Part shown: positions 1 through 58,976 of the stretch, one piece after another
Layout: each line of letters opens with the position of its first letter
Position numbering within the stretch: the stretch's first letter is position 1
Assembly: GCA_051530055.1 (NCBI GenBank)
Contig: JBMGUZ010000012.1
Coordinates: forward strand, 1-58,976
From: Neoechinorhynchus agilis
Lineage: Eukaryota; Animalia; Acanthocephala
Length of the DNA: 58,976 nucleotides
Direction: 5' to 3'
Notes under the pieces: model-generated
Database searches by the model: none
The model's input: only the letters and a program-made list of their open reading frames with translations
What the model was told of the DNA's origin: nothing
Translations under genes and position numbers: made by a program

Positions 1-3000
1 GCCTGGGCCCATCATTTATTCCACCGAACATTTGCGGATCTCGATTTGAACGATGAGTTGTCGGTTCGTGATATTTTTGACGGAACTAAATCTAACCATA
101 CGATCAAAATAAAGCGCAACACTTCGACCCTTCTTCTTATGCGCATTCTTGTTGCTGCTCAACTCTTCAAGCTCAAACTTATTTCAGAGGAAGAACTCAT
201 GGCTGGCGGTCTTGTCTCCGGATTAGGTGTTTTCTGCCCTACATTCGAGGCTCTCACCACCCGTCAAGCTCGTATTTCGATGGTCACCAGACGGTTACTT
301 TCTAGAGCTAGAGCTATCTTAGCCACAGTCTTCCCCGATCTCATCGAATCAATAATTGGACCTCCACTCCCATCTCCTTTAACTGAAAAGAGAGCTGAAG
401 GTGAACCTGTTACTGTCTTACCTCCGGAAGATCTTAATTTAGCATCTTCTATTTTGCCCGAGAAGACGATGATTCAGCAGGACCAGCTTTCTACTATCAC
501 TCAAACTTTCGGGGCCTCCCCCACTGATCTCATAAGCAGCGCCACTCCGACACCATCTCGAGCCAAATTTCGTGCGGCTGTCGACAAGGTTCTAACAAAA
601 AAAAGAATTGAGTTCAAGGAGATTCTTTCGCAAAATCAGAAACAAGTCGAATCTACGCGAGAAGCCTTGACTAAGCGTCCTCGCGATCCTGTGTTACTTG
701 GGATTTTGGAAGAGTCTAGAACGGCTCAACTTAAAATCGACTCTAGCTTGGCTCTGATAGAAAAAGTTGCAGAAGAGTTTCAAGCGCTTTCTCACCTTGA
801 CGATCTACCAGTGATGACGACCTACAACGATGATCTCGATTTGGAGTCATTACCTAACAGCCCAGTCGACCTTGGCACCGCCTTCCTAGCTTATATGACT
901 AGGGCGAAGGCTACTGTTGGTATTGCTGAGCATGTTCGTGTAGAAAAGAGAGAAAAGCGCGAGAAATACCGTAATTACAACTCGTTTGTTCCAACCGACA
1001 AGAATGGCTCATTTACGCGTGATATGGAGGCCGCCGTGCGAAACCTCAAGTACGAGGCTGCGTTCGTCGGGGCCACGACCATCACGGAGAAAGCGGATAA
1101 TGTCGAACACAAGTTAAGGAATGACGTGCGAGTTCGGGCACATTATCTTCTCAACAAAATTGGCACTTCAAAGAAAAGACTGATGGGCCTTTGCTTCGCC
1201 CACAGAAATAATCAGCCTATGCTGCATGCTCTGGCACATGGGCTGAATTCTCGCAATCAGCGCTTGTGTGCAATATTTTGTAGAGAGCTAGATCTTCTTA
1301 ATGGACAGAGTGAATTGGTCGAAAATCTGGAATGGCGCGCCACTAGGCGCACAGCTCTACTCGCGTCTGTTAGGAACAGACATTTTAGACGGTTCAGTTC
1401 TTCAGGGTGGCTCTCACCTGATGCCATCTCCACTTTAGCTGGAAACGGAGTGAGCAGTTTTACAAGCTCATATATCTCCTCCGTCCTAGCGGGTGGCGAT
1501 GGGTATGGTGAGAGGCTCTCTGAGGAGTGGAATCGTCTGATGCACTCCATGAACGGCAATTCGATTCGTAAACCCTATGTGCCGGTAGGGTACCAGATGA
1601 CTGTCGAGTTTATACAGTCAACGGATCACGTTTCTAAAGTGGTTACCGCTTTGGCCGGTAACTATTCTCTATTTCGGACGCTGCCGGCCACTACCTTTAG
1701 CATCCTGTCTACTGCGGAACCCGCATTTCTTCATCAGATAGGTATGGCCGTACAGCAGGATGATTCTTTTCTTACTGATAAAGCTAAGAAGCTCGCAGAA
1801 GCTGATGTCTCATTCTATAAAGATAAGACCTTGGAAGAGAGGAGGGCCTTGCATTATTATTTGTGCAATATGCCCCATTTGGCCGAAACTTACGGACCAA
1901 TCTGTTTCTCGCTGGATCTTTCTTATAGTACGTCTGGTCCGATCGGCGCCGAGTATAATGAACTTTGGCGCAATGAAGAATCTGTCCTAAGACCTGGTAT
2001 GAACCTCGATCCTAAAGATTTTCATATCATATCCCCTGGCCCGACGCAACCTCCGACCACCATATCGAGCAGTTCTTGTCTCGATAGGGTGTTTAGTTTA
2101 GTTCTCTCTGACGACTTGGACACATCCGCGAGGATGGATTTTACGCGATTGTTACACACTGTTAGTCAGGTGGCTCCACTTCTTCGTCGCCGAAACGAGA
2201 AGATGGCCTATCTGACACTGTGTGGTTCCGCCGCTCTCGACCATTATCGAGACGGTTCTCCGGCTACTTTTGCTCGTCTGCGAGCTATTCTATCTACTGA
2301 TAATTACCCAGCTATTACAGCCCCACCTCCAAATGGCAATTCTCGCTTAAACGGTGACATCCGTAGGATGTGGGTCTGTCAACCATTCGAAATTGTTTGG
2401 CTACGCATGTCTATAGTAGACTTCTTCAGGTGTGTGGCCGTAAATAATCTGGTCTGGAATGAAGGACCAAATGTTCATAACTCCGCGTTTGACGGCCGTA
2501 CTCTCGCTGTCATGGAGCAATACTTTCCCGCCCCTGCAGAACAGTTGCACCGTACTGTCGCCACTGTCTGGAACCCGATCCTCACTGAAGAGATTTACAT
2601 GAATCATTCTGGGGTCGAGGATCACTATTTCTCCCTAATGGATGCATTTGCTAAGGAACCCGGTAAAATATTTATCGTGGTGTCCGTCACGTTAGAGGAG
2701 ATAGCGACTCGTGTTCAGCGATTCAGTTACACGAGTTCCAGTGGGCCGGGACCTTTTCCGTATGACAATCTTGGACTTGCTATTCTTAATGGCTCTTTTC
2801 CGAACGAACCTCTCAACGAGATTCCGTGTCAAGAGGAGTTGCTGTCTTATTTAGCCCTATCCAATAACTCCCTTGAGTATCAAGTCATGGGTAGGCTGAA
2901 TGTTCCTTACGGCTCTGGTGTCAGGATAGCCTGGAATTATGATCCAGGTTTCTATTTCTATCCCCTCATCCAACTCGGCCTTCTTAAGGTCTCTGATCTC

Positions 3001-3918
3001 CCAGCGACTCAGACTAGAATGACTCCCGAGAATGAGCTGAAGTACTATTCCGCTCAGAATATTCTACCCTGTCTGAGACTTGCCATGCACAAGTTGAGTC
3101 TTCGACTGGATACTATGCAAGTTTCAGTTAAGGCGGTCACGCCTGACTCTTCCTGGACTCTGGGGTCAATCTCTGACATATTACCAACGAGTGACAGAAC
3201 TATTCTGGGTATTATTAGTGCCTATCTAGGCGCTCCGATGGCAAGAGCTTTCGCTGCCTGGGCGAGAGACCCAGAAGTTACTATCATTCACGAAAGAACT
3301 ATCTTACATTGGGTTATGATTTCTAAAGCACTCGGAATTTCGTTTGGCTCGGGGGCTTTAGCGTATTCTGAATACAATGGTAGATCCTCTGTCGGTGTGT
3401 CGTGGCAGATGGCATCTCATACTCAAGAACCGGAGTTGACGACAAAATTCTTCCTTAACAACTCCGTTTGGTCCATCGTTCCTACTGAAGATCTAGATCC
3501 CTTTAGAATAGGGCTTAATGAAATCTGCACTCCTAATCTACTGCCTCTCATCACACTGAAAGGCTTCGTTGGTGGAGCTCGCTCCGACATCACTTTTAGA
3601 GGAGCACTGCTTCCGAGGGGTTGTAGAGGTCAATATGATGTGATCACCATCGGATCTCTTTTTGCAATTCAAGTGAAAATTAATGCTCTTACGCGCCTCC
3701 GTTTTTCGCTAGCTCACATGGCAAGTTGGGAAACTCGCTTCGATAAAGGTACATTCGATGTTCCTAGAAATGAGCGCTACACCGACCCTCTCGACATTGC
3801 TTCTTGTTTCGAGGGGGACTCGTTGTTAGCACCCATGGGCCTCGAGGTCCCAACTTCTTCCAGAAAAAAGAAGACAGAGGATGCTTCAGAGCGTCCGGAT
3901 GCCTCTGCGGAGGATTGA
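1..3918 (+). CDS. Large virus-like ORF1 (>=1305 aa, open to the window edge); probable capsid/Gag polyprotein of a totivirus-like dsRNA virus, endogenised
   Basis: Frame 1 has no stop from base 1 (AWAHHLFHRTFADLDLNDELS...) to TGA at 3916-3918. It is intronless, visibly GC-richer than the flanking host DNA, and overlaps a -1-frame ORF2. A diverged paralog at 42586-45547 differs mostly at synonymous sites, so the frame is genuinely coding. The capsid identity is inferred from architecture, not from a recognised motif. Confidence 0.6.
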   Translation, partial: AWAHHLFHRTFADLDLNDELSVRDIFDGTKSNHTIKIKRNTSTLLLMRILVAAQLFKLKLISEEELMAGGLVSGLGVFCPTFEALTTRQARISMVTRRLLSRARAILATVFPDLIESIIGPPLPSPLTEKRAEGEPVTVLPPEDLNLASSILPEKTMIQQDQLSTITQTFGASPTDLISSATPTPSRAKFRAAVDKVLTKKRIEFKEILSQNQKQVESTREALTKRPRDPVLLGILEESRTAQLKIDSSLALIEKVAEEFQALSHLDDLPVMTTYNDDLDLESLPNSPVDLGTAFLAYMTRAKATVGIAEHVRVEKREKREKYRNYNSFVPTDKNGSFTRDMEAAVRNLKYEAAFVGATTITEKADNVEHKLRNDVRVRAHYLLNKIGTSKKRLMGLCFAHRNNQPMLHALAHGLNSRNQRLCAIFCRELDLLNGQSELVENLEWRATRRTALLASVRNRHFRRFSSSGWLSPDAISTLAGNGVSSFTSSYISSVLAGGDGYGERLSEEWNRLMHSMNGNSIRKPYVPVGYQMTVEFIQSTDHVSKVVTALAGNYSLFRTLPATTFSILSTAEPAFLHQIGMAVQQDDSFLTDKAKKLAEADVSFYKDKTLEERRALHYYLCNMPHLAETYGPICFSLDLSYSTSGPIGAEYNELWRNEESVLRPGMNLDPKDFHIISPGPTQPPTTISSSSCLDRVFSLVLSDDLDTSARMDFTRLLHTVSQVAPLLRRRNEKMAYLTLCGSAALDHYRDGSPATFARLRAILSTDNYPAITAPPPNGNSRLNGDIRRMWVCQPFEIVWLRMSIVDFFRCVAVNNLVWNEGPNVHNSAFDGRTLAVMEQYFPAPAEQLHRTVATVWNPILTEEIYMNHSGVEDHYFSLMDAFAKEPGKIFIVVSVTLEEIATRVQRFSYTSSSGPGPFPYDNLGLAILNGSFPNEPLNEIPCQEELLSYLALSNNSLEYQVMGRLNVPYGSGVRIAWNYDPGFYFYPLIQLGLLKVSDLPATQTRMTPENELKYYSAQNILPCLRLAMHKLSLRLDTMQVSVKAVTPDSSWTLGSISDILPTSDRTILGIISAYLGAPMARAFAAWARDPEVTIIHERTILHWVMISKALGISFGSGALAYSEYNGRSSVGVSWQMASHTQEPELTTKFFLNNSVWSIVPTEDLDPFRIGLNEICTPNLLPLITLKGFVGGARSDITFRGALLPRGCRGQYDVITIGSLFAIQVKINALTRLRFSLAHMASWETRFDKGTFDVPRNERYTDPLDIASCFEGDSLLAPMGLEVPTSSRKKKTEDASERPDASAED

Positions 3919-5072
3919 TCACTGAACGCTTTAGTTCAGAATGTCGGTCTGAGCTTAGCAACCAACTTGCAGGGAAGATGAGTCATTACTACAATCCGCG
4001 CCCTGTGAGAGTCTTTGCTAAGGCTCGCCAGAGAATATTGGCTGAACGTTGGGACTTCGTCCCTATTCATACAGGCGACATTCCTCGCGATATTCTATCA
4101 AAAATTGAAAATTATCTTAAAGTATGGAATCTCTCGGCGTCCGTTAGACAACTGTACTCGTTCCTTCTTCCATACTATCGGCTTAAGCAATTCGAATATT
4201 CTGATGTTTGGCTCCTTGACTCTTCAGGTGCTCCCTCAGCTCTAAACAATTTATGCTGGCACATTGAGTGCCCGATATGCAATATGGTCTCGATAAAGCA
4301 TGAAAGACGTGATATAGTCATTGAACTAGGTCGAGACTATTACGAAGCCAAGGTTGAAATTGCGAGTTGGGAGAACATCATTGCTGCTAAAAAATTATCT
4401 GAGCGAGAATTCTTCTCATCACTACGACCTTTAACTGCAGAGATTGAAGCAGAGGGGATGCCGCGAACTGCTTGGGTTGAGAGGGAGGCTGATTGTTCTA
4501 TTCGATACATCCCTCCCCCGACCAAAGTTTCCGAAAAGGTAGCATCTCTGTTTCCTGGTTCTGCCGCTTGGCAACGTTCATGTGCTCTAGTAAGCCGCTT
4601 AGGGCTCGATTCTCTGCTAGAACATATCTATCGATCCTTGAATCTGATTCCTACATTTGAAGGCTCATTGTTATGGATGCGCCGTGTCTCTGCTTTCGCT
4701 AAAGCCAACATAACCTCCACCCGTTACGCTACTATGCTGGTTGATCTTAACAGGTGGCTCGGTCACTTTCCGCTCCTCAGTGAAGGAGAGATGATTCAAT
4801 CAGCGCGAGAGTGGTTAGGTCGAATGAATTCATGTTTGGGCTCGGGCGGAGCTTTAATCTGGGAGAGACTTAATCTCTTACATGCTTCTGAACTTATTTC
4901 GAAAATCTTTTCCTCGATTCCAAAACAGACCGGAGCTGATATATGGCGCGAAATGCTCATTAGCCGTACATGGTCAACGCCAGGAGCATCGAACGCTGGG
5001 AATTATTCAGCCAGAAGAAATCAGCTAGGCGACGAGGAAAGTGATGGAGATGAGAGCAGAGTGTTGCGCTAA
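3804..5072 (+). CDS. ORF2 in the -1 frame; N-terminal portion of a toti-like RdRp, truncated before the catalytic motifs
   Basis: The -1 frame is open from 3774. LVDLNRWLGH...EWL, followed ~80 aa later by RTWSTPGAS, resembles the LVE..L.GR pre-motif and the W...G[SA] motif 1 of Ghabrivirales RdRps. No SG..T/GDD motifs follow. Substitutions against the paralog are synonymous in this frame from ~3840. Confidence 0.5.
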   Translation: MFRGGLVVSTHGPRGPNFFQKKEDRGCFRASGCLCGGLITERFSSECRSELSNQLAGKMSHYYNPRPVRVFAKARQRILAERWDFVPIHTGDIPRDILSKIENYLKVWNLSASVRQLYSFLLPYYRLKQFEYSDVWLLDSSGAPSALNNLCWHIECPICNMVSIKHERRDIVIELGRDYYEAKVEIASWENIIAAKKLSEREFFSSLRPLTAEIEAEGMPRTAWVEREADCSIRYIPPPTKVSEKVASLFPGSAAWQRSCALVSRLGLDSLLEHIYRSLNLIPTFEGSLLWMRRVSAFAKANITSTRYATMLVDLNRWLGHFPLLSEGEMIQSAREWLGRMNSCLGSGGALIWERLNLLHASELISKIFSSIPKQTGADIWREMLISRTWSTPGASNAGNYSARRNQLGDEESDGDESRVLR

Positions 5073-6161
5073 GGCAATAAAGAGCACAGACAGAATGACC
5101 GGGAGAGAACCCGATAATTCAAGTTCGGCGAGGTGGCCCCTGTATGGGTCATCTGCCCCAGTTAACACAAATGCCAACACTGGCAGGAGTGTTGCGTCAA
5201 CGCCTGTCCCAAATAGGGCAGGTAGAGATAGGTCTTCGACTCCAGGTGGGAGTTCGCGGACCGCGTCTAATGTCGCCGCGATTGAACCCGGTGACATTGA
5301 TGGACCGCCGTGGGTCGAATTAGCCGACTACGACGATCTTGATGGCAACGTCCAAAGATGGATGGCGCTTGACAGTCTCTATAAGAGTATGAGATCTAAA
5401 GGGACTAAGAAGGGAGAAAACCGAGTGGTTATCACCGGAAACTTGGAGGCAGAATTTCCTAGATTCTACCACAACTAATTAGGAGCATCCCTGATTGCAG
5501 GGTGCGAACTAATTGCAGATAATTCACAAATAGTGAATTGTCTTTTAAGACTGTGTGGGATGAAAACCCACTCACTCGAGAAGAAGCCTCGGACGCATTA
5601 AGTGTCCCGGGCCGAACAAAAGAATTAGAAGCGGTATCAAACTTAGCCGCTCTAATCGACTTGCTGGTGGCAGTTCCAACCGCCGCAGGTTAAAAACCAG
5701 AAGGTCCAGCTAAGATGGCCTTAGGGTTTATGGTCCACTTACTCGCAGGGATTGCCTCTGAAAAGAAGTGGGACATTCCTTTTGCCCAGTCAAGAAACTG
5801 GTGGAGGATTACGAGAAACTGGAAGAACGATTTAATTCTTCTGATCTCGCCGATCCTAGGTGGCGATAGTCACCAGGACACTTGTAACAGCAGTAATTCG
5901 CTCCCTCTGTGAAAAGAAAGAGAAGAGGTGAAGAGATTAGCTTTGATGAGGCCAAAACTCCTAAACGGTCCAATGACTGCTTGGGAACAAGCTGTTACAA
6001 GTAGGATAAACTCTTGCTTGGGCAAAATCGAATCCACAGTCGGAGAAGACTTTGAATTCATAAGACACCGGAACCCAGTAGTCTGGGAGAAGGCAATAGG
6101 GAACTATGTAGCTTTGCTCTACAATAGGACCTCAGTCTTTTCGAAAATGATAAGGGACTAA
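5041..6161 (+). pseudogene. Decayed virus-like coding segment (ORF3 and downstream frameshifted pieces)
   Basis: ORF 5041..5478 continues past TAA 5476, which is TTA in the right-arm copy. Protein-like stretches follow in shifted frames (VWDENPLTREEASDALSVP..., MALGFMVHLLAG..., KRLALMRPKLLNGPMTAWEQ...). GC level matches ORF1/2. Product unknown. Confidence 0.45.
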
Positions 6162-6194
6162 GAAGGGAGAAAACCGTGTGGTTATCACCGGAAA
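5400..6194 (+). repeat. 42-bp direct repeat (5400-5441 and 6153-6194) marking the 3' end of the virus-like cassette
   Basis: agggactaagaagggagaaaaccg(a/t)gtggttatcaccggaaa occurs twice; AT-rich DNA starts right after the second copy. Confidence 0.9.
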
Positions 6195-6348
6195 AGTGCT
6201 TGTGGGTATCATACTTATTTTTATGGACCGGTATAATTCAAACCTTCATAGCTTTATCCTTCAAACTTTGGTCTTTTCATCAAGTTCAGCCTCATTCGTC
6301 ACTGTTCTTTAAAAATTAATTTTTTCATTATTTGTAAACATGTACAGA

Positions 6349-6857
6349 CCACAATTTCAAAATATTACTCACTTGCATTGAGACGCTTCCATTCGTCCTC
6401 GGTACGAACGTAAACGATTTTCCACCATCGCCAAAGTCGCTCGATTCACCGGAGAACAAAACAGAACGACGCGAGGAATGCGGGTGCAGCGCTTTAGAAA
6501 GCGGACGGCGTTTTGGAAGTTACGAAAAAACGACAGAATTCGGGTCCGTTTTATTATTCGGCGCACATTTAAATTTTTTAGTCGACTTTTTATCGATAAA
6601 TCAATTCGGGAAAAGTAGCCACTTTGTTTGCTTGCTCAAAGTCTTAGGTTTAAAGCGATTTTATTGGGTTTTCTAAAGTGCTGAATAGAAAATGTTTATT
6701 ATTGTACCGACGGACAGTTTTAAGCTTCTTCGAATAAAAATTTAGAATCGATACTTTAAGGTGGCAATATATAAAAAATCGTTATTTTTCAATCAGAAAG
6801 ATCGATTCATGGCCTAAAAATAGAAACGCTAAAAACCCATTGCGTTTAAGTGACGGG
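6349..6857 (-). repeat. ~510-bp dispersed module B (copies 41677-42166 and 52099-52607) containing a CAA|GTGAGT splice donor that points into the virus-like cassette
   Basis: Three near-identical copies by direct comparison. Donor GT is at 6372-6371 (minus strand), 42143 and 52584 (plus strand). Confidence 0.8.
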
Positions 6858-8113
6858 CAACTTATGGAAAGTCTGGATGAAAACGAGCGAAGTTCATTGC
6901 CCTTTTAAGAGTAGTGGATGTTCAAGCAAAGGAGGGAGAAAAGAACCGATTGATCAGCAAATTTTCAAAGCTTATGGATTCGAAGCATAATTGTTAAGGC
7001 TTCGATCCTGAATAGAGCAACCGGCATACCGGAGGATTGCGTAAGCGCTGAGGATTATGGGTTGATATCCAAAGGATCATCGTTCGCACCAACAAAAAAA
7101 CCTGATGACAAATTCAACCTTCAAGTAAAAATGGGAGATCGACTGATTTGTGGAGGCTGAGATGTCGTTTGAGTTTCAAGAAGGTTTCAGTGGCTCTACC
7201 AAGAGGAGATGATATCCTTGAAAGACGATTATAAAGTTCCGGAAAAGGGGTTGACCGGATAAGTCGAAGCATTGTATCCAATCCTCCGCATGGTAAACAT
7301 TTGGCCTTGAAATCGGTCAAAGCATTGATCAAAACGAAGTCGCTAAGGGGACGAAGTGTACAAGATGAGATGATCTCGGCATTACTAAGAGTTACTTCTA
7401 CCTATGAGTTTACAGACGTAAAGTGATTGCTAGGCGCCAATTGAAGAAGTTCAGCACTTACATCCGACGACCTTTGCGTACTCCAGCATTGTAACCCAAT
7501 GATCAAAACGCATAAGATGCCTCAGGTCCTCATCACAGGGTTTCGATGATTTTTTTACAGTCGCTTTCTAAAGAAGTGGAAGCAATTCAACTTAAACAAA
7601 ATGTAATTAATTCTGGAACTGCCAATTCCCATCCATACCGCGGATATTCCCATCCTACCTAATTCGTATTCCAATCCCAAATACATAATTTTTTCCTTTC
7701 TCTTTTTACAAGCGCTCCTGCAAACAATAAGCATCAATTCCCACCAGAACGGACCTTCCAACCCCGCCGGATATTCTCAAAGGAACGGACATCCCCCGGC
7801 TGGATAGGCCCACTCGAATTGGTATCCCTGCGACCGGATATTCCCACTCGAACGGACATCCCTCGACTACACTTTATTGGAACAACTATGAACTGGAATG
7901 CTAATGGGGACCCAAAGGTAAATGGGTCCCATTCTTTGTGATCTTCTTTCTAATAAAACGGGCTGTAACTATTGCTGAAGTGTAGGCCGATCATTTCCGC
8001 GGTGAACGGCCTTGGCAGACGTGTAATTGTGCTTAACCAAAGGGACGAGTTAACCTTCTCATTGAACTCTGTTCTATCTCAACCTTTATAGATTGCGTGG
8101 TTTTTTCAGGGTC

Positions 8114-8148
8114 CTGACGAAGGAGTAAACTCCGAAAATATCGGTGTC
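8114..8148 (+). ncRNA. Hammerhead-ribozyme-like core (PLE type), probably degenerate
   Basis: CTGACGA-A-GGAG-taaa-CTCC-GAAA gives an intact core and a perfect 4-bp stem II, with a GTC triplet at 8146-8148. Stems I and III do not pair convincingly. Confidence 0.35.
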
Positions 8149-8387
8149 AAAAATATACATTTGCTTGCAGGACAATCGAAAAGAAGTAACCAAACGACAT
8201 TTGAGCCTTTTGCGTCGCGGAAAAAATCAGGTCTGTATTCTATTTTTAGAACTAACACAATGGCGCCTGAGTGTTTTTTGTAAATCATTGCACTAACAAT
8301 CTAAAAGGCAACAATAGCAGAACACACGAGACGCAGAATTATGATCAACAAATCTATTGAAAAATATCTATTCTACGAAGTATAATC

Positions 8388-11139
8388 TTAATTCGAATTG
8401 CCCTCGGATTCGTCGTCAATTTGCTGATTTTCGCCAGGCTTCGATATGCCTTCGTTCTCTTCTGATGAATCGAAATCATTAAAATCACCTTGATTTGATG
8501 AGCTTTCGTCCATCATTGGAGGTCGACTGCTCACCTCATCGGATTCGTCGTCAATTTGCTGATTTTCTCCAGGCTTTGATATGCCTTCGTTTTCTTCGGA
8601 TGAATCGAAATCATTAAAATCACCTTGATTTGATGAGCTTTCGCCCATCATTGGAGGTCGACTGCTCATCTCATCGGATTCGTCGTCATTTTGCTGATTT
8701 TCTCCAGGCTTCGATATGCCTTCGTTTTCAACCGATGAATCGAAATCATTAAAATCACCTCGATTTGACGAGCTTTCGCCCATCATTGGAGGTCGACTGC
8801 TCATCTCATCGAATTCGTCGTCTTTTTGCTGTTTGTCTCCTGGCTTCGATATGCCTTCGTTTTCTTCGGATGAATCGAAATAATCAAAATCACCTTGATG
8901 TGATGAGCTTTCGTCCATCACTGGAGGTCGACTGCTTATCTCATCGGATTCGTCGTTATTTTGCTGTTTGTCTCCTGGCTTCGATATGCCTTCGTTCTCT
9001 TCTGATGAATCAAAATCATTAAAATCACCTTGATTTGACGAGCTTTCGTTCATCGTTGGAGGTCCACTGCTCATCTCATCAGATTCGCCGTCTTTTTGCG
9101 TATTTTCTCCAGGCTTCGATATGCCTTCGTTCTCTTCTGATGAATCGAAATCATTAAAATCACTTTGATTTGATGAGCTTTCGTTCCATCATTGGAGGTC
9201 GACTGCTCATCTCATCGGATTCGTCGTTATTTTGCTGTTTGTCTCCTGGCTTCGATATGCCTTCGTTCTCTTCTGATGAATCGATATCATTAAAATCACC
9301 TTGATTTGATGAGCTTTCGCTCATCATTGGAGGTCGACTGCTCATCTCATTCGAATCGCCGTCAGTTTGCACATTTTCTCCAGGCTTCGATATGCCTTCG
9401 TTCTCTTCTGATGAATCGAAATCATTGAAATCACCTTGATTTGACGAGCTTTCGCCCATCATTGGAGGTCGACTGCTCATCTCATCGGATTCGTCGTCAA
9501 TTCGCTCATTTTCTCCAGGCTTCGATATGCCTTCGTTCTCCTCTGATGAATCGAAATCATTAAAATCACCTTGATTTGACGAGCTTTCGCCCATCATTGG
9601 AGGTCGACTGCTCATCTCATCAGATTCGTCGTCTTTTTGCTGATTTTCTCCAGGCTTCGATATGCCTTCGTTCTCTTCTGATGAATCGAAATCATTAAAA
9701 TCACCTTGATTTGACAAGCTTTCGCCCATCATTGGAGATCGACTGCTCATCTCATCGGATTCGTCATTTTGCCGTTTGTCTCCTGGCTTCGATATGCCTT
9801 CGTTCTCTTCTGATGAATCGAAATCGTTAAAATCACCTTGATTTGACGAGCTTTCGTCCATCGTTGGTGGTCCACGGTTCATCTCATCGGATTCGTCGTC
9901 TTTTTGCTGATTTTCTCCAGGCTCCGATATGCCTTCGTTCTCTTCTGATGAATCGAAATCATTAAAATCACCTTGATTTGACGAGCTTTCGCCCATCATT
10001 GGAGGTCGACTGCTCATCTCATCGGATTCGTCGTCTTTTTGCTGATTTTCTCCAGGCTTCGATATGCCTTCGTTCTCTTCTGATGAATCGAAATCATTAA
10101 AATCACCTTGATTTGACGAGCTTTCGCCCATCATTGGAGGTCGACTGCTCATCTCATCGGATTCGTCGTCAATTTGCTCATTTTCTCCAGGCTTCGATAT
10201 GCCTTCGTTCTCTTCTGATGAATCGAAATCATTAAAATCACCTTGATTTGACGAGCTTTCGTCCATCGTTGGTGGTCCACTGCTCATCTCATCGGATTCG
10301 TAGTCTTTTTGTTGATTTTCTCCTGGCTTCGATATGGCTTCGTTCTCTTCTGATGAATCGATATCATTAAAATCACCTTGATTTGACGAGCTTTCGTCCA
10401 TCATTGGAGGTCCACTGCTCATCTCATCGGATTCGTAGTCTTTTTGTTGATTTTCTCCTGGCTTCGATATGGCTTCGTTCTCTTCTGATGAATCGATATC
10501 ATTAAAATCACCTTGATTTGACGAGCTTTCGCCCATCATTGGAGGTCGACTGCTCCTCTCATCGGATTCGTCATTTTGCAGTATTTCTCCGGGCTTCGAT
10601 ATGCCTTCGTTCTCTTCTGATGAATCGAAATCATTAAAATCACCTTGATTTGACAAGCTTTCGCCCATCATTGGAGGTCGACTGCTCATCTCATCGGATT
10701 CGTCGTCATTTTGCTGTTTGTCTCCTGGCTTCGATATGCCTTCGTTCTCTTCTGATGAATCGAAATCATTAAAATCACCTTGATTTGATGAGCTTTCGTA
10801 CATCGTTGGAGGTCCGCTGCTCATCTCATCGGATTCGTCGTCTTTTTGTTGATTTTCTCCAGGCTTCGATATGGCTTCGTTCTCTTCTGATGAATCGATA
10901 TCATTAAAATCACCTTGATTTGACGAGCTTTCGTCCATCATTGGAGGTCCACTGCTCATCTCATCGGATTCGTCGTCTTTTTGCTGATTTTCTCCATCTC
11001 TGGATTTAAATAGTATTGGCGAATCGCTATAATAGGAGAACGGCTTAATTTTGTTTTTCGTTTCCGGTCGGACGGAAAGCGCTGATATGTTGACTAGTAG
11101 TCCTATCGCGATAATCAGTACGATAATGGGAATCCTCAT
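8388..11139 (-). CDS. Secreted acidic D/E/S-rich protein with ~19 tandem 45-aa (135-bp) repeats; one frameshift near 9180
   Basis: Signal-peptide-like N-terminus MRIPIIVLIIAIGLLVNISALS, then repeats of GENQQKDDESDEMSSRPPMMGESSSNQGDFNDFDSSEENEGISKP. ORFs 9160..11139 and 8388..9074 are one gene split by an indel. Confidence 0.8.
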
Positions 11140-12359
11140 TTTCCTATTTGTTTATTCGATATTCAAGTCGATCTTATCGAATTCGAGGAGATCGCAAACC
11201 GCTTTTAGGTGAGTGCTCGCTTTTGTTTCCGGTATTTATTCAACATTGACTAGACGCTTGTCGTTCATTTTGTTTATCAATAATGTGTTTCCCAATATAG
11301 AGAACGATTTAGTATCTTTGGTAATTTCACCTTTATTAGCGCTTTGTTTACTTATTTTCCGCCCGCAGTCTTGCGTTCATTGAAGTGATCGAAGATACTG
11401 TAATTAATCTAAACTTCCATTTTGTGCTGTCTAAATTTTTTGTCGTTTGAAATAGTGAAGTTCGCTAGAACAACAAATCTTTTAAAACAAAACCCGAAAA
11501 TAAAATCAATATTTTAACCTATGTCATTTTTTTCAATACTTAGTTTCAGAATAATAATCGGATACAAGAACAGAGAATAAATATGGAGCACACGCTGGTG
11601 AAAATTCATAGGGAATTGAATTTCTTTAAATGTCTAAAAAAAATTGTTTATCCTAAGCATTTTTTAAAGAAACAATCTCTAAAGAAATGTTACTGCTGGG
11701 AAATGCTTAGATCAATATTGTATTTTTGAATCGTCCATGTTTATTCTTTTTTAAATGCGCTCTTTTAATCTTTATAAACTCGCAGAAATTGAATGCAAAT
11801 TCCGCGTTACTATGGTAATCAAAGGCAATGAAAAATTCCACAATTGCAAATCATTGAATTCGTTCTACCAAATTTGGGTGCGTTGTTCTTCAATCTTGTA
11901 AACTTTGAATTATCTGACTATTCAGCTCTACACAAAATTCATAAACGAGAGCAATAATGATTTATCCAATTGTATCGCTGGAAAGATGTGCCAACTCGAC
12001 TTTGTCAATTGGCGGAACGTTGCAACTTCGGATTAGCTGTGCCGGAGAAATTTACATACGCTAGTAAACAAGGACAATAAAATGGACAATTCGAAGATCG
12101 AAAAAGCGGATGCTGCTGGTGAGGTTAGGAACAATTGCAGCTGCGGCCCTTGAAGAGTGCCTTGTCCTCAACTTCATGTTGTTCAGGGATTGATCGAAAC
12201 GGGCGAATCTGGCCGTTAATTCACTTGGCAGGTGGGGTGTGGAACAACTCTCCGTCCGATTCAATTGCTAAAGACGAGGACGTTCCGACATAGATTTTTC
12301 GTTCCAACCCGAGCTTTCAGAGTTGAGTGGAAGAGCAAAAGTGAGCATTATAAGGATGG

Positions 12360-13500
12360 ACATTGTTTCCATCCTTTGTTGACGTTTGCAAATTTGATGA
12401 TCTTTCACGTTTATGACTTTTAAGGAATTGAACAAATGCAATTTGCGACGTTATTACGTAAGCTAGCCATATAGAATATTGTCCGCTTTGTACTTCCCGA
12501 CGCGCTAAATCCAAATCCATTTTCATATTTGCGATAGCTGCAATAGTTCTTGAGTTATTCGTTCTTCAATTTTTGGAGAAACAACCGCGATTATTGATGC
12601 ATTGTTTCCATCATATGTTGACGTTTGCAAATTTGATGATTTTTCACGTTTATGACTTTTGAGGAATTGAGCAAATGCGATTCGCGACGTTATTACGTAA
12701 GCTAGCCATATACAATTTTGTTCGTTTAGTAATTCCTGACGCGCTAATTCCAAATCTGTTTTCGGATTTGCGATAGCTGCAATAGTTCTTGAGTTATTTG
12801 TTTTTCAGTTTTTGGAGAAACAACCGTGATTATTGATGCATTGTTTCCATCCTTTGTTGACGTTTGCAAATTTGATGATCTTTCACGTTTATGACTTTTA
12901 AAGAATTGAACAAATGCAATTTGCGACGTTATTACGTAAGCTAGCCATATAGAATATTGTCCGCTTTGTACTTCCCGACGCGCTAAATCCAAATCCATTT
13001 TCATATTTGGCGATAGCTGCAATAGTTCTTGAGTTATTCGTTCTTCAATTTTTGGAGAAACAACCGCGATTATTGATGCATTGTTTCCATCATATGTTGA
13101 CGTTTGCAAATTTGATGATTTTTTTCACGTTTATGACTTTTGAGGAATTGAGCAAATGCAATTCGCGACGTTATTACGTAAGCTAACCATATACAATTTT
13201 GTCCGTTTAGTAATTCCTGACGCGCTAATTCCAAATCTGTTTTCGGATTTGTGATAGACGCAATAGTTCTTGAGTTATTTGTTTTTCAATTTTTGGAGAA
13301 ACAACCGTGATTATTGATGCATTGTTTCCATCATTTGTTGACGTTTGCAAATTTGATGATCTTTCACGTTTACGACTTTTAAGGAATTGAACAAATACGA
13401 TTAGAGAAAGTAATAACGCTAGCTAGCCATATACAATTTTGTCCGTTTAGTAATTCCTGACGCGCTAGTTCAAAATTTGCTTTCGGATTTGCGATAAACT
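12360..13500. repeat. ~240-bp tandem array (~4.8 units, alternating a/b variants) abutting the 5' end of the Penelope-like element
   Basis: cattgtttccatc recurs at 12361, 12600, 12839, 13079 and 13320. Units 1/3 and 2/4 share variants. Confidence 0.92.
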
Positions 13501-13507
13501 GCGTCTA

Positions 13508-15870
13508 ATGGAGAAATTATCGTTGAAAATGGTTCGCAACAAAAATGCATCGGAATTCCTTGAAAGCTGTAAACGGTATGAAGTACTTCCTTCATTTCTG
13601 GAACTACAATCTGTGGCGTATGGGTTCGATGGCTCAAAAGCCCAGAAGTCGATGCAAACTTGGTTATTGAACAACGCTATTAAGGAACTCCAAAAAGAAA
13701 GGAAACATCTTGAGCGTTGTGATAGGTCGATTAACACGTTTTTAATCGATTGGTCGACTGGTCGATTAACACACGCTTAATCGATTTATCATGTAGGGTT
13801 AAAAATAGGTGTATGTGATTAAGTGTTTAATAAAAAATGTCGCTAAAAAAAGAATACAATGCGACAAGCGTCAATTGGAGAACAATCGTGGTATTCTGGG
13901 TTGCTTGACGGACGACGAATGGTGTAATATCCTGATTATGGAGGTCGATAACTTGGCAGAAATTTTCAAGCCCACCGATGGACATCTATTCATTGCGTTT
14001 GAGAACAAAGATAAGGTCATCAACCTATCGAAGATTATACTGCCTGAAGAAGTATTGGAACTTTTGTCATTCGGCCCTGAGTTTATCACGACCCCGAGAA
14101 TCGGAACCCTGCAATTCAGAACTAAGATGGAGGAAATGGTGTATGACCTTTCGATTCAAATCGAAAATATCCCATTATGGGAGTTTGAAAGAAGTTGCAA
14201 AATGGCTATTAAGAACGGAAGGAATCGTGGTTCGAATATAACAGGAAAGATGTTGACTGGACTCAAAGTAATCAAGGCACGGAATGAATTACGTAAACTG
14301 AAAATCGATAAAGGACATGGATTTTGTGTGGCAAACGAAGAAATGTTCAACAGACTTGGTATGGAACTTCTACAGGCTGACGAATTCAAGAAGCTCGATT
14401 TCTGCCCCACGAATAAACGCGAGAACGAACTCAACAGATTACTTCTGAAATTAATGAAACAGAAGGGTCTACCAGAAGAAGAGTTTAAAAGAATACGATC
14501 CGTGAATGCTAAGACGCCGAAAATGTATTTATTTGCAAAGATCCACAAAACACCCGTCAAAGCGCGTCCGATCATCGCCGCACACTCATCCTATAACTAT
14601 AAGTTGTCGAGAAAACTATCCGGATTTATCAAACAGCTCCTTCCGGCATCGGACCATGTGGTCACTTCGGGTGTAGATTTCATTGATCGATTGGGCAGGG
14701 TGAATCCAAACGAAACCGGTCTCATGGTTTCGGCGGATGTAACGTCCTTATTTACAAAGATACCCGTGGAGGAGGGGATTGAGCTAGCAACAAACCTATT
14801 GGTCGAAAAATGTACAGAATGGAAGCTCTCAGCTAATAATTGGCGCCAGCTTCTTGAATTCTGTAGACAATATTCAAACATTGAGTTTGAGGGTGTGAAT
14901 TATGACCAGGCGGATGGGCTAGCGATGTGGGAAACCCATTATACCCACTATTGGCTGAGATATACATCAGAAAATGGGATGAACACTTGTCAGAATTAAA
15001 TGATGTGAAGCTCTGGCTACGATATGTGGACAATACGTTCATTATTCTGGATCCCAATAGAAGTTCAACTGTACAACTGAGCAAGGAACTGAATAGCTGC
15101 CACCAAAATATAATATGGGCAATGGAAGAGGAGGAAAATGAGTCTCTACCATTTCTGGATGTACAAGTAACAAAAGGTTCGAATAGTGGTTTTATGACAT
15201 CGGTCTACAGGAAGCAAGGGTTTCCGCACATGGTTGTTCCGTGGATATCTGCTCAGCCGATCAAACACAAATTGGCAATAGTCCGATCGATGTTCATCAG
15301 GGCATTTCGATATTGTTCGGATACAGTACGCCTTAATTGTGAACTATATTGGATTTATAACAATCTCAAAGTGAGTGCATACCCAAAGAAATACATTGAG
15401 AAATGTAGGAGAAGGGCTCAGTATGCTTCGTATGTGAGAACAATCAATCAAGAGAAAAAGAAGTGCTACATTGAAACGCCATTCGTCGATGTTCAATGAA
15501 ATTCGGGGATAGATTCGCTGATCAACAGAATCGATAGAGACAAAGCGTGCGCTACGTTTAAGCAAAAGGGCAGGACTCTCCAAGGAGTACTCCGGCCGAA
15601 AAATGAGGAGGTACCGGTCGGATGTGTATACAAGATTTCATGTTCCAATTAAGTACTGGCCCGCACTGACGTAAAGCGCGATAGAGTGACGATCGAAGCG
15701 ATAATGATCCAGCGAACAAACACGTTTCCTGGCAACAAGGCCGACTATAAATTGAACCTCAGAATACCCGCGATAAATAGAATTAAGACGCTCTCAAATT
15801 TGATTCTACTGTAATTTTAGAGTGACCGAAGAAGGCCAACGAAAACGCCGAAAATTTTCATATAATAAAT
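13508..15870 (+). mobile_element. Penelope-like retroelement (RT + C-terminal GIY-YIG), inactive
   Basis: PLE N-terminal motif FLESCKRYEVLPSFL. RT motifs: LFAKIHKTPVKARPII, VSADVTSLFTKIP, GLAM/GNPLYPLLAEIY (frameshifted at ~14927), WLRYVDNTF (YVDD>YVDN, 15023-15034), LPFLDV, TSVYRK. Stop at 15497-15499. About 144 nt of the GIY-YIG core is deleted at 15650. Confidence 0.92.
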
Positions 15871-15875
15871 TTAAT
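15820..15875 (+). ncRNA. Degenerate hammerhead motif at the PLE 3' end (mirror copy ~47185-47236)
   Basis: CCGAAGA-A-GGC-caacgaaaac-GCC-GAAA-attt...aaatt lies just after the GIY-YIG stop, where PLE hammerheads are known to sit. The core has U4>C, so it is probably inactive. Confidence 0.5.
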
Positions 15876-15914
15876 TGATACAATCTTCGCTATTGAAACA
15901 AAAAAGTTCCAATA

Positions 15915-16259
15915 ATGTTGACGTCACGAAAACTTAATCCAACTGAAGTGCGATATGCTCCTATAGACAAAGAAGCCTTGGCCATCGTGCACGCAATCAA
16001 GCGGTTTCATTAATACCTTTATGGGCGACATTTTGTGTTGGAAACTGATTACCAACCGTTAAAACACATATTCAGGTACCAGAGGGACCTCAGCAAGATG
16101 ACCAACGGAAGGTTAGTGCTTTGGGCGATAATGCTAAACGAATACAATTTCGATATAAGATACGTTAAAATAAAAACCATGACAACCACTGTCTGCGCGA
16201 TACACCAAGCAAGCCCTAAAATGTACGTGGTGCGAAACTTGACCATTCCAATGATTTAA
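15915..16259 (+). pseudogene. Ty3/gypsy RNase H C-terminal fragment
   Basis: [45 protein letters not shown]...RLVLWAIMLNEYNFDIRYVK is the LTR-retrotransposon RNase H signature. The TAA is present in both arm copies. Confidence 0.88.
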
Positions 16260-16296
16260 CTAATTACGGTCATAATGGAGAAAATTTTGAGTAAAC

Positions 16297-16672
16297 GTGG
16301 CTACGACTTCTTTCGGATGCCAGACGTACAACAGAAGGAAGTTTGTGTTTATGAATAGTAATGATGTACATGACTTAGACAATTCAATGTTTCGCGCTTA
16401 AAAATTCTGTACTTTGTGTGGCAACGACAACTTTGGGATTCCTGACGTGCAACAGAAGGAAGTTTGTGTTTATGAATAGCAATGAGGAATATGATATAGA
16501 CAATTCAATGATTGGCGCTTAAAAATTCTGTTATTTCTGTCGCAACGACTTCTTTGGGATGCCTGAAGTACAACAGAAGGAAGTTTGTGTTTATGAATAG
16601 TAATGAAAAATTCTGTTATTTGTGTGGCAACGACTACTTTGGCATTCCTGACGTGCAACAGAAGGAAGTTTT
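16297..16672. repeat. 121-bp minisatellite, ~3 units
   Basis: Same unit as the 45551-46760 array, in inverted orientation; the third unit has an internal deletion. Confidence 0.88.
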
Positions 16673-16805
16673 TGTTGTGCAGACTTGGAGACCGTCATGC
16701 GTTCGAGGTTTAATTCTTCGCTAAAGGATTGAACTGCTACAAGGACGATTTTCATAAACGGTCAGAAATCATTTCGAGAGATATTATCTGGCCTCGTCAT
16801 CGTGC

Positions 16806-17539
16806 AGATTGATCGGCGCAATTCAATCTTTAAAGTGAGAAACCTGACGTTTGTGACGAAACGTGGCACCAAAGATCATCTTCGTCAGACTTTACTTGAT
16901 GGAGAGATGGTGGAAGATGTAGTTGAAGGCAAACGGATTCCTCGATTTCTTATATTCGACGTTTTGGCATTCAACGGGTATCCTGATGGTAAAGAACTCG
17001 ACTTTGATAAACGCTTGGAACTCATTTTGAGAGAGATTATTTTGCCTCGTCATCGTGCAATGGAATGCGCAGCGATAGACCGAAGTCGAGAACCGTTTGG
17101 GATTCGAAGAAAGGATTTTTACGGCCTCAAACACAGTAAACATCTTTTTAATGAGAAGTTTAAAAGAGAAGTCCCTCATGAGACAGACGGTCTTATATTT
17201 CAGCCCGTTTATATGCCTTATATTTTTGGAACATTTTACGAGCTGCTAAAGTATAAACCTCCACAACTGAATTCGGTCGACTTCAAATTGGTAATTTCTG
17301 GCCACGTGATGGAAAAGCGAAAAATCGGTTCTGGTGGATTTCTGTATGTTAGAAAGTACAACGAACCGTTCGCCCGGATTCGACTCACGGCTCAATTGTT
17401 TCTATGCAATGAAAAGATAATCGAATGCGTTGTCGAGGGAGGTGATTGGAAGATGATTCGGGTCAGAAACGATAAAGACATCGCCAATACTTTCCAAACT
17501 GCAATGGCGATCAAAGAAAGTATTGAAAGGCTCGGGTAA
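16806..17539 (+). pseudogene. 3' fragment of an mRNA capping enzyme (guanylyltransferase motifs III-VI)
   Basis: TLLDGEMV, FLIFDVLAFNG, ETDGLIFQP, LLKYKP..LNSVDF and MIRVRNDK are present. It matches 37925-38650 inverted with about 8 aa differences. Motif I (KxDG) and the triphosphatase domain are missing. Confidence 0.9.
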
Positions 17540-19710
17540 TTTTTACAAAGTATTTTTAATATCTATACAACTTTGGCAAAGTTCCTTAAACCAAAATGCC
17601 TTTATTCAAACGCAATTAATCATTCGCGCAAGAGAACAATTAAAAATAAGCGCAAGGATTGCATTTGACAGAATTCTGGCAAAACCGTTCCGCGTTAATC
17701 AAGGATAGACATTTCGAACATTCGGTAAAAGAGCGTGAATAGATGGTTACTTGAACTGAGAGAACGAACATCAAAAGTATCTAATCAAAATGGTTCAATC
17801 CGCAGGAGATGTTTGCTTCGACCAGCAGAGCGTAGGGAGGACGATCACCCTTTGAGAGATGTTTTATATAAATGAAACGACGGTCGTTTTTCCGCAAAGT
17901 TCACTTTTGAAAGATTGCTTGGTCGATTAAACATTACAAAAATAGTAGAGAGTTCTTCAAGTTAGATTTCCGGTTGCGATAACAGTTTATAGAAGAGATT
18001 TTTCCCTGCACTTGAAAAAAAAGAGAAATCAGTATACTGAATTTCGTTTGAATAAACTTCTCACTTAGGAGGGCTCGAGAGTTGTTTTTCTTTGCCCGCT
18101 AAAGAAAATCCTAGAGAAATGGAGTCACACTACTAAAAAACACTTTAGTCCCCAGAGAAGGCGAAACCAAGGAATTTGAGGTAAGTGACCAACAAGCTTA
18201 CCAATTAACCTTGTCAGATCGAAGAATATTCTTCTTCCCTGATCAATTATTCCCTTTTATGAAGAAGTGTTACTTAATGATCTGCAATAAACTGGCCATC
18301 ACTACTTTGTCTGGCAAGAAGGCGAGACCAGTCCACATTGACCACTGTACAGTCATTAAAAAGAACAGTCAACTTGTGGAAACATCACTCTACGTAAACG
18401 AGGATCTTATCCTTGAACGATATCTATCAATTGTCAACGGTCCATTAATTATCGGTCTACTTATCGGAGTACACGAAAAAAGTATCCACTGAACGAATTG
18501 AACACAGCCACATTGTCGTCGAGTATCAGGCTAAAAAATGCAGCTTCCAGCTGCTGTTGTGAAAGTAAACTATGGAAACGGAGGCTTATGCCAATTATGG
18601 CCAATTCTGGTTGCCATACGCCCACCGCTCGAAGTGTAACGACATTTTTCAATAAAGTACCGAAACCAATTCGAACATTATAGTCACCGGAAACAAAACA
18701 ATCAATGCTAATCCTCTACACAATCCGTTTCTCTGACGACAACTTGAGGAAAAAAAGGTTTCAGTTGCCGCATCGTTCAGTCAGAATCTTCTTTGGCATG
18801 ATCACATCCAATATTCTCAGGCTTTACGACATTACTCCTAAAAATGAATTGAATCACCTTGATTTTGAACAAAGCAACTCAACGATACACTTTTCCAGCA
18901 AGAACCAGAACAAACTGGTCAATTAACTTTACAGTATCTTTGGGGATTAAGCAGATCTAAGAAAAATGTAAGAGTGAAATGTTACCCTCGGTACAAAAAA
19001 ATCCATCACGAATCGGACTCATATTCGTATTTAAAAATATCAATAGATAGATTTGCCTTTTACATACGCAGCTCTTGACCGATGGAGGCTCGATAACACC
19101 GAGCAAACTTGAGCCATTCTCATCAACACATCTATCATTTGTGCCGGACTTGTATCAAATTAAAGCTGGCGGTAGTTAAAGGATCTTTAAGGATTAGTTG
19201 AGTTGTCAAGATCCTGGGTTTGCGGGTTGTTTTCTGAACCAACTTCTGATTTCCTTCACCGATTTTCTAAACTTGACTTTAAGATTTAATGAGATTTTTG
19301 TAAATGCGCAATGAGGCACGTATGGAATTTCAAAAGTGTCATTAACAATTCTCTAAATGAATTTTTGCCGATTGGGTTTTCTTGTTTTTCGCTGTGGAGC
19401 TAAGAATCCGGGATGCATTCTCAAATTAAATTGTCTTATTTTAACGTGGACCATATAATTGCGCTTTATGTCAACCTGCCACCGGAATTAATTGTTAATG
19501 TGTATCGAACCAATCTTATGGTTATTAGCTGACCATAATTTTGTCGGCTTCCTTTGAGAGAGGTTTCTTTGAACTGAGTTAGGTAAACATTTTTAAACTT
19601 GAAGCTCAACTATACTACAATGGCTTAAAAATCTTATTTAAATGTTAAAGTAATAGAAACAGGATCTTATTCCATCCCATTTTCGCACTCAAATCGCTTT
19701 AATGAGCTCA

Positions 19711-19970
19711 ATGGCGACATTTGCGATGAATAAAATAAAATGGTTTCCCTATCGATGTTTTTAATTAAGATGATGATTCGGCTCTTAATCGTGATCCGCG
19801 AAGATGTTTGAGTACTCTTTAAAGCTTGTAAAGAGTTTAAATGGCGACATTTGCGATGAATAAAATAAAATGGTTTCCCTATCGATGTTTTTAATTAAGA
19901 TGATGATTCGGCTCTCAATCGTGATCCGCGAAGATGTTTGAGTACTCTTTAAAGCTTGTAAAGAGTTTAA
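19711..19970. repeat. Tandem duplication, 2 x 130 bp
   Basis: atggcgacatttgcgatg...aagagtttaa occurs at 19711 and 19841; one mismatch seen. Confidence 0.95.
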
Positions 19971-20000
19971 ATTTCTATATTGAATTTATGTTTGCACCAA

Positions 20001-20160
20001 GCGTAAAAATTAAAAGAATTTATTGATTCCAATATATCGGCACAGTCTTGTACGCGTTTACCAACGTTGTAGTGTGAATTAAACACTAAAATAACCTCGA
20101 TAAACACGTATAAGATTGTGCCGAAATATTAGAACCAATAAATTCTTTTAATTTTTACGC
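20001..20160. repeat. Fold-back: 60-bp inverted arms with a 40-nt spacer (MITE-like or hairpin RNA)
   Basis: 20001-20060 is the reverse complement of 20101-20160 at 54 of 60 positions. Confidence 0.92.
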
Positions 20161-21336
20161 CATAAACAACCATGAATAGTTCAATCTTCAATGCGTAAGA
20201 AGATTATTAAATCAGGTAACTTTGATTGATTGGAATTTTTTACGTGTTTCAAACAAACATTTTAAACTTTAGGCTGAGATTTTCAAATACCCGAGCTATT
20301 TTAGGAAAGTTTTATAAAATAGGTTGTGGTCAAAAATTAAAACACTATTTCGAATTTTCATTTTGGCAGAAAGATTCATTGCATTAACGCTTACATTTTT
20401 AATTATTGACGTTCTGACCAATTAAGTACGAGAATCACAGCGAAACTTGTGAGTTTAACACCTTAAGCTTAAAGCGATCATTTTTTCGGATGAACAGCGA
20501 CGTTTAATGTATGTTCAGCTGAATTAAGTAAAAATATTTCGACGCGATTTGTAACGACTCATAGAATTGTGATTTAAAAAATATTAATAACTATTTATTA
20601 TCAAGGCCTCATACACTCTTGTTAGTTTGTGACATCTTCTTTTGGGCCTCACGGCCATATTCCTTTGTATCCCTTCGACTTATCCTGATCCCTCTCGATG
20701 CAAGTGTCCCGAGGGTTTTTATTATTAAAGAGTCGACTTTAAAACCCGGGATTTCGGCATAGGTACAGATTCAGGACGGAACTTTCGCACAACGGAGGCG
20801 CTAAGCCGCACTTGAAGGGGCCGCCGTCTAACTCAGCGACCGGTGGCGTTGAACTTTCGACATATCAAGCGCAATATGAACGCGCACACCACACGGCCGC
20901 TGAATAACTATTGAAATACATCACATCAAGTAGCGGTGGCCTGTAGACGAGAGCGCTACCTTTTATCGATGTCTAGATTTTGGCCCAACGGAAAATTCTA
21001 TAATCGATTATGTTCAAATCGAGAGTTTGGAAGTTATCTTTTATAAAAGAATTCTACGGCGAGCAAACTAGGATTTAGTTAAGAATCAACTCAGCGTTTT
21101 AACGATATAAAATCAATATTTTTTGGAGGATGTTGCAATTTGACAGCGACTGATATAACTGGTAATAACAGATTAGCGACGTAAAAGCGATTACTGAATT
21201 AATGACCGTAATTATTAGTCAAAAATTAGAAATGCGGAGAAACTCTTGTTTGGAAATTCATGCAATATGACAGTGTAACTTTGAGATGATTTTGAAGGTA
21301 TTAACGATCTGGTCTAATGAGTATCCGTGATCAGCT

Positions 21337-22932
21337 TTATTGAACTGGTGTCAGTGTTGTGAATTTCTCAGGATCGATTGCTTCCCTGTTTTCGTAAAAA
21401 CTCAAAGCTTGGTCATGGCTGAGTCTTGTATTGGAATCTATATATGTGAATATGAGAATAGAAGGAATTTTAGCAGAACCAACCAATGAATTCAACTTTT
21501 CCACCGGCTGGCAAGACGACAGTACTCGCTGATAAGACAATAGTGAGTTCTTTGCTGAGCTTCTCGGTTATGGTTTCAATGCAAGTCTCACATGTTAGAT
21601 CAATGAACATTCGGAGGTGCATTTTGTACTCGGTTGGGCTGTCGGGATTAATGACTTCTGAAATGAAAATAAGTTATACAATAAGAATACGGGGCGCTGA
21701 CCATAGCTGTCGAACTCGACATAAACAGGATCCTGGTCACTCGAATATTCGGATCCTTGAGAAAGGGCGAGCGTAATTGCATCGTTATTGAATTCATCGC
21801 CTTCGAGTATATCCAAATCATGGTAGGAATTCTCAACGCTTTTAAAAGAATTATATCCTAGCATTTAATTGAGAATCTATACTTTATCCCCCAGTGTTCC
21901 GTCATCCGTGTAAGTTACTATGACTTCGTACACTTTAAAATGAATTAACAAAATAAGGATAAAAGAAGACATCACTCCTTACATATTCCGTACTCTTGTT
22001 CCCATGGATCATCATCCTCTAATATATCGTCGAATGCGTCGTCATATACATAATTATCATCGATAAGTTAGGAAAAAGCAGTATGAGATTTTCTTTAAAG
22101 TTTAAAAATACCTTCCAATATATCCGATTTAAGACTGTTTAGAACATCACGTTTTCCATCGTTGGTCAAAATCTCGATTTGAGCCAGAATTACAATAAGA
22201 TCCTCAAGGCGTTTTTCAGAGCAATCGCAAGGAAGCTTGTAGAATGCGCGGTAAATCACTTCAAATTGTTCTCTTTTATAGGCAGATAATAAAAAACTTG
22301 AAGCTTTATCTTATGATTTACCCTGGTAGCTCATTGACCATTTCTACTTGAACTCCATGAGGTCGGTGTATAGGTAAGACATTCAGAGCCATCTCTTCTA
22401 CTCGACCATTCATCTAATAGAAAAATGAAATTCAAAACGAAAGCCAGACCTGAATCGTCTTACCGCAAGTTCAAATATTTTATTTAGATTACGAACTCGC
22501 GGTGACCCTCTTTTTTGAACATTTCGTATCGGTTCTTCGACGCGAAATTCCATCTTAATCGTAAATAAATACTGTAGCCTCTTAAGAATCCCGACTAACC
22601 TTTGGTTCATGATGGAAATCAAAGTTTCTTCGCATGTATTTTCCCGCCTGAATAAATCTTTGTCCGCCATTGACTCCTCCTTTTACTTCGTACAATGTTT
22701 TGGCTTTGGAAACTTATAGGACTCGGTATTGATTTCTAACAAAGCAAATCGAACTTACATTGAGCTGCAACGAAAAAGCGTAATAAGCTATTAAAGTTTC
22801 TAAAAAGTGCTTACCTTTTGCATCACCAGTTGGAGCAGAGGTCACGGCGTCCTTGTGAACAAGAGTAACGGTGAGCGCAACAATCAGAGAAATAATCGAT
22901 GCCAATGCAATCAAACCGATAGCTCCAGACAT
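21337..22932 (-). CDS. Multi-exon host gene (possibly two) encoding an N-terminally hydrophobic secreted or membrane protein; includes a 6-nt micro-exon
   Basis: Exon 1 is 22932-22815 (MSGAIGLIALASIISLIVALTVTLV...), followed by a 50-nt GTAAG..TTGCAG intron, micro-exon CTCAAT at 22764-22759 and a GTAAGT donor. Further 46-50 nt GT-AG introns separate readable exons, ending ...EKFTTLTPVQ* at 21337. The full exon chain was not resolved. Confidence 0.6.
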
Positions 22933-23748
22933 GATAATCTTCGTGGCTCTAGTGATACGAACTCACAAGATCCCAAAACCTCTGCAGATACTAACGGCTT
23001 CATTTTTCGATTGGAGAAGTTTGTTCAACTCGAATGTGAGCGAAGTTCAATCTTTTTCCCCAAACTTTTATACTACGTTAAGTGTGCCAAAACGCGAAAT
23101 TGTGAGTTTCGTTGTCCGTCTTTCGTTAAGCAGTTATATCACCTCTTACAAATGATTTTCCTACTACATTGATGTTCAACCTACATCCTTACAAGTCAAT
23201 GGGTCTATGGCTGAATAGTATAGTTAACGTGAGTTTGTAAATGATTGTTATAACCAGTTGCGGTTACTCGTTGTTAGCCGAGTGCTGTTGGTTGATCGTA
23301 TAAAGCAAGTCGTAAAACAGTTCAGTGTCTTCTTTACGAGAATCGCACTTCCCGAAGACCGAAAAAGTCTTATTGCGATGTTTCGCGGGGAAGCCTCGTC
23401 TCAATAGTCATCCAAAAAAAGATTTTAGTTGTTTTGCATGACTCCGAATCGTCCGCTTTGTCGTTTTTATGCTCTGCACATTTCTGCTATAAGAATGAAA
23501 AGAATTCAATTTGTTTGTTGTTGAAAGTTGTTAAGCGACAAACCTCATGGAGCTCTGCATCGCTTGGCGAGGCTTTATCTTTCGAAAAATCTCGATAAAA
23601 TATTTTATATCCGGGATTGTGAAGAACACATCTACAAAGCCCGGATCGCTAAAAGTTTACGATTCTGATTTCACTCTAACCACCGTTCGCTATCGTATTT
23701 AGGAAATAATTTAATGCAGACGTACAAATAAAAACTTATTTATCAATA

Positions 23749-24906
23749 TTACTCTCGTCTTACAAAATTGCTCTCAGACGAACTATCTCTACATTGAGAT
23801 TCTCCTTCTTTATCTTTTTTTCTGTTTGTACTGCTATCAATTTCTATTGGTGGAAGAGAATTGGTGGCTCCTTCAGTTGCCTGAAACAAATTAGTTTCCG
23901 TTTGATGGTCAGTTTGATGGATAAAAACCTCAGATGATTTTTCAACCGGCGAATTGTGAACCGATGGAATGTTTTCTGGAGTTGGTTCACTAATTTTTGC
24001 TGTGTATTCAATCTCGAGTTCCTCCTGTGACCTTGCCGATCTTCGTGGTGTTGAGATTTGAGTTCTTTGGTGAATGTTTGTGCTGTGGTCCGGATCGAGA
24101 ACAGGAGGAATCCATTCTGAAGCCAGGAATTTTTCAAATAGTTCGCGAATGGCCGGTTCCCATTCGGAAAATGCGACCGAGTCAGCGCATGAAAAGCAGT
24201 AGACCGAACCTTTATATTGATGCCACGATGGAGTTAAGAAAGTTCCGCATTTTGCACAAATCCAAGGCATTGTTGGCTGCGATGTTTTTTGAAGAAAAGC
24301 TTGAGGATTGCCGACTGAATCTTGGCGTTCATCTACCATCTCGAGACTGATGACGCCGGCTCGATTATTATCATTTATTCTCGGAAAGATTTGCGGTGGA
24401 CGACTCTCAGCGATGGCATCGGCATTTTGAATTATGAATTGCATTAAATCTTCAAGTTCTTGGTTGTTATCGCCAATCATTCGATTTGTTTCGGCCGATT
24501 TTTGCTCCTTGGATTGTTCGGAAGTTATTCGGAAACACTGTTGCTGGGCGTTTGCTAAGTTTGCGGCCACTGACAATGCGGACGCCGCAGTGTTCGAAGG
24601 TGCCATTCTCAACAAACCGGCAAATGTTCTATCAAGATTTACTGGCTCGTTACTTCGAGTTGAATTCATTGAAGGAAATAAAACTCCTAAACTCATTTGA
24701 AATAATGGAATCGATATGAGGTTTTTGTGGAACTCACCTGGCGTTAGTTTGCTCGTCGCATTTTGGCTCGCTAGAATCCGCATGGATTCCATTGTAGCCT
24801 CCATAATTAAAATGTGGTTTTCAAACCGTTGACTGTCACTTGTCGGAATATTATCGCTCAATCGTTGAATTAAACGTAAAAGGATTTTGCTTATTTCTGG
24901 ATTCAT
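23749..24906 (-). CDS. Intronless protein with a GATA-like C4 zinc finger and a low-complexity acidic/ST-rich tail
   Basis: Open frame from ATG 24906 (MNPEISK). CAKCGTFLTPSWHQYKGSVYCFSC is C-x2-C-x16-C-x2-C with the TPxW element of GATA-type fingers. Confidence 0.65.
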   Translation of the reverse strand: MNPEISKILLRLIQRLSDNIPTSDSQRFENHILIMEATMESMRILASQNATSKLTPGEFHKNLISIPLFQMSLGVLFPSMNSTRSNEPVNLDRTFAGLLRMAPSNTAASALSVAANLANAQQQCFRITSEQSKEQKSAETNRMIGDNNQELEDLMQFIIQNADAIAESRPPQIFPRINDNNRAGVISLEMVDERQDSVGNPQAFLQKTSQPTMPWICAKCGTFLTPSWHQYKGSVYCFSCADSVAFSEWEPAIRELFEKFLASEWIPPVLDPDHSTNIHQRTQISTPRRSARSQEELEIEYTAKISEPTPENIPSVHNSPVEKSSEVFIHQTDHQTETNLFQATEGATNSLPPIEIDSSTNRKKDKEGESQCRDSSSESNFVRRE

Positions 24907-25482
24907 GTCTTTATTGGAAAATGTTATCCGTCTCCTTGGGAAAGGCAATCGAGCAAGGAACGATATTGCGAATTAATACGTATCGGTTTTGTTGCTCAAA
25001 ACAAAAAACAAAGGACGAATGTGGGCTCGGTGATTGTGTTAATGATTGCATAAAGGCGAAAATATCCATCGCGTTAATCTTTTGAGCTTTCTGTAATCAT
25101 GGTTTTTACAAAAAATTTAAAAGTTTCGATACCCACACGTACCAAAAACTGTGATATTTTTCATTTCATCCAAACTTAAAATGATGAAATACTAAGGTTT
25201 TTCCTCTTGACCAGTGGCTTGGAATGGCGATAAAGTGTTTTTTGGTCCTCTTTTTAAGAATTAAACTTTGTTTTAAGCACGCAAATTTTTAAATTATTAA
25301 GTGCTTAGGTTTTTCCTTCTTCGGTCTTTGTTGAAAAAATTCCCATTTCAAAAAACAAATTGGCACCTTTCGTTCAAATGTTCATCATGAACACAATGGA
25401 AGCGTGTAACAAAAATTAAGGATCTATTTTAGCATTTAAATCTGCTCGTAGATTCAACGTAACTTATCGATATACGGAATCA
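24180..25482. repeat. Inner inverted duplication (partner 34141-35444)
   Basis: Near-identical reverse-complement match covering the zinc-finger gene 5' two-thirds and ~570 bp upstream. Confidence 0.93.
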
Positions 25483-25524
25483 GCGCTTAGGTTTTTGGGA
25501 TTTCGTGGATAATATCGATAATCA

Positions 25525-26630
25525 GCGCGATATTCACGGCGAACAGATTGGTGAATGTTGTCATCGATGACATCTTACGAACGTTCTTTTACTTGTATTA
25601 TTGACGAAAAAAAGAACCGAAATCATCAAATGGTTCGAATCGGATTATTTAATTCCTTAAAGGAACAGCGAGTATTCCATGGCGTAACGCTGAAATCGTT
25701 ATGAATGTCCGCCAAAAAGACCTTTTAAATTTCGCACAATTCTCATTTATGAGAGTCTATTGATTAACGAACTACAGCGCATTGATTTTTAAAAAGTTCA
25801 ACTTAATTCTTGGTGAAGTTTTTCGATGAATCAATTTTTTAGCGGTCGCGATTATTAAAGGCGGTCGATTCGTGATGGAAATCCATATAATCATTGAAAG
25901 CGGTCAATGAAAAATCAGTGGTTGGGAAACGAAATGACGTTGATTAATGATACTGTTACCAAAGTATCAACTTTTTAAAGCCATTGACACCTTCATCATC
26001 CGTACCCTCGTCATTATTAGACTTCCTCCATAAATGACTACTGATAATTTATTACATGAAAATAATTTAAACTCAACAAAATGCCCAAAGTTGTAAGCTT
26101 CTCGATCCTTTGTCCGACAGATCGAGAGCAGGATAATCTCAAATATCCCGGAGCTACAACGTTTCTTGAAGTCGTCCATTTGAAAAAATATCCAATTTCA
26201 AAAAAATAATTGTCACCTTTCGTTCAAATGTTAGCGTGATATTCACGGTGAACAGATTGGTGAATCATCTTACGAACGTTCTTTTAATTGTATTTTTGAC
26301 AAAAAAAGAACCGAAATCATCAGATGGTTAGAATCGGATTATTTAATTCCTTAAAAGAACAGCGAGTATTTCATGGTGCAACAATGAAGTCTTCATGAAC
26401 GTCAACCAAAAGACGACTCTTCAATTCCGCACAATCCTCATTAACGAACAAAAACGTATTGATTTTTGAAAATTTAAGCTTAGGGCTTTGTGAAGTTTGT
26501 CGATGGTTCAATTTTCTAACGGTCGAGATTTTCATGCCGTGGGACGATCATTAAAAGCGGTCGATTTATGCTTGAAATCTATATAATGATTGAAAGCGGT
26601 TAAAGAAAAATCAGGAGAAATATCGGAGAA
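25525..26630. repeat. Diverged direct repeat (~25525-25920 and ~26232-26630)
   Basis: Shared blocks such as gatattcacgg.gaacagattggtgaat, aaagaaccgaaatcatca.atggtt.gaatcggattatttaattcc and gcggtcgatt..tg.t.gaaatc.atataat.attgaaagcggt. Confidence 0.8.
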
Positions 26631-27781
26631 TCGATAAACTTAAAGACATTTAAGCTTGTGAGGTTTTTCACTTGCAATTTTTCTCATTGAACTTTACGCC
26701 GTGATAATGATATTAAAAATGGAATAATCACAACGACGGCAATGGTGTGTCAAGGTCGTAAGCAAACAAGCCTTAAAGTTATCAAAAAAGCATAGAAATA
26801 TGTAAAATCCTTCGGGATGATAGATTTGTGGTTATCATAATGCCGGAAAGTTAAGTCAATAAAATGAGTTAAAATCTTTAGTCGAGTTAACTTGATTGTA
26901 TTCATTCTTTTAGTTTCTAAGAAAGCGGCAAAATACTTTGGATCGGGATACGACCACGATTTCTTGCCATTCGATTTCGAGCTCTTAAACTATTCGACGA
27001 ATTGAGCCGTCGAACGATTAAGTCGATCACAGGAACTTTACTCAGAGGATGAACATAGCGGTTGTATAGCGAATGAACGCCGAAAACATTTTGGACACCA
27101 TCTAAACCGGCGGCGATCGGGGTCGTGATTGATGCTGAGAGTATAATTAAATTTAAATTGTCTTATTCAATATTTTATTAAATAAAAAAAGAAATTTGTG
27201 TAATTGGAAAAGGCGAAGTGCAAATAAATTTACTACAGAAATTTTCTTTAATTTTTTAATTTTTCGTAAACAAAGGGAAAATCTCATAACCGTTCGACGT
27301 TAGGTTTTCCACCTCAACTTTGACTCAGAACTCTAAGAAAATCAAATTGTAGCACTTTACAATATTCTTTGAAGAAATTTCCATTTTTTTTAGCATTTCC
27401 AACGTTTCCGAAGTTCTGGTTTTTCTTGGCCAACGAACGCTTATTATGGCAAAAATGATTTCCTTAATTCCACTTGGCTGTTTGGACATCCAAAGTCGAT
27501 GAATAGATTGTCACGATGTGGTTTTTGTAACATTTGTTTCGTCGTTTAAAAGATATGAAATTCCCGTTATTTACTATGCTGCTTAACAAAATGTTATGGA
27601 TTGTGATTTCAATCGATTAAAAAGGCATTCTTATAAATAAAAAATTTAGAGCCTTCCAATCGATCATTCAAAAAGTCAAGAGATCAAAGATATGAATAAA
27701 GAAAATAGTTATAAATTTGCCTTGATTTAAAAAACGTTTTATGTTTATCAATCATTTTTTGTAATCAAAAAAGTTTTAAAA

Positions 27782-29044
27782 CTAAATCGAAGCTTCTAAA
27801 CCAAGTGACGTAGTATTCTCCCAGTTCTCAATATTTGCCGAATTAGGTTCATCGGTTGCTTTAATGATTTCAACTGAGAATGCTTGATCGCTTTTTTGAA
27901 CCTTTTTATTGTTTGAGACTCCTTCTCCGGTTTCAGTTTTGTTCATCTCATTTAAGTCCTTATTTTCCACTTCAATTTTTTTAGCTCGCTTGGGATTTGT
28001 AACTTTTAGTGTTTTGTTCGTACGTTTCCTGGTTTCTATTGAACGAACCGGCGCTTTAGTCTTTTTTTGCTTACTGGTTGCTTTTCGTGTTCTTTTCTCA
28101 GGAGATTTCTTTACTGTTCTTTTAACGCGTCTCACTGAAGTTTTTGGACTCGCTCTTTTCTTAACTTTTGACTTCGGCGCTGCTTTGCGAACAACCTTCT
28201 TAGCTTTTCTCAATGGAGCTTTCTTTGACTTCGCAATTTTCCTCTTTCCTTTCGGTTTGACAGCGTTCTCGGACACTGCATTGCTTCCAATCTTTTTAAT
28301 GATTCTCTTCTCAGGTTTCTCCTTCTTTTTCGCCTTTTCTCGAACTTTCATCTTACTAATTTTATCTTCACCTTTCGGCTGCAGTTTTATTCCCGGAGCA
28401 CAACGGTTTCTCAATTTCGGTCCAATCTTTAACGTTCCACCGTCACCTCTCAAGAGAGTTTTTCCCTCAACGCATCGGTCGATTGTGAATTTAAGGCGGT
28501 TGCGTAGTTGAATCTTCGATACTCCTTCTTCTTTTAAACACGCCAATAATTCCTGTATAATTTCAGATTCTTTGATAGCAGTTTGACCATTTGCTTCTCT
28601 CCCAAGGACCGCCCTCTTGACCATACAACCCAAAGCTCTTCTTTGAGTCTTGTAATTTGGAACGTTGTTCGGGTCGCAGCCGAGTTTCTTCACTGAATCC
28701 ATTTTGTCGATTTTACGCGTTGAGATCCGCTTAATCGGTGGAGATGGTTTTTCCCGGGAACTCTTTGAAGCCCGTTTAGTATTTGTTCCTTCATCCATTT
28801 TCACTTCTGAACAACTTACATTTTCTTTAGCATCAACTTTCTTCGCTATTCGCCGTCTTCTCTTCGGAGCCGTCTTTTCTTGTGGAGATTTTTTCGTGGA
28901 TTTCTTAGAAGTCTGATTCCTTTCTTTACTTTTCGGCTGCTTCCTTCGCTCCTCTACAATGCGTCCATCACCAAAAACTTCCTCACATAAAGAAGGAAAC
29001 CGTTCACAGCACTCACGAAGAGCTTTAGGAATGGACCGGGGCAT
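27782..29044 (-). CDS. Lys/Arg-rich linker-histone (H1/H5)-like or sperm-nuclear-basic-type protein
   Basis: 420-aa intronless ORF with basic N- and C-tails (KKAPLRKAKKVVRKAAPKSK...) around a ~75-aa segment (ALGCMVKRAVLG...LRNRLKFTIDRCVEGKTLLRGDGGTLKIG) patterned like the H15 winged helix. Confidence 0.55.
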   Translation of the reverse strand: MPRSIPKALRECCERFPSLCEEVFGDGRIVEERRKQPKSKERNQTSKKSTKKSPQEKTAPKRRRRIAKKVDAKENVSCSEVKMDEGTNTKRASKSSREKPSPPIKRISTRKIDKMDSVKKLGCDPNNVPNYKTQRRALGCMVKRAVLGREANGQTAIKESEIIQELLACLKEEGVSKIQLRNRLKFTIDRCVEGKTLLRGDGGTLKIGPKLRNRCAPGIKLQPKGEDKISKMKVREKAKKKEKPEKRIIKKIGSNAVSENAVKPKGKRKIAKSKKAPLRKAKKVVRKAAPKSKVKKRASPKTSVRRVKRTVKKSPEKRTRKATSKQKKTKAPVRSIETRKRTNKTLKVTNPKRAKKIEVENKDLNEMNKTETGEGVSNNKKVQKSDQAFSVEIIKATDEPNSANIENWENTTSLGLEASI

Positions 29045-29047
29045 GGA

Positions 29048-32000
29048 TTTACAAGAATAAACGCACCCAAATTTGGTAGAACGAATTCAATGATTTGCAA
29101 TTGTGGAATTTTTCATTGCCTTTGATTGCCATAGTAACGCGGAATTTGCATTCAATTTCTGCGAGTTTATAAAGATTAAAAGAGCGCATTTAAAAAGAAT
29201 AAACATGGACGATTCAAAAATACAATATTGATCTAAGCATTTCCCAGCAGTAACATTTCTTTAGAGATTGTTTCTTTAAAAAATGCTTCGGATAAACATA
29301 TTTTTTTAGACATTTAAAGAAATTCAATTCCCTTTGAATTTTCACCAGCGTGTGCTCCATATTTATTCTCTGTTCTTGTATCCGATTATTATTCTGAAAC
29401 TAAGTATTGAAAAAAATGACATAGGTTAAAATGTTGATTTTATTTTCGGGTTTTGTTTTAAAAGATTTGTTGTTCTTATTGACATTGAATGAGCGAACTT
29501 CACTATTTCAAACGACAAAAAATTTAGACAGCACAAAATGGAAGTTTAGATTAATTACAGTATCTTCGATCACTTCAATGAACGCAAGACTGCGGGCGGA
29601 AAATAAGTAAACAAAGCGCTAATAAAGGTGAAATTACCAAAGATACTAAATCGTTCTCTATATTGGGAAACACATTATTGATAAACAAAATGAACGACAA
29701 GCGTCTAGTCAATGTTGAATAAATACCGGAAACAAAAGCGAGCACTCACCTAAAAGCGGTTTGCGATCTCCTCGAATTCGATAAGATCGACTTGAATATC
29801 GAATAAACAAATAGGAAAATGAGGATTCCCATTATCGTACTGATTATCGCGATAGGACTACTAGTCAACATATCAGCGCTTTCCGTCCGACCGGAAACGA
29901 AAAACAAAATTAAGCCGTTCTCCTATTATAGCGATTCGCCAATACTATTTAAATCCAGAGATGGAGAAAATCAGCAAAAAGACGACGAATCCGATGAGAT
30001 GAGCAGTGGACCTCCAATGATGGACGAAAGCTCGTCAAATCAAGGTGATTTTAATGATATCGATTCATCAGAAGAGAACGAAGCCATATCGAAGCCTGGA
30101 GAAAATCAACAAAAAGACGACGAATCCGATGAGATGAGCAGTGGACCTCCAACGATGTACGAAAGCTAATCAAATCAAGGTGATTTTAATGATTTCGATT
30201 CATCAGAAGAGAACAAAGGCATATCAGCTAGAGAAAATCAACAAAAAAGACGACGAATCCGATGAGATGAGCAGTCGACCTCCAATGATGGCGAAAAAGC
30301 CCGTCAAATCAAGGTGATTTTAATGATATCGATTCATCAGAAGAGAACGAAGCCATATCGAAGCCTGGAGAAAATCAACAAAAAGACGACGAATCCGATG
30401 AGATGAGCAGCGGACTCCGTATATGAAAGCTCGTCAAATCAAGGTGATTTCAATGATTTCGATTCATCAGAAGAGAACAAAGGCATATCGAAGCCAGGAG
30501 AAAATCAACAAAAAGACGACGAATCCGATGAGATGAGCAGTCGACCTCCAATGATGGGCGAAAGCCCGTCAAATCAAGGTGATTTTAATGATATCGATTC
30601 ATCAGAAGAGAACGAAGCCATATCGAAGCCTGGAGAAAATCAACAAAAAGACGACGAATCCGATGAGATGAGCAGCGGACCTCCAACGATGGGCGAAAGC
30701 TCGTCAAATCAAGGTGATTTCAATGATTTCGATTCATCAGAAGAGAACGAAGGCATATCGAAGCCTGGAGAAAATCAGCAAAAAGACGACGAATCTGATG
30801 AGATGAGCAGTGGACCTCCAATGATGGACGAAAGCTCGTCAAATCAAGGTGATTTTAATGATATCGATTCATCAGAAGAGAACGAAGGCATATCGAAGCC
30901 AGGAGACAAACTGCAAAATGACGACGAATCCGATGAGATGAGCAGTCGACCTCCAATGATGGGCGAAAGCCCGTCAAATCAAGGTGATTTTAATGATATC
31001 GATTCATCAGAAGAGAACGAAGCCATATCGAAGCCTGGAGAAAATCAACAAAAAGACGACGAATCCGATGAGATGAGTAGTCGACCTCCAACGATGTACG
31101 AAAGCTCATCAAATCAAGGTGATTTTAATGATTTCGATTCATCAGAAGAGAACGAAGGCATATCGAAGCCAGGAGAAAATCTGCAAAATGACGACGAATC
31201 CGATGAGATGAGCAGTCGACCTCCAATGATGGGCGAAAGCTCGTCAAATCAAGGTGAATTTTATGATTTCGATTCATCAGAAGAGAACGAAGGCATATCG
31301 AAGCCTGGAGAAAATCAGAAAAAGACGACGAATCCGATGATGAGCAGTCGACCTCCAATGATGGGCGAAAAAGCTCGTCAAATCAAGGTGATTTCAATGA
31401 TTTCGATTCATCAGAAGAGAACGAAGGCATATCGAAGCCAGGAGAAAATCAGCAAAAAGACGACGAATCCGATGAGATGAGCAGTGGACCTCCAATGATG
31501 GACGAAAGCTCGTCAAATCAAGGTGATTTTAATGATTTCGATTCATCAGAAGAGAACGAAGGCATATCGAAGCCTGGAGAAAATCAGCAAAAAGACGACG
31601 AATCTGATGAGATGAGCAGTGGACCTCCAATGATGGACGAAAGCTCGTCAAATCAAGGTGATTTTAATGATATCGATTCATCAGAAGAGAACGAAGCCAT
31701 ATCGAAGCCTGGAGAAAATCAACAAAAAGACGACGAATCCGATGAGATGAGCAGTCGACCTCCAATGATGGACGAAAGCTCGTCAAATCAAGGTGATTTT
31801 AATGATTTCGATTCATCAGAAGAGAACGAAGCCATATCGAAGCCTGGAGAAAATCAACAAAAAGACGACGAATCCGATGAGATGAGCAGCGGACCTCCAA
31901 CGATGTACGAAAGCTCATCAAATCAAGGTGATTTTAATGATTTCGATTCATCAGAAGAGAACGAAGGCATATCGAAGCCAGGAGACAAACTGCAAAATGA

Positions 32001-33750
32001 CGACGAATCCGATGAGATGAGCAGTCGACCTCCAGTGATGGGCGAAAGCTCGTCAAATCAAGGTGATTTTAATGATTTCGATTCATCAGAAGAGAACGAA
32101 GGCATATCGAAGCCTGGAGAAAATCAGCAAAATGACGACGAATCCGATGAGATGAGCAGTCGACCTCCAATGATGGGCGAAAGCTCGTCAAATCAAGGTG
32201 ATTTTAATGATTTCGATTCATCCGAAGAGAACGAAGGCATATCGAAGCCTGTAGAAAATCAGCAAAATGACGACGAATCCGATGAGATGAGCAGTCGACC
32301 TCCAATGATGGGCGAAAGCTCGTCAAATCAAGGTGATTTCAATGATTTCGATTCATCAGAAGAGAACGAAGGCATATCGAAGCCTGGAGAAAATGTGCAA
32401 ACTGACGGCGATTCGAATGTGATGAGCAGTCGACCTCCAATGATGGGCGAAAGCTCGTCAAATCAAGGTGATTTTAATGATTTCGATTCATCCGAAGAGA
32501 ACGAAGGCATATCGAAGCCTGGAAAAATGTGCAAACTGACGGCGATTCGAATGTGATGAGCAGTCGACCTCCAATGATGGCGAAAGCTCGTCAAATCAAG
32601 GTGATTTTAATGATTTCGATTCATCCGAAGAGAACGAAGGCATATCGAAGCCTGGAGAAATGCAATCCGATTATGATTTGAATGTGATGAGCAGTCGACC
32701 TCCAATGATGGGCGAAAGCTCGTCAAATCAAGGTGATTTTAATGATTTCGATTCATCCGAAGAGAACGAAGGCATATCGAAGCCTGGAGAAAATCAGCAA
32801 AATGACGACGAATCCGATGATGAGCAGTCGACCTCCAATGATGGGCGAAAGCTCGTCAAATCAAGGCGAATTTTATGATTTCGATTCATCAGAAGAGAAC
32901 GAAGGCATATCGAAGCCTGGAGAAAATCAGCAAAAAGACGACGAATCCGATGAGATGAGCAGTCGACCTCCAATGATGGGCGAAAGCTCGTCAAATCAAG
33001 GTGATTTTAATGATTTCGATTCATCAGAAGAGAACGAAGGCACATCGAAGCCTGGAGAAAATCAGCAAAAAGACGACGAATCCGATGAGATGAGCAGTCG
33101 ACCTCCAATGATGGGCGAAAGCTGGTCAAATCAAGGTGATTTTAATGATTTCGATTCATCAGAAGAGAACGAAGGCATATCGAAGCCTGGAGAAAATGAG
33201 CAAATTGACGACGAATCCGATGAGATGAGCAGTCGACCTCCAATGATGGGCGAAAGCTGGTCAAATCAAGGTGATTTTAATGATTTCGATTCATCAGAAG
33301 AGAACGAAGGCATATCGAAGCCTGGAGAAAATCGAAGCAAAAAGACGACGAATCCGATGAGATGAGCAGTCGACCTCCAATGATGGGCGAAAAGCTCGAA
33401 GTCCAATCAAGGTGATTTTAATGATTTCGATTCATCAGAAGAGAACGAAGGCATATCGAAGCCAGGAGACAAACAGCAAAATAACGACGAATCCGATGAG
33501 ATGAGCAGTCGACCTCCAGTGATGGGCGAAAGCTCGTCAAATCAAGGTGATTTTAGTGATTTCGATTCATCAGTTGAGAACGAAGGCATATCGAAGCCTG
33601 GAGAAAATCAGCAAAAAGACGACGAATCCGAGGGCAATTAGAATTAAGATTATACTTCGTAGAATTAGTTATTAGTGATAGACAGATATTTTTCAATAGA
33701 TTTGTTGATCATAATTCTGCGTCTCGTGTGTTCTGCTATTGCTGCCTTTA
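29048..33750 (+). repeat. Inverted duplicate of 8303-11903 (upstream region plus acidic repeat gene)
   Basis: Upstream 29048-29818 matches 11140-11903 reverse-complemented; the 3' flank matches to 33750/8303. Confidence 0.92.
29819..33640 (+). CDS. Second copy of the secreted D/E/S-rich 45-aa-repeat gene (~27 units); multiple frameshifts (pseudogene or sequencing error)
   Basis: Identical signal peptide and N-terminus. Repeat-encoding ORFs 29819, 30533, 31477, 32660 and 32733 hop frames at 1-nt indels; the gene ends ...DESEGN*. Confidence 0.7.
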
Positions 33751-33980
33751 AAAGTTACAAATCGGAACTGAGATCCACCGGCCCTGCATTTTATTCAATG
33801 CTCTCGATCGCTTGATAAAATTAAAATGCTTTAAAGATATGTTCCCTCGTGGATTTTTCGGACGAGAATTGGATAAAAAATTGCTATTTTCGAAACATCT
33901 TTTGTTCATTGATCACAGAGAGCGGATTTGAGTTTCGCGTTTTTCCGCGCACTTCGGTGTAATATTTAACCAAAAATTCA
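33750..33980 (+). repeat. ~230-bp diverged direct repeat (partner ~36588-36820)
   Basis: aaagttacaaa.cggaactga.atcca.cggcc.tgcatttta...gtggatttttcggacgagaattggataaaaaa occurs at both sites. The first copy starts exactly at the breakpoint of the acidic-gene duplication. Confidence 0.85.
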
Positions 33981-34717
33981 AATAAAAAAATTTATTCGGC
34001 AAAGGCAAACAACCATAAAATTTCTGACATTCCATTAAGGATTGGGTCCCGTTATTTTGATAGTCTGCCCAGCTCCAACTGTTTATCCTTTGAACCGAAC
34101 TGGGGACAGCTGGACTTTCGAAAATCCTCCAGAATTCCGGTGATTCCGTATATCGATAAGTTACGTTGAATCTACGAGCAGATTTAAATGCTAAAATAGA
34201 TCCTTAATTTTTGTTAAAGGCTTCCATTGTGTTCATGATGAACATTTGAACGAAAGGTGCCAATTTGTTTTTTGAAATGGGAATTTTTTCAACAAAGACC
34301 GAAGAAGGAAAAACCTAAGCACTTAATAATTTAAAAATTTGCGTGCTTAAAACAAAGTTTAATTCTTAAAAAGAGGACCAAAAAACACTTTATGGCCATT
34401 CCAAGCAACTGGTCAAGAGGAAAAACCTTAGTACTTCAACATTTTAAGTTTGGATGAAATGAAAAAATATCTCAGTTTTTGGTACGTGTGGGTATCGAAA
34501 CTTTTAAATTTTTTGTAAAAACCATGATTACAGAAAGCTCAAAAGATTAACGCGATGGATATTTTCGCCTTTATGCAATCATTAACACAATCACCGAGCC
34601 CACATTCGTCCTTTGTTTTTTGTTTTGAGCAACAAAACCGATACGTATTAATTCGCAATATCGTTCCTTGCTCGATTGCCTTTCCCAAGGAGACGGATAA
34701 CATTTTCAAATAAAGAC

Positions 34718-35446
34718 ATGAATCCAGAAATAAGCAAAATCCTTTTACGTTTAATTCAACGATTGAGCGATAATATTCCGACAAGTGACAGTCAACGGTT
34801 TGAAAACCACATTTTAATTATGGAGGCTACAATGGAATCCATGCGGATTCTGGCGAGCCAAAATGCGACGAGCAAACCAACGCCAGGTGAGTTCCACAAA
34901 AACCTCATATCGATTCCATTATTTCAAATGAGTTTAGGAGTGTCATTTCCTTCAATGAATTCAACTCGAAGTAACCAGCCAGTAAATCTTGATAGAACAT
35001 TTGCCGGTTTGTTGAGAATGGCACCTTCGAACACTGCGGCGTCCGCATTGTCAGTGGCCGCAAACTTAGCAAACGCCCAGCAACAGTGTTTCCGAATAAC
35101 TTCCGAACAGTCCAAGGAGCAAAAATCGGCCGAAACAAATCGAATGATTGGCAATACCAACCAAGAACTTGAAGATTTAATGCAATTCATAATTCAAAAT
35201 GCCGATGCCATCGCTGAGAGTCGTCCGCCGCAAATCTTTCCGAGAATAAATGATAATAATCGAGTCGGCGTCATCAGTCTCGAGATGGTAGATGAACGCC
35301 AAGATTCAGTCGGCAATCCTCAAGCTTTTCTTCAAAAAACATCGCAGCCAACAATGCCTTGGATTTGTGCAAAATGCGGAACTTTCTTAACTCCATCGTG
35401 GCATCAATATAAAGGTTCGGTCTACTGCTTTTCATGCGCTGACTAG
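34718..35446 (+). pseudogene. 3'-truncated inverted copy of the GATA-like zinc-finger gene
   Basis: Near-identical to 24906-24180. Homology stops at 35444 and a TAG immediately follows CFSCAD. Confidence 0.8.
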
Positions 35447-37779
35447 TTCTTGGGCTTTTTTGAGATGATTTCCTTTCCCTACGGCCCGGAATGTTGGTTC
35501 CTTGGCGATTCCATTGCTGAAAAAATTCGATTTGCACTTTATCGAAACTTTGTTTACGAAATTAACTGAGAACGATATTTGGCCAATTGCAATCGCGATT
35601 TCGCTTGGATGGGCCGTTGATATGATAAAGAAAATCTTTATTTTCGAGCTTTCGCAGTCTTACGGCTGACGGGAAACGTTCGTAAACTACTGAATCCGGA
35701 CGCAAAATCTATGCTATCTCCCGTACTTGAACCTTTAGAAAATAGCCGAAGAATCAAAGGATTCAATTTATTTTAAGATGAGCTTTCTAAAGACTATTTT
35801 CAAGTGCTGGATTTGCCCAAAAATTATCCAAAAAAGTGAATTATTGTGTTAAACGAAGAAGCAAACTGCGACTGTAGAGGTTTCTTTTTTTATAGATTCC
35901 CATTTTCGTTAAACAGAATTGTTGAAAATTAATGATATTTTCTTTGAAGATGACTCATTTTTCAAAAACTCTTCGGTTGGTTTTGGAAATCACCTCTAAC
36001 GAGGTTTTAAGACGATTAATTCTTTTTAGTGTGTCTTTAAAAGAAAAATGTCAGGAAATCAAACGAACAACTAAACAAGAAGGTGGATGTTCGGAAATGT
36101 ACCAATAATCCCCAATAACAAATCAATTAGTCCGTAACACTAACGACTGTCAATTGGTTTCAACTGAGTTACACTTTATCCCGAGAACAGAAGAGTAAGA
36201 TTTTTACTTCGAGATGTACAAAAACGATCGCTTACCACGATTTGGACGCTAAAAATAGGAAACAAATTCTCTTTTTTCATAGCTTCCTGATTTCATTGTT
36301 CCGCTCGCGCATTTTGTTGTCATCTTTTTTAAACATTCTTCTTTAAATTGATTCAAGAAGTCGGCTAAAGGTTTGTTGGAATTCTACGAAAACAAATCGT
36401 TTAGTTCGTGTTCCCTTAGCATCTTTACGGTCTCTCTTTATCTTATTAATTAGTTAAAATTAAAATATTTTAATTGGCGTTGATGAATTGCGATCTTCAT
36501 GAATTCATTGCGACTCCTCCAAAAGGACCCATTCCATTTGCGATCCAAACACGGCTCACGGAAAGGGCAAACTGAGATCGTACTTTAAAAGTTACAAAGC
36601 GGAACTGAAATCCATCGGCCTTGCATTTTAGTTCAATCCGCTCGATCGCTAGATAAAATTAAAATGCTTTGAAGATATGTTCCCTGGTGGATTTTTCGGA
36701 CGAGAATTGGATAAAAAAATGGATATTTTCGAAATATCTTTTGTTCATTGACCACAGAGCGGATTTGAGTTCGAATTCGCGTTTTCCGTGCACTTCGGTG
36801 TAATATTTAACCAAAAATTCAAATATAACATTCGGCTGAGTGTAAAAAACGAGGTCGAACGCTGATCGACGGAATGCCGCATTTTTGTTTGCAAAAATAC
36901 TCAGCAAAGTGGCATGGAGATTGAGATTCCTAAACCTTTCACCGGATGCGAATAATGATGGTATTCTCGACGGAGAAAACTTTTTATAGGTAATGAGCGT
37001 GTTTGTGAGACGCTGAGGAAGTCCCCGATACCGCCGTTGTCTTCTACCTTCATTTCCACGAATCCTGCTCAAGAGTTGGCTACGATCTTTTACCGAATCT
37101 TCGAAATGTCTATTCTTGGTTCACGCGTAAAGATTTTGTCAGAATTTTGTCAAATGCAATCCTTGCGCTTATTTTTAGTTGTTCTCTTGCGCGAATGATT
37201 AATTGCATTTGAATAAAGGCATTTCGGTTTAAGGAACTTTGTCAAAGTTGTATAGATATTAAAAATCCTTTTTAAAAATTACCCGATTACAGCAACATTT
37301 TCTAATTCCATCGATGAACTTCGTTTTTCACGTTGGTTTTGGAGGTTTGTAATATAATTCTTAACTTTCAATATGAATTCTGATGGTCGTCGAGTCAAAA
37401 ACGTATCGATGCTTAATTTTAAGAATCATTCATATTATTGATTTCAAGTTAAGTCTCCGCTGGATTTAATGAAAGTTCTGGACTTTTTACAAGAGCCAAA
37501 AATGAATTTATGTGATTATTTCGCTACAACAGGAAAATTTAGTACCCGAACAAAAATCGATGGTTTATTGAAACCAATCAATAATAGCGAATATGTGTGT
37601 GAAAGCGTCAATCGCTCACAATAAACTTTATTTCAAGCTAACATCTCGCTTTATCTGTGATTCCAAGCTAAGGAACCCAAAAGGATGTCTCCATCCCATT
37701 GTTGGAACCACAAAATACGCGAGGATTCGTTAATCCCCGCTTTTCACTTGCCCCATTAAGCAATCCGATTCAGTTGAAC

Positions 37780-40032
37780 TCAATTTTCTCCTTGAAAATT
37801 GCCTGCATTCTCATCCAAGCGTTTCGCAGCTTCCTCGTCGACCCGATTATAGTCTTCCAAACTATGTATATAAAACAACTTAGGATCGATTGTTGTTATT
37901 GTCCTGAAAAGCAAATCCTCTGTAACGGGCCTTTCAATACTTTCTTTGATCGCCATTGCAGTTTGGAAAGTATTGGCGATGTCCTTATCGTTTCTGACCC
38001 GAATCATCTTCCATTCACCTCTCTCGACAACGCATTCGATTATCTTTTCATTGCATTGAAACAATTGAGCCGTGAGTCGAATCCGGGCGAACGGTTCATT
38101 GTACTTTCTAACATACAGAAATCCACCAGAACCGATTTTTCGCTTTTCCATCACGTGGCCAGGAATTACCAATTTGAAGTCGACCGAATTCAGTCGTGGA
38201 GGTTTATACTTTAGCAGCTCGTAAAATGTTCCAAAAATATAAGGCATATAAACGGGCTGAAATATAAGACCGTCTGTCTCATGAGGGACTTCTCTTTTAA
38301 ACTTCTCATTCAAAAGATGTTTACTGTGTTTGAGGCCGTAAAAATCCTTTCTTCGAATCCCAAACGGTTCTCGACTTCGGTCTATCGCTCCGCATTCCAT
38401 TGCACGATGACGAGGCAAAATAATCTCTCTCAAAATTAGTTCCAAGCGTTTATCAAAGTCGAGTTCTTTACCGGCAGGATGCCCGTTGAATGCCAAGACG
38501 TCGAATATAAGAAATCGAGGAATCCGTTTGCCTTCAACTACATCTTCCACCATCTCTCCATCAAGTAAAGTCTGACGAAGATGATCTTTGATGCCACGTT
38601 TCGTCACAAACGTCAGGTTTCTCACTTTAAAGATTGAATTGCGCCGGTCAACCATATAAATTTCGTTTTTCGCTCGAATTAAACACAAATACCGGGTTCC
38701 GTCATCCTTCCAGCTTACGCGATAATCCAACTGCCGCAATGTTTGGATATTATTGAGTGTCATTGATACCGGCTGGCTACCGATGAATCCTCTTCCATGA
38801 CTTTCTGGGCAAAGGTCCTTTATGTTTTGTCGAATTTCGTTGATTTTTCTTCGATCTCTGTCGTATCTTAGTCGATAGATGAACGGAACATCTACCGAGA
38901 AGCCCTCTGATAAACCTGTTGGTTGGTTTACTTCCTCATTCGAACTATCCAGAATGGAAGGATTTGGTTTTTCCGCTAGCGCGTCGATTTTCCTTTTTGA
39001 TTTAAAATCTGCCGACTTTGGGTCAACTGCAACCCTTTTTCTACGTGGACTTTGTTCCCGGGTTTCCGAGTCCGTTGTTTGCGCCATTTGATTCGATCTT
39101 TTACGAAAACCGATGTCTTCATTTGATCTTTTTCTCGATTTCATGTGTTCATCCTCCTCTTTAATTATTTGAGTCTTGAGCGAAGCATTTAACTCAGTTT
39201 GATGATCAGCGGACGATTGCGAAACTCTTCGCTTCGACCGAATGCTGTGCTCGTCCGAATCACTTATGGATCGTTTTCGTCCACCAGCGATCTTCTTTCT
39301 CTTAATGCCGGCGATATCGATTACGTCGTTTGCTTCTTGCTTTGATCCATAATTTGTACTGGTTTCGATACTCACGGCTTCTGTCGAATTCTTGGTGGAT
39401 GCCGGATCCTTGGTATCAATTTTGCGCTTTAATAGCACGCCGGTTCGCCAACTCGAGTACCGTAATCTCAATCCGTGAATAACTCGAGGAGCTTGAATTC
39501 CTGGGGCACGACATCTCCGAAATTCCGCTATGGCACTTCTCAATTTCATTTTCTTCTTTTCAATCAGATAAGAAGAAATAAGAAAACCGGATTGATTGTA
39601 TCCGCGTGTACAATGAACCGCGATGACTGAATTCGGTTTCGATTCCAGAAGGCTATCACAAATCTCCATAAATCTGTTTTTGATTTCCTTTCTCGGATAA
39701 TCCTTGTGTTCGTCGCAGGGCAGAGAATAGTGCAATACATTGAAATGATCTGTGAATTCTTTGCTTTGATAATATTCTTCGTTATTGATAAGGCTAATGA
39801 TCCCGGCAATAGATCGATTTTCGGCAATTTGGTGCATCCGGTTAATAGCAATCGCAGGAGTGAATCGTTTTGCCTCTGGAATGAGCGAATCGTATTGTGA
39901 CGATAAAGGAGTCTTGCAAACGATAAAGCGGTCATTAATGAGATACGAACTCATCGGTGCTGTATTTAACCACTGATGAGGAATTCGTAGAATTGATTTT
40001 GGTTGATTAATCGTGATTTTTTCCGAAGTCAT
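37780..40032 (-). CDS. RNGTT: mRNA capping enzyme (cysteine-phosphatase-type RNA triphosphatase + guanylyltransferase), intronless, 750 aa
   Basis: IPHQWLN / RFIVCKTPL N-terminus; P-loop VHCTRGYNQSGFL (canonical HCTHGFNRTG); GSQPVS; motif I YRVSWKDDGTRY; TLLDGEMV; FLIFDV; ETDGLIFQP; LLKYKP..LNSVDF; RVRNDK..ANTFQTAMAI..SIERPVTEDLL. Confidence 0.93.
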   Translation of the reverse strand: MTSEKITINQPKSILRIPHQWLNTAPMSSYLINDRFIVCKTPLSSQYDSLIPEAKRFTPAIAINRMHQIAENRSIAGIISLINNEEYYQSKEFTDHFNVLHYSLPCDEHKDYPRKEIKNRFMEICDSLLESKPNSVIAVHCTRGYNQSGFLISSYLIEKKKMKLRSAIAEFRRCRAPGIQAPRVIHGLRLRYSSWRTGVLLKRKIDTKDPASTKNSTEAVSIETSTNYGSKQEANDVIDIAGIKRKKIAGGRKRSISDSDEHSIRSKRRVSQSSADHQTELNASLKTQIIKEEDEHMKSRKRSNEDIGFRKRSNQMAQTTDSETREQSPRRKRVAVDPKSADFKSKRKIDALAEKPNPSILDSSNEEVNQPTGLSEGFSVDVPFIYRLRYDRDRRKINEIRQNIKDLCPESHGRGFIGSQPVSMTLNNIQTLRQLDYRVSWKDDGTRYLCLIRAKNEIYMVDRRNSIFKVRNLTFVTKRGIKDHLRQTLLDGEMVEDVVEGKRIPRFLIFDVLAFNGHPAGKELDFDKRLELILREIILPRHRAMECGAIDRSREPFGIRRKDFYGLKHSKHLLNEKFKREVPHETDGLIFQPVYMPYIFGTFYELLKYKPPRLNSVDFKLVIPGHVMEKRKIGSGGFLYVRKYNEPFARIRLTAQLFQCNEKIIECVVERGEWKMIRVRNDKDIANTFQTAMAIKESIERPVTEDLLFRTITTIDPKLFYIHSLEDYNRVDEEAAKRLDENAGNFQGEN

Positions 40033-42374
40033 TCTTGATGATTGATAGATATCGTAGACTATTTTTGAGGATTATAAGATCGTTTCGCTTTACTTGGTCG
40101 TTTTTGAAAAGGTTATCTCGGATTGCAAATAAGCAAACATGACGCAAATATTGATTTTGGACTCACAAATATTGAAAGAGTATTGTTATTTGGATATTAA
40201 GCGTTGAGCCACATGAAAGGCTTTCTATTATCATTGCTTTGACTTAGTTTAAGGAAACAGCAAATTTTTGGATTTAAGACTTTAACAAAAATTAAGCCCG
40301 CATTTTCCAATGAGGACGATGTCTCTGGCCGAATTCGATGATAACGAGCAATTCTTTAGATTTTATTCGGATAACAAATCACTTAAAAAACGCGTATCAT
40401 TTGAATAACACGAATTCAGGTTTTGAAAGGCCTTAAAGATCTCATTTGTTAGACCCAGCGAATGTATAGCGCCCAGTAGCTTTGCTGAACAAAGAATCAG
40501 ACGAATCTTAGGACTTATCATCCCGGGTAATCGTGATAGCCACAATCAACTCACAAAAAGGAGGATGATCGCCTACTGGCAAGGATTTATGAACTTGTTG
40601 CGGAATCTAGGCAGCTAAATTTTCTTTAACAGGAAAACCAACTTATTTTAGACTCTTTTAAACCTTTTGTAATGCCAACAAATGTAAAAGTGGCCAGCGA
40701 ACGATCAGTGATTGTAATGCCGACACTAAGTTCATCGATAAGCGACGTATTGAAATTAAAAAAAGAAGCTCCTTCGAAGGGAAGATCAATTGAAAGGATT
40801 TAAATAGACTTGTCGAATACATGGAAGAGTGGTCGAAAATCCATCACAGAAGGTAACCGTAAGCCGTCTTTGAAAGGAAAGAGATCCCCGGCGCATTTGG
40901 TTGGGCGTTAATTCCTGTGCTTTTCGATAAAGTTGGATATTCTAACATCAAGACTCTATTTGTCCTCTAAATCTATAGAATGCTTTAATCGATGTCTTAT
41001 TAATGATTTTGATTTAATCGCATCCTTATCTTTGCAGCAGTTCGATCTTTTAGTGAAGAATTCAACCTCGAACACATGACGGTCTCTAAGTCTGCTCATT
41101 TTTGTTTCTAATTCCTATAAACGATTCAATAAGGATAAAATCCAACGGCAAATTGGAATCTTCGTAAGGGCGACCACTTCTCCGATGGGTTCTGGAGGGT
41201 GATTACGAACAAGAAACCGTATCTTCTTCTAATGTGGCAGCCGGCTAACGAAGCCGTGGAATAAATTTCTTATCAAGTTCTGTGAATTTCTATTAAAACC
41301 TTTCCCTTTTATTAGAATGTCGCATGTTCATTACAATAAAATTCGGTAGCACGTTCATTCGAAAGCAACGCTTGAGGACGATTTCAGCATCTCCTGATTC
41401 TCAGTGTATTTGATCATTTCGAAGAAAATCGGCTTGCTCAATTGAATTTTGATCAGTCGGTGGATTGTCCACTGATTTCTAAACCGCTTGTTATCTTTTT
41501 CGAATTTATCCAAATTAAGCAACTGAAAACAAATGCGGCTACAAAATACTAATTAAATAGCCCGTGAGATTTTTAGGTTTAAAGGAAATTTCAGTTCAAT
41601 TCTTCCTTTGGGAGCATCGAGTCCAGTTAGACAAAATGCGAACATCGAATAAATAAAATGACTTTATATTTGAATTCCCGTCACTTAAACGCAATGGGTT
41701 TTTAGCGTTTCAATTTTTAGGCCATGAATCGATATTTCTGATTGAAAAATAACGATTTTTTTATCGATTCTAAATTTTTATTCGAAGAAGCTTAAAACTG
41801 TCCGTCGGTACAATAATAAACATTTTCTATTCAGCACTTTAGAAAACCCAATAAAATCGCTTTAAACCTAAGACTTTGAGCAAGCAAACAAAATGACTAC
41901 TTTTCCCGAATTGATTTATCGATAAAAAGTCGACTAAAAATTTTAAATGTGCGCCGAATAATAAAACGGACCCGAATTCTGTCGTTTTTTCGTAACTTCC
42001 AAAACGCCGTCCGCTTTCTAAAGCGCTGCACCCGCATTCCTCGCGTCGTTCTGTTTTGTTCTCCGGTGAATCGAGCGACTTTGGCGATGGTGGAAAATCG
42101 TTTACGTTCGTACCGAGGACGAATGGAAGCGTCTCAATGCAAGTGAGTAATATTTTGAAATTGTGGGAAATCTCTGTTTTTCCTTTGAAATAATGTTGAA
42201 TTTTCGTATTTCCAACGACAGCAGTATGCAAACCATGTAACAAGTTGTAGAGCTCGAAAGTTGATGGGACGAACTCATTGGCGACTTTAAGTGTCGGGCG
42301 GGCCATTCTGAAAATGTCAAATGCAGTAAGGAGCGTATATTGAGGAGCAACCTTAAAATGGGCGGATTTGGCCG

Positions 42375-42700
42375 ATTTCCAGCAATGATGTGCATCCAAC
42401 TATCGATTTCGACTTTAGATTCAGAGTAATCTCTACCCAACTCGATGACAATATCTTGTCTCTCATGTCTAATCGAAATCATGTTGCAGACCGGGCATTC
42501 CACATGCCAGCACAGGTTATTCAGAGCTGAAGGTGTACCAGATGCATCAGCTCAGATTCACATTCCGAACTAAATCGTTCGGTGGCTAATCCTCCGCAGA
42601 GGCAGCCGCACGCTCTGAAGCATCCTCTATCTTCGACCCTTTGGAAGAAATTCGGGCCTCGGGGCCCATGGGTGCTAACTGCGAGTCCCCCTCGAAACAC
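42375..42700 (-). pseudogene. Internally deleted fragment of the ORF2 paralog
   Basis: The -1 frame reads VFRGGLAVSTHGPRGPNFFQRVEDRGCFRACGCLCGGLATERFSSECESEL, then a ~270-nt deletion, then SGTPSALNNLCWHVECPVCNMISIRHERQDIVIELGRDY; homologous to 3804-4390. Confidence 0.85.
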
Positions 42701-45547
42701 GAGGCAATACCGAGAGGATCGGTATACCTTTCGTTCCTGGGGACATCGAAGGTGCCCTTGTCAAAGCGAGTGTCCCAACTCGCTAGATGCGCCAGAGAGA
42801 AGCGGAGACGGATATGAGCGTTAATTTTAACTTGGATCGCGAAGAGAGAACCTATAGTAATCACGTCGTACTGACCTTTGCATCCTCTAGGAAGGAGCGC
42901 CCCTCTGAAAGTGATATCAGAACGGATTCCGCCGATGAAACCTTTCAATGTGACGAGAGGCATTAGTTCGGGCGTGCAAGGTTCATTAAGTCCGATTCTG
43001 AATGGATCAAGGTCGTCGGTACAAACGACAGACCATACCGAATTGTTTAAGAAGAATTTAGTCGTCAGCTCAGCCTCCTGAGTATGAGAAGACAGTTGCC
43101 ACGACACTCCAACAGAAGACCTACCATTATGTTCGGAATACGCCATGGCCCCGGAACCGAACGATACTCCAAGTGACTTGGAGACCATGACCCAGTGTAG
43201 AATTGTTCGTTCATGAACGATAGTGACTTCCGGATCAACCGCCCATGCAGCAAAAGCTCTAGCTAGCGGAACGCCCAAATATGCGTTAATGATACCCAAA
43301 ATAGTCCTATCGCTCGTTGGTAGCACATCGGAAATCGACCCTAAAATCCAAGAAGATTCAGGCGTCACTGCTTTGATCGAAACTTGCATCGTGTCAAGCC
43401 GCAGACTTAACTTGTGTGCAGCAAGCCTAAGGCACGGCAAGATGTCAGGTGCAGAATAATACTTCAACTCGTTTTCAGGAGTCAACCTTGTTCGAGTAGC
43501 CGGAAGATCTGAGACCTTAAGAAGGCCAAACTGAATAAGAGGGTAAAAGTAGAAGCCCGGGTCGTAATTCCAGGCTAGTCTAATACCAGAATTGTACGGA
43601 ACCTTTAGCCTACCCATAAATTGGTAGTCAAGAGTATTGTTGGATAAGGCTAAGTAAGATAATAATTCCTCTTGACATGGAATTTCATTTAAAGCCTCAT
43701 TCGGAAACGAACCGTTGAGGATCGAGAGGCCGAGATTGTCGTAAGGGAAAGAACCCATTCCGTTGGAACTAGTATAGCGGAATCGCTGGACACAAGTCGC
43801 AATCTCTTCTAACGTGACGGTTACCACAATAAAAATCTTATTGGCTTGTTTAGCGAACGCATCCATCAGAGAAAAGAAATGCTCCTCGGTGCCAGAACGA
43901 TTCATATAGATCTCATCAACAAGAATCGGATTCCACACAGTAGCGACTATACGATGCAACTGCTCCGCGGGAGCCGGGAAATATTGTTCCATGACGGCGA
44001 GGGTACGACCGTCAAGTGCCGAGTTGTGGACATTTGGTCCTTCGTTCCAGACTAAATTGTTAACGGCTACGCATCTGAAGAAGTCAACGACGGACATGCG
44101 CAGCCAGACGATCTCAAACGGTTGACATACCCACATACGGCGAATATTACCATTCAAGCGAGAATTACCGTTTGGCGGCGGAGCCGTAACTGTCGGATAA
44201 TTGTCAGTAGAAAGAATTGCTCGCATTCGAGCGAACGTGGCTGGGGAGCCGTCTCGATAATGATCGAGCGCAGCAGAACCGCAAAGCGTCAGGTAAGCCA
44301 TTTTTTCGTTCCGACGACGGAGCAGTGGGGCAACCTGACTAACGGTATGTAAAAGCCGAGTGAAATCCATCCGTGCGGATGTATCCAAATCATCTGATAG
44401 AATTAAGCTATACACTCTATCGAGACAAGAGCTGCTCGAAATAGTGGTCGGAGGGTCAACCGGATCGGGTGAGAGAATGTGGAACACATTAGGGTCTAGG
44501 TCCATGCCGGGTTTCAACATGAGCTCTTGCTCACGCCATAGTTCGTTATATTCGGCACCAATTGGACCAGACATAGCATAAGATAAGCCCAAAGAGATAC
44601 AAATCGGTTCGTGAGTTTCAGTCAGATGGGGCATGTTGCAGAGATAGTAATGTAGAGCTCTCTTTTCCTCGACGCTCTTGCCTCTGTAGAAGGGTACGCT
44701 AGCCTCAGCAACTGCCCTGGCTTTATCGTTAAGAAAGCTATCGTCCTGCTCGAGGATCAGGCCTGCGTCATGGAGAAATTCGGGCTCTTTGGTAGCAATG
44801 ATGCTAAAGTTGGTGGCGGGGATGGTCCGAAACAAGGAATAATTACCAGCCAGAGCGGTAACTATTTTGGAGACATGGTCGGCCGACTGAACGAATTCAA
44901 CTGTCATTTGATATCCTACCGGCACATAGGGTCGCGGAATCGAATTGCCGTTGAGAGAGTGCATGAGGCGATTCCATTCCTCGGAAAGTCTTTCAGCATA
45001 ACCATCGCCACCAGCCAGGACGGAGGAGATATAGGAGCTAGTGAAACTGCTCACCCCGTTTCCGGCTAAAGTGGAGATGGCATCAGGTGAAAGCCACCCC
45101 GAAGAACTGAATTGCCTGAAGTGCCTATTTCTAAGCGATGCAAGCAAAGCTGTGCGCCTAGTGGCGCGCCATTCCAGACTTTCCAACAATTCGCTTTGCC
45201 CATTTAGAACATCTAACTCCCTACAAAAGGCTGCGCACAAGCGCTGGTTACGGGAGGCCAGCCCATGCGCTAGAGCATGTAACATGGGCTGATTGTTCCT
45301 ATGAGCAAAGCAGAGACCCATTAATCTCTTCTTTGATATTCCGATTTTATTAAGAAGGTGATGCGCGCGAACTCGCACATCATTACGAATCTTATGTTCG
45401 ATATTGTCCGACTTTTCCGCGATGGTTGTAGCCCCGACGAACGCAGCCTCATACTTGAGGTTTCGTACGGCAGCCTCCATGTCACGGGTGAAAGAACCGT
45501 TCTTATCTGTAGGGACGAATGAATTGTAATTACGATACCTATCGCGC
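42586..45547 (-). CDS. Diverged, 5'-truncated paralog of virus-like ORF1 (~985 aa uninterrupted)
   Basis: Colinear with ORF1 from R.RYRNYNSFVPTDKNGSFTRDM to ...ASAED*. About 80-85% aa identity by eye with saturated synonymous differences. The 5' end is fused to the 121-bp array. Confidence 0.85.
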
Positions 45548-45550
45548 CAG

Positions 45551-46760
45551 AAATAACAGAATTTTTAAGCGCCAATCATTGAATTGTCTATATCATGTTC
45601 CTCATTGCTATTCATAAACACAAACTTCCTTCTGTTGCACGTCAGGAATCCCAAGGTGGTCGTTGCCACACAAATAACAGAATTTTTAAGTACCAATCAT
45701 TGAATTGTCTATATCATGTTCCTCATTGCTATTCATAAACACAAACTTCCTTCTGTTGATCGTCAGGAATCCCAAGGTGGTCGTTGCCACACAAATAACA
45801 GAATTTTTAAGTACCAATCATTGAATTGTCTATATCATGTACCTCATTGCTATTCATAAACACAAACTTCCTTCTGTTGATCGTCAGGAACCCCAAAGTA
45901 GTCGTTGCCACACAAATAACAGAATTTTTAAGCGCCAATCATTGAATTGTCTATATCATGTTCCTCATTGCTATTCATAAACACAAACTTCCTTCTGTTG
46001 CACGTCAGGAATCCCAAAGTAGTCGTTGCCACACAAATAACAGAATTTTTAAGCACCAATCATTGAATTGTCTAAGTCATGTACCTCATTGCTATTCATA
46101 AACAGAAACTTCCTTCTGTTGTACTTCAGGCATCCCAAAGAAGTCGTTGCCACACAAATAACAGAATTTTTAAGCGCCCATTATTGAATTGTCTATGTCA
46201 TGTACCTCATTACTATTCATAAACAGAAACTTCCTTCTGTTGCACGTCAGGGATCCCAAAGTTGTCGTTGCCACACAAATAACAGAATTTTTAAGCGCCA
46301 ATCATTGAATTGTCTATGTCATGTACCTCATTGCTATTCATAAACACAAACTTCCTTCTGTTGCACGTCAGGAATCCCAATATGGTCGTTGCCACACAAA
46401 TAACAGAATTTTTAAGCGCCAATCATTGAATCGTCTAAGTCATGTACCTCATTACTATTCATAAACACAAACTTCCTTCTGTTGCACGTCGGGAGTCCCA
46501 ATATGGTCGTTGCCACACAAATAACAGAGTTTTTAAGCGCCAATCATTGAATCGTCTAAGTCATGTACCTCATTACTATTCATAAACACAAACTTCCTTC
46601 TGTTGCACGTCAGGAATCCCAAAGTTGTCGTTGCCACACAAAGAACAGAATTTTTAAGCGCGAAACATTGAATTGTCTAAGTCATGTACCTCGTTACTAT
46701 TCATAAACACAAACTTCCTTCTGTTGCACGTCAGGAATCCGAAAGAAGTCGTAGCCACAT
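45551..46760. repeat. 121-bp minisatellite, 10 units
   Basis: aaataacaga recurs at 45551, 45672, 45793, 45914, 46035, 46156, 46277, 46398 and 46519, with variant aaagaacaga at 46640. Confidence 0.97.
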
Positions 46761-46795
46761 TTACTCAAAATTTTCTCCATTATGACCGTAATTAG

Positions 46796-47140
46796 TTAAA
46801 TCATTGGAATGGTCAAGTTTCGCACCACGTACATTTTAGGGCTTGCTTGGTGTATCGCGCAGACAGTGGTTGTCATGGTTTTTATTTTAACGTATCTTAT
46901 ATCGAAATTGTATTCGTTTAGCATTATCGCCCAAAGCACTAACCTTCCGTTGGTCATCTTGCTGAGGTCCCTCTGGTACCTGAATATGTGTTTTAACGGT
47001 TGGTAATCAGTTTCCAACACAAAATGTCGCCCATAAAGGTATTAATGAAACCGCTTGATTGCGTGCACGATGGCCAAGGCTTCTTTGTCTATAGTAGCAT
47101 ATCGCACTTCAGTTGGATTAAGTTTTCGTGACGTCAACAT
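46796..47140 (-). pseudogene. Ty3/gypsy RNase H fragment (mirror of 15915-16259)
   Basis: Same translation and same internal TAA as the left copy. Confidence 0.88.
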
Positions 47141-47189
47141 TATTGGAACTTTTTTGTTTCAATAGCGAAGATTGTATCAATTAAATTTA

Positions 47190-49690
47190 TTATATGAAAA
47201 TTTTCGGCGTTTTCGTTGGCCTTCTTCGGTCACTCTAAAATTACAGTAGAATCAAATTTGAGAGCGTCTTAATTCTATTTATCGGGGGTATTCTGAGGTT
47301 CAATTTATAGTCGGCTTTGTTGCCAGGAAACGTGTTTGTTCGCTGGATCATTATCGCTTCGATCGTCACTCTATCGCGCTTTACGTCAGTGCGGGCCAGT
47401 ACTTCGGTGCCATCAAAATTGATCGCATGTCCACTGCTATTGATGTGGGACACTATTGGCGAACTTACATCCGTCTTTTTGTCCACTGCTCTTCTGTGCT
47501 CGGCAATCCTTTTTAAATTGATGGTTTGTCCCACATATGAGAGATTGTAATTGGAACATGAAATCTTGTATACACATCCGACCGGTACCTCCTCATTTTT
47601 CGGCCGGAGTATTCCTTGGAGAGTCCTGCCCTTTTGCTTAAACGTAGCGCACGCTTTGTCTCTATCGATTCTGTTGATCAGCGAATCTATCCCCGAATTC
47701 CATTGAACATCGACGAATGGCGTTTCAATGTAGCACTTCTTTTTCTCTTGATTGATTGTTCTCACATACGAAGCATACTTAGCCCTTCTCCTACATTTCT
47801 CAATGTATTTCTTTGGGTATCCACTCACTTTGAGATTGTTTAATAAATCCAATATAGTTCACAATTAAGGCGTACTGTATCCGAACAATATCGAAATGCC
47901 CTGATGAACATCGATCGGACTATTGCCAATTTGTGTTTGATCGGCTGAGCAGGTATCCACGGAACAACCATGTGCGGAAACCCTTGCTTCCTGTAGACCG
48001 ATGTCATAAAACCACTATTCGAACCTTTTGTTACTTGTACATCCAGAAATGGTAGAGACTCATTTTCCTCCTCTTCCATTGCCCATATTATATTTTGGTG
48101 GCAGCTATTCAGTTCCTTGCTCAGTTGTACAGTTGAACTTCTATTGGGATCCAGAATAATGAACGTATTGTCCACATATCGTAGCCAGAGCTTCACATCA
48201 TTTAATTCTGACAAGTGTTCATCCCATTTTCTGATGTATATCTCAGCCAATAGTGGGTATAATGGGTTTCCCACATCGCTAGCCCATCCGCCTGGTCATA
48301 ATTCACACCCTCAAACTCAATGTTTGAATATTGTCTACAGAATTCAAGAAGCTGGCGCCAATTATTAGCTGAGCGCTTCCATTCTGTACATTTTTCGACC
48401 AATAGGTTTGTTGATAGCTCAATCACCTCCTCCACGGGTATCTTTGTAAATAAGGACGTTACATCCGCCGAAACCATGAGACCGGCTTCGTTTGGATTCA
48501 CCCTGCCCAATCGATCAATGAAATCTACACCCGAAGTGACCACATGGTCCGATGCCGGAAGGAGCTGTTTGATAAATCCGGATAATTTTCTCGACAACTT
48601 ATAGTTATAGGATGAGTGTGCGGCGATGATCGGACGCGCTTTGACGGGTGTTTTGTGGATCTTTGCAAATAAATACATTTTCGGCGTCTTAGCATTCACG
48701 GATCGTATTCTTTTAAACTCTTCTGGTAGACCCTTCTGTTTCATTAATTTCAGAAGTAATCTGTTGAGTTCGTTCTCACGTTTACTCGTGGGGCAGAAAT
48801 CGAGCTTCTTGAATTCGTCAGCCTGTAGAAGTTCCATACCAAGTCTGTTGAACATTTCTTCGTTTGCCACACAAAATCCATGTCCTTTATCGATTTTCAG
48901 TTTACGTAATTCATTCCGTGCCTTGATTACTTTGGGTCCAGTCAACATCTTTCCTGTTATATTCGAACCACGATTCCTTCCGTTCTTAATAGCCATTTTG
49001 CAACTTCTTTCCAACTCCCATAATGGGATATTTTCGATTTGAATCGAAAGGTCATACACCATTTCCGCCATCTTAGTTCTGAATTGTAGGGTTCCGATTC
49101 TCGGGGTCGGGATAAACTCAGGGCCGAATGACAAAAGTTCCAATACTTCTTCAGGCAGTATAATCTTCGATAGGTTGATGACCTTATCTTTGTTCTCCGA
49201 CGGAATGAATAGATGTCCATCGGCGAGCTTGAGAATTTCTGCCAAGTTATCGACCTCCATAATCAGGATATTACACCATTCGTCGTCCGTCAAGCAACCC
49301 AGAATACCACGATTGTTCTCCAATTGACGCTTGTCGCATTGTATTCTTTTTTTAGCGACATTTTTTATTAAACACTTAATCACATACACCTATTTTTAAC
49401 CCTACATGATAAATCGATTAAGCGTGTGTTAATCGACCAGTCGACCAATCGATTAAAAACGTGTTAATCGACCTATCACAACGCTCAAGATGTTTCCTTT
49501 CTTTTTGGAGTTCCTTAATAGCGTTGTTCAATAACCAAGTTTGCATCGACTTCTGGGCTTTTGAGCCATCGAACCCATACGCCACAGATTGTAGTTCCAG
49601 AAATGAAGGAAGTACTTCATACCGTTTACAGCTTTCAAGGAATTCCGATGCATTTTTGTTGCGAACCATTTTCAACGATAATTTCTCCAT
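47190..49690 (-). mobile_element. Penelope-like retroelement, mirror copy, inactive; GIY-YIG domain retained
   Basis: Same RT motifs, same frameshift and same YVDN as the left copy. GIY-YIG reads GCVYKISCSNYNLSYVGQT...RIAEH...SHINSSGH...VTIEAIMI. An extra frameshift lies near 47840. Confidence 0.93.
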
Positions 49691-49734
49691 TAGACGCAGT
49701 TTATCGCAAATCCGAAAGCAAATTTTGAACTAGC

Positions 49735-50110
49735 GCGTCAGGAATTACTAAACGGACAAAATTGTATATGGCTAGCTAGCGTTATTACTTTCTCTAATCG
49801 TATTTGTTCAATTCCTTAAAAGTCGTAAACGTGAAAGATCATCAAATTTGCAAACGTCAACAAATGATGGAAACAATGCATCAATAATCACGGTTGTTTC
49901 TCCAAAAATTGAAAAACAAATAACTCAAGAACTATTGCGTCTATCACAAATCCGAAAACAGATTTGGAATTAGCGCGTCAGGAATTACTAAACGGACAAA
50001 ATTGTATATGGTTAGCTTACGTAATAACGTCGGAAATCGCATTTGTTCAATTCCTCAACAGTCATAAACGTGAAAGATCATAAAATTTGCAAATGTCAAC
50101 AAAGGATGGA
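49735..50110. repeat. Short (~1.5 unit) mirror copy of the 240-bp array
   Basis: Reverse complement of the 12360-13500 unit. Confidence 0.88.
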
Positions 50111-50407
50111 AACAATGTCCATCCTTATAATGCTCACTTTTGCTCTTCCACTCAACTCTGAAAGCTCGGGTTGGAACGACAAATCTATGTCGGAACGTCC
50201 TCGTCTTTAGCAATTGAATCGGATAAAGAGTTCTTCCACACCCCACTTGACAAGTGAATTAATAGCCCGATTCTCCCGTTTCGATCAATCCCTGAACAAC
50301 ATGAAGTTGAGGACAAGGCACTCTTCAAGGGCCGCAGCTGCAATTGTTCCTAACCTCACCAGCAGCATCCGCTTTTTCGATCTTCGAATTGTCCATTTTA
50401 TTGTCTG

Positions 50408-50690
50408 AGATGAGCAGTCGACCTTCAATGATGAGCGAAAGTTCTTCAAATCAAGGTGATTTTAATGATTTCGATTCATCAGAAGAGGAGCAAGACATAT
50501 CGAAGCCAGGAGAAAATCCGCAAAAAGACGACGAATCCGTTGAGATGAGCAGTCGACCTCCAATGATGGGCGAAAGCTCGTCAAATCAAGGTGATTTTAA
50601 TGATTTGGATTCATCGGAGGAGAACAAAAGCTTATCGAAGCCTGGAGAAAATCAGCAAAAAGACGACGAATCTGATGAGATGAGCAGTCT
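50408..50690 (+). pseudogene. Relic of the acidic repeat gene (~2 diverged 135-bp units, no signal peptide)
   Basis: MSSRPSMMSESSSNQGDFNDFDSSEEEQDISKPGENPQKDDESVEM...; joined directly to neighbouring modules on both sides. Confidence 0.85.
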
Positions 50691-51404
50691 TTTACTCCTT
50701 CGTCAGGACCCTGAAAAACCCACGCAATCTATAAAGGTTGAGATAGAACAGAGTTCAATGAGAAGGTTAACTCGTCCCTTTGGTTAAGCACAATTACACG
50801 TCTGCCAAGGCCGTTCACCGCGGAAATGATCGGCCTACACTTCAGCAATAGTTACAGCCCGTTTTATTAGAAAGAAGATCACAAAGAATGGGACCCATTT
50901 ACCTTTGGGTCCCCATTAGCATTCCAGTTCATAGTTGTTCCAATAAAGTGTAGTCGAGGGATGTCCGTTCGAGTGGGAATATCCGGTCGCAGGGATACCA
51001 ATTCGAGTGGGCCTATCCAGCCGGGGGATGTCCGTTCCTTTGAGAATATCCGGCGGGGTTGGAAGGTCCGTTCTGGTGGGAATTGATGCTTATTGTTTGC
51101 AGGAGCGCTTGTAAAAAGAGAAAGGAAAAAATTATGTATTTGGGATTGGAATACGAATTAGGTAGGATGGGAATATCCGCGGTATGGATGGGAATTGGCA
51201 GTTCCGAATTAATTACATTTTGTTTAAGTTGAATTGCTTCCACTTCTTTGAAAGCGACTGTAAAAAAATCATCGAAACCCTGTGATGAGGACCTGAGGCA
51301 TCTTATGCGTTTTGATCATTGGGTTACAATGCTGGAGTACGCAAAGGTCGTCGGATGTAAGTGCTGAACTTCTTCAATTGGCGCCTAGCAATCACTTTAC
51401 GTCT

Positions 51405-51569
51405 CCACACAAATAACAGAATTTTTAAGCGCCCATCATTGAATTGTCTATGTCATGTACCTCATTACTATTCATAAACACAAACTTCCTTCTGTTGTAC
51501 GCCAGGAATCCCAAAGTTGTCGTTGCCACACAAAGAACAGAATTTTTAAGCGCGAAACATTGAATCGTC
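51405..51569. repeat. Solo ~1.4-unit insertion of the 121-bp minisatellite
   Basis: Replaces the 27-nt segment 7387-7413 of the left arm. Confidence 0.88.
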
Positions 51570-52794
51570 AGTAATGCCGAGATCATCTCATCTTGTACAC
51601 TTCGTCCCCTTAGCGACTTCGTTTTGATCAATGCTTTGACCGATTTCAAGGCCAAATGTTTACCATGCGGAGGATTGGGTACAATGCTTCGACTTATCCG
51701 GTCAACCCCTTTTCCGGAACTTTATAATAGTCTTTCAAGGATATCATCTCCTCTTGGTAGAGCCACTGAAACCTTCTTGAAACTCAAACGACATCTCAGC
51801 CTCCACAAATCAGTCGATCTCCCATTTTTACTTGAAGGTTGAATTTGTCATCAGGTTTTTTTGTTGGTGCGAACGATGATCCTTTGGATATCAACCCATA
51901 ATCCTCAGCGCTTACGCAATCCTCCGGTATGCCGGTTGCTCTATTCAGGATCGAAGCCTTAACAATTATGCTTCGAATCCATAAGCTTTGAAAATTTGCT
52001 GATCAATCGGTTCTTTTCTCCCTCCTTTGCTTGAACATCCACTACTCTTAAAAGGGCAATGAACTTCGCTCGTTTTCATCCAGACTTTCCATAAGTTGCC
52101 CGTCACTTAAACGCAATGGGTTTTTAGCGTTTCTATTTTTAGGCCATGAATCGATCTTTCTGATTGAAAAATAACGATTTTTTATATATTGCCACCTTAA
52201 AGTATCGATTCTAAATTTTTATTCGAAGAAGCTTAAAACTGTCCGTCGGTACAATAATAAACATTTTCTATTCAGCACTTTAGAAAACCCAATAAAATCG
52301 CTTTAAACCTAAGACTTTGAGCAAGCAAACAAAGTGGCTACTTTTCCCGAATTGATTTATCGATAAAAAGTCGACTAAAAAATTTAAATGTGCGCCGAAT
52401 AATAAAACGGACCCGAATTCTGTCGTTTTTTCGTAACTTCCAAAACGCCGTCCGCTTTCTAAAGCGCTGCACCCGCATTCCTCGCGTCGTTCTGTTTTGT
52501 TCTCCGGTGAATCGAGCGACTTTGGCGATGGTGGAAAATCGTTTACGTTCGTACCGAGGACGAATGGAAGCGTCTCAATGCAAGTGAGTAATATTTTGAA
52601 ATTGTGGTCTGTACATGTTTACAAATAATGAAAAAATTAATTTTTAAAGAACAGTGACGAATGAGGCTGAACTTGATGAAAAGACCAAAGTTTGAAGGAT
52701 AAAGCTATGAAGGTTTGAATTATACCGGTCCATAAAAATAAGTATGATACCCACAAGCACTTTTCCGGTGATAACCACACGGTTTTCTCCCTTC

Positions 52795-55180
52795 TTAGTC
52801 CCTTATCATTTTCGAAAAGACTGAGGTCCTATTGTAGAGCAAAGCTACATAGTTCCCTATTGCCTTCTCCCAGACTACTGGGTTCCGGTGTCTTATGAAT
52901 TCAAAGTCTTCTCCGACTGTGGATTCGATTTTGCCCAAGCAAGAGTTTATCCTACTTGTAACAGCTTGTTCCCAAGCAGTCATTGGACCGTTTAGGAGTT
53001 TTGGCCTCATCAAAGCTAATCTCTTCACCTCTTCTCTTTCTTTTCACAGAGGGAGCGAATTACTGCAGTTACAAGTGTCCTGGTGACTATCGCCACCTAG
53101 GATCGGCGAGATCAGAAGAATTAAATCGTTCTTCCAGTTTCGTAATCCTCCACCAGTTTCTTGACTGGGCAAAAGGAATGTCCCACTTCTTTTCAGAGGC
53201 AATCCCTGCGAGTAAGTGGACCATAAACCCTAAGGCCATCTTAGCTGGACCTTCTGGTTTTTAACCTGCGGCGGTTGGAACTGCCACCAGCAAGTCGATT
53301 AGAGCGGCTAAGTTTGATACCGCTTCTAATTCTTTTGTTCGGCCCGGGACACTTAATGCGTCCGAGGCTTCTTCTCGAGTGAGTGGGTTTTCATCCCACA
53401 CAGTCTTAAAAGACAATTCACTATTTGTGAATTATCTGCAATTAGTTCGCACCCTGCAATCAGGGATGCTCCTAATAAGTTGTGGTAGAATCTAGGAAAT
53501 TCTGCCTCCAAGTTTCCGGTGATAACCACACGGTTTTATCCCTTCTTAGTCCCTTTAAATCTTATACTCTTATAGAGACTGTCAAGCGCCATCCATCTTT
53601 GGACGTTGCCATCAAGATCGTCGTAGTCGGCTAATTCGACCCACGGCGGTCCATCAATGTCACCGGGTTCAATCGCGGCGACATTAGACGCGGTCCGCGA
53701 ACTCCCACCTGGAGTCGAAGACCTATCTCTACCTGCCCTATTTGGGACAGGCGTTGACGCAACACTCCTGCCAGTGTTGGCATTTGTGTTAACTGGGGCA
53801 GATGACCCATACAGGGGCCACCTCGCCGAACTTGAATTATCGGGTTCTCTCCCGGTCATTCTGTCTGTGCTCTTTATTGCCTTAGCGCAACACTCTGCTC
53901 TCATCTCCATCACTTTCCTCGTCGCTAGCTGATTTCTTCTGGCTGAATAATTCCCAGCGTTCGATGCTCCTGGCGTTGACCATGTACGGCTAATGAGCAT
54001 TTCGCGCCATATATCAGCTCCGGTCTGTTTTGGAATCGAGGAAAAGATTTTCGAAATAAGTTCAGAAGCATGTAAGAGATTAAGTCTCTCCCAGATTAAA
54101 GCTCCGCCCGAGCCCAAACATGAATTCATTCGACCTAACCACTCTCGCGCTGATTGAATCATCTCTCCTTCACTGAGGAGCGGAAAGTGACCGAGCCACC
54201 TGTTAAGATCAACCAGCATAGTAGCGTAACGGGTGGAGGTTATGTTGGCTTTAGCGAAAGCAGAGACACGGCGCATCCATAACAATGAGCCTTCAAATGT
54301 AGGAATCAGATTCAAGGATCGATAGATATGTTCTAGCAGAGAATCGAGCCCTAAGCGGCTTACTAGAGCACATGAACGTTGCCAAGCGGCAGAACCAGGA
54401 AACAGAGATGCTACCTTTTCGGAAACTTTGGTCGGGGGAGGGATGTATCGAATAGAACAATCAGCCTCCCTCTCAACCCAAGCAGTTCGCGGCATCCCCT
54501 CTGCTTCAATCTCTGCAGTTAAAGGTCGTAGTGATGAGAAGAATTCTCGCTCAGATAATTTTTTAGCAGCAATGATGTTCTCCCAACTCGCAATTTCAAC
54601 CTTGGCTTCGTAATAGTCTCGACCTAGTTCAATGACTATATCACGTCTTTCATGCTTTATCGAGACCATATTGCATATCGGGCACTCAATGTGCCAGCAT
54701 AAATTGTTTAGAGCTGAGGGAGCACCTGAAGAGTCAAGGAGCCAATGAGGGAGCACCTGAAGAGTCAAGGAGCCAAACATCAGAATATTCGAATTGCTTA
54801 AGCCGATAGTATGGAAGAAGGAACGAGTACAGTTGTCTAACGGACGCCGAGAGATTCCATACTTTAAGATAATTTTCAATTTTTGATAGAATATCGCGAG
54901 GAATGTCGCCTGTATGAATAGGGACGAAGTCCCAACGTTCAGCCAATATTCTCTGGCGAGCCTTAGCAAAGACTCTCACAGGGCGCGGATTGTAGTAATG
55001 ACTCATCTTCCCTGCAAGTTGGTTGCTAAGCTCAGACCGACATTCTGAACTAAAGCGTTCAGTGATCAATCCTCCGCAGAGGCATCCGGACGCTCTGAAG
55101 CATCCTCTGTCTTCTTTTTTCTGGAAGAAGTTGGGACCTCGAGGCCCATGGGTGCTAACAACGAGTCCCCCTCGAAACAA
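52795..55180 (-). pseudogene. Right-arm copy of ORF2/ORF3, frameshifted by a 31-nt duplication; ORF2 and ORF3 are in frame with each other here
   Basis: Duplication at 54715-54776. A 1-nt difference (ctagcgacg vs ctaggcgacg) fuses ...RRNQL to ATRKVMEMR.... Confidence 0.8.
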
Positions 55181-58100
55181 GAAGCAATGTCGAGAGGGTC
55201 GGTGTAGCGCTCATTTCTAGGAACATCGAATGTACCTTTATCGAAGCGAGTTTCCCAACTTGCCATGTGAGCTAGCGAAAAACGGAGGCGCGTAAGAGCA
55301 TTAATTTTCACTTGAATTGCAAAAAGAGATCCGATGGTGATCACATCATATTGACCTCTACAACCCCTCGGAAGCAGTGCTCCTCTAAAAGTGATGTCGG
55401 AGCGAGCTCCACCAACGAAGCCTTTCAGTGTGATGAGAGGCAGTAGATTAGGAGTGCAGATTTCATTAAGCCCTATTCTAAAGGGATCTAGATCTTCAGT
55501 AGGAACGATGGACCAAACGGAGTTGTTAAGGAAGAATTTTGTCGTCAACTCCGGTTCTTGAGTATGAGATGCCATCTGCCACGACACACCGACAGAGGAT
55601 CTACCATTGTATTCAGAATACGCTAAAGCCCCCGAGCCAAACGAAATTCCGAGTGCTTTAGAAATCATAACCCAATGTAAGATAGTTCTTTCGTGAATGA
55701 TAGTAACTTCTGGGTCTCTCGCCCAGGCAGCGAAAGCTCTTGCCATCGGAGCGCCTAGATAGGCACTAATAATACCCAGAATAGTTCTGTCACTCGTTGG
55801 TAATATGTCAGAGATTGACCCCAGAGTCCAGGAAGAGTCAGGCGTGACCGCCTTAACTGAAACTTGCATAGTATCCAGTCGAAGACTCAACTTGTGCATG
55901 GCAAGTCTCAGACAGGGTAGAATATTCTGAGCGGAATAGTACTTCAGCTCATTCTCGGGAGTCATTCTAGTCTGAGTCGCTGGGAGATCAGAGACCTTAA
56001 GAAGGCCGAGTTGGATGAGGGGATAGAAATAGAAACCTGGATCATAATTCCAGGCTATCCTGACACCAGAGCCGTAAGGAACATTCAGCCTACCCATGAC
56101 TTGATACTCAAGGGAGTTATTGGATAGGGCTAAATAAGACAGCAACTCCTCTTGACACGGAATCTCGTTGAGAGGTTCGTTCGGAAAAGAGCCATTAAGA
56201 ATAGCAAGTCCAAGATTGTCATACGGAAAAGGTCCCGGCCCACTGGAACTCGTGTAACTGAATCGCTGAACACGAGTCGCTATCTCCTCTAACGTGACGG
56301 ACACCACGATAAATATTTTACCGGGTTCCTTAGCAAATGCATCCATTAGGGAGAAATAGTGATCCTCGACCCCAGAATGATTCATGTAAATCTCTTCAGT
56401 GAGGATCGGGTTCCAGACAGTGGCGACAGTACGGTGCAACTGTTCTGCAGGGGCGGGAAAGTATTGCTCCATGACAGCGAGAGTACGGCCGTCAAACGCG
56501 GAGTTATGAACATTTGGTCCTTCATTCCAGACCAGATTATTTACGGCCACACACCTGAAGAAGTCTACTATAGACATGCGTAGCCAAACAATTTCGAATG
56601 GTTGACAGACCCACATCCTACGGATGTCACCGTTTAAGCGAGAATTGCCATTTGGAGGTGGGGCTGTAATAGCTGGGTAATTATCAGTAGATAGAATAGC
56701 TCGCAGACGAGCAAAAGTAGCCGGAGAACCGTCTCGATAATGGTCGAGAGCGGCGGAACCACACAGTGTCAGATAGGCCATCTTCTCGTTTCGGCGACGA
56801 AGAAGTGGAGCCACCTGACTAACAGTGTGTAACAATCGCGTAAAATCCATCCTCGCGGATGTGTCCAAGTCGTCAGAGAGAACTAAACTAAACACCCTAT
56901 CGAGACAAGAACTGCTCGATATGGTGGTCGGAGGTTGCGTCGGGCCAGGGGATATGATATGAAAATCTTTAGGATCGAGGTTCATACCAGGTCTTAGGAC
57001 AGATTCTTCATTGCGCCAAAGTTCATTATACTCGGCGCCGATCGGACCAGACGTACTATAAGAAAGATCCAGCGAGAAACAGATTGGTCCGTAAGTTTCG
57101 GCCAAATGGGGCATATTGCACAAATAATAATGCAAGGCCCTCCTCTCTTCCAAGGTCTTATCTTTATAGAATGAGACATCAGCTTCTGCGAGCTTCTTAG
57201 CTTTATCAGTAAGAAAAGAATCATCCTGCTGTACGGCCATACCTATCTGATGAAGAAATGCGGGTTCCGCAGTAGACAGGATGCTAAAGGTAGTGGCCGG
57301 CAGCGTCCGAAATAGAGAATAGTTACCGGCCAAAGCGGTAACCACTTTAGAAACGTGATCCGTTGACTGTATAAACTCGACAGTCATCTGGTACCCTACC
57401 GGCACATAGGGTTTACGAATCGAATTGCCGTTCATGGAGTGCATCAGACGATTCCACTCCTCAGAGAGCCTCTCACCATACCCATCGCCACCCGCTAGGA
57501 CGGAGGAGATATATGAGCTTGTAAAACTGCTCACTCCGTTTCCAGCTAAAGTGGAGATGGCATCAGGTGAGAGCCACCCTGAAGAACTGAACCGTCTAAA
57601 ATGTCTGTTCCTAACAGACGCGAGTAGAGCTGTGCGCCTAGTGGCGCGCCATTCCAGATTTTCGACCAATTCACTCTGTCCATTAAGAAGATCTAGCTCT
57701 CTACAAAATATTGCACACAAGCGCTGATTGCGAGAATTCAGCCCATGTGCCAGAGCATGCAGCATAGGCTGATTATTTCTGTGGGCGAAGCAAAGGCCCA
57801 TCAGTCTTTTCTTTGAAGTGCCAATTTTGTTGAGAAGATAATGTGCCCGAACTCGCACGTCATTCCTTAACTTGTGTTCGACATTATCCGCTTTCTCCGT
57901 GATGGTCGTGGCCCCGACGAACGCAGCCTCGTACTTGAGGTTTCGCACGGCGGCCTCCATATCACGCGTAAATGAGCCATTCTTGTCGGTTGGAACAAAC
58001 GAGTTGTAATTACGGTATTTCTCGCGCTTTTCTCTCTTTTCTACACGAACATGCTCAGCAATACCAACAGTAGCCTTCGCCCTAGTCATATAAGCTAGGA

Positions 58101-58976
58101 AGGCGGTGCCAAGGTCGACTGGGCTGTTAGGTAATGACTCCAAATCGAGATCATCGTTGTAGGTCGTCATCACTGGTAGATCGTCAAGGTGAGAAAGCGC
58201 TTGAAACTCTTCTGCAACTTTTTCTATCAGAGCCAAGCTAGAGTCGATTTTAAGTTGAGCCGTTCTAGACTCTTCCAAAATCCCAAGTAACACAGGATCG
58301 CGAGGACGCTTAGTCAAGGCTTCTCGCGTAGATTCGACTTGTTTCTGATTTTGCGAAAGAATCTCCTTGAACTCAATTCTTTTTTTTGTTAGAACCTTGT
58401 CGACAGCCGCACGAAATTTGGCTCGAGATGGTGTCGGAGTGGCGCTGCTTATGAGATCAGTGGGGGAGGCCCCGAAAGTTTGAGTGATAGTAGAAAGCTG
58501 GTCCTGCTGAATCATCGTCTTCTCGGGCAAAATAGAAGATGCTAAATTAAGATCTTCCGGAGGTAAGACAGTAACAGGTTCACCTTCAGCTCTCTTTTCA
58601 GTTAAAGGAGATGGGAGTGGAGGTCCAATTATTGATTCGATGAGATCGGGGAAGACTGTGGCTAAGATAGCTCTAGCTCTAGAAAGTAACCGTCTGGTGA
58701 CCATCGAAATACGAGCTTGACGGGTGGTGAGAGCCTCGAATGTAGGGCAGAAAACACCTAATCCGGAGACAAGACCGCCAGCCATGAGTTCTTCCTCTGA
58801 AATAAGTTTGAGCTTGAAGAGTTGAGCAGCAACAAGAATGCGCATAAGAAGAAGGGTCGAAGTGTTGCGCTTTATTTTGATCGTATGGTTAGATTTAGTT
58901 CCGTCAAAAATATCACGAACCGACAACTCATCGTTCAAATCGAGATCCGCAAATGTTCGGTGGAATAAATGATGGG
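55066..58976 (-). CDS. Right-arm copy of virus-like ORF1, protein identical to the left copy, open to the window edge
   Basis: The ORF track shows identical 1290-aa translations. Confidence 0.6.
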   Translation of the reverse strand, partial: HHLFHRTFADLDLNDELSVRDIFDGTKSNHTIKIKRNTSTLLLMRILVAAQLFKLKLISEEELMAGGLVSGLGVFCPTFEALTTRQARISMVTRRLLSRARAILATVFPDLIESIIGPPLPSPLTEKRAEGEPVTVLPPEDLNLASSILPEKTMIQQDQLSTITQTFGASPTDLISSATPTPSRAKFRAAVDKVLTKKRIEFKEILSQNQKQVESTREALTKRPRDPVLLGILEESRTAQLKIDSSLALIEKVAEEFQALSHLDDLPVMTTYNDDLDLESLPNSPVDLGTAFLAYMTRAKATVGIAEHVRVEKREKREKYRNYNSFVPTDKNGSFTRDMEAAVRNLKYEAAFVGATTITEKADNVEHKLRNDVRVRAHYLLNKIGTSKKRLMGLCFAHRNNQPMLHALAHGLNSRNQRLCAIFCRELDLLNGQSELVENLEWRATRRTALLASVRNRHFRRFSSSGWLSPDAISTLAGNGVSSFTSSYISSVLAGGDGYGERLSEEWNRLMHSMNGNSIRKPYVPVGYQMTVEFIQSTDHVSKVVTALAGNYSLFRTLPATTFSILSTAEPAFLHQIGMAVQQDDSFLTDKAKKLAEADVSFYKDKTLEERRALHYYLCNMPHLAETYGPICFSLDLSYSTSGPIGAEYNELWRNEESVLRPGMNLDPKDFHIISPGPTQPPTTISSSSCLDRVFSLVLSDDLDTSARMDFTRLLHTVSQVAPLLRRRNEKMAYLTLCGSAALDHYRDGSPATFARLRAILSTDNYPAITAPPPNGNSRLNGDIRRMWVCQPFEIVWLRMSIVDFFRCVAVNNLVWNEGPNVHNSAFDGRTLAVMEQYFPAPAEQLHRTVATVWNPILTEEIYMNHSGVEDHYFSLMDAFAKEPGKIFIVVSVTLEEIATRVQRFSYTSSSGPGPFPYDNLGLAILNGSFPNEPLNEIPCQEELLSYLALSNNSLEYQVMGRLNVPYGSGVRIAWNYDPGFYFYPLIQLGLLKVSDLPATQTRMTPENELKYYSAQNILPCLRLAMHKLSLRLDTMQVSVKAVTPDSSWTLGSISDILPTSDRTILGIISAYLGAPMARAFAAWARDPEVTIIHERTILHWVMISKALGISFGSGALAYSEYNGRSSVGVSWQMASHTQEPELTTKFFLNNSVWSIVPTEDLDPFRIGLNEICTPNLLPLITLKGFVGGARSDITFRGALLPRGCRGQYDVITIGSLFAIQVKINALTRLRFSLAHMASWETRFDKGTFDVPRNERYTDPLDIASCFEGDSLLAPMGLEVPTSSRKKKTEDASERPDASAED

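What the first reader, a model, noticed from the sequence alone, without database searches (positions are those of the whole stretch)
1..5072. Endogenised dsRNA-virus-like gag/pol cassette with an intact giant ORF1, in three copies from two lineages
Seen: an intronless, GC-richer ORF of >=1305 aa with no stop or frameshift, in a window where the PLE, RNase H and ORF2 sequences are all damaged. It overlaps a -1-frame ORF and exists as two identical-protein copies plus a ~80-85% paralog. Knowledge: Ghabrivirales (toti-like) genomes have a capsid ORF followed by a -1-frame RdRp whose N-terminal part carries an LVE..L.GR pre-motif and W...G[SA] motif 1; ORF2 has LVDLNRWLGH and RTWSTPGAS at that spacing. 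Inference: a toti-like virus was reverse-transcribed and integrated at least twice, or once long ago. The capsid ORF was kept intact while the RdRp catalytic core was lost both times, which suggests domestication or dominant-negative/antiviral use of the capsid.
Basis: partly seen in the sequence, partly recalled or inferred. Interest (0 to 1): 0.88.

Follow-up and report, generated by a model that had tools for sequence, protein, structure and literature searches.

The report
Toti-like virus fossils in thorny-headed worm
A parasitic worm's genome holds DNA copies of an undescribed double-stranded RNA virus related to tapeworm viruses; the long open capsid gene is likely intact because the insertion is young, not because the worm uses it.

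Summary
The cassette is real. It is an endogenous copy of a toti-like dsRNA virus (Ghabrivirales) in an acanthocephalan genome; NCBI labels the window's paralog as Neoechinorhynchus agilis. ORF1 (at least 1305 aa, cut by the contig end) carries the IMNV/Omono capsid-cleavage motif NKxMHxxNGN and matches ORF1 of Schistocephalus solidus toti-like viruses 1 and 3 (HHalign 99%). ORF2 is 84% identical to a gene model on another contig that runs on into an RdRp core, so ORF2 is an RdRp cut before its catalytic motifs. WGS and Hi-C reads show the DNA form.

Domestication is not supported. The two identical copies are arms of one 8-kb inverted repeat. The RdRp core survives elsewhere. Of 20 other ORF1-like models, 18 are fragments. 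The synonymous bias is as strong in the dead ORF2 (9/9) as in ORF1 (18/20), so it dates from the viral phase, while variants among near-identical alleles look neutral (4 of 5 non-synonymous). Best reading: repeated integration of a circulating, undescribed virus lineage, with the young copies still open. Toti-like EVEs are known in yeasts, insects and Trichinella; my searches found none reported in Acanthocephala.

The parts
1..3918 (+). Copy A ORF1: toti-like capsid polyprotein, at least 1305 aa, 5' end missing (contig edge)
1531..1560 (+). NRLMHSMNGN (aa 511-520), matching the NKxMHxxNGN cleavage motif that creates the major-capsid N-terminus in IMNV and Omono River virus
   Evidence: expected by chance 3.6e-7; PMC7968656 passages
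1561..3915 (+). Predicted mature major capsid protein, 785 aa (706-741 aa follow the motif in the three viral relatives)
   Evidence: fold not shown
3774..3918 (+). ORF1/ORF2 overlap in the -1 frame; no canonical slippery heptamer shared by copies A and C
3774..5030 (+). Copy A ORF2, viral part: RdRp N-terminal region up to motif 1; virus-like sequence ends about nt 5030, before motifs A-E (the frame itself runs to 5072)
5031..6348 (.). Flank joined to the cut RdRp: 46% GC, no Pfam match in the frames scanned, a 12-aa match at 5047-5082 to gene model P0008; origin unexplained
6349..6857 (.). Host repeat that also lies downstream of copy C (41677-42166, 95%) and in the first exon of P0008
53925..58976 (-). 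Copy B: inverted twin of copy A; ORF1 55066-58974 identical; ORF2 frame broken by a 31-bp tandem duplication (54715-54776); one base fewer at the junction
50691..58976 (-). Right arm of the about 8-kb inverted repeat whose left arm is 8-8129
42380..45546 (-). Copy C: second viral lineage; ORF1 open for 986 codons and bounded 5' by a 121-bp tandem array; ORF2 has an internal deletion and ends near 42380

Best explanation
The locus is a DNA copy of a toti-like double-stranded RNA virus (capsid polyprotein plus a cut RNA polymerase gene) in the genome of a thorny-headed worm, one of many such insertions, and its capsid frame is likely still open because the insertion is young and decaying neutrally. 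Shown: viral identity of both ORFs, the DNA form, and many copies of graded divergence. Inferred: viral plus-strand RNA was reverse-transcribed by a host retroelement in the germ line and inserted in pieces into a repeat-rich, segmentally duplicated region; different viral variants entered at different times; copies A and B come from one insertion by inverted duplication, or are two alleles joined in assembly; in the virus, ORF1 would self-cleave after NGN to release a capsid protein of about 785 aa, and ORF2 would be read as a -1 fusion.
For: Of 21 hits among 1.84 billion proteins, 17 are N. agilis models, 2 are Schistocephalus solidus toti-like virus 1/3 ORF1s and 2 are unnamed Logan proteins; none is a cellular or transposon family. 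Profile against profile with those viral ORF1s: probability 99.0, E 3.4e-18, 599 columns. The cleavage motif stands in copies A, B, C and in all three full-length viral relatives. P0013, on another contig, is 84% identical to ORF2 over 360 aa and continues into a core with Pfam RdRP_1 (E 1.9e-7) and RdRP_4 (E 2.8e-5), both above cut-off. Raw WGS and Hi-C reads cover 30 of 30 bins of both stretches laid, and cross the junction at 5028. A against C: pS 0.73, pN 0.084. Read variants on copy A are synonymous in 18 of 20 ORF1 sites and 9 of 9 ORF2 sites, whereas 4 of 5 variants among near-identical copy-C alleles are non-synonymous (neutral expectation 77%; Fisher p 0.005). 18 of 20 other ORF1-like models are partial, at 31-92% identity, on 7 contigs, three of them 7.8-19 Mb. 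A frame of this length survives 0.5% neutral divergence without a stop with probability 0.48 (0.13 if indels are added), so youth suffices.
Against: No age was measured: no orthologous locus in a sister species was available. The variant counts use only the 40 best-supported rows printed per call (of 592 and 302), and the copy-C test rests on 5 sites. Two lineages (A/B and C) both have an open frame across the whole predicted capsid while their ORF2s are broken in three different ways, which protein-level selection would also produce. Run X2 (an RNA guess) holds copy C at depth 21 against under 2 for silent flank, which suggests transcription. The fragment status of the other copies is read from gene models, not from their DNA. 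No target-site duplication, poly(A) or retroelement junction was shown, and no capsid fold was obtained (pLDDT 35). The living virus was not found.
Confidence: 0.8

Rival explanations
1. The worm keeps ORF1 as a counterfeit capsid that poisons assembly of the related virus (negative complementation), or has co-opted it as a host protein.
For: Open frames over the whole predicted capsid in two lineages. Copy C is present in all four runs laid, with 1-3 differences per 1.2-kb contig in X1. Possible transcription in X2. Precedent in Debaryomyces hansenii (PMC6166632, abstract) and in planthoppers (PMC10636211, abstract). Negative complementation would not need an exact sequence, so neutral-looking amino-acid changes do not exclude it.
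Against: 4 of 5 copy-C allele variants are non-synonymous, and one alters the cleavage motif in 26 of 31 X8 reads and 17 of 23 X6 reads. The X2 contig of copy C lacks 284 nt (not a multiple of 3, no GT-AG ends) and 2 nt at 42686, the latter also in 2 of 19 X8 and 2 of 14 X6 DNA reads. A/B depth suggests the insertion is not fixed. No orthologue outside this species among the 21 hits.
Confidence: 0.1
2. The insertions act at RNA level, as templates of antiviral piRNA or siRNA in an EVE cluster; the open frame is incidental.
For: Copies are clustered and mosaic: P0013 strings together two ORF1 lineages and ORF2 pieces, and P0005/P0006 join ORF1-like sequence to a second toti-like lineage. The region is repeat-rich. 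X2 contigs run from viral sequence into flank. nrEVE-derived piRNAs are established in mosquitoes (own knowledge; abstracts in the listing).
Against: No small-RNA data were seen, the strand is unknown, and an acanthocephalan Piwi pathway was not examined. This reading is compatible with the best explanation rather than exclusive of it.
Confidence: 0.25
3. The sequence is a free RNA virus or a contaminant joined to host DNA by misassembly.
For: The window is a small contig built of nested inverted repeats, and the A/B duplication may itself be an assembly product.
Against: Raw genomic WGS and Hi-C reads cover both ORFs and cross the junction. Family members lie on 7.8-, 16.4- and 19.4-Mb contigs. 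The copies carry deletions and frameshifts.
Confidence: 0.02

Closest known systems
Schistocephalus solidus toti-like viruses 1 and 3 (tapeworm; QJD26155.1, QJD26159.1; PMC7305300)
   Same: Two-ORF layout; ORF1 of about 1620-1700 aa with the same cleavage motif and collinear similarity over about 600 columns; host is a fish-infecting helminth; the paper reports vertical transmission (passages).
   Different: 18-19% identity overall, 30-32% at best locally; these are exogenous RNA viruses, and the paper found no match in the tapeworm genome. Their RdRps were not compared here.
IMNV and Omono River virus (artivirus-type toti-like viruses; PMC7968656)
   Same: NKxMHxxNGN cleavage motif upstream of the major capsid protein; RdRp motif B of the GLPSGWKWT type in P0013, shared with locus L014 (24% over 298 aa, E 3.5e-8; that L014 is Giardia lamblia virus, and that IMNV shares the motif, is recalled).
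   Different: No 2A-like motif in the visible ORF1 or in any fetched relative; no PDB sequence match for ORF1, ORF2, P0013 or the SsTV ORF1s.
Toti-like EVEs of Trichinella (PMC13483474), planthoppers (PMC10636211) and yeasts (PMC6166632, PMC13756089, PMC2805616)
   Same: Non-retroviral dsRNA-virus genes in host nuclear DNA, in many copies; in Trichinella all but one appear recently inserted (section 16).
   Different: The Trichinella EVEs tabulated are 509-635 bp; these are 3-5 kb with a long open ORF1. Domestication or function was shown in planthoppers and yeasts; here the tests point the other way. Different host phylum.
Rhabdovirus-like EVEs of Pomphorhynchus laevis (PMC12548735)
   Same: Multiple, fragmented RNA-virus EVEs in an acanthocephalan (passages).
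   Different: Negative-strand Mononegavirales, RdRp only; that paper's main text has no hit for 'totivir' or 'Ghabrivirales'.

Membership tests
Ghabrivirales (toti-like) derived sequence | Capsid ORF followed by an RdRp ORF on one segment | tested here: met
   ORF1 then -1-frame ORF2 in copies A, B, C; the same order in P0013
Ghabrivirales (toti-like) derived sequence | RdRp of the RdRP_4 family with motifs A, B, C | tested here: met
   Not in the window, where ORF2 is cut at about 5030 and has no Pfam hit; met through P0013, 84% identical over 360 aa, RdRP_4 23.7 bits against a cut-off of 22
Ghabrivirales (toti-like) derived sequence | ORF1 homologous to ORF1 of classified toti-like viruses | tested here: met
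   hmmsearch E 1.7e-8 and 3.9e-4 to SsTV3 and SsTV1; hhalign 99.0%; NCBI places SsTV1 in Ghabrivirales
Ghabrivirales (toti-like) derived sequence | Toti-like T=1 capsid fold | tested here: inconclusive
   AlphaFold2 pLDDT 35, pTM 0.25; Foldseek TM at most 0.11
Ghabrivirales (toti-like) derived sequence | Programmed -1 frameshift signal | tested here: inconclusive
   No canonical heptamer shared by A and C; the -1 frame is somewhat more constrained in the overlap (w 0.33 against 0.55, 48 codons); ORF2's first Met is Leu in P0013, which favours a fusion
Artiviridae-type (IMNV/OmRV) | NKxMHxxNGN cleavage motif before the major capsid protein | tested here: met
   NRLMHSMNGN at aa 511-520, one conservative change
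Artiviridae-type (IMNV/OmRV) | 2A-like motifs upstream in ORF1 | tested here: not met
   None in the window ORF1 or the 32 fetched proteins, including P0007 and P0025 that reach further upstream; the true 5' end is not in view. Not filed in this family.
Any ICTV family within Ghabrivirales | RdRp phylogeny and identity thresholds against exemplar viruses | not tested
Endogenous viral element (nrEVE) | Present as host genomic DNA with host flanks | tested here: met
   WGS and Hi-C raw reads, junction-crossing reads, homologous models on Mb-scale contigs
Domesticated EVE gene | Purifying selection after insertion | tested here: not met
   4 of 5 allele variants non-synonymous against 77% neutral expectation; small sample
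Domesticated EVE gene | Orthologous locus kept across species | not testable with these tools
   No eukaryote genomes searchable; no other acanthocephalan among the 21 hits
Domesticated EVE gene | Expressed as protein | not testable with these tools
   Only contigs of a run guessed to be RNA

The most novel reading that the evidence does not exclude
This worm is endogenising a live, undescribed dsRNA virus lineage now, in multi-kilobase pieces that still segregate, and the youngest transcribed capsid copies already act against the virus as dominant-negative protein or small-RNA templates: EVE-based immunity caught at its birth in a phylum with no described dsRNA virus.
Probability: 0.15. Interest if true: 0.7.

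Novelty: new member of a known kind. Interest (0 to 1): 0.42.

Why it matters
It records an undescribed toti-like virus lineage of acanthocephalans, distantly related to tapeworm viruses, and extends the NKxMHxxNGN capsid-cleavage motif to that group. At least 20 NCBI 'hypothetical proteins' of this fish parasite are viral fossils and should be re-annotated. The graded series (31-99% identity between copies, some apparently unfixed) is a usable natural time series for how long RNA-virus insertions stay open, and it shows that a low dN/dS between EVE paralogs is inherited from the virus and is no proof of domestication.

Tried and rejected
Pfam on 18 window frames: no family for ORF1 or ORF2. 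PDB sequence searches gave nothing for ORF1, ORF2, P0005, P0013 and P0031, and one E 0.27 chance hit for P0028. The ORF2 search among longer proteins found none in 6743 candidates (the length window excluded P0013). IMG/VR and JGI scans with ORF1, ORF2 and the P0013 core found no relative; tblastn against phages found none. I first took P0008-P0011 and L001-L013 as the partner RdRp lineage and rejected this: they show no BLAST, HMM or hhalign similarity to ORF2 and their capsid ORFs lack the motif; they are a second toti-like lineage. AlphaFold2 with 18 sequences and Foldseek were uninformative. The ESM Atlas gave no usable hit for P0031 and could not read the window's proteins. No RNA holder is on record; X2-X5 are guesses. 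The 284-nt skip in X2 is not a GT-AG intron. A tree of 12 stretches separates the three viral rows from the nine worm rows (98/99) but leaves most inner forks open, so it gives no order of integration. No whole genome was available. Earlier scan findings: none. Joining pieces of different copies into one virus genome was not done, which leaves the full genome layout and frameshift site open.
Full report
1. Observation. Nt 1-3918 (+) is one open frame of 1305 codons that runs off the 5' end; a second frame, 3774-5072, overlaps it in the -1 frame. Chance is excluded (4e-36). Both are 47% GC against 41-42% for host ORFs. The same ORF1 stands at 55066-58974 (-), but as part of an inverted repeat, 8-8129 against 50691-58976, with 0 mismatches over the first 4200 nt, a 31-bp duplication in B's ORF2, one base fewer in B at 5028, and shared host flank. 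Copy C (42586-45564, -) is 76% nt and 85% aa identical; its ORF2 has an internal deletion and stops near 42380. The window thus holds two insertions' worth of sequence, not three.

2. Host. The cluster of copy C is labelled by NCBI as a Neoechinorhynchus agilis (Acanthocephala) hypothetical protein on a 58,976-base contig. No whole genome was on hand.

3. ORF1. Pfam and PDB give nothing. A profile of three copies run over 1.84 billion proteins gave 21 hits at E up to 0.001: 17 N. agilis models, ORF1 of Schistocephalus solidus toti-like virus 3 (E 1.7e-8) and 1 (E 3.9e-4), and two unnamed Logan proteins, one of 1664 aa on an 8089-nt contig. Profile against profile gives probability 99.0, E 3.4e-18 over 599 columns. 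Residues 511-520 read NRLMHSMNGN. PMC7968656 (passages) states that the major capsid N-terminus of IMNV and Omono River virus is made by cleavage after NKxMHxxNGN. The motif is expected 3.6e-7 times by chance, occurs exactly three times in the six frames of the window (copies A, B, C) and stands in all three full-length viral relatives. It leaves 785 aa as predicted capsid. The fold could not be tested: pLDDT 35, Foldseek TM at most 0.11. P0007 and P0025 show that ORF1 extends at least 376-549 aa upstream of the window, in line with the 1624-1696 aa of the relatives.

4. ORF2. Alone it has no Pfam or PDB match. P0013, a 2578-aa model on another, 19.6-kb contig, is 99% identical to copy C's ORF1, 84% identical to ORF2 over 360 aa (nt 3951-5030), and continues through RdRp motifs A, B and C with RdRP_1 E 1.9e-7 and RdRP_4 E 2.8e-5, both above cut-off. 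Copy A's viral sequence therefore ends about nt 5030, 22 residues from the start of motif 1. The P0013 core is 24% identical over 298 aa to the RdRp of L014 (E 3.5e-8, pairwise), a 6277-nt genome that I recall as Giardia lamblia virus. A -1 fusion is likely but unshown: no canonical slippery heptamer is shared by A and C, while ORF2's first Met is Leu in P0013. A second, unrelated toti-like lineage is also endogenous in this genome (P0008 and the C-half of P0005; relatives P0009-P0011 and L001-L013); it does not match ORF2.

5. DNA form and copy number. Of 9 runs listed, 5 hold the stretch, from 2 studies; 3 raw DNA runs of a third study were added by species label. I laid 4 of the 9. WGS (X8) and Hi-C (X6), one sample, cover 30 of 30 bins of 1-8300 and of 33700-45540. 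Both forms of the 5028 indel are in DNA reads (7 of 13 and 6 of 8 show B's form). At 90% likeness, mean depth on A/B (13 bins, 1386-4986) is 11.8 against 22.1 on copy C (8 bins) in X8, and 16.9 against 23.0 in X6. Single-copy depth cannot exceed about 33 if the genome is 46.2 Mb (PMC12690905, passage) and if these runs are the same species. Two fixed loci A and B are thus not supported in that sample; they may be alleles, unfixed, or an assembly fold-back. The 31-bp duplication is not among the joints printed (26 rows not shown). One of these runs may be the source of the assembly and so not independent.

6. Is ORF1 kept by selection? A against C gives pS 0.73 and pN 0.084 over 986 codons; the 57 shared ORF2 codons give pS 0.94 and pN 0.12. 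Among the 40 variant rows printed for copy A (of 592), 18 of 20 in ORF1 and 9 of 9 in ORF2 are synonymous (one row in the overlap left out). Since ORF2 is broken in all three window copies, this constraint must date from replicating viruses, which implies separate integrations of different viral variants. In contrast, of the 5 rows printed inside copy C's ORF1 (40 of 302 rows shown), 4 are non-synonymous, as neutrality predicts (77%); Fisher p 0.005 against the former set and 0.02 against the A-C counts. The same four changes separate copy C from P0013, and one falls in the cleavage motif (26 of 31 X8 reads, 17 of 23 X6 reads). Of 20 other ORF1-like models, on 7 contigs and at 31-92% identity, only P0003 and P0013 span about 90% or more of the window's ORF1, P0003 with internal gaps. 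An open frame of this length is unremarkable below about 0.5% neutral divergence. Against this reading: the sample of five sites is small, gene models are not DNA, no age was measured, and both window lineages are open over the whole capsid.

7. Expression. X2 is only guessed to be RNA. Its profile is unlike DNA: 21 on copy C against 0.1-1.9 on silent flank, where DNA run X1 has 146-184 against 732-1492. Its copy-C contig runs about 230 nt into host flank, so it comes from the insertion, but it lacks 284 nt without GT-AG ends and 2 nt more. Contigs give neither strand nor level, so transcription is suggested, not shown.

8. Mechanism. Most likely (0.8): a toti-like virus infecting the worm's germ line was repeatedly reverse-transcribed by host retroelements and inserted in pieces. 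Penelope-type sequence lies in the window (GIY-YIG E 5.5e-4, below Pfam's cut-off; the RT assignment is from recalled motifs, with no Pfam hit), but no junction ties it to the insertion. Young copies are open, old ones fragmented. A small-RNA role (0.25) is compatible and untested; a counterfeit-capsid or domesticated role (0.1) has precedent but no support here.

9. Prior knowledge. Toti-like EVEs are described in yeasts (PMC6166632 and PMC13756089, abstracts; PMC2805616, search listing), planthoppers (PMC10636211, abstract and outline) and Trichinella (PMC13483474, passages and sections 15-16). SsTV1/3 are described in PMC7305300 (passages). For Acanthocephala I found only rhabdovirus-like EVEs of Pomphorhynchus laevis (PMC12548735, passages). 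Searches: acanthocephala + endogenous viral (5 papers); acanthocephala + RNA virus + RdRp (3 papers); Neoechinorhynchus + genome + virus since 2020 (8 papers, 7 listed); a four-term search in which none of the 20 listed, of 161, mentions acanthocephala. The N. agilis paper names viruses only in its references. No supplements were opened; those of PMC12548735 and PMC12690905 could list such sequences, and subscription journals are not searched.

10. Verdict. A real, well-supported toti-like EVE family, apparently unreported for this phylum and pointing to an undescribed virus lineage: a new member of a known kind. The domestication claim is not supported. Interest 0.42.

Noticed in passing
window 37780-40071 (-), partial copy 16733-17539 (+): Intronless bifunctional mRNA capping enzyme (DSPc + mRNA_cap_enzyme + cap_C); the block is read at about 150x against 22x for copy C in X8, so it is amplified roughly 6-7-fold, with small deletions among copies.
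   Followed up: partly
P0008, P0005 C-half; L001-L013: A second endogenous toti-like lineage in the same genome, 33-42% identical to RdRps on 5.1-5.5-kb metagenome contigs whose capsid ORFs of about 900 aa lack the NGN motif.
   Followed up: partly
window 5031-6348: GC-rich flank fused to the cut RdRp; a long frame 5523-6161 with two stops, no Pfam match, and a 12-aa match (9 of 12) at 5047-5082 to P0008; read depth above the EVE's. Possibly another viral or transposon remnant; unexplained.
   Followed up: partly
window 8388-11151 (-) and 29962-33631 (+): Acidic protein with a likely signal peptide, built of 45-aa (135-bp) tandem repeats, in 19 and 27 copies.
   Followed up: no
window 13809-15499 (+) and 47241-49389 (-): Frameshifted Penelope-like reverse transcriptase with a GIY-YIG stretch, as an inverted pair at 98% identity.
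   Followed up: no
whole window: The contig is built of nested inverted near-identical blocks (100-99.6, 98, 97, 94 and 98.5% identity), suggesting inverted segmental duplication or haplotypes joined in assembly.
   Followed up: partly
window 27782-29086 (-): Lys/Arg-rich 434-aa ORF resembling a linker histone H1 or protamine-like protein by eye; no Pfam hit.
   Followed up: no
P0007 C-terminus: An ORF1 5' fragment is fused in the gene model to a tail that by recall resembles the endonuclease end of an R2-type retrotransposon; no Pfam support.
   Followed up: no
run X1, record 8: A 1289-nt contig covers 45149-45540 and runs about 900 nt beyond the stretch laid, so in that sample copy C may continue upstream differently from the 121-bp array in the window.
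   Followed up: no

What the first reader, a model, noticed from the sequence alone, without database searches (positions are those of the whole stretch)
3774..3960. Substitution pattern reveals a hidden frame switch (gag-pol-type recoding) upstream of the ORF1 stop
Aligning this region with the paralog (42553-42730, minus strand): up to 3804 the differences are at third positions of the ORF1 frame (gag/gaa, tac/tat, gct/gcc, tct/tcg). From ~3840 they become third-position synonymous changes in the -1 frame (cct/ccc, ggt/ggc, ccc/ccg, aac/aat, cag/caa, gac/gat, gga/ggc, ttg/tta, act/acc, cgc/cga, tca/tcg, ctt/ctg), and those inside the overlap are amino-acid-changing in ORF1. The -1 peptide GPRGPNFFQ..EDRGCFRA.GCLCGGL.TERFSSEC.SEL is conserved well upstream of the first ATG (3979). 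ORF2 translation must therefore begin inside the nearly invariant window 3805-3841 (TGTTTCGAGGGGGACTCG..GTTAGCACCCATGGGCC) or at its edge. That window has no canonical X XXY YYZ heptamer. Candidates are a non-canonical slip at (U/G)_UGU_UUC or G_GGG_GAC, or a near-cognate start (TTG here, GTG in the paralog, both at the 3804 position).
Basis: partly seen in the sequence, partly recalled or inferred. Interest (0 to 1): 0.8.

Follow-up and report, generated by a model that had tools for sequence, protein, structure and literature searches.

The report
Fossil toti-like virus frame switch
The hidden change of reading frame is real: it is the junction between the large upstream gene and the polymerase gene of a totivirus-like RNA virus, copies of which are fossilised in the genome of the fish-parasitic worm Neoechinorhynchus agilis.

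Summary
Copy A (window 1-5072, +) and paralog B (42372-45547, -) align without gaps over 2999 nt at 76% identity. Up to 3804, 504 of 685 differences fall on ORF1 third positions. From 3842 on, 14 of 22 fall on third positions of the -1 frame (Fisher p = 2e-11). The stretch 3805-3841 has only two differences, and it holds the longest run invariant in three lineages across 2.9 kb.

The host is the acanthocephalan N. agilis. ORF2 matches the N-terminal third of ~960-aa proteins that carry Pfam RdRP_4. These are named 'Molussus totiviridae 1' and 'Triaenono virus 1'. The window copy stops before the polymerase core, so this is an endogenous viral element, not a working gene pair.

ORF2-frame entry lies between 3786 and 3842. 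I could not fix the mechanism:
- No X_XXY_YYZ heptamer is shared by all copies.
- Copy B has G_GGC_CCC, the Trichomonas-virus -1 heptamer, at 3837-3843.
- All copies share U_UUC and G_GGG_GAC.
- L001 has ATG at the 3804 position.
- I found no significant downstream RNA structure.

This is a new member of a known kind, of moderate interest. I left out fetching exogenous relatives and further copies.

The parts
1..3918 (+). ORF1 of copy A. It is open from the first base of the window (at least 1305 codons) to the stop at 3916-3918. By its position it is the presumed capsid-type ('gag'-like) gene of the virus-derived element.
   Evidence: no stops in 1-3915. Relatives were found only in N. agilis. 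pS 0.758 and pN 0.082 against copy B. No Pfam or PDB match.
3774..5072 (+). ORF2 remnant of copy A, in the -1 frame relative to ORF1. It is the N-terminal part of an RdRp and a broken gene: one 3' truncation, with the polymerase core absent.
   Evidence: HMMER hits to ~960-aa proteins that carry RdRP_4. P0012 residues 55-358 match window 4077-4994. No match in the window to the RdRp core part found in L001.
3786..3842 (+). Interval within which the ORF2 frame must be entered. Its 5' limit is the last ORF2-frame stop in any of the three lineages. Its 3' limit is the first ORF2-synonymous, ORF1-changing substitution.
3805..3841 (+). Near-invariant window. It consists of a 17-nt block (3805-3821) and a 10-nt block (3827-3836) that are identical in A, B and L001, separated by 5 variable bases. 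It holds the shared partial slip sites U_UUC (3807-3810) and G_GGG_GAC (3813-3819). The NTG codon at 3804 abuts it.
3837..3843 (+). Position of a formal -1 heptamer in copy B (G_GGC_CCC). Copy A differs from it at one base. L001 has a different formal heptamer three bases downstream.
   Evidence: The heptamer is the one reported for Trichomonas vaginalis virus 2/5 (PMC8953718).
3880..3916 (+). Candidate hairpin of 12 pairs that ends at the ORF1 stop. It is paired in all three lineages, with 2 compensatory pairs, but this is not significant.
   Evidence: 100% of cells paired against 39-58% for slid controls; 58 of 500 shuffles reach the observed value. (z -0.9 to -1.7 for the 45-nt pieces).
42586..45547 (-). 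ORF1 remnant of paralog B. It is a broken gene (one 5' truncation) and is open throughout the homologous part.
42372..42760 (-). ORF2 remnant of paralog B. It is a broken gene: one internal deletion and one 3' truncation.
42663..42699 (-). Counterpart in copy B of the near-invariant window.
55066..58976 (-). ORF1 of copy A', the mirror image of copy A in the palindromic window. It is identical to A.
   Evidence: (I1, 100% complementary).
53882..55210 (-). ORF2 remnant of copy A'. It is a broken gene: the same 3' truncation as A, plus one indel relative to A whose length is not a multiple of three.
55143..55179 (-). Counterpart in copy A' of the near-invariant window.

Best explanation
The window carries three copies (A, its mirror A', and the diverged B) of an endogenous viral element. 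The element derives from a monosegmented, totivirus-like RNA virus of the acanthocephalan Neoechinorhynchus agilis.

ORF1 is the virus's large upstream (capsid-position) gene. ORF2 is the start of its RNA-dependent RNA polymerase, lying in the -1 frame and overlapping the last ~110 nt of ORF1.

The switch in substitution pattern marks the place where, in the ancestral virus, ribosomes left the ORF1 frame for the polymerase frame. Most likely this was -1 ribosomal frameshifting giving an ORF1-RdRp fusion, as in most Totiviridae. The site lies between 3786 and 3842.

Shown:
- The frame switch and its statistics.
- The RdRp kinship of ORF2.
- The host-genome location.
- The truncation of ORF2 before the polymerase core.
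- The exceptional nucleotide conservation of 3805-3841.

Inferred:
- ORF1 is a capsid gene.
- The selection seen between copies acted in the virus, before separate integrations.
- Entry into ORF2 is by slippage. The site would be U_UUC or G_GGG_GAC inside the invariant block, or the G_GGC_CCC-type site at its 3' edge.

In the worm's DNA today the signal is a fossil, because no copy in the window can make a polymerase.
For: Host and copy family:
- ORF1 relatives are only N. agilis hypothetical proteins, at 53-85% identity.
- Copies lie on 19-Mb and other chromosomes.

Viral kinship:
- HMMER of ORF2 against 1.84 billion proteins finds P0012, P0014 and P0015 (955-963 aa; contigs of 7487 and 8089 nt). 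The match covers their residues ~47-360.
- These three carry Pfam RdRP_4 and RdRP_1 at ~400-650.
- Named relatives are 'Triaenono virus 1' and the RdRp of 'Molussus totiviridae 1'.

Collinearity:
- P0012 residues 55-358 match window 4077-4994, and residues 295-885 match L001 downstream of its ORF1 homolog.
- That L001 ORF carries the C-terminal part of RdRP_4.

Frame switch:
- Phase counts, pS/pN and Fisher p = 2e-11.
- The same -1 relation holds in L001.

Conservation of the ORF2-frame peptide upstream of the first ATG:
- A against L001: 19 of 37 identical, E = 2e-12 for the pair.
- P0010, from another chromosome: 0, 5 and 9 of 2000 shuffles reach its score against L001, A and B.

Nucleotide constraint at the junction.

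Known biology: most toti and toti-like viruses make the RdRp as a fusion by -1 frameshifting, sometimes at non-canonical or unidentified sites (PMC8229945; PMC8953718; PMC5009743).
Against: - No X_XXY_YYZ heptamer is shared by the three lineages between 3742 and 3915. The formal heptamers present are copy-specific and lie at different places.
- No stable structure follows any candidate site. The 122-nt folds have z-scores of +0.6 to +0.7. The one hairpin kept in all copies lies 36-70 nt downstream and is not significant.
- ORF1 has no detectable similarity to any capsid: Pfam and PDB are blank, and the AlphaFold model is unusable at pLDDT 29.5.
- L001 has an ATG exactly at the 3804 position, and P0010's annotated Met aligns two codons further on. 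Both fit an independent start.
- Only three lineages cover the junction.
- After 3842, L001 does not favour the ORF2 frame clearly: 9 of 24 residues identical to A, against 6 of 24 in the ORF1 frame and 9 of 24 in the third frame.
Confidence: 0.6

Rival explanations
1. The origin is the same virus, but the polymerase frame is entered by independent initiation. The start would be the NTG codon at 3804 (AUG in some lineages, near-cognate UUG or GUG in others), giving a separate RdRp rather than a fusion protein.
For: - The codon at 3804 is TTG in A, GTG in B and ATG in L001, always in the ORF2 frame and exactly at the 5' edge of the invariant block.
- P0010's annotated Met aligns to the 3810 position.
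- The invariance of 3805-3841 is simply explained if both frames are translated from 3804 on.
- No canonical slip site or stimulatory structure is shared by the copies.
- Some Totiviridae, such as victoriviruses, make a separate RdRp (PMC8229945).
Against: - The first base of that codon varies (T, G, A), as expected for an unconstrained ORF1 third position and not for a start codon. UUG and GUG are weak starts in eukaryotes (established knowledge).
- The site lies ~3.8 kb inside ORF1, behind many AUGs, so it would need an internal entry mechanism. Rfam finds nothing that could provide one.
- Known separate expression in the family is stop-restart at the ORF1 stop. Here the conserved ORF2 peptide starts ~110 nt before that stop.
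- P0010's Met is a gene-caller's choice and may be arbitrary.
Confidence: 0.2
2. The copies are host genes, either domesticated virus genes or a host gene family. The purifying selection seen between A and B would then act in the worm, with ORF2-frame translation (by whatever route) serving the host.
For: - ORF1 is open over its whole homologous length in A, A', B and L001: at least 1305, 964 and 1266 codons.
- pN/pS is about 0.11.
- NCBI annotates the ORFs as genes.
Against: - The polymerase gene is truncated or otherwise broken in every copy examined, each in a different way. This is the pattern of independent decaying insertions.
- Copies differ in their ends and flanks.
- An RVT_1 ORF and a noda-like fragment sit next to copies, as in clusters of integrated virus fragments.
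- Selection on a 5' fragment of an RdRp without its catalytic core is hard to justify.
Confidence: 0.1
3. The frame change is not biological. A one-base assembly error in a homopolymer (the G5 or A6 run) would split one continuous ORF. Alternatively, a short intron would join the two frames.
For: - Long-read assemblies make homopolymer errors.
- The window is an odd palindromic contig.
- The host is a eukaryote with introns.
Against: - Three lineages at 76% and about 54% identity show the same -1 relation in a gapless alignment.
- All keep an ORF1 stop ~75-80 nt after the switch. A and B use different stop codons at the same position.
- The two frames overlap with dual conservation, rather than abutting at a splice-like boundary.
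- Relatives are RNA-virus polymerases.
Confidence: 0.04

Closest known systems
Totiviridae and 'toti-like' viruses of animals: capsid-RdRp expression by -1 programmed ribosomal frameshifting (for example Trichomonas vaginalis viruses 2-5 and the piscine and arthropod toti-like viruses)
   Same: - A 5' long ORF is followed by an RdRp ORF in the -1 frame, overlapping the end of ORF1.
- The RdRp relatives carry Pfam RdRP_4 and are named Totiviridae by depositors.
- Relatives sit on contigs of 7.5-8.1 kb, within the size range of toti-like genomes.
- Copy B has the very heptamer reported for TVV2 and TVV5 (PMC8953718).
- Sequence around the shift is strongly conserved and is followed by a less conserved stretch, as described for TVV.
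   Different: - ORF1 (about 1270-1305 aa) matches no known capsid.
- No heptamer is shared by all lineages, and no pseudoknot or hairpin sits at the usual 5-9 nt spacing.
- The overlap is long (~110 nt).
- The sequence here is DNA in a host chromosome and lacks the polymerase core.
Endogenous viral elements from non-retroviral RNA viruses (totivirus-like insertions in eukaryotic nuclear genomes). That such insertions are widespread is established knowledge of mine, not tested here.
   Same: - Virus-derived ORFs lie in host chromosomes, in several diverged and variously truncated copies.
- They sit next to a reverse-transcriptase ORF and to fragments of another RNA virus.
   Different: - ORF1 copies are unusually long and intact.
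- The ORF1/ORF2 junction is preserved well enough to read the frame switch from substitutions.
- The N. agilis genome paper (PMC12690905) mentions viruses only in its reference list.
Retroviral and retrotransposon gag-pol -1 frameshifting
   Same: The logic is the same: a structural gene is followed by a polymerase gene in the -1 frame without its own AUG, and a minority of ribosomes makes the fusion.
   Different: The polymerase is an RdRp, not a reverse transcriptase. There are no LTRs and no protease or integrase, and ORF1 and ORF2 give no RVT hit.
Planarian toti-like viruses with the proposed +1 slip at UUU_C (bioRxiv 10.1101/551184), and the lumpfish toti-like virus CLuTLV with the proposed GGAUUUC site (PMC8229945)
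   Same: These are toti-like viruses of invertebrates or fish in which the shift site is short and non-canonical and rests on a Phe codon. Here a U_UUC is invariant in all copies.
   Different: In planarian viruses ORF2 is in the +1 frame and the motif is read UUU_C. Here ORF2 is in the -1 frame and the ORF1-frame codon is UUC preceded by U. None of these sites has been tested experimentally.

Membership tests
Toti-like virus (Totiviridae sensu lato) derived element | The polymerase is homologous to totivirid RdRps (Pfam RdRP_4). | tested here: met
   Window ORF2 itself gives no Pfam hit. It does match residues ~47-360 of P0012, P0014 and P0015, with E values from 8e-17 to 4e-4. These carry RdRP_4 and RdRP_1 further on and are related to the RdRp of 'Molussus totiviridae 1'. 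The L001 copy carries the C-terminal RdRP_4 part, E = 2e-10. So the feature is met through relatives; the window copy lacks the catalytic core.
Toti-like virus (Totiviridae sensu lato) derived element | There are two long ORFs, with the 5' ORF followed by an RdRp ORF that overlaps its end in another frame. | tested here: met
   The same arrangement is seen in L001.
Toti-like virus (Totiviridae sensu lato) derived element | ORF1 encodes a capsid protein with the totivirus-type fold. | tested here: inconclusive
   Pfam gave 0 hits. PDB searches with the sequence and with a profile gave 0 hits. The AlphaFold2 model built on a 5-sequence alignment has pLDDT 29.5, so I ran no fold search.
Toti-like virus (Totiviridae sensu lato) derived element | The genome is a single dsRNA segment of roughly 4.6-8 kb. 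| not testable with these tools
Relatives lie on contigs of 7487 and 8089 nt. ORF1 (~3.9 kb) plus an RdRp of ~2.9 kb would fit that size.
Canonical -1 programmed ribosomal frameshift signal | There is an X_XXY_YYZ slippery heptamer in the upstream frame, conserved among relatives. | tested here: not met
   The scan of 3742-3915 in A, B and L001 found formal heptamers only at copy-specific places: A at 3864, B at 3837, and L001 at the equivalents of 3786 and 3840. Only partial sites are shared: N_UGU_UUC, U_UUC_GAG and G_GGG_GAC.
Canonical -1 programmed ribosomal frameshift signal | There is a stimulatory hairpin or pseudoknot 5-9 nt downstream of the slip site. | tested here: inconclusive
   Minimum-free-energy folds are no more stable than shuffles, with z of +0.6 to +0.7. 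The alifold hairpins next to the block have no covariation or are broken in L001. The conserved hairpin at 3880-3916 is too far away and not significant. Pseudoknots were not searched.
Canonical -1 programmed ribosomal frameshift signal | The downstream ORF is in the -1 frame, lacks its own start, and is conserved upstream of its first AUG. | tested here: met
   This is met in A and B, where the first ATG is at 3978 and the ORF2-frame peptide is conserved from at least 3842. L001 has an ATG at the 3804 position.
Canonical -1 programmed ribosomal frameshift signal | A transframe protein product exists. | not testable with these tools
   No expression or peptide data were available. No sequence joining the two frames was built.
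Endogenous viral element (integrated non-retroviral RNA virus fragment) | The virus-derived sequence is embedded in host chromosomal DNA. | tested here: met
   The window also holds an mRNA-capping-enzyme ORF and repeat-rich host-like genes. Copies lie on 7.8-19 Mb N. agilis chromosomes.
Endogenous viral element (integrated non-retroviral RNA virus fragment) | The viral gene set is incomplete or disrupted. | tested here: met
   - A: ORF2 has 1 truncation.
- A': the same truncation plus 1 frame-breaking indel.
- B: ORF1 has 1 truncation; ORF2 has 1 deletion and 1 truncation.
- L001: ORF2 has 1 internal loss and 1 tandem amplification.
- L002: lacks the junction.

The most novel reading that the evidence does not exclude
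The 17-nt and 10-nt blocks at 3805-3836 are invariant across lineages whose ORF1 proteins are only 54% identical, and they are not accompanied by any shared canonical heptamer or nearby structure. They could be a previously undescribed recoding signal of a new clade of toti-like viruses of Syndermata. The signal would either be a non-canonical -1 slip on U_UUC or G_GGG_GAC programmed by flanking primary sequence, or an internal entry site that starts the polymerase at an AUG or near-cognate codon deep inside ORF1. A side possibility is that the repeatedly intact ORF1 copies of more than 1200 codons are kept by the worm for a use of its own.
Probability: 0.25. Interest if true: 0.6.

Novelty: new member of a known kind. 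Interest (0 to 1): 0.4.

Why it matters
The result shows that substitution phase alone can expose a viral polymerase junction in unannotated animal DNA. NCBI annotates the two ORFs as unrelated hypothetical proteins.

It also documents a family of totivirus-like insertions in an acanthocephalan. The published genome paper for this species does not discuss viruses. Several diverged lineages are present, which implies a long association between this parasite lineage and such viruses.

For recoding specialists it offers a junction with very strong nucleotide conservation but no shared canonical signal. This adds to the toti-like cases (CLuTLV, BGTLV-1, the planarian viruses) in which the shift site is unclear.

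It has no bearing on harm. Every copy examined lacks a complete polymerase gene.

Tried and rejected
Searches and tests that led nowhere:
- Pfam on ORF1, ORF2 and the small ORFs downstream: nothing.
- PDB sequence and profile searches for both proteins: nothing.
- Rfam and tRNA scans of the window: nothing.
- Word-based protein search with ORF2: only the window's own protein. This justified the one full HMMER search.
- AlphaFold2 of ORF1 residues 334-1305 with 5 sequences: pLDDT 29.5. I ran no fold search, because matches to such a model are meaningless.
- RNA folding of the junction in three lineages: no excess stability.
- Alifold hairpins adjacent to the block: invariant or broken.
- Literature searches for 'Triaenono virus' and 'Molussus totiviridae': no papers.
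- The L002 copy does not contain the junction.

Readings I rejected:
- The A_AAA_AAG heptamer of copy A at 3864-3870, which has a 9-nt spacer to the 3880-3916 hairpin. It is absent from B and L001, and five ORF2-synonymous changes lie upstream of it.
- The ATG at 3835, which is in the ORF1 frame.
- Stop-restart at the ORF1 stop, because the conserved ORF2 peptide begins ~75-110 nt earlier.

- Searches were run before or just as the viral nature became clear. They printed the bounds of aligned pieces in broken copies, from which break places can be read. My early working also noted such bounds. I carried none of them into notes or into this report, and later scripts printed only counts and outer bounds.
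- fetched two host-genome loci before any tool had likened the element to a virus. After that I made no further look-ups.


Full report
**1. What is in the window.**
The 58,976-nt window is close to a palindrome. Arms 8-7386 and 51570-58976 are 99-100% complementary, and further arm pairs extend inward.
- ORF1 runs from the first base of the window to a stop at 3916-3918, with no stop in 1-3915.
- A second ORF in the -1 frame opens at 3774 and ends at 5072. Its first ATG is at 3978.
- The mirror copy A' lies at 53882-58976 on the minus strand.
- A diverged paralog B lies at 42372-45547 on the minus strand.
- The window has no tRNA and no Rfam family.

**2. Check of the observation.**
A 957-3955 and B 45547-42549 align without a single gap at 76.4% identity.

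Differences by codon phase:

| Stretch | ORF1 3rd position | ORF1 1st position | ORF1 2nd (= ORF2 3rd) |
|---|---|---|---|
| 957-3804 | 504 | 125 | 56 |
| 3842-3955 | 3 | 5 | 14 |

The stretch 3805-3841 has 2 adjacent differences in all. Fisher's test on the phase switch gives p = 2.2e-11.

Substitution proportions:

| Stretch and frame | pS | pN |
|---|---|---|
| ORF1, 957-3804 | 0.758 | 0.082 |
| 3842-3915, ORF1 frame | 0.057 | 0.202 |
| 3842-3915, ORF2 frame | 0.474 | 0.080 |

- The ORF1 stop is kept at the same position in A and B, though as two different stop codons.
- A second aligned block deeper in ORF2 keeps the ORF2-frame pattern, with 29 of 44 differences at ORF2 third positions.

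**3. The invariant window.**
- All 12 ORF1 third positions in 3805-3841 are unchanged between A and B, against a background change rate of 0.53. However, a run of 12 unchanged third positions and a 31-nt identical run occur elsewhere too.
- The third lineage decides the matter. In L001 (54% protein identity in ORF1), 10 of those 12 positions are identical in all three copies, against 186 of 932 upstream.
- The 17-nt run at 3805-3821 is the longest three-way invariant run in ~2.9 kb. The 37-nt window starting at 3805 has the highest three-way count in the gene: 31, against a mean of 19.1 and sd of 4.3.
- The 17-mer occurs exactly three times in the window (A, A', B) and once in L001.

**4. What the genes are.**
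- ORF1 has relatives only among hypothetical proteins of Neoechinorhynchus agilis (assembly GCA_051530055.1), at 53-85% identity.
- Pfam and PDB give nothing for ORF1 or ORF2.
- The word search with ORF2 found only the window's own product, so I used the single full HMMER search.
- Besides N. agilis fragments (P0008-P0011), it found three proteins of 955-963 aa (P0012, P0014, P0015). Their residues ~47-360 match ORF2 residues ~83-400.
- These three carry Pfam RdRP_4 and RdRP_1 at ~400-650.
- P0012 and P0014 lie on contigs of 7487 and 8089 nt; no contig is listed for P0015. One of the three is 'Triaenono virus 1', and their relatives are annotated as the RdRp of 'Molussus totiviridae 1'.
- Collinearity holds. 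P0012 residues 55-358 match window 4077-4994, and residues 295-885 match the L001 locus downstream of its ORF1 homolog. The ORF there carries the C-terminal part of RdRP_4.
- The window has no counterpart of that part. In the protein alignment, ORF2 ends just before the conserved polymerase motifs.
- ORF2 is therefore the N-terminal ~40% of a totivirus-like RdRp. ORF1 occupies the capsid position, which I infer from position only: the AlphaFold2 model was unusable at pLDDT 29.5, so I ran no fold search.

**5. State of the copies.** Counts only:
- A: ORF1 is open and cut by the contig end. ORF2 has one 3' truncation.
- A': as A, plus one indel in ORF2 whose length is not a multiple of three.
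- B: ORF1 has one 5' truncation. ORF2 has one internal deletion and one truncation.
- L001: ORF1 is intact at 1266 codons. ORF2 has one internal loss and one tandem amplification of an internal segment.
- L002: lacks the junction.

The breaks differ from copy to copy, while the A-B divergence is dominated by synonymous change. An RVT_1 ORF and a noda-like fragment lie next to copies. The simplest reading is several recent, separate integrations of diverged strains of one virus clade. On that reading, the selection recorded in the substitutions acted in the virus.

**6. Where and how the frame is entered.**
The ORF2 frame is closed by stops until 3774 in A and, in A coordinates, 3744 in B and 3786 in L001. 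The first substitution that is silent in ORF2 and changes ORF1 is at 3842. If the site is homologous in the three lineages, it lies in 3786-3842.

Evidence that the ORF2 frame is coding upstream of the first ATG:
- A against L001 in the ORF2 frame gives 19 of 37 identical residues.
- The N-terminus of P0010, a far more diverged copy on another chromosome, aligns gaplessly with it. Of 2000 shuffles, 0, 5 and 9 reach the observed score against L001, A and B. A short Gly/Phe/Arg/Cys-rich motif is shared.

Candidate sites:
- (a) U_UUC at 3807-3810, and (b) G_GGG_GAC at 3813-3819. Both are invariant in all copies. If either is used, dual coding explains the invariance of the block.
- (c) The 3' edge. 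B has G_GGC_CCC at 3837-3843, the heptamer reported for Trichomonas vaginalis viruses 2 and 5 (PMC8953718). A differs from it at one base, and L001 has a different formal heptamer three bases further on. If (c) is used, the block upstream needs another explanation.
- (d) Initiation at the codon at 3804, which is TTG in A, GTG in B and ATG in L001. P0010's annotated Met aligns two codons downstream.

RNA structure:
- No structure follows any of these sites at the usual distance. The 122-nt folds are no more stable than shuffles.
- A 12-pair hairpin at 3880-3916, ending at the ORF1 stop, is fully paired in all three lineages with two compensatory pairs. It is not significant with three sequences and lies 36-70 nt away.

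I rank slippage giving a fusion protein first. That is the rule in the family (PMC8229945; PMC5009743), and a weak, variable NTG 3.8 kb inside an ORF is an unlikely start. The sequence alone cannot decide.

**7. Comparison with what is known.**
- The arrangement is that of Totiviridae and the toti-like viruses of animals.
- Toti-like viruses with non-canonical or unidentified shift sites are on record: GGAUUUC proposed in CLuTLV, no site found in BGTLV-1 (PMC8229945), and a +1 UUU_C in planarian viruses (bioRxiv 10.1101/551184).
- Integrated fragments of totivirus-like viruses in eukaryotic genomes are a known phenomenon (my own knowledge).
- The N. agilis genome and transcriptome paper mentions viruses only in its reference list (PMC12690905).
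- This is a new member of a known kind. The open point of some interest is the strongly conserved junction that lacks a shared canonical signal.

Noticed in passing
window 1-58976: The whole contig is nearly a palindrome, with arm pairs at 99-100% complementarity from both ends inward to about 17.5 kb and 38 kb. The right arm holds about 7.6 kb of extra sequence that includes copy B. This may be a real inverted duplication or a fold-back assembly artefact.
   Followed up: partly
L001, between the ORF1 homolog and the RdRP_4 ORF (within 10001-19930): There is a tandem array of a 238-nt unit, 18.8 copies at 95% matches. Its unit is homologous to the part of the polymerase gene that encodes ORF2 residues ~344-424 of the window copy. 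In other words, it is a satellite-like array grown from a viral gene fragment.
   Followed up: partly
L002 13106-16539 and L001 19881-20984: Next to the toti-like copies lie a called gene with nodavirus methyltransferase and RdRP_3 (weak) domains, and an ORF with a reverse-transcriptase (RVT_1) domain. Fragments of unrelated RNA viruses and retroelements therefore cluster together.
   Followed up: no
window 37780-40032 (-) and 16802-17539 (+): An uninterrupted 750-codon ORF encodes a complete metazoan-type mRNA capping enzyme: a dual-specificity phosphatase domain plus the guanylyltransferase catalytic and C-terminal domains. A partial copy lies in the other arm. An intronless capping-enzyme gene beside virus-derived DNA is unexplained.
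   Followed up: no
window 8278-11137, 29892-33693, 50303-50737: Long arrays of a 135-nt (45-codon) coding tandem repeat make acidic, Ser/Glu/Asp-rich ORFs of up to 659 aa. These ORFs give a Pfam SH3BGR hit, E = 1e-16.
   Followed up: no
window 45427-46815: A 121-nt tandem array of about 11 copies begins right at the 5' end of copy B. Weaker copies lie at 51287-51707.
   Followed up: no
window 6349-6857 and 41677-42166: A ~500-nt repeat (95% identical) lies downstream of both copy A and copy B, at different distances. The virus-derived parts are only 76% identical, so this is a younger dispersed repeat or a shared insertion context.
   Followed up: partly
window 3864-3870 and 3880-3916: Copy A alone has a textbook A_AAA_AAG heptamer 9 nt upstream of the conserved hairpin. 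It is absent from B and L001 and lies downstream of the frame switch, so it is probably coincidental.
   Followed up: yes
window 12401-13491: There is a tandem repeat with a period of 239-242 nt, 4-5 copies. It is unrelated to ORF2 by tblastn.
   Followed up: no
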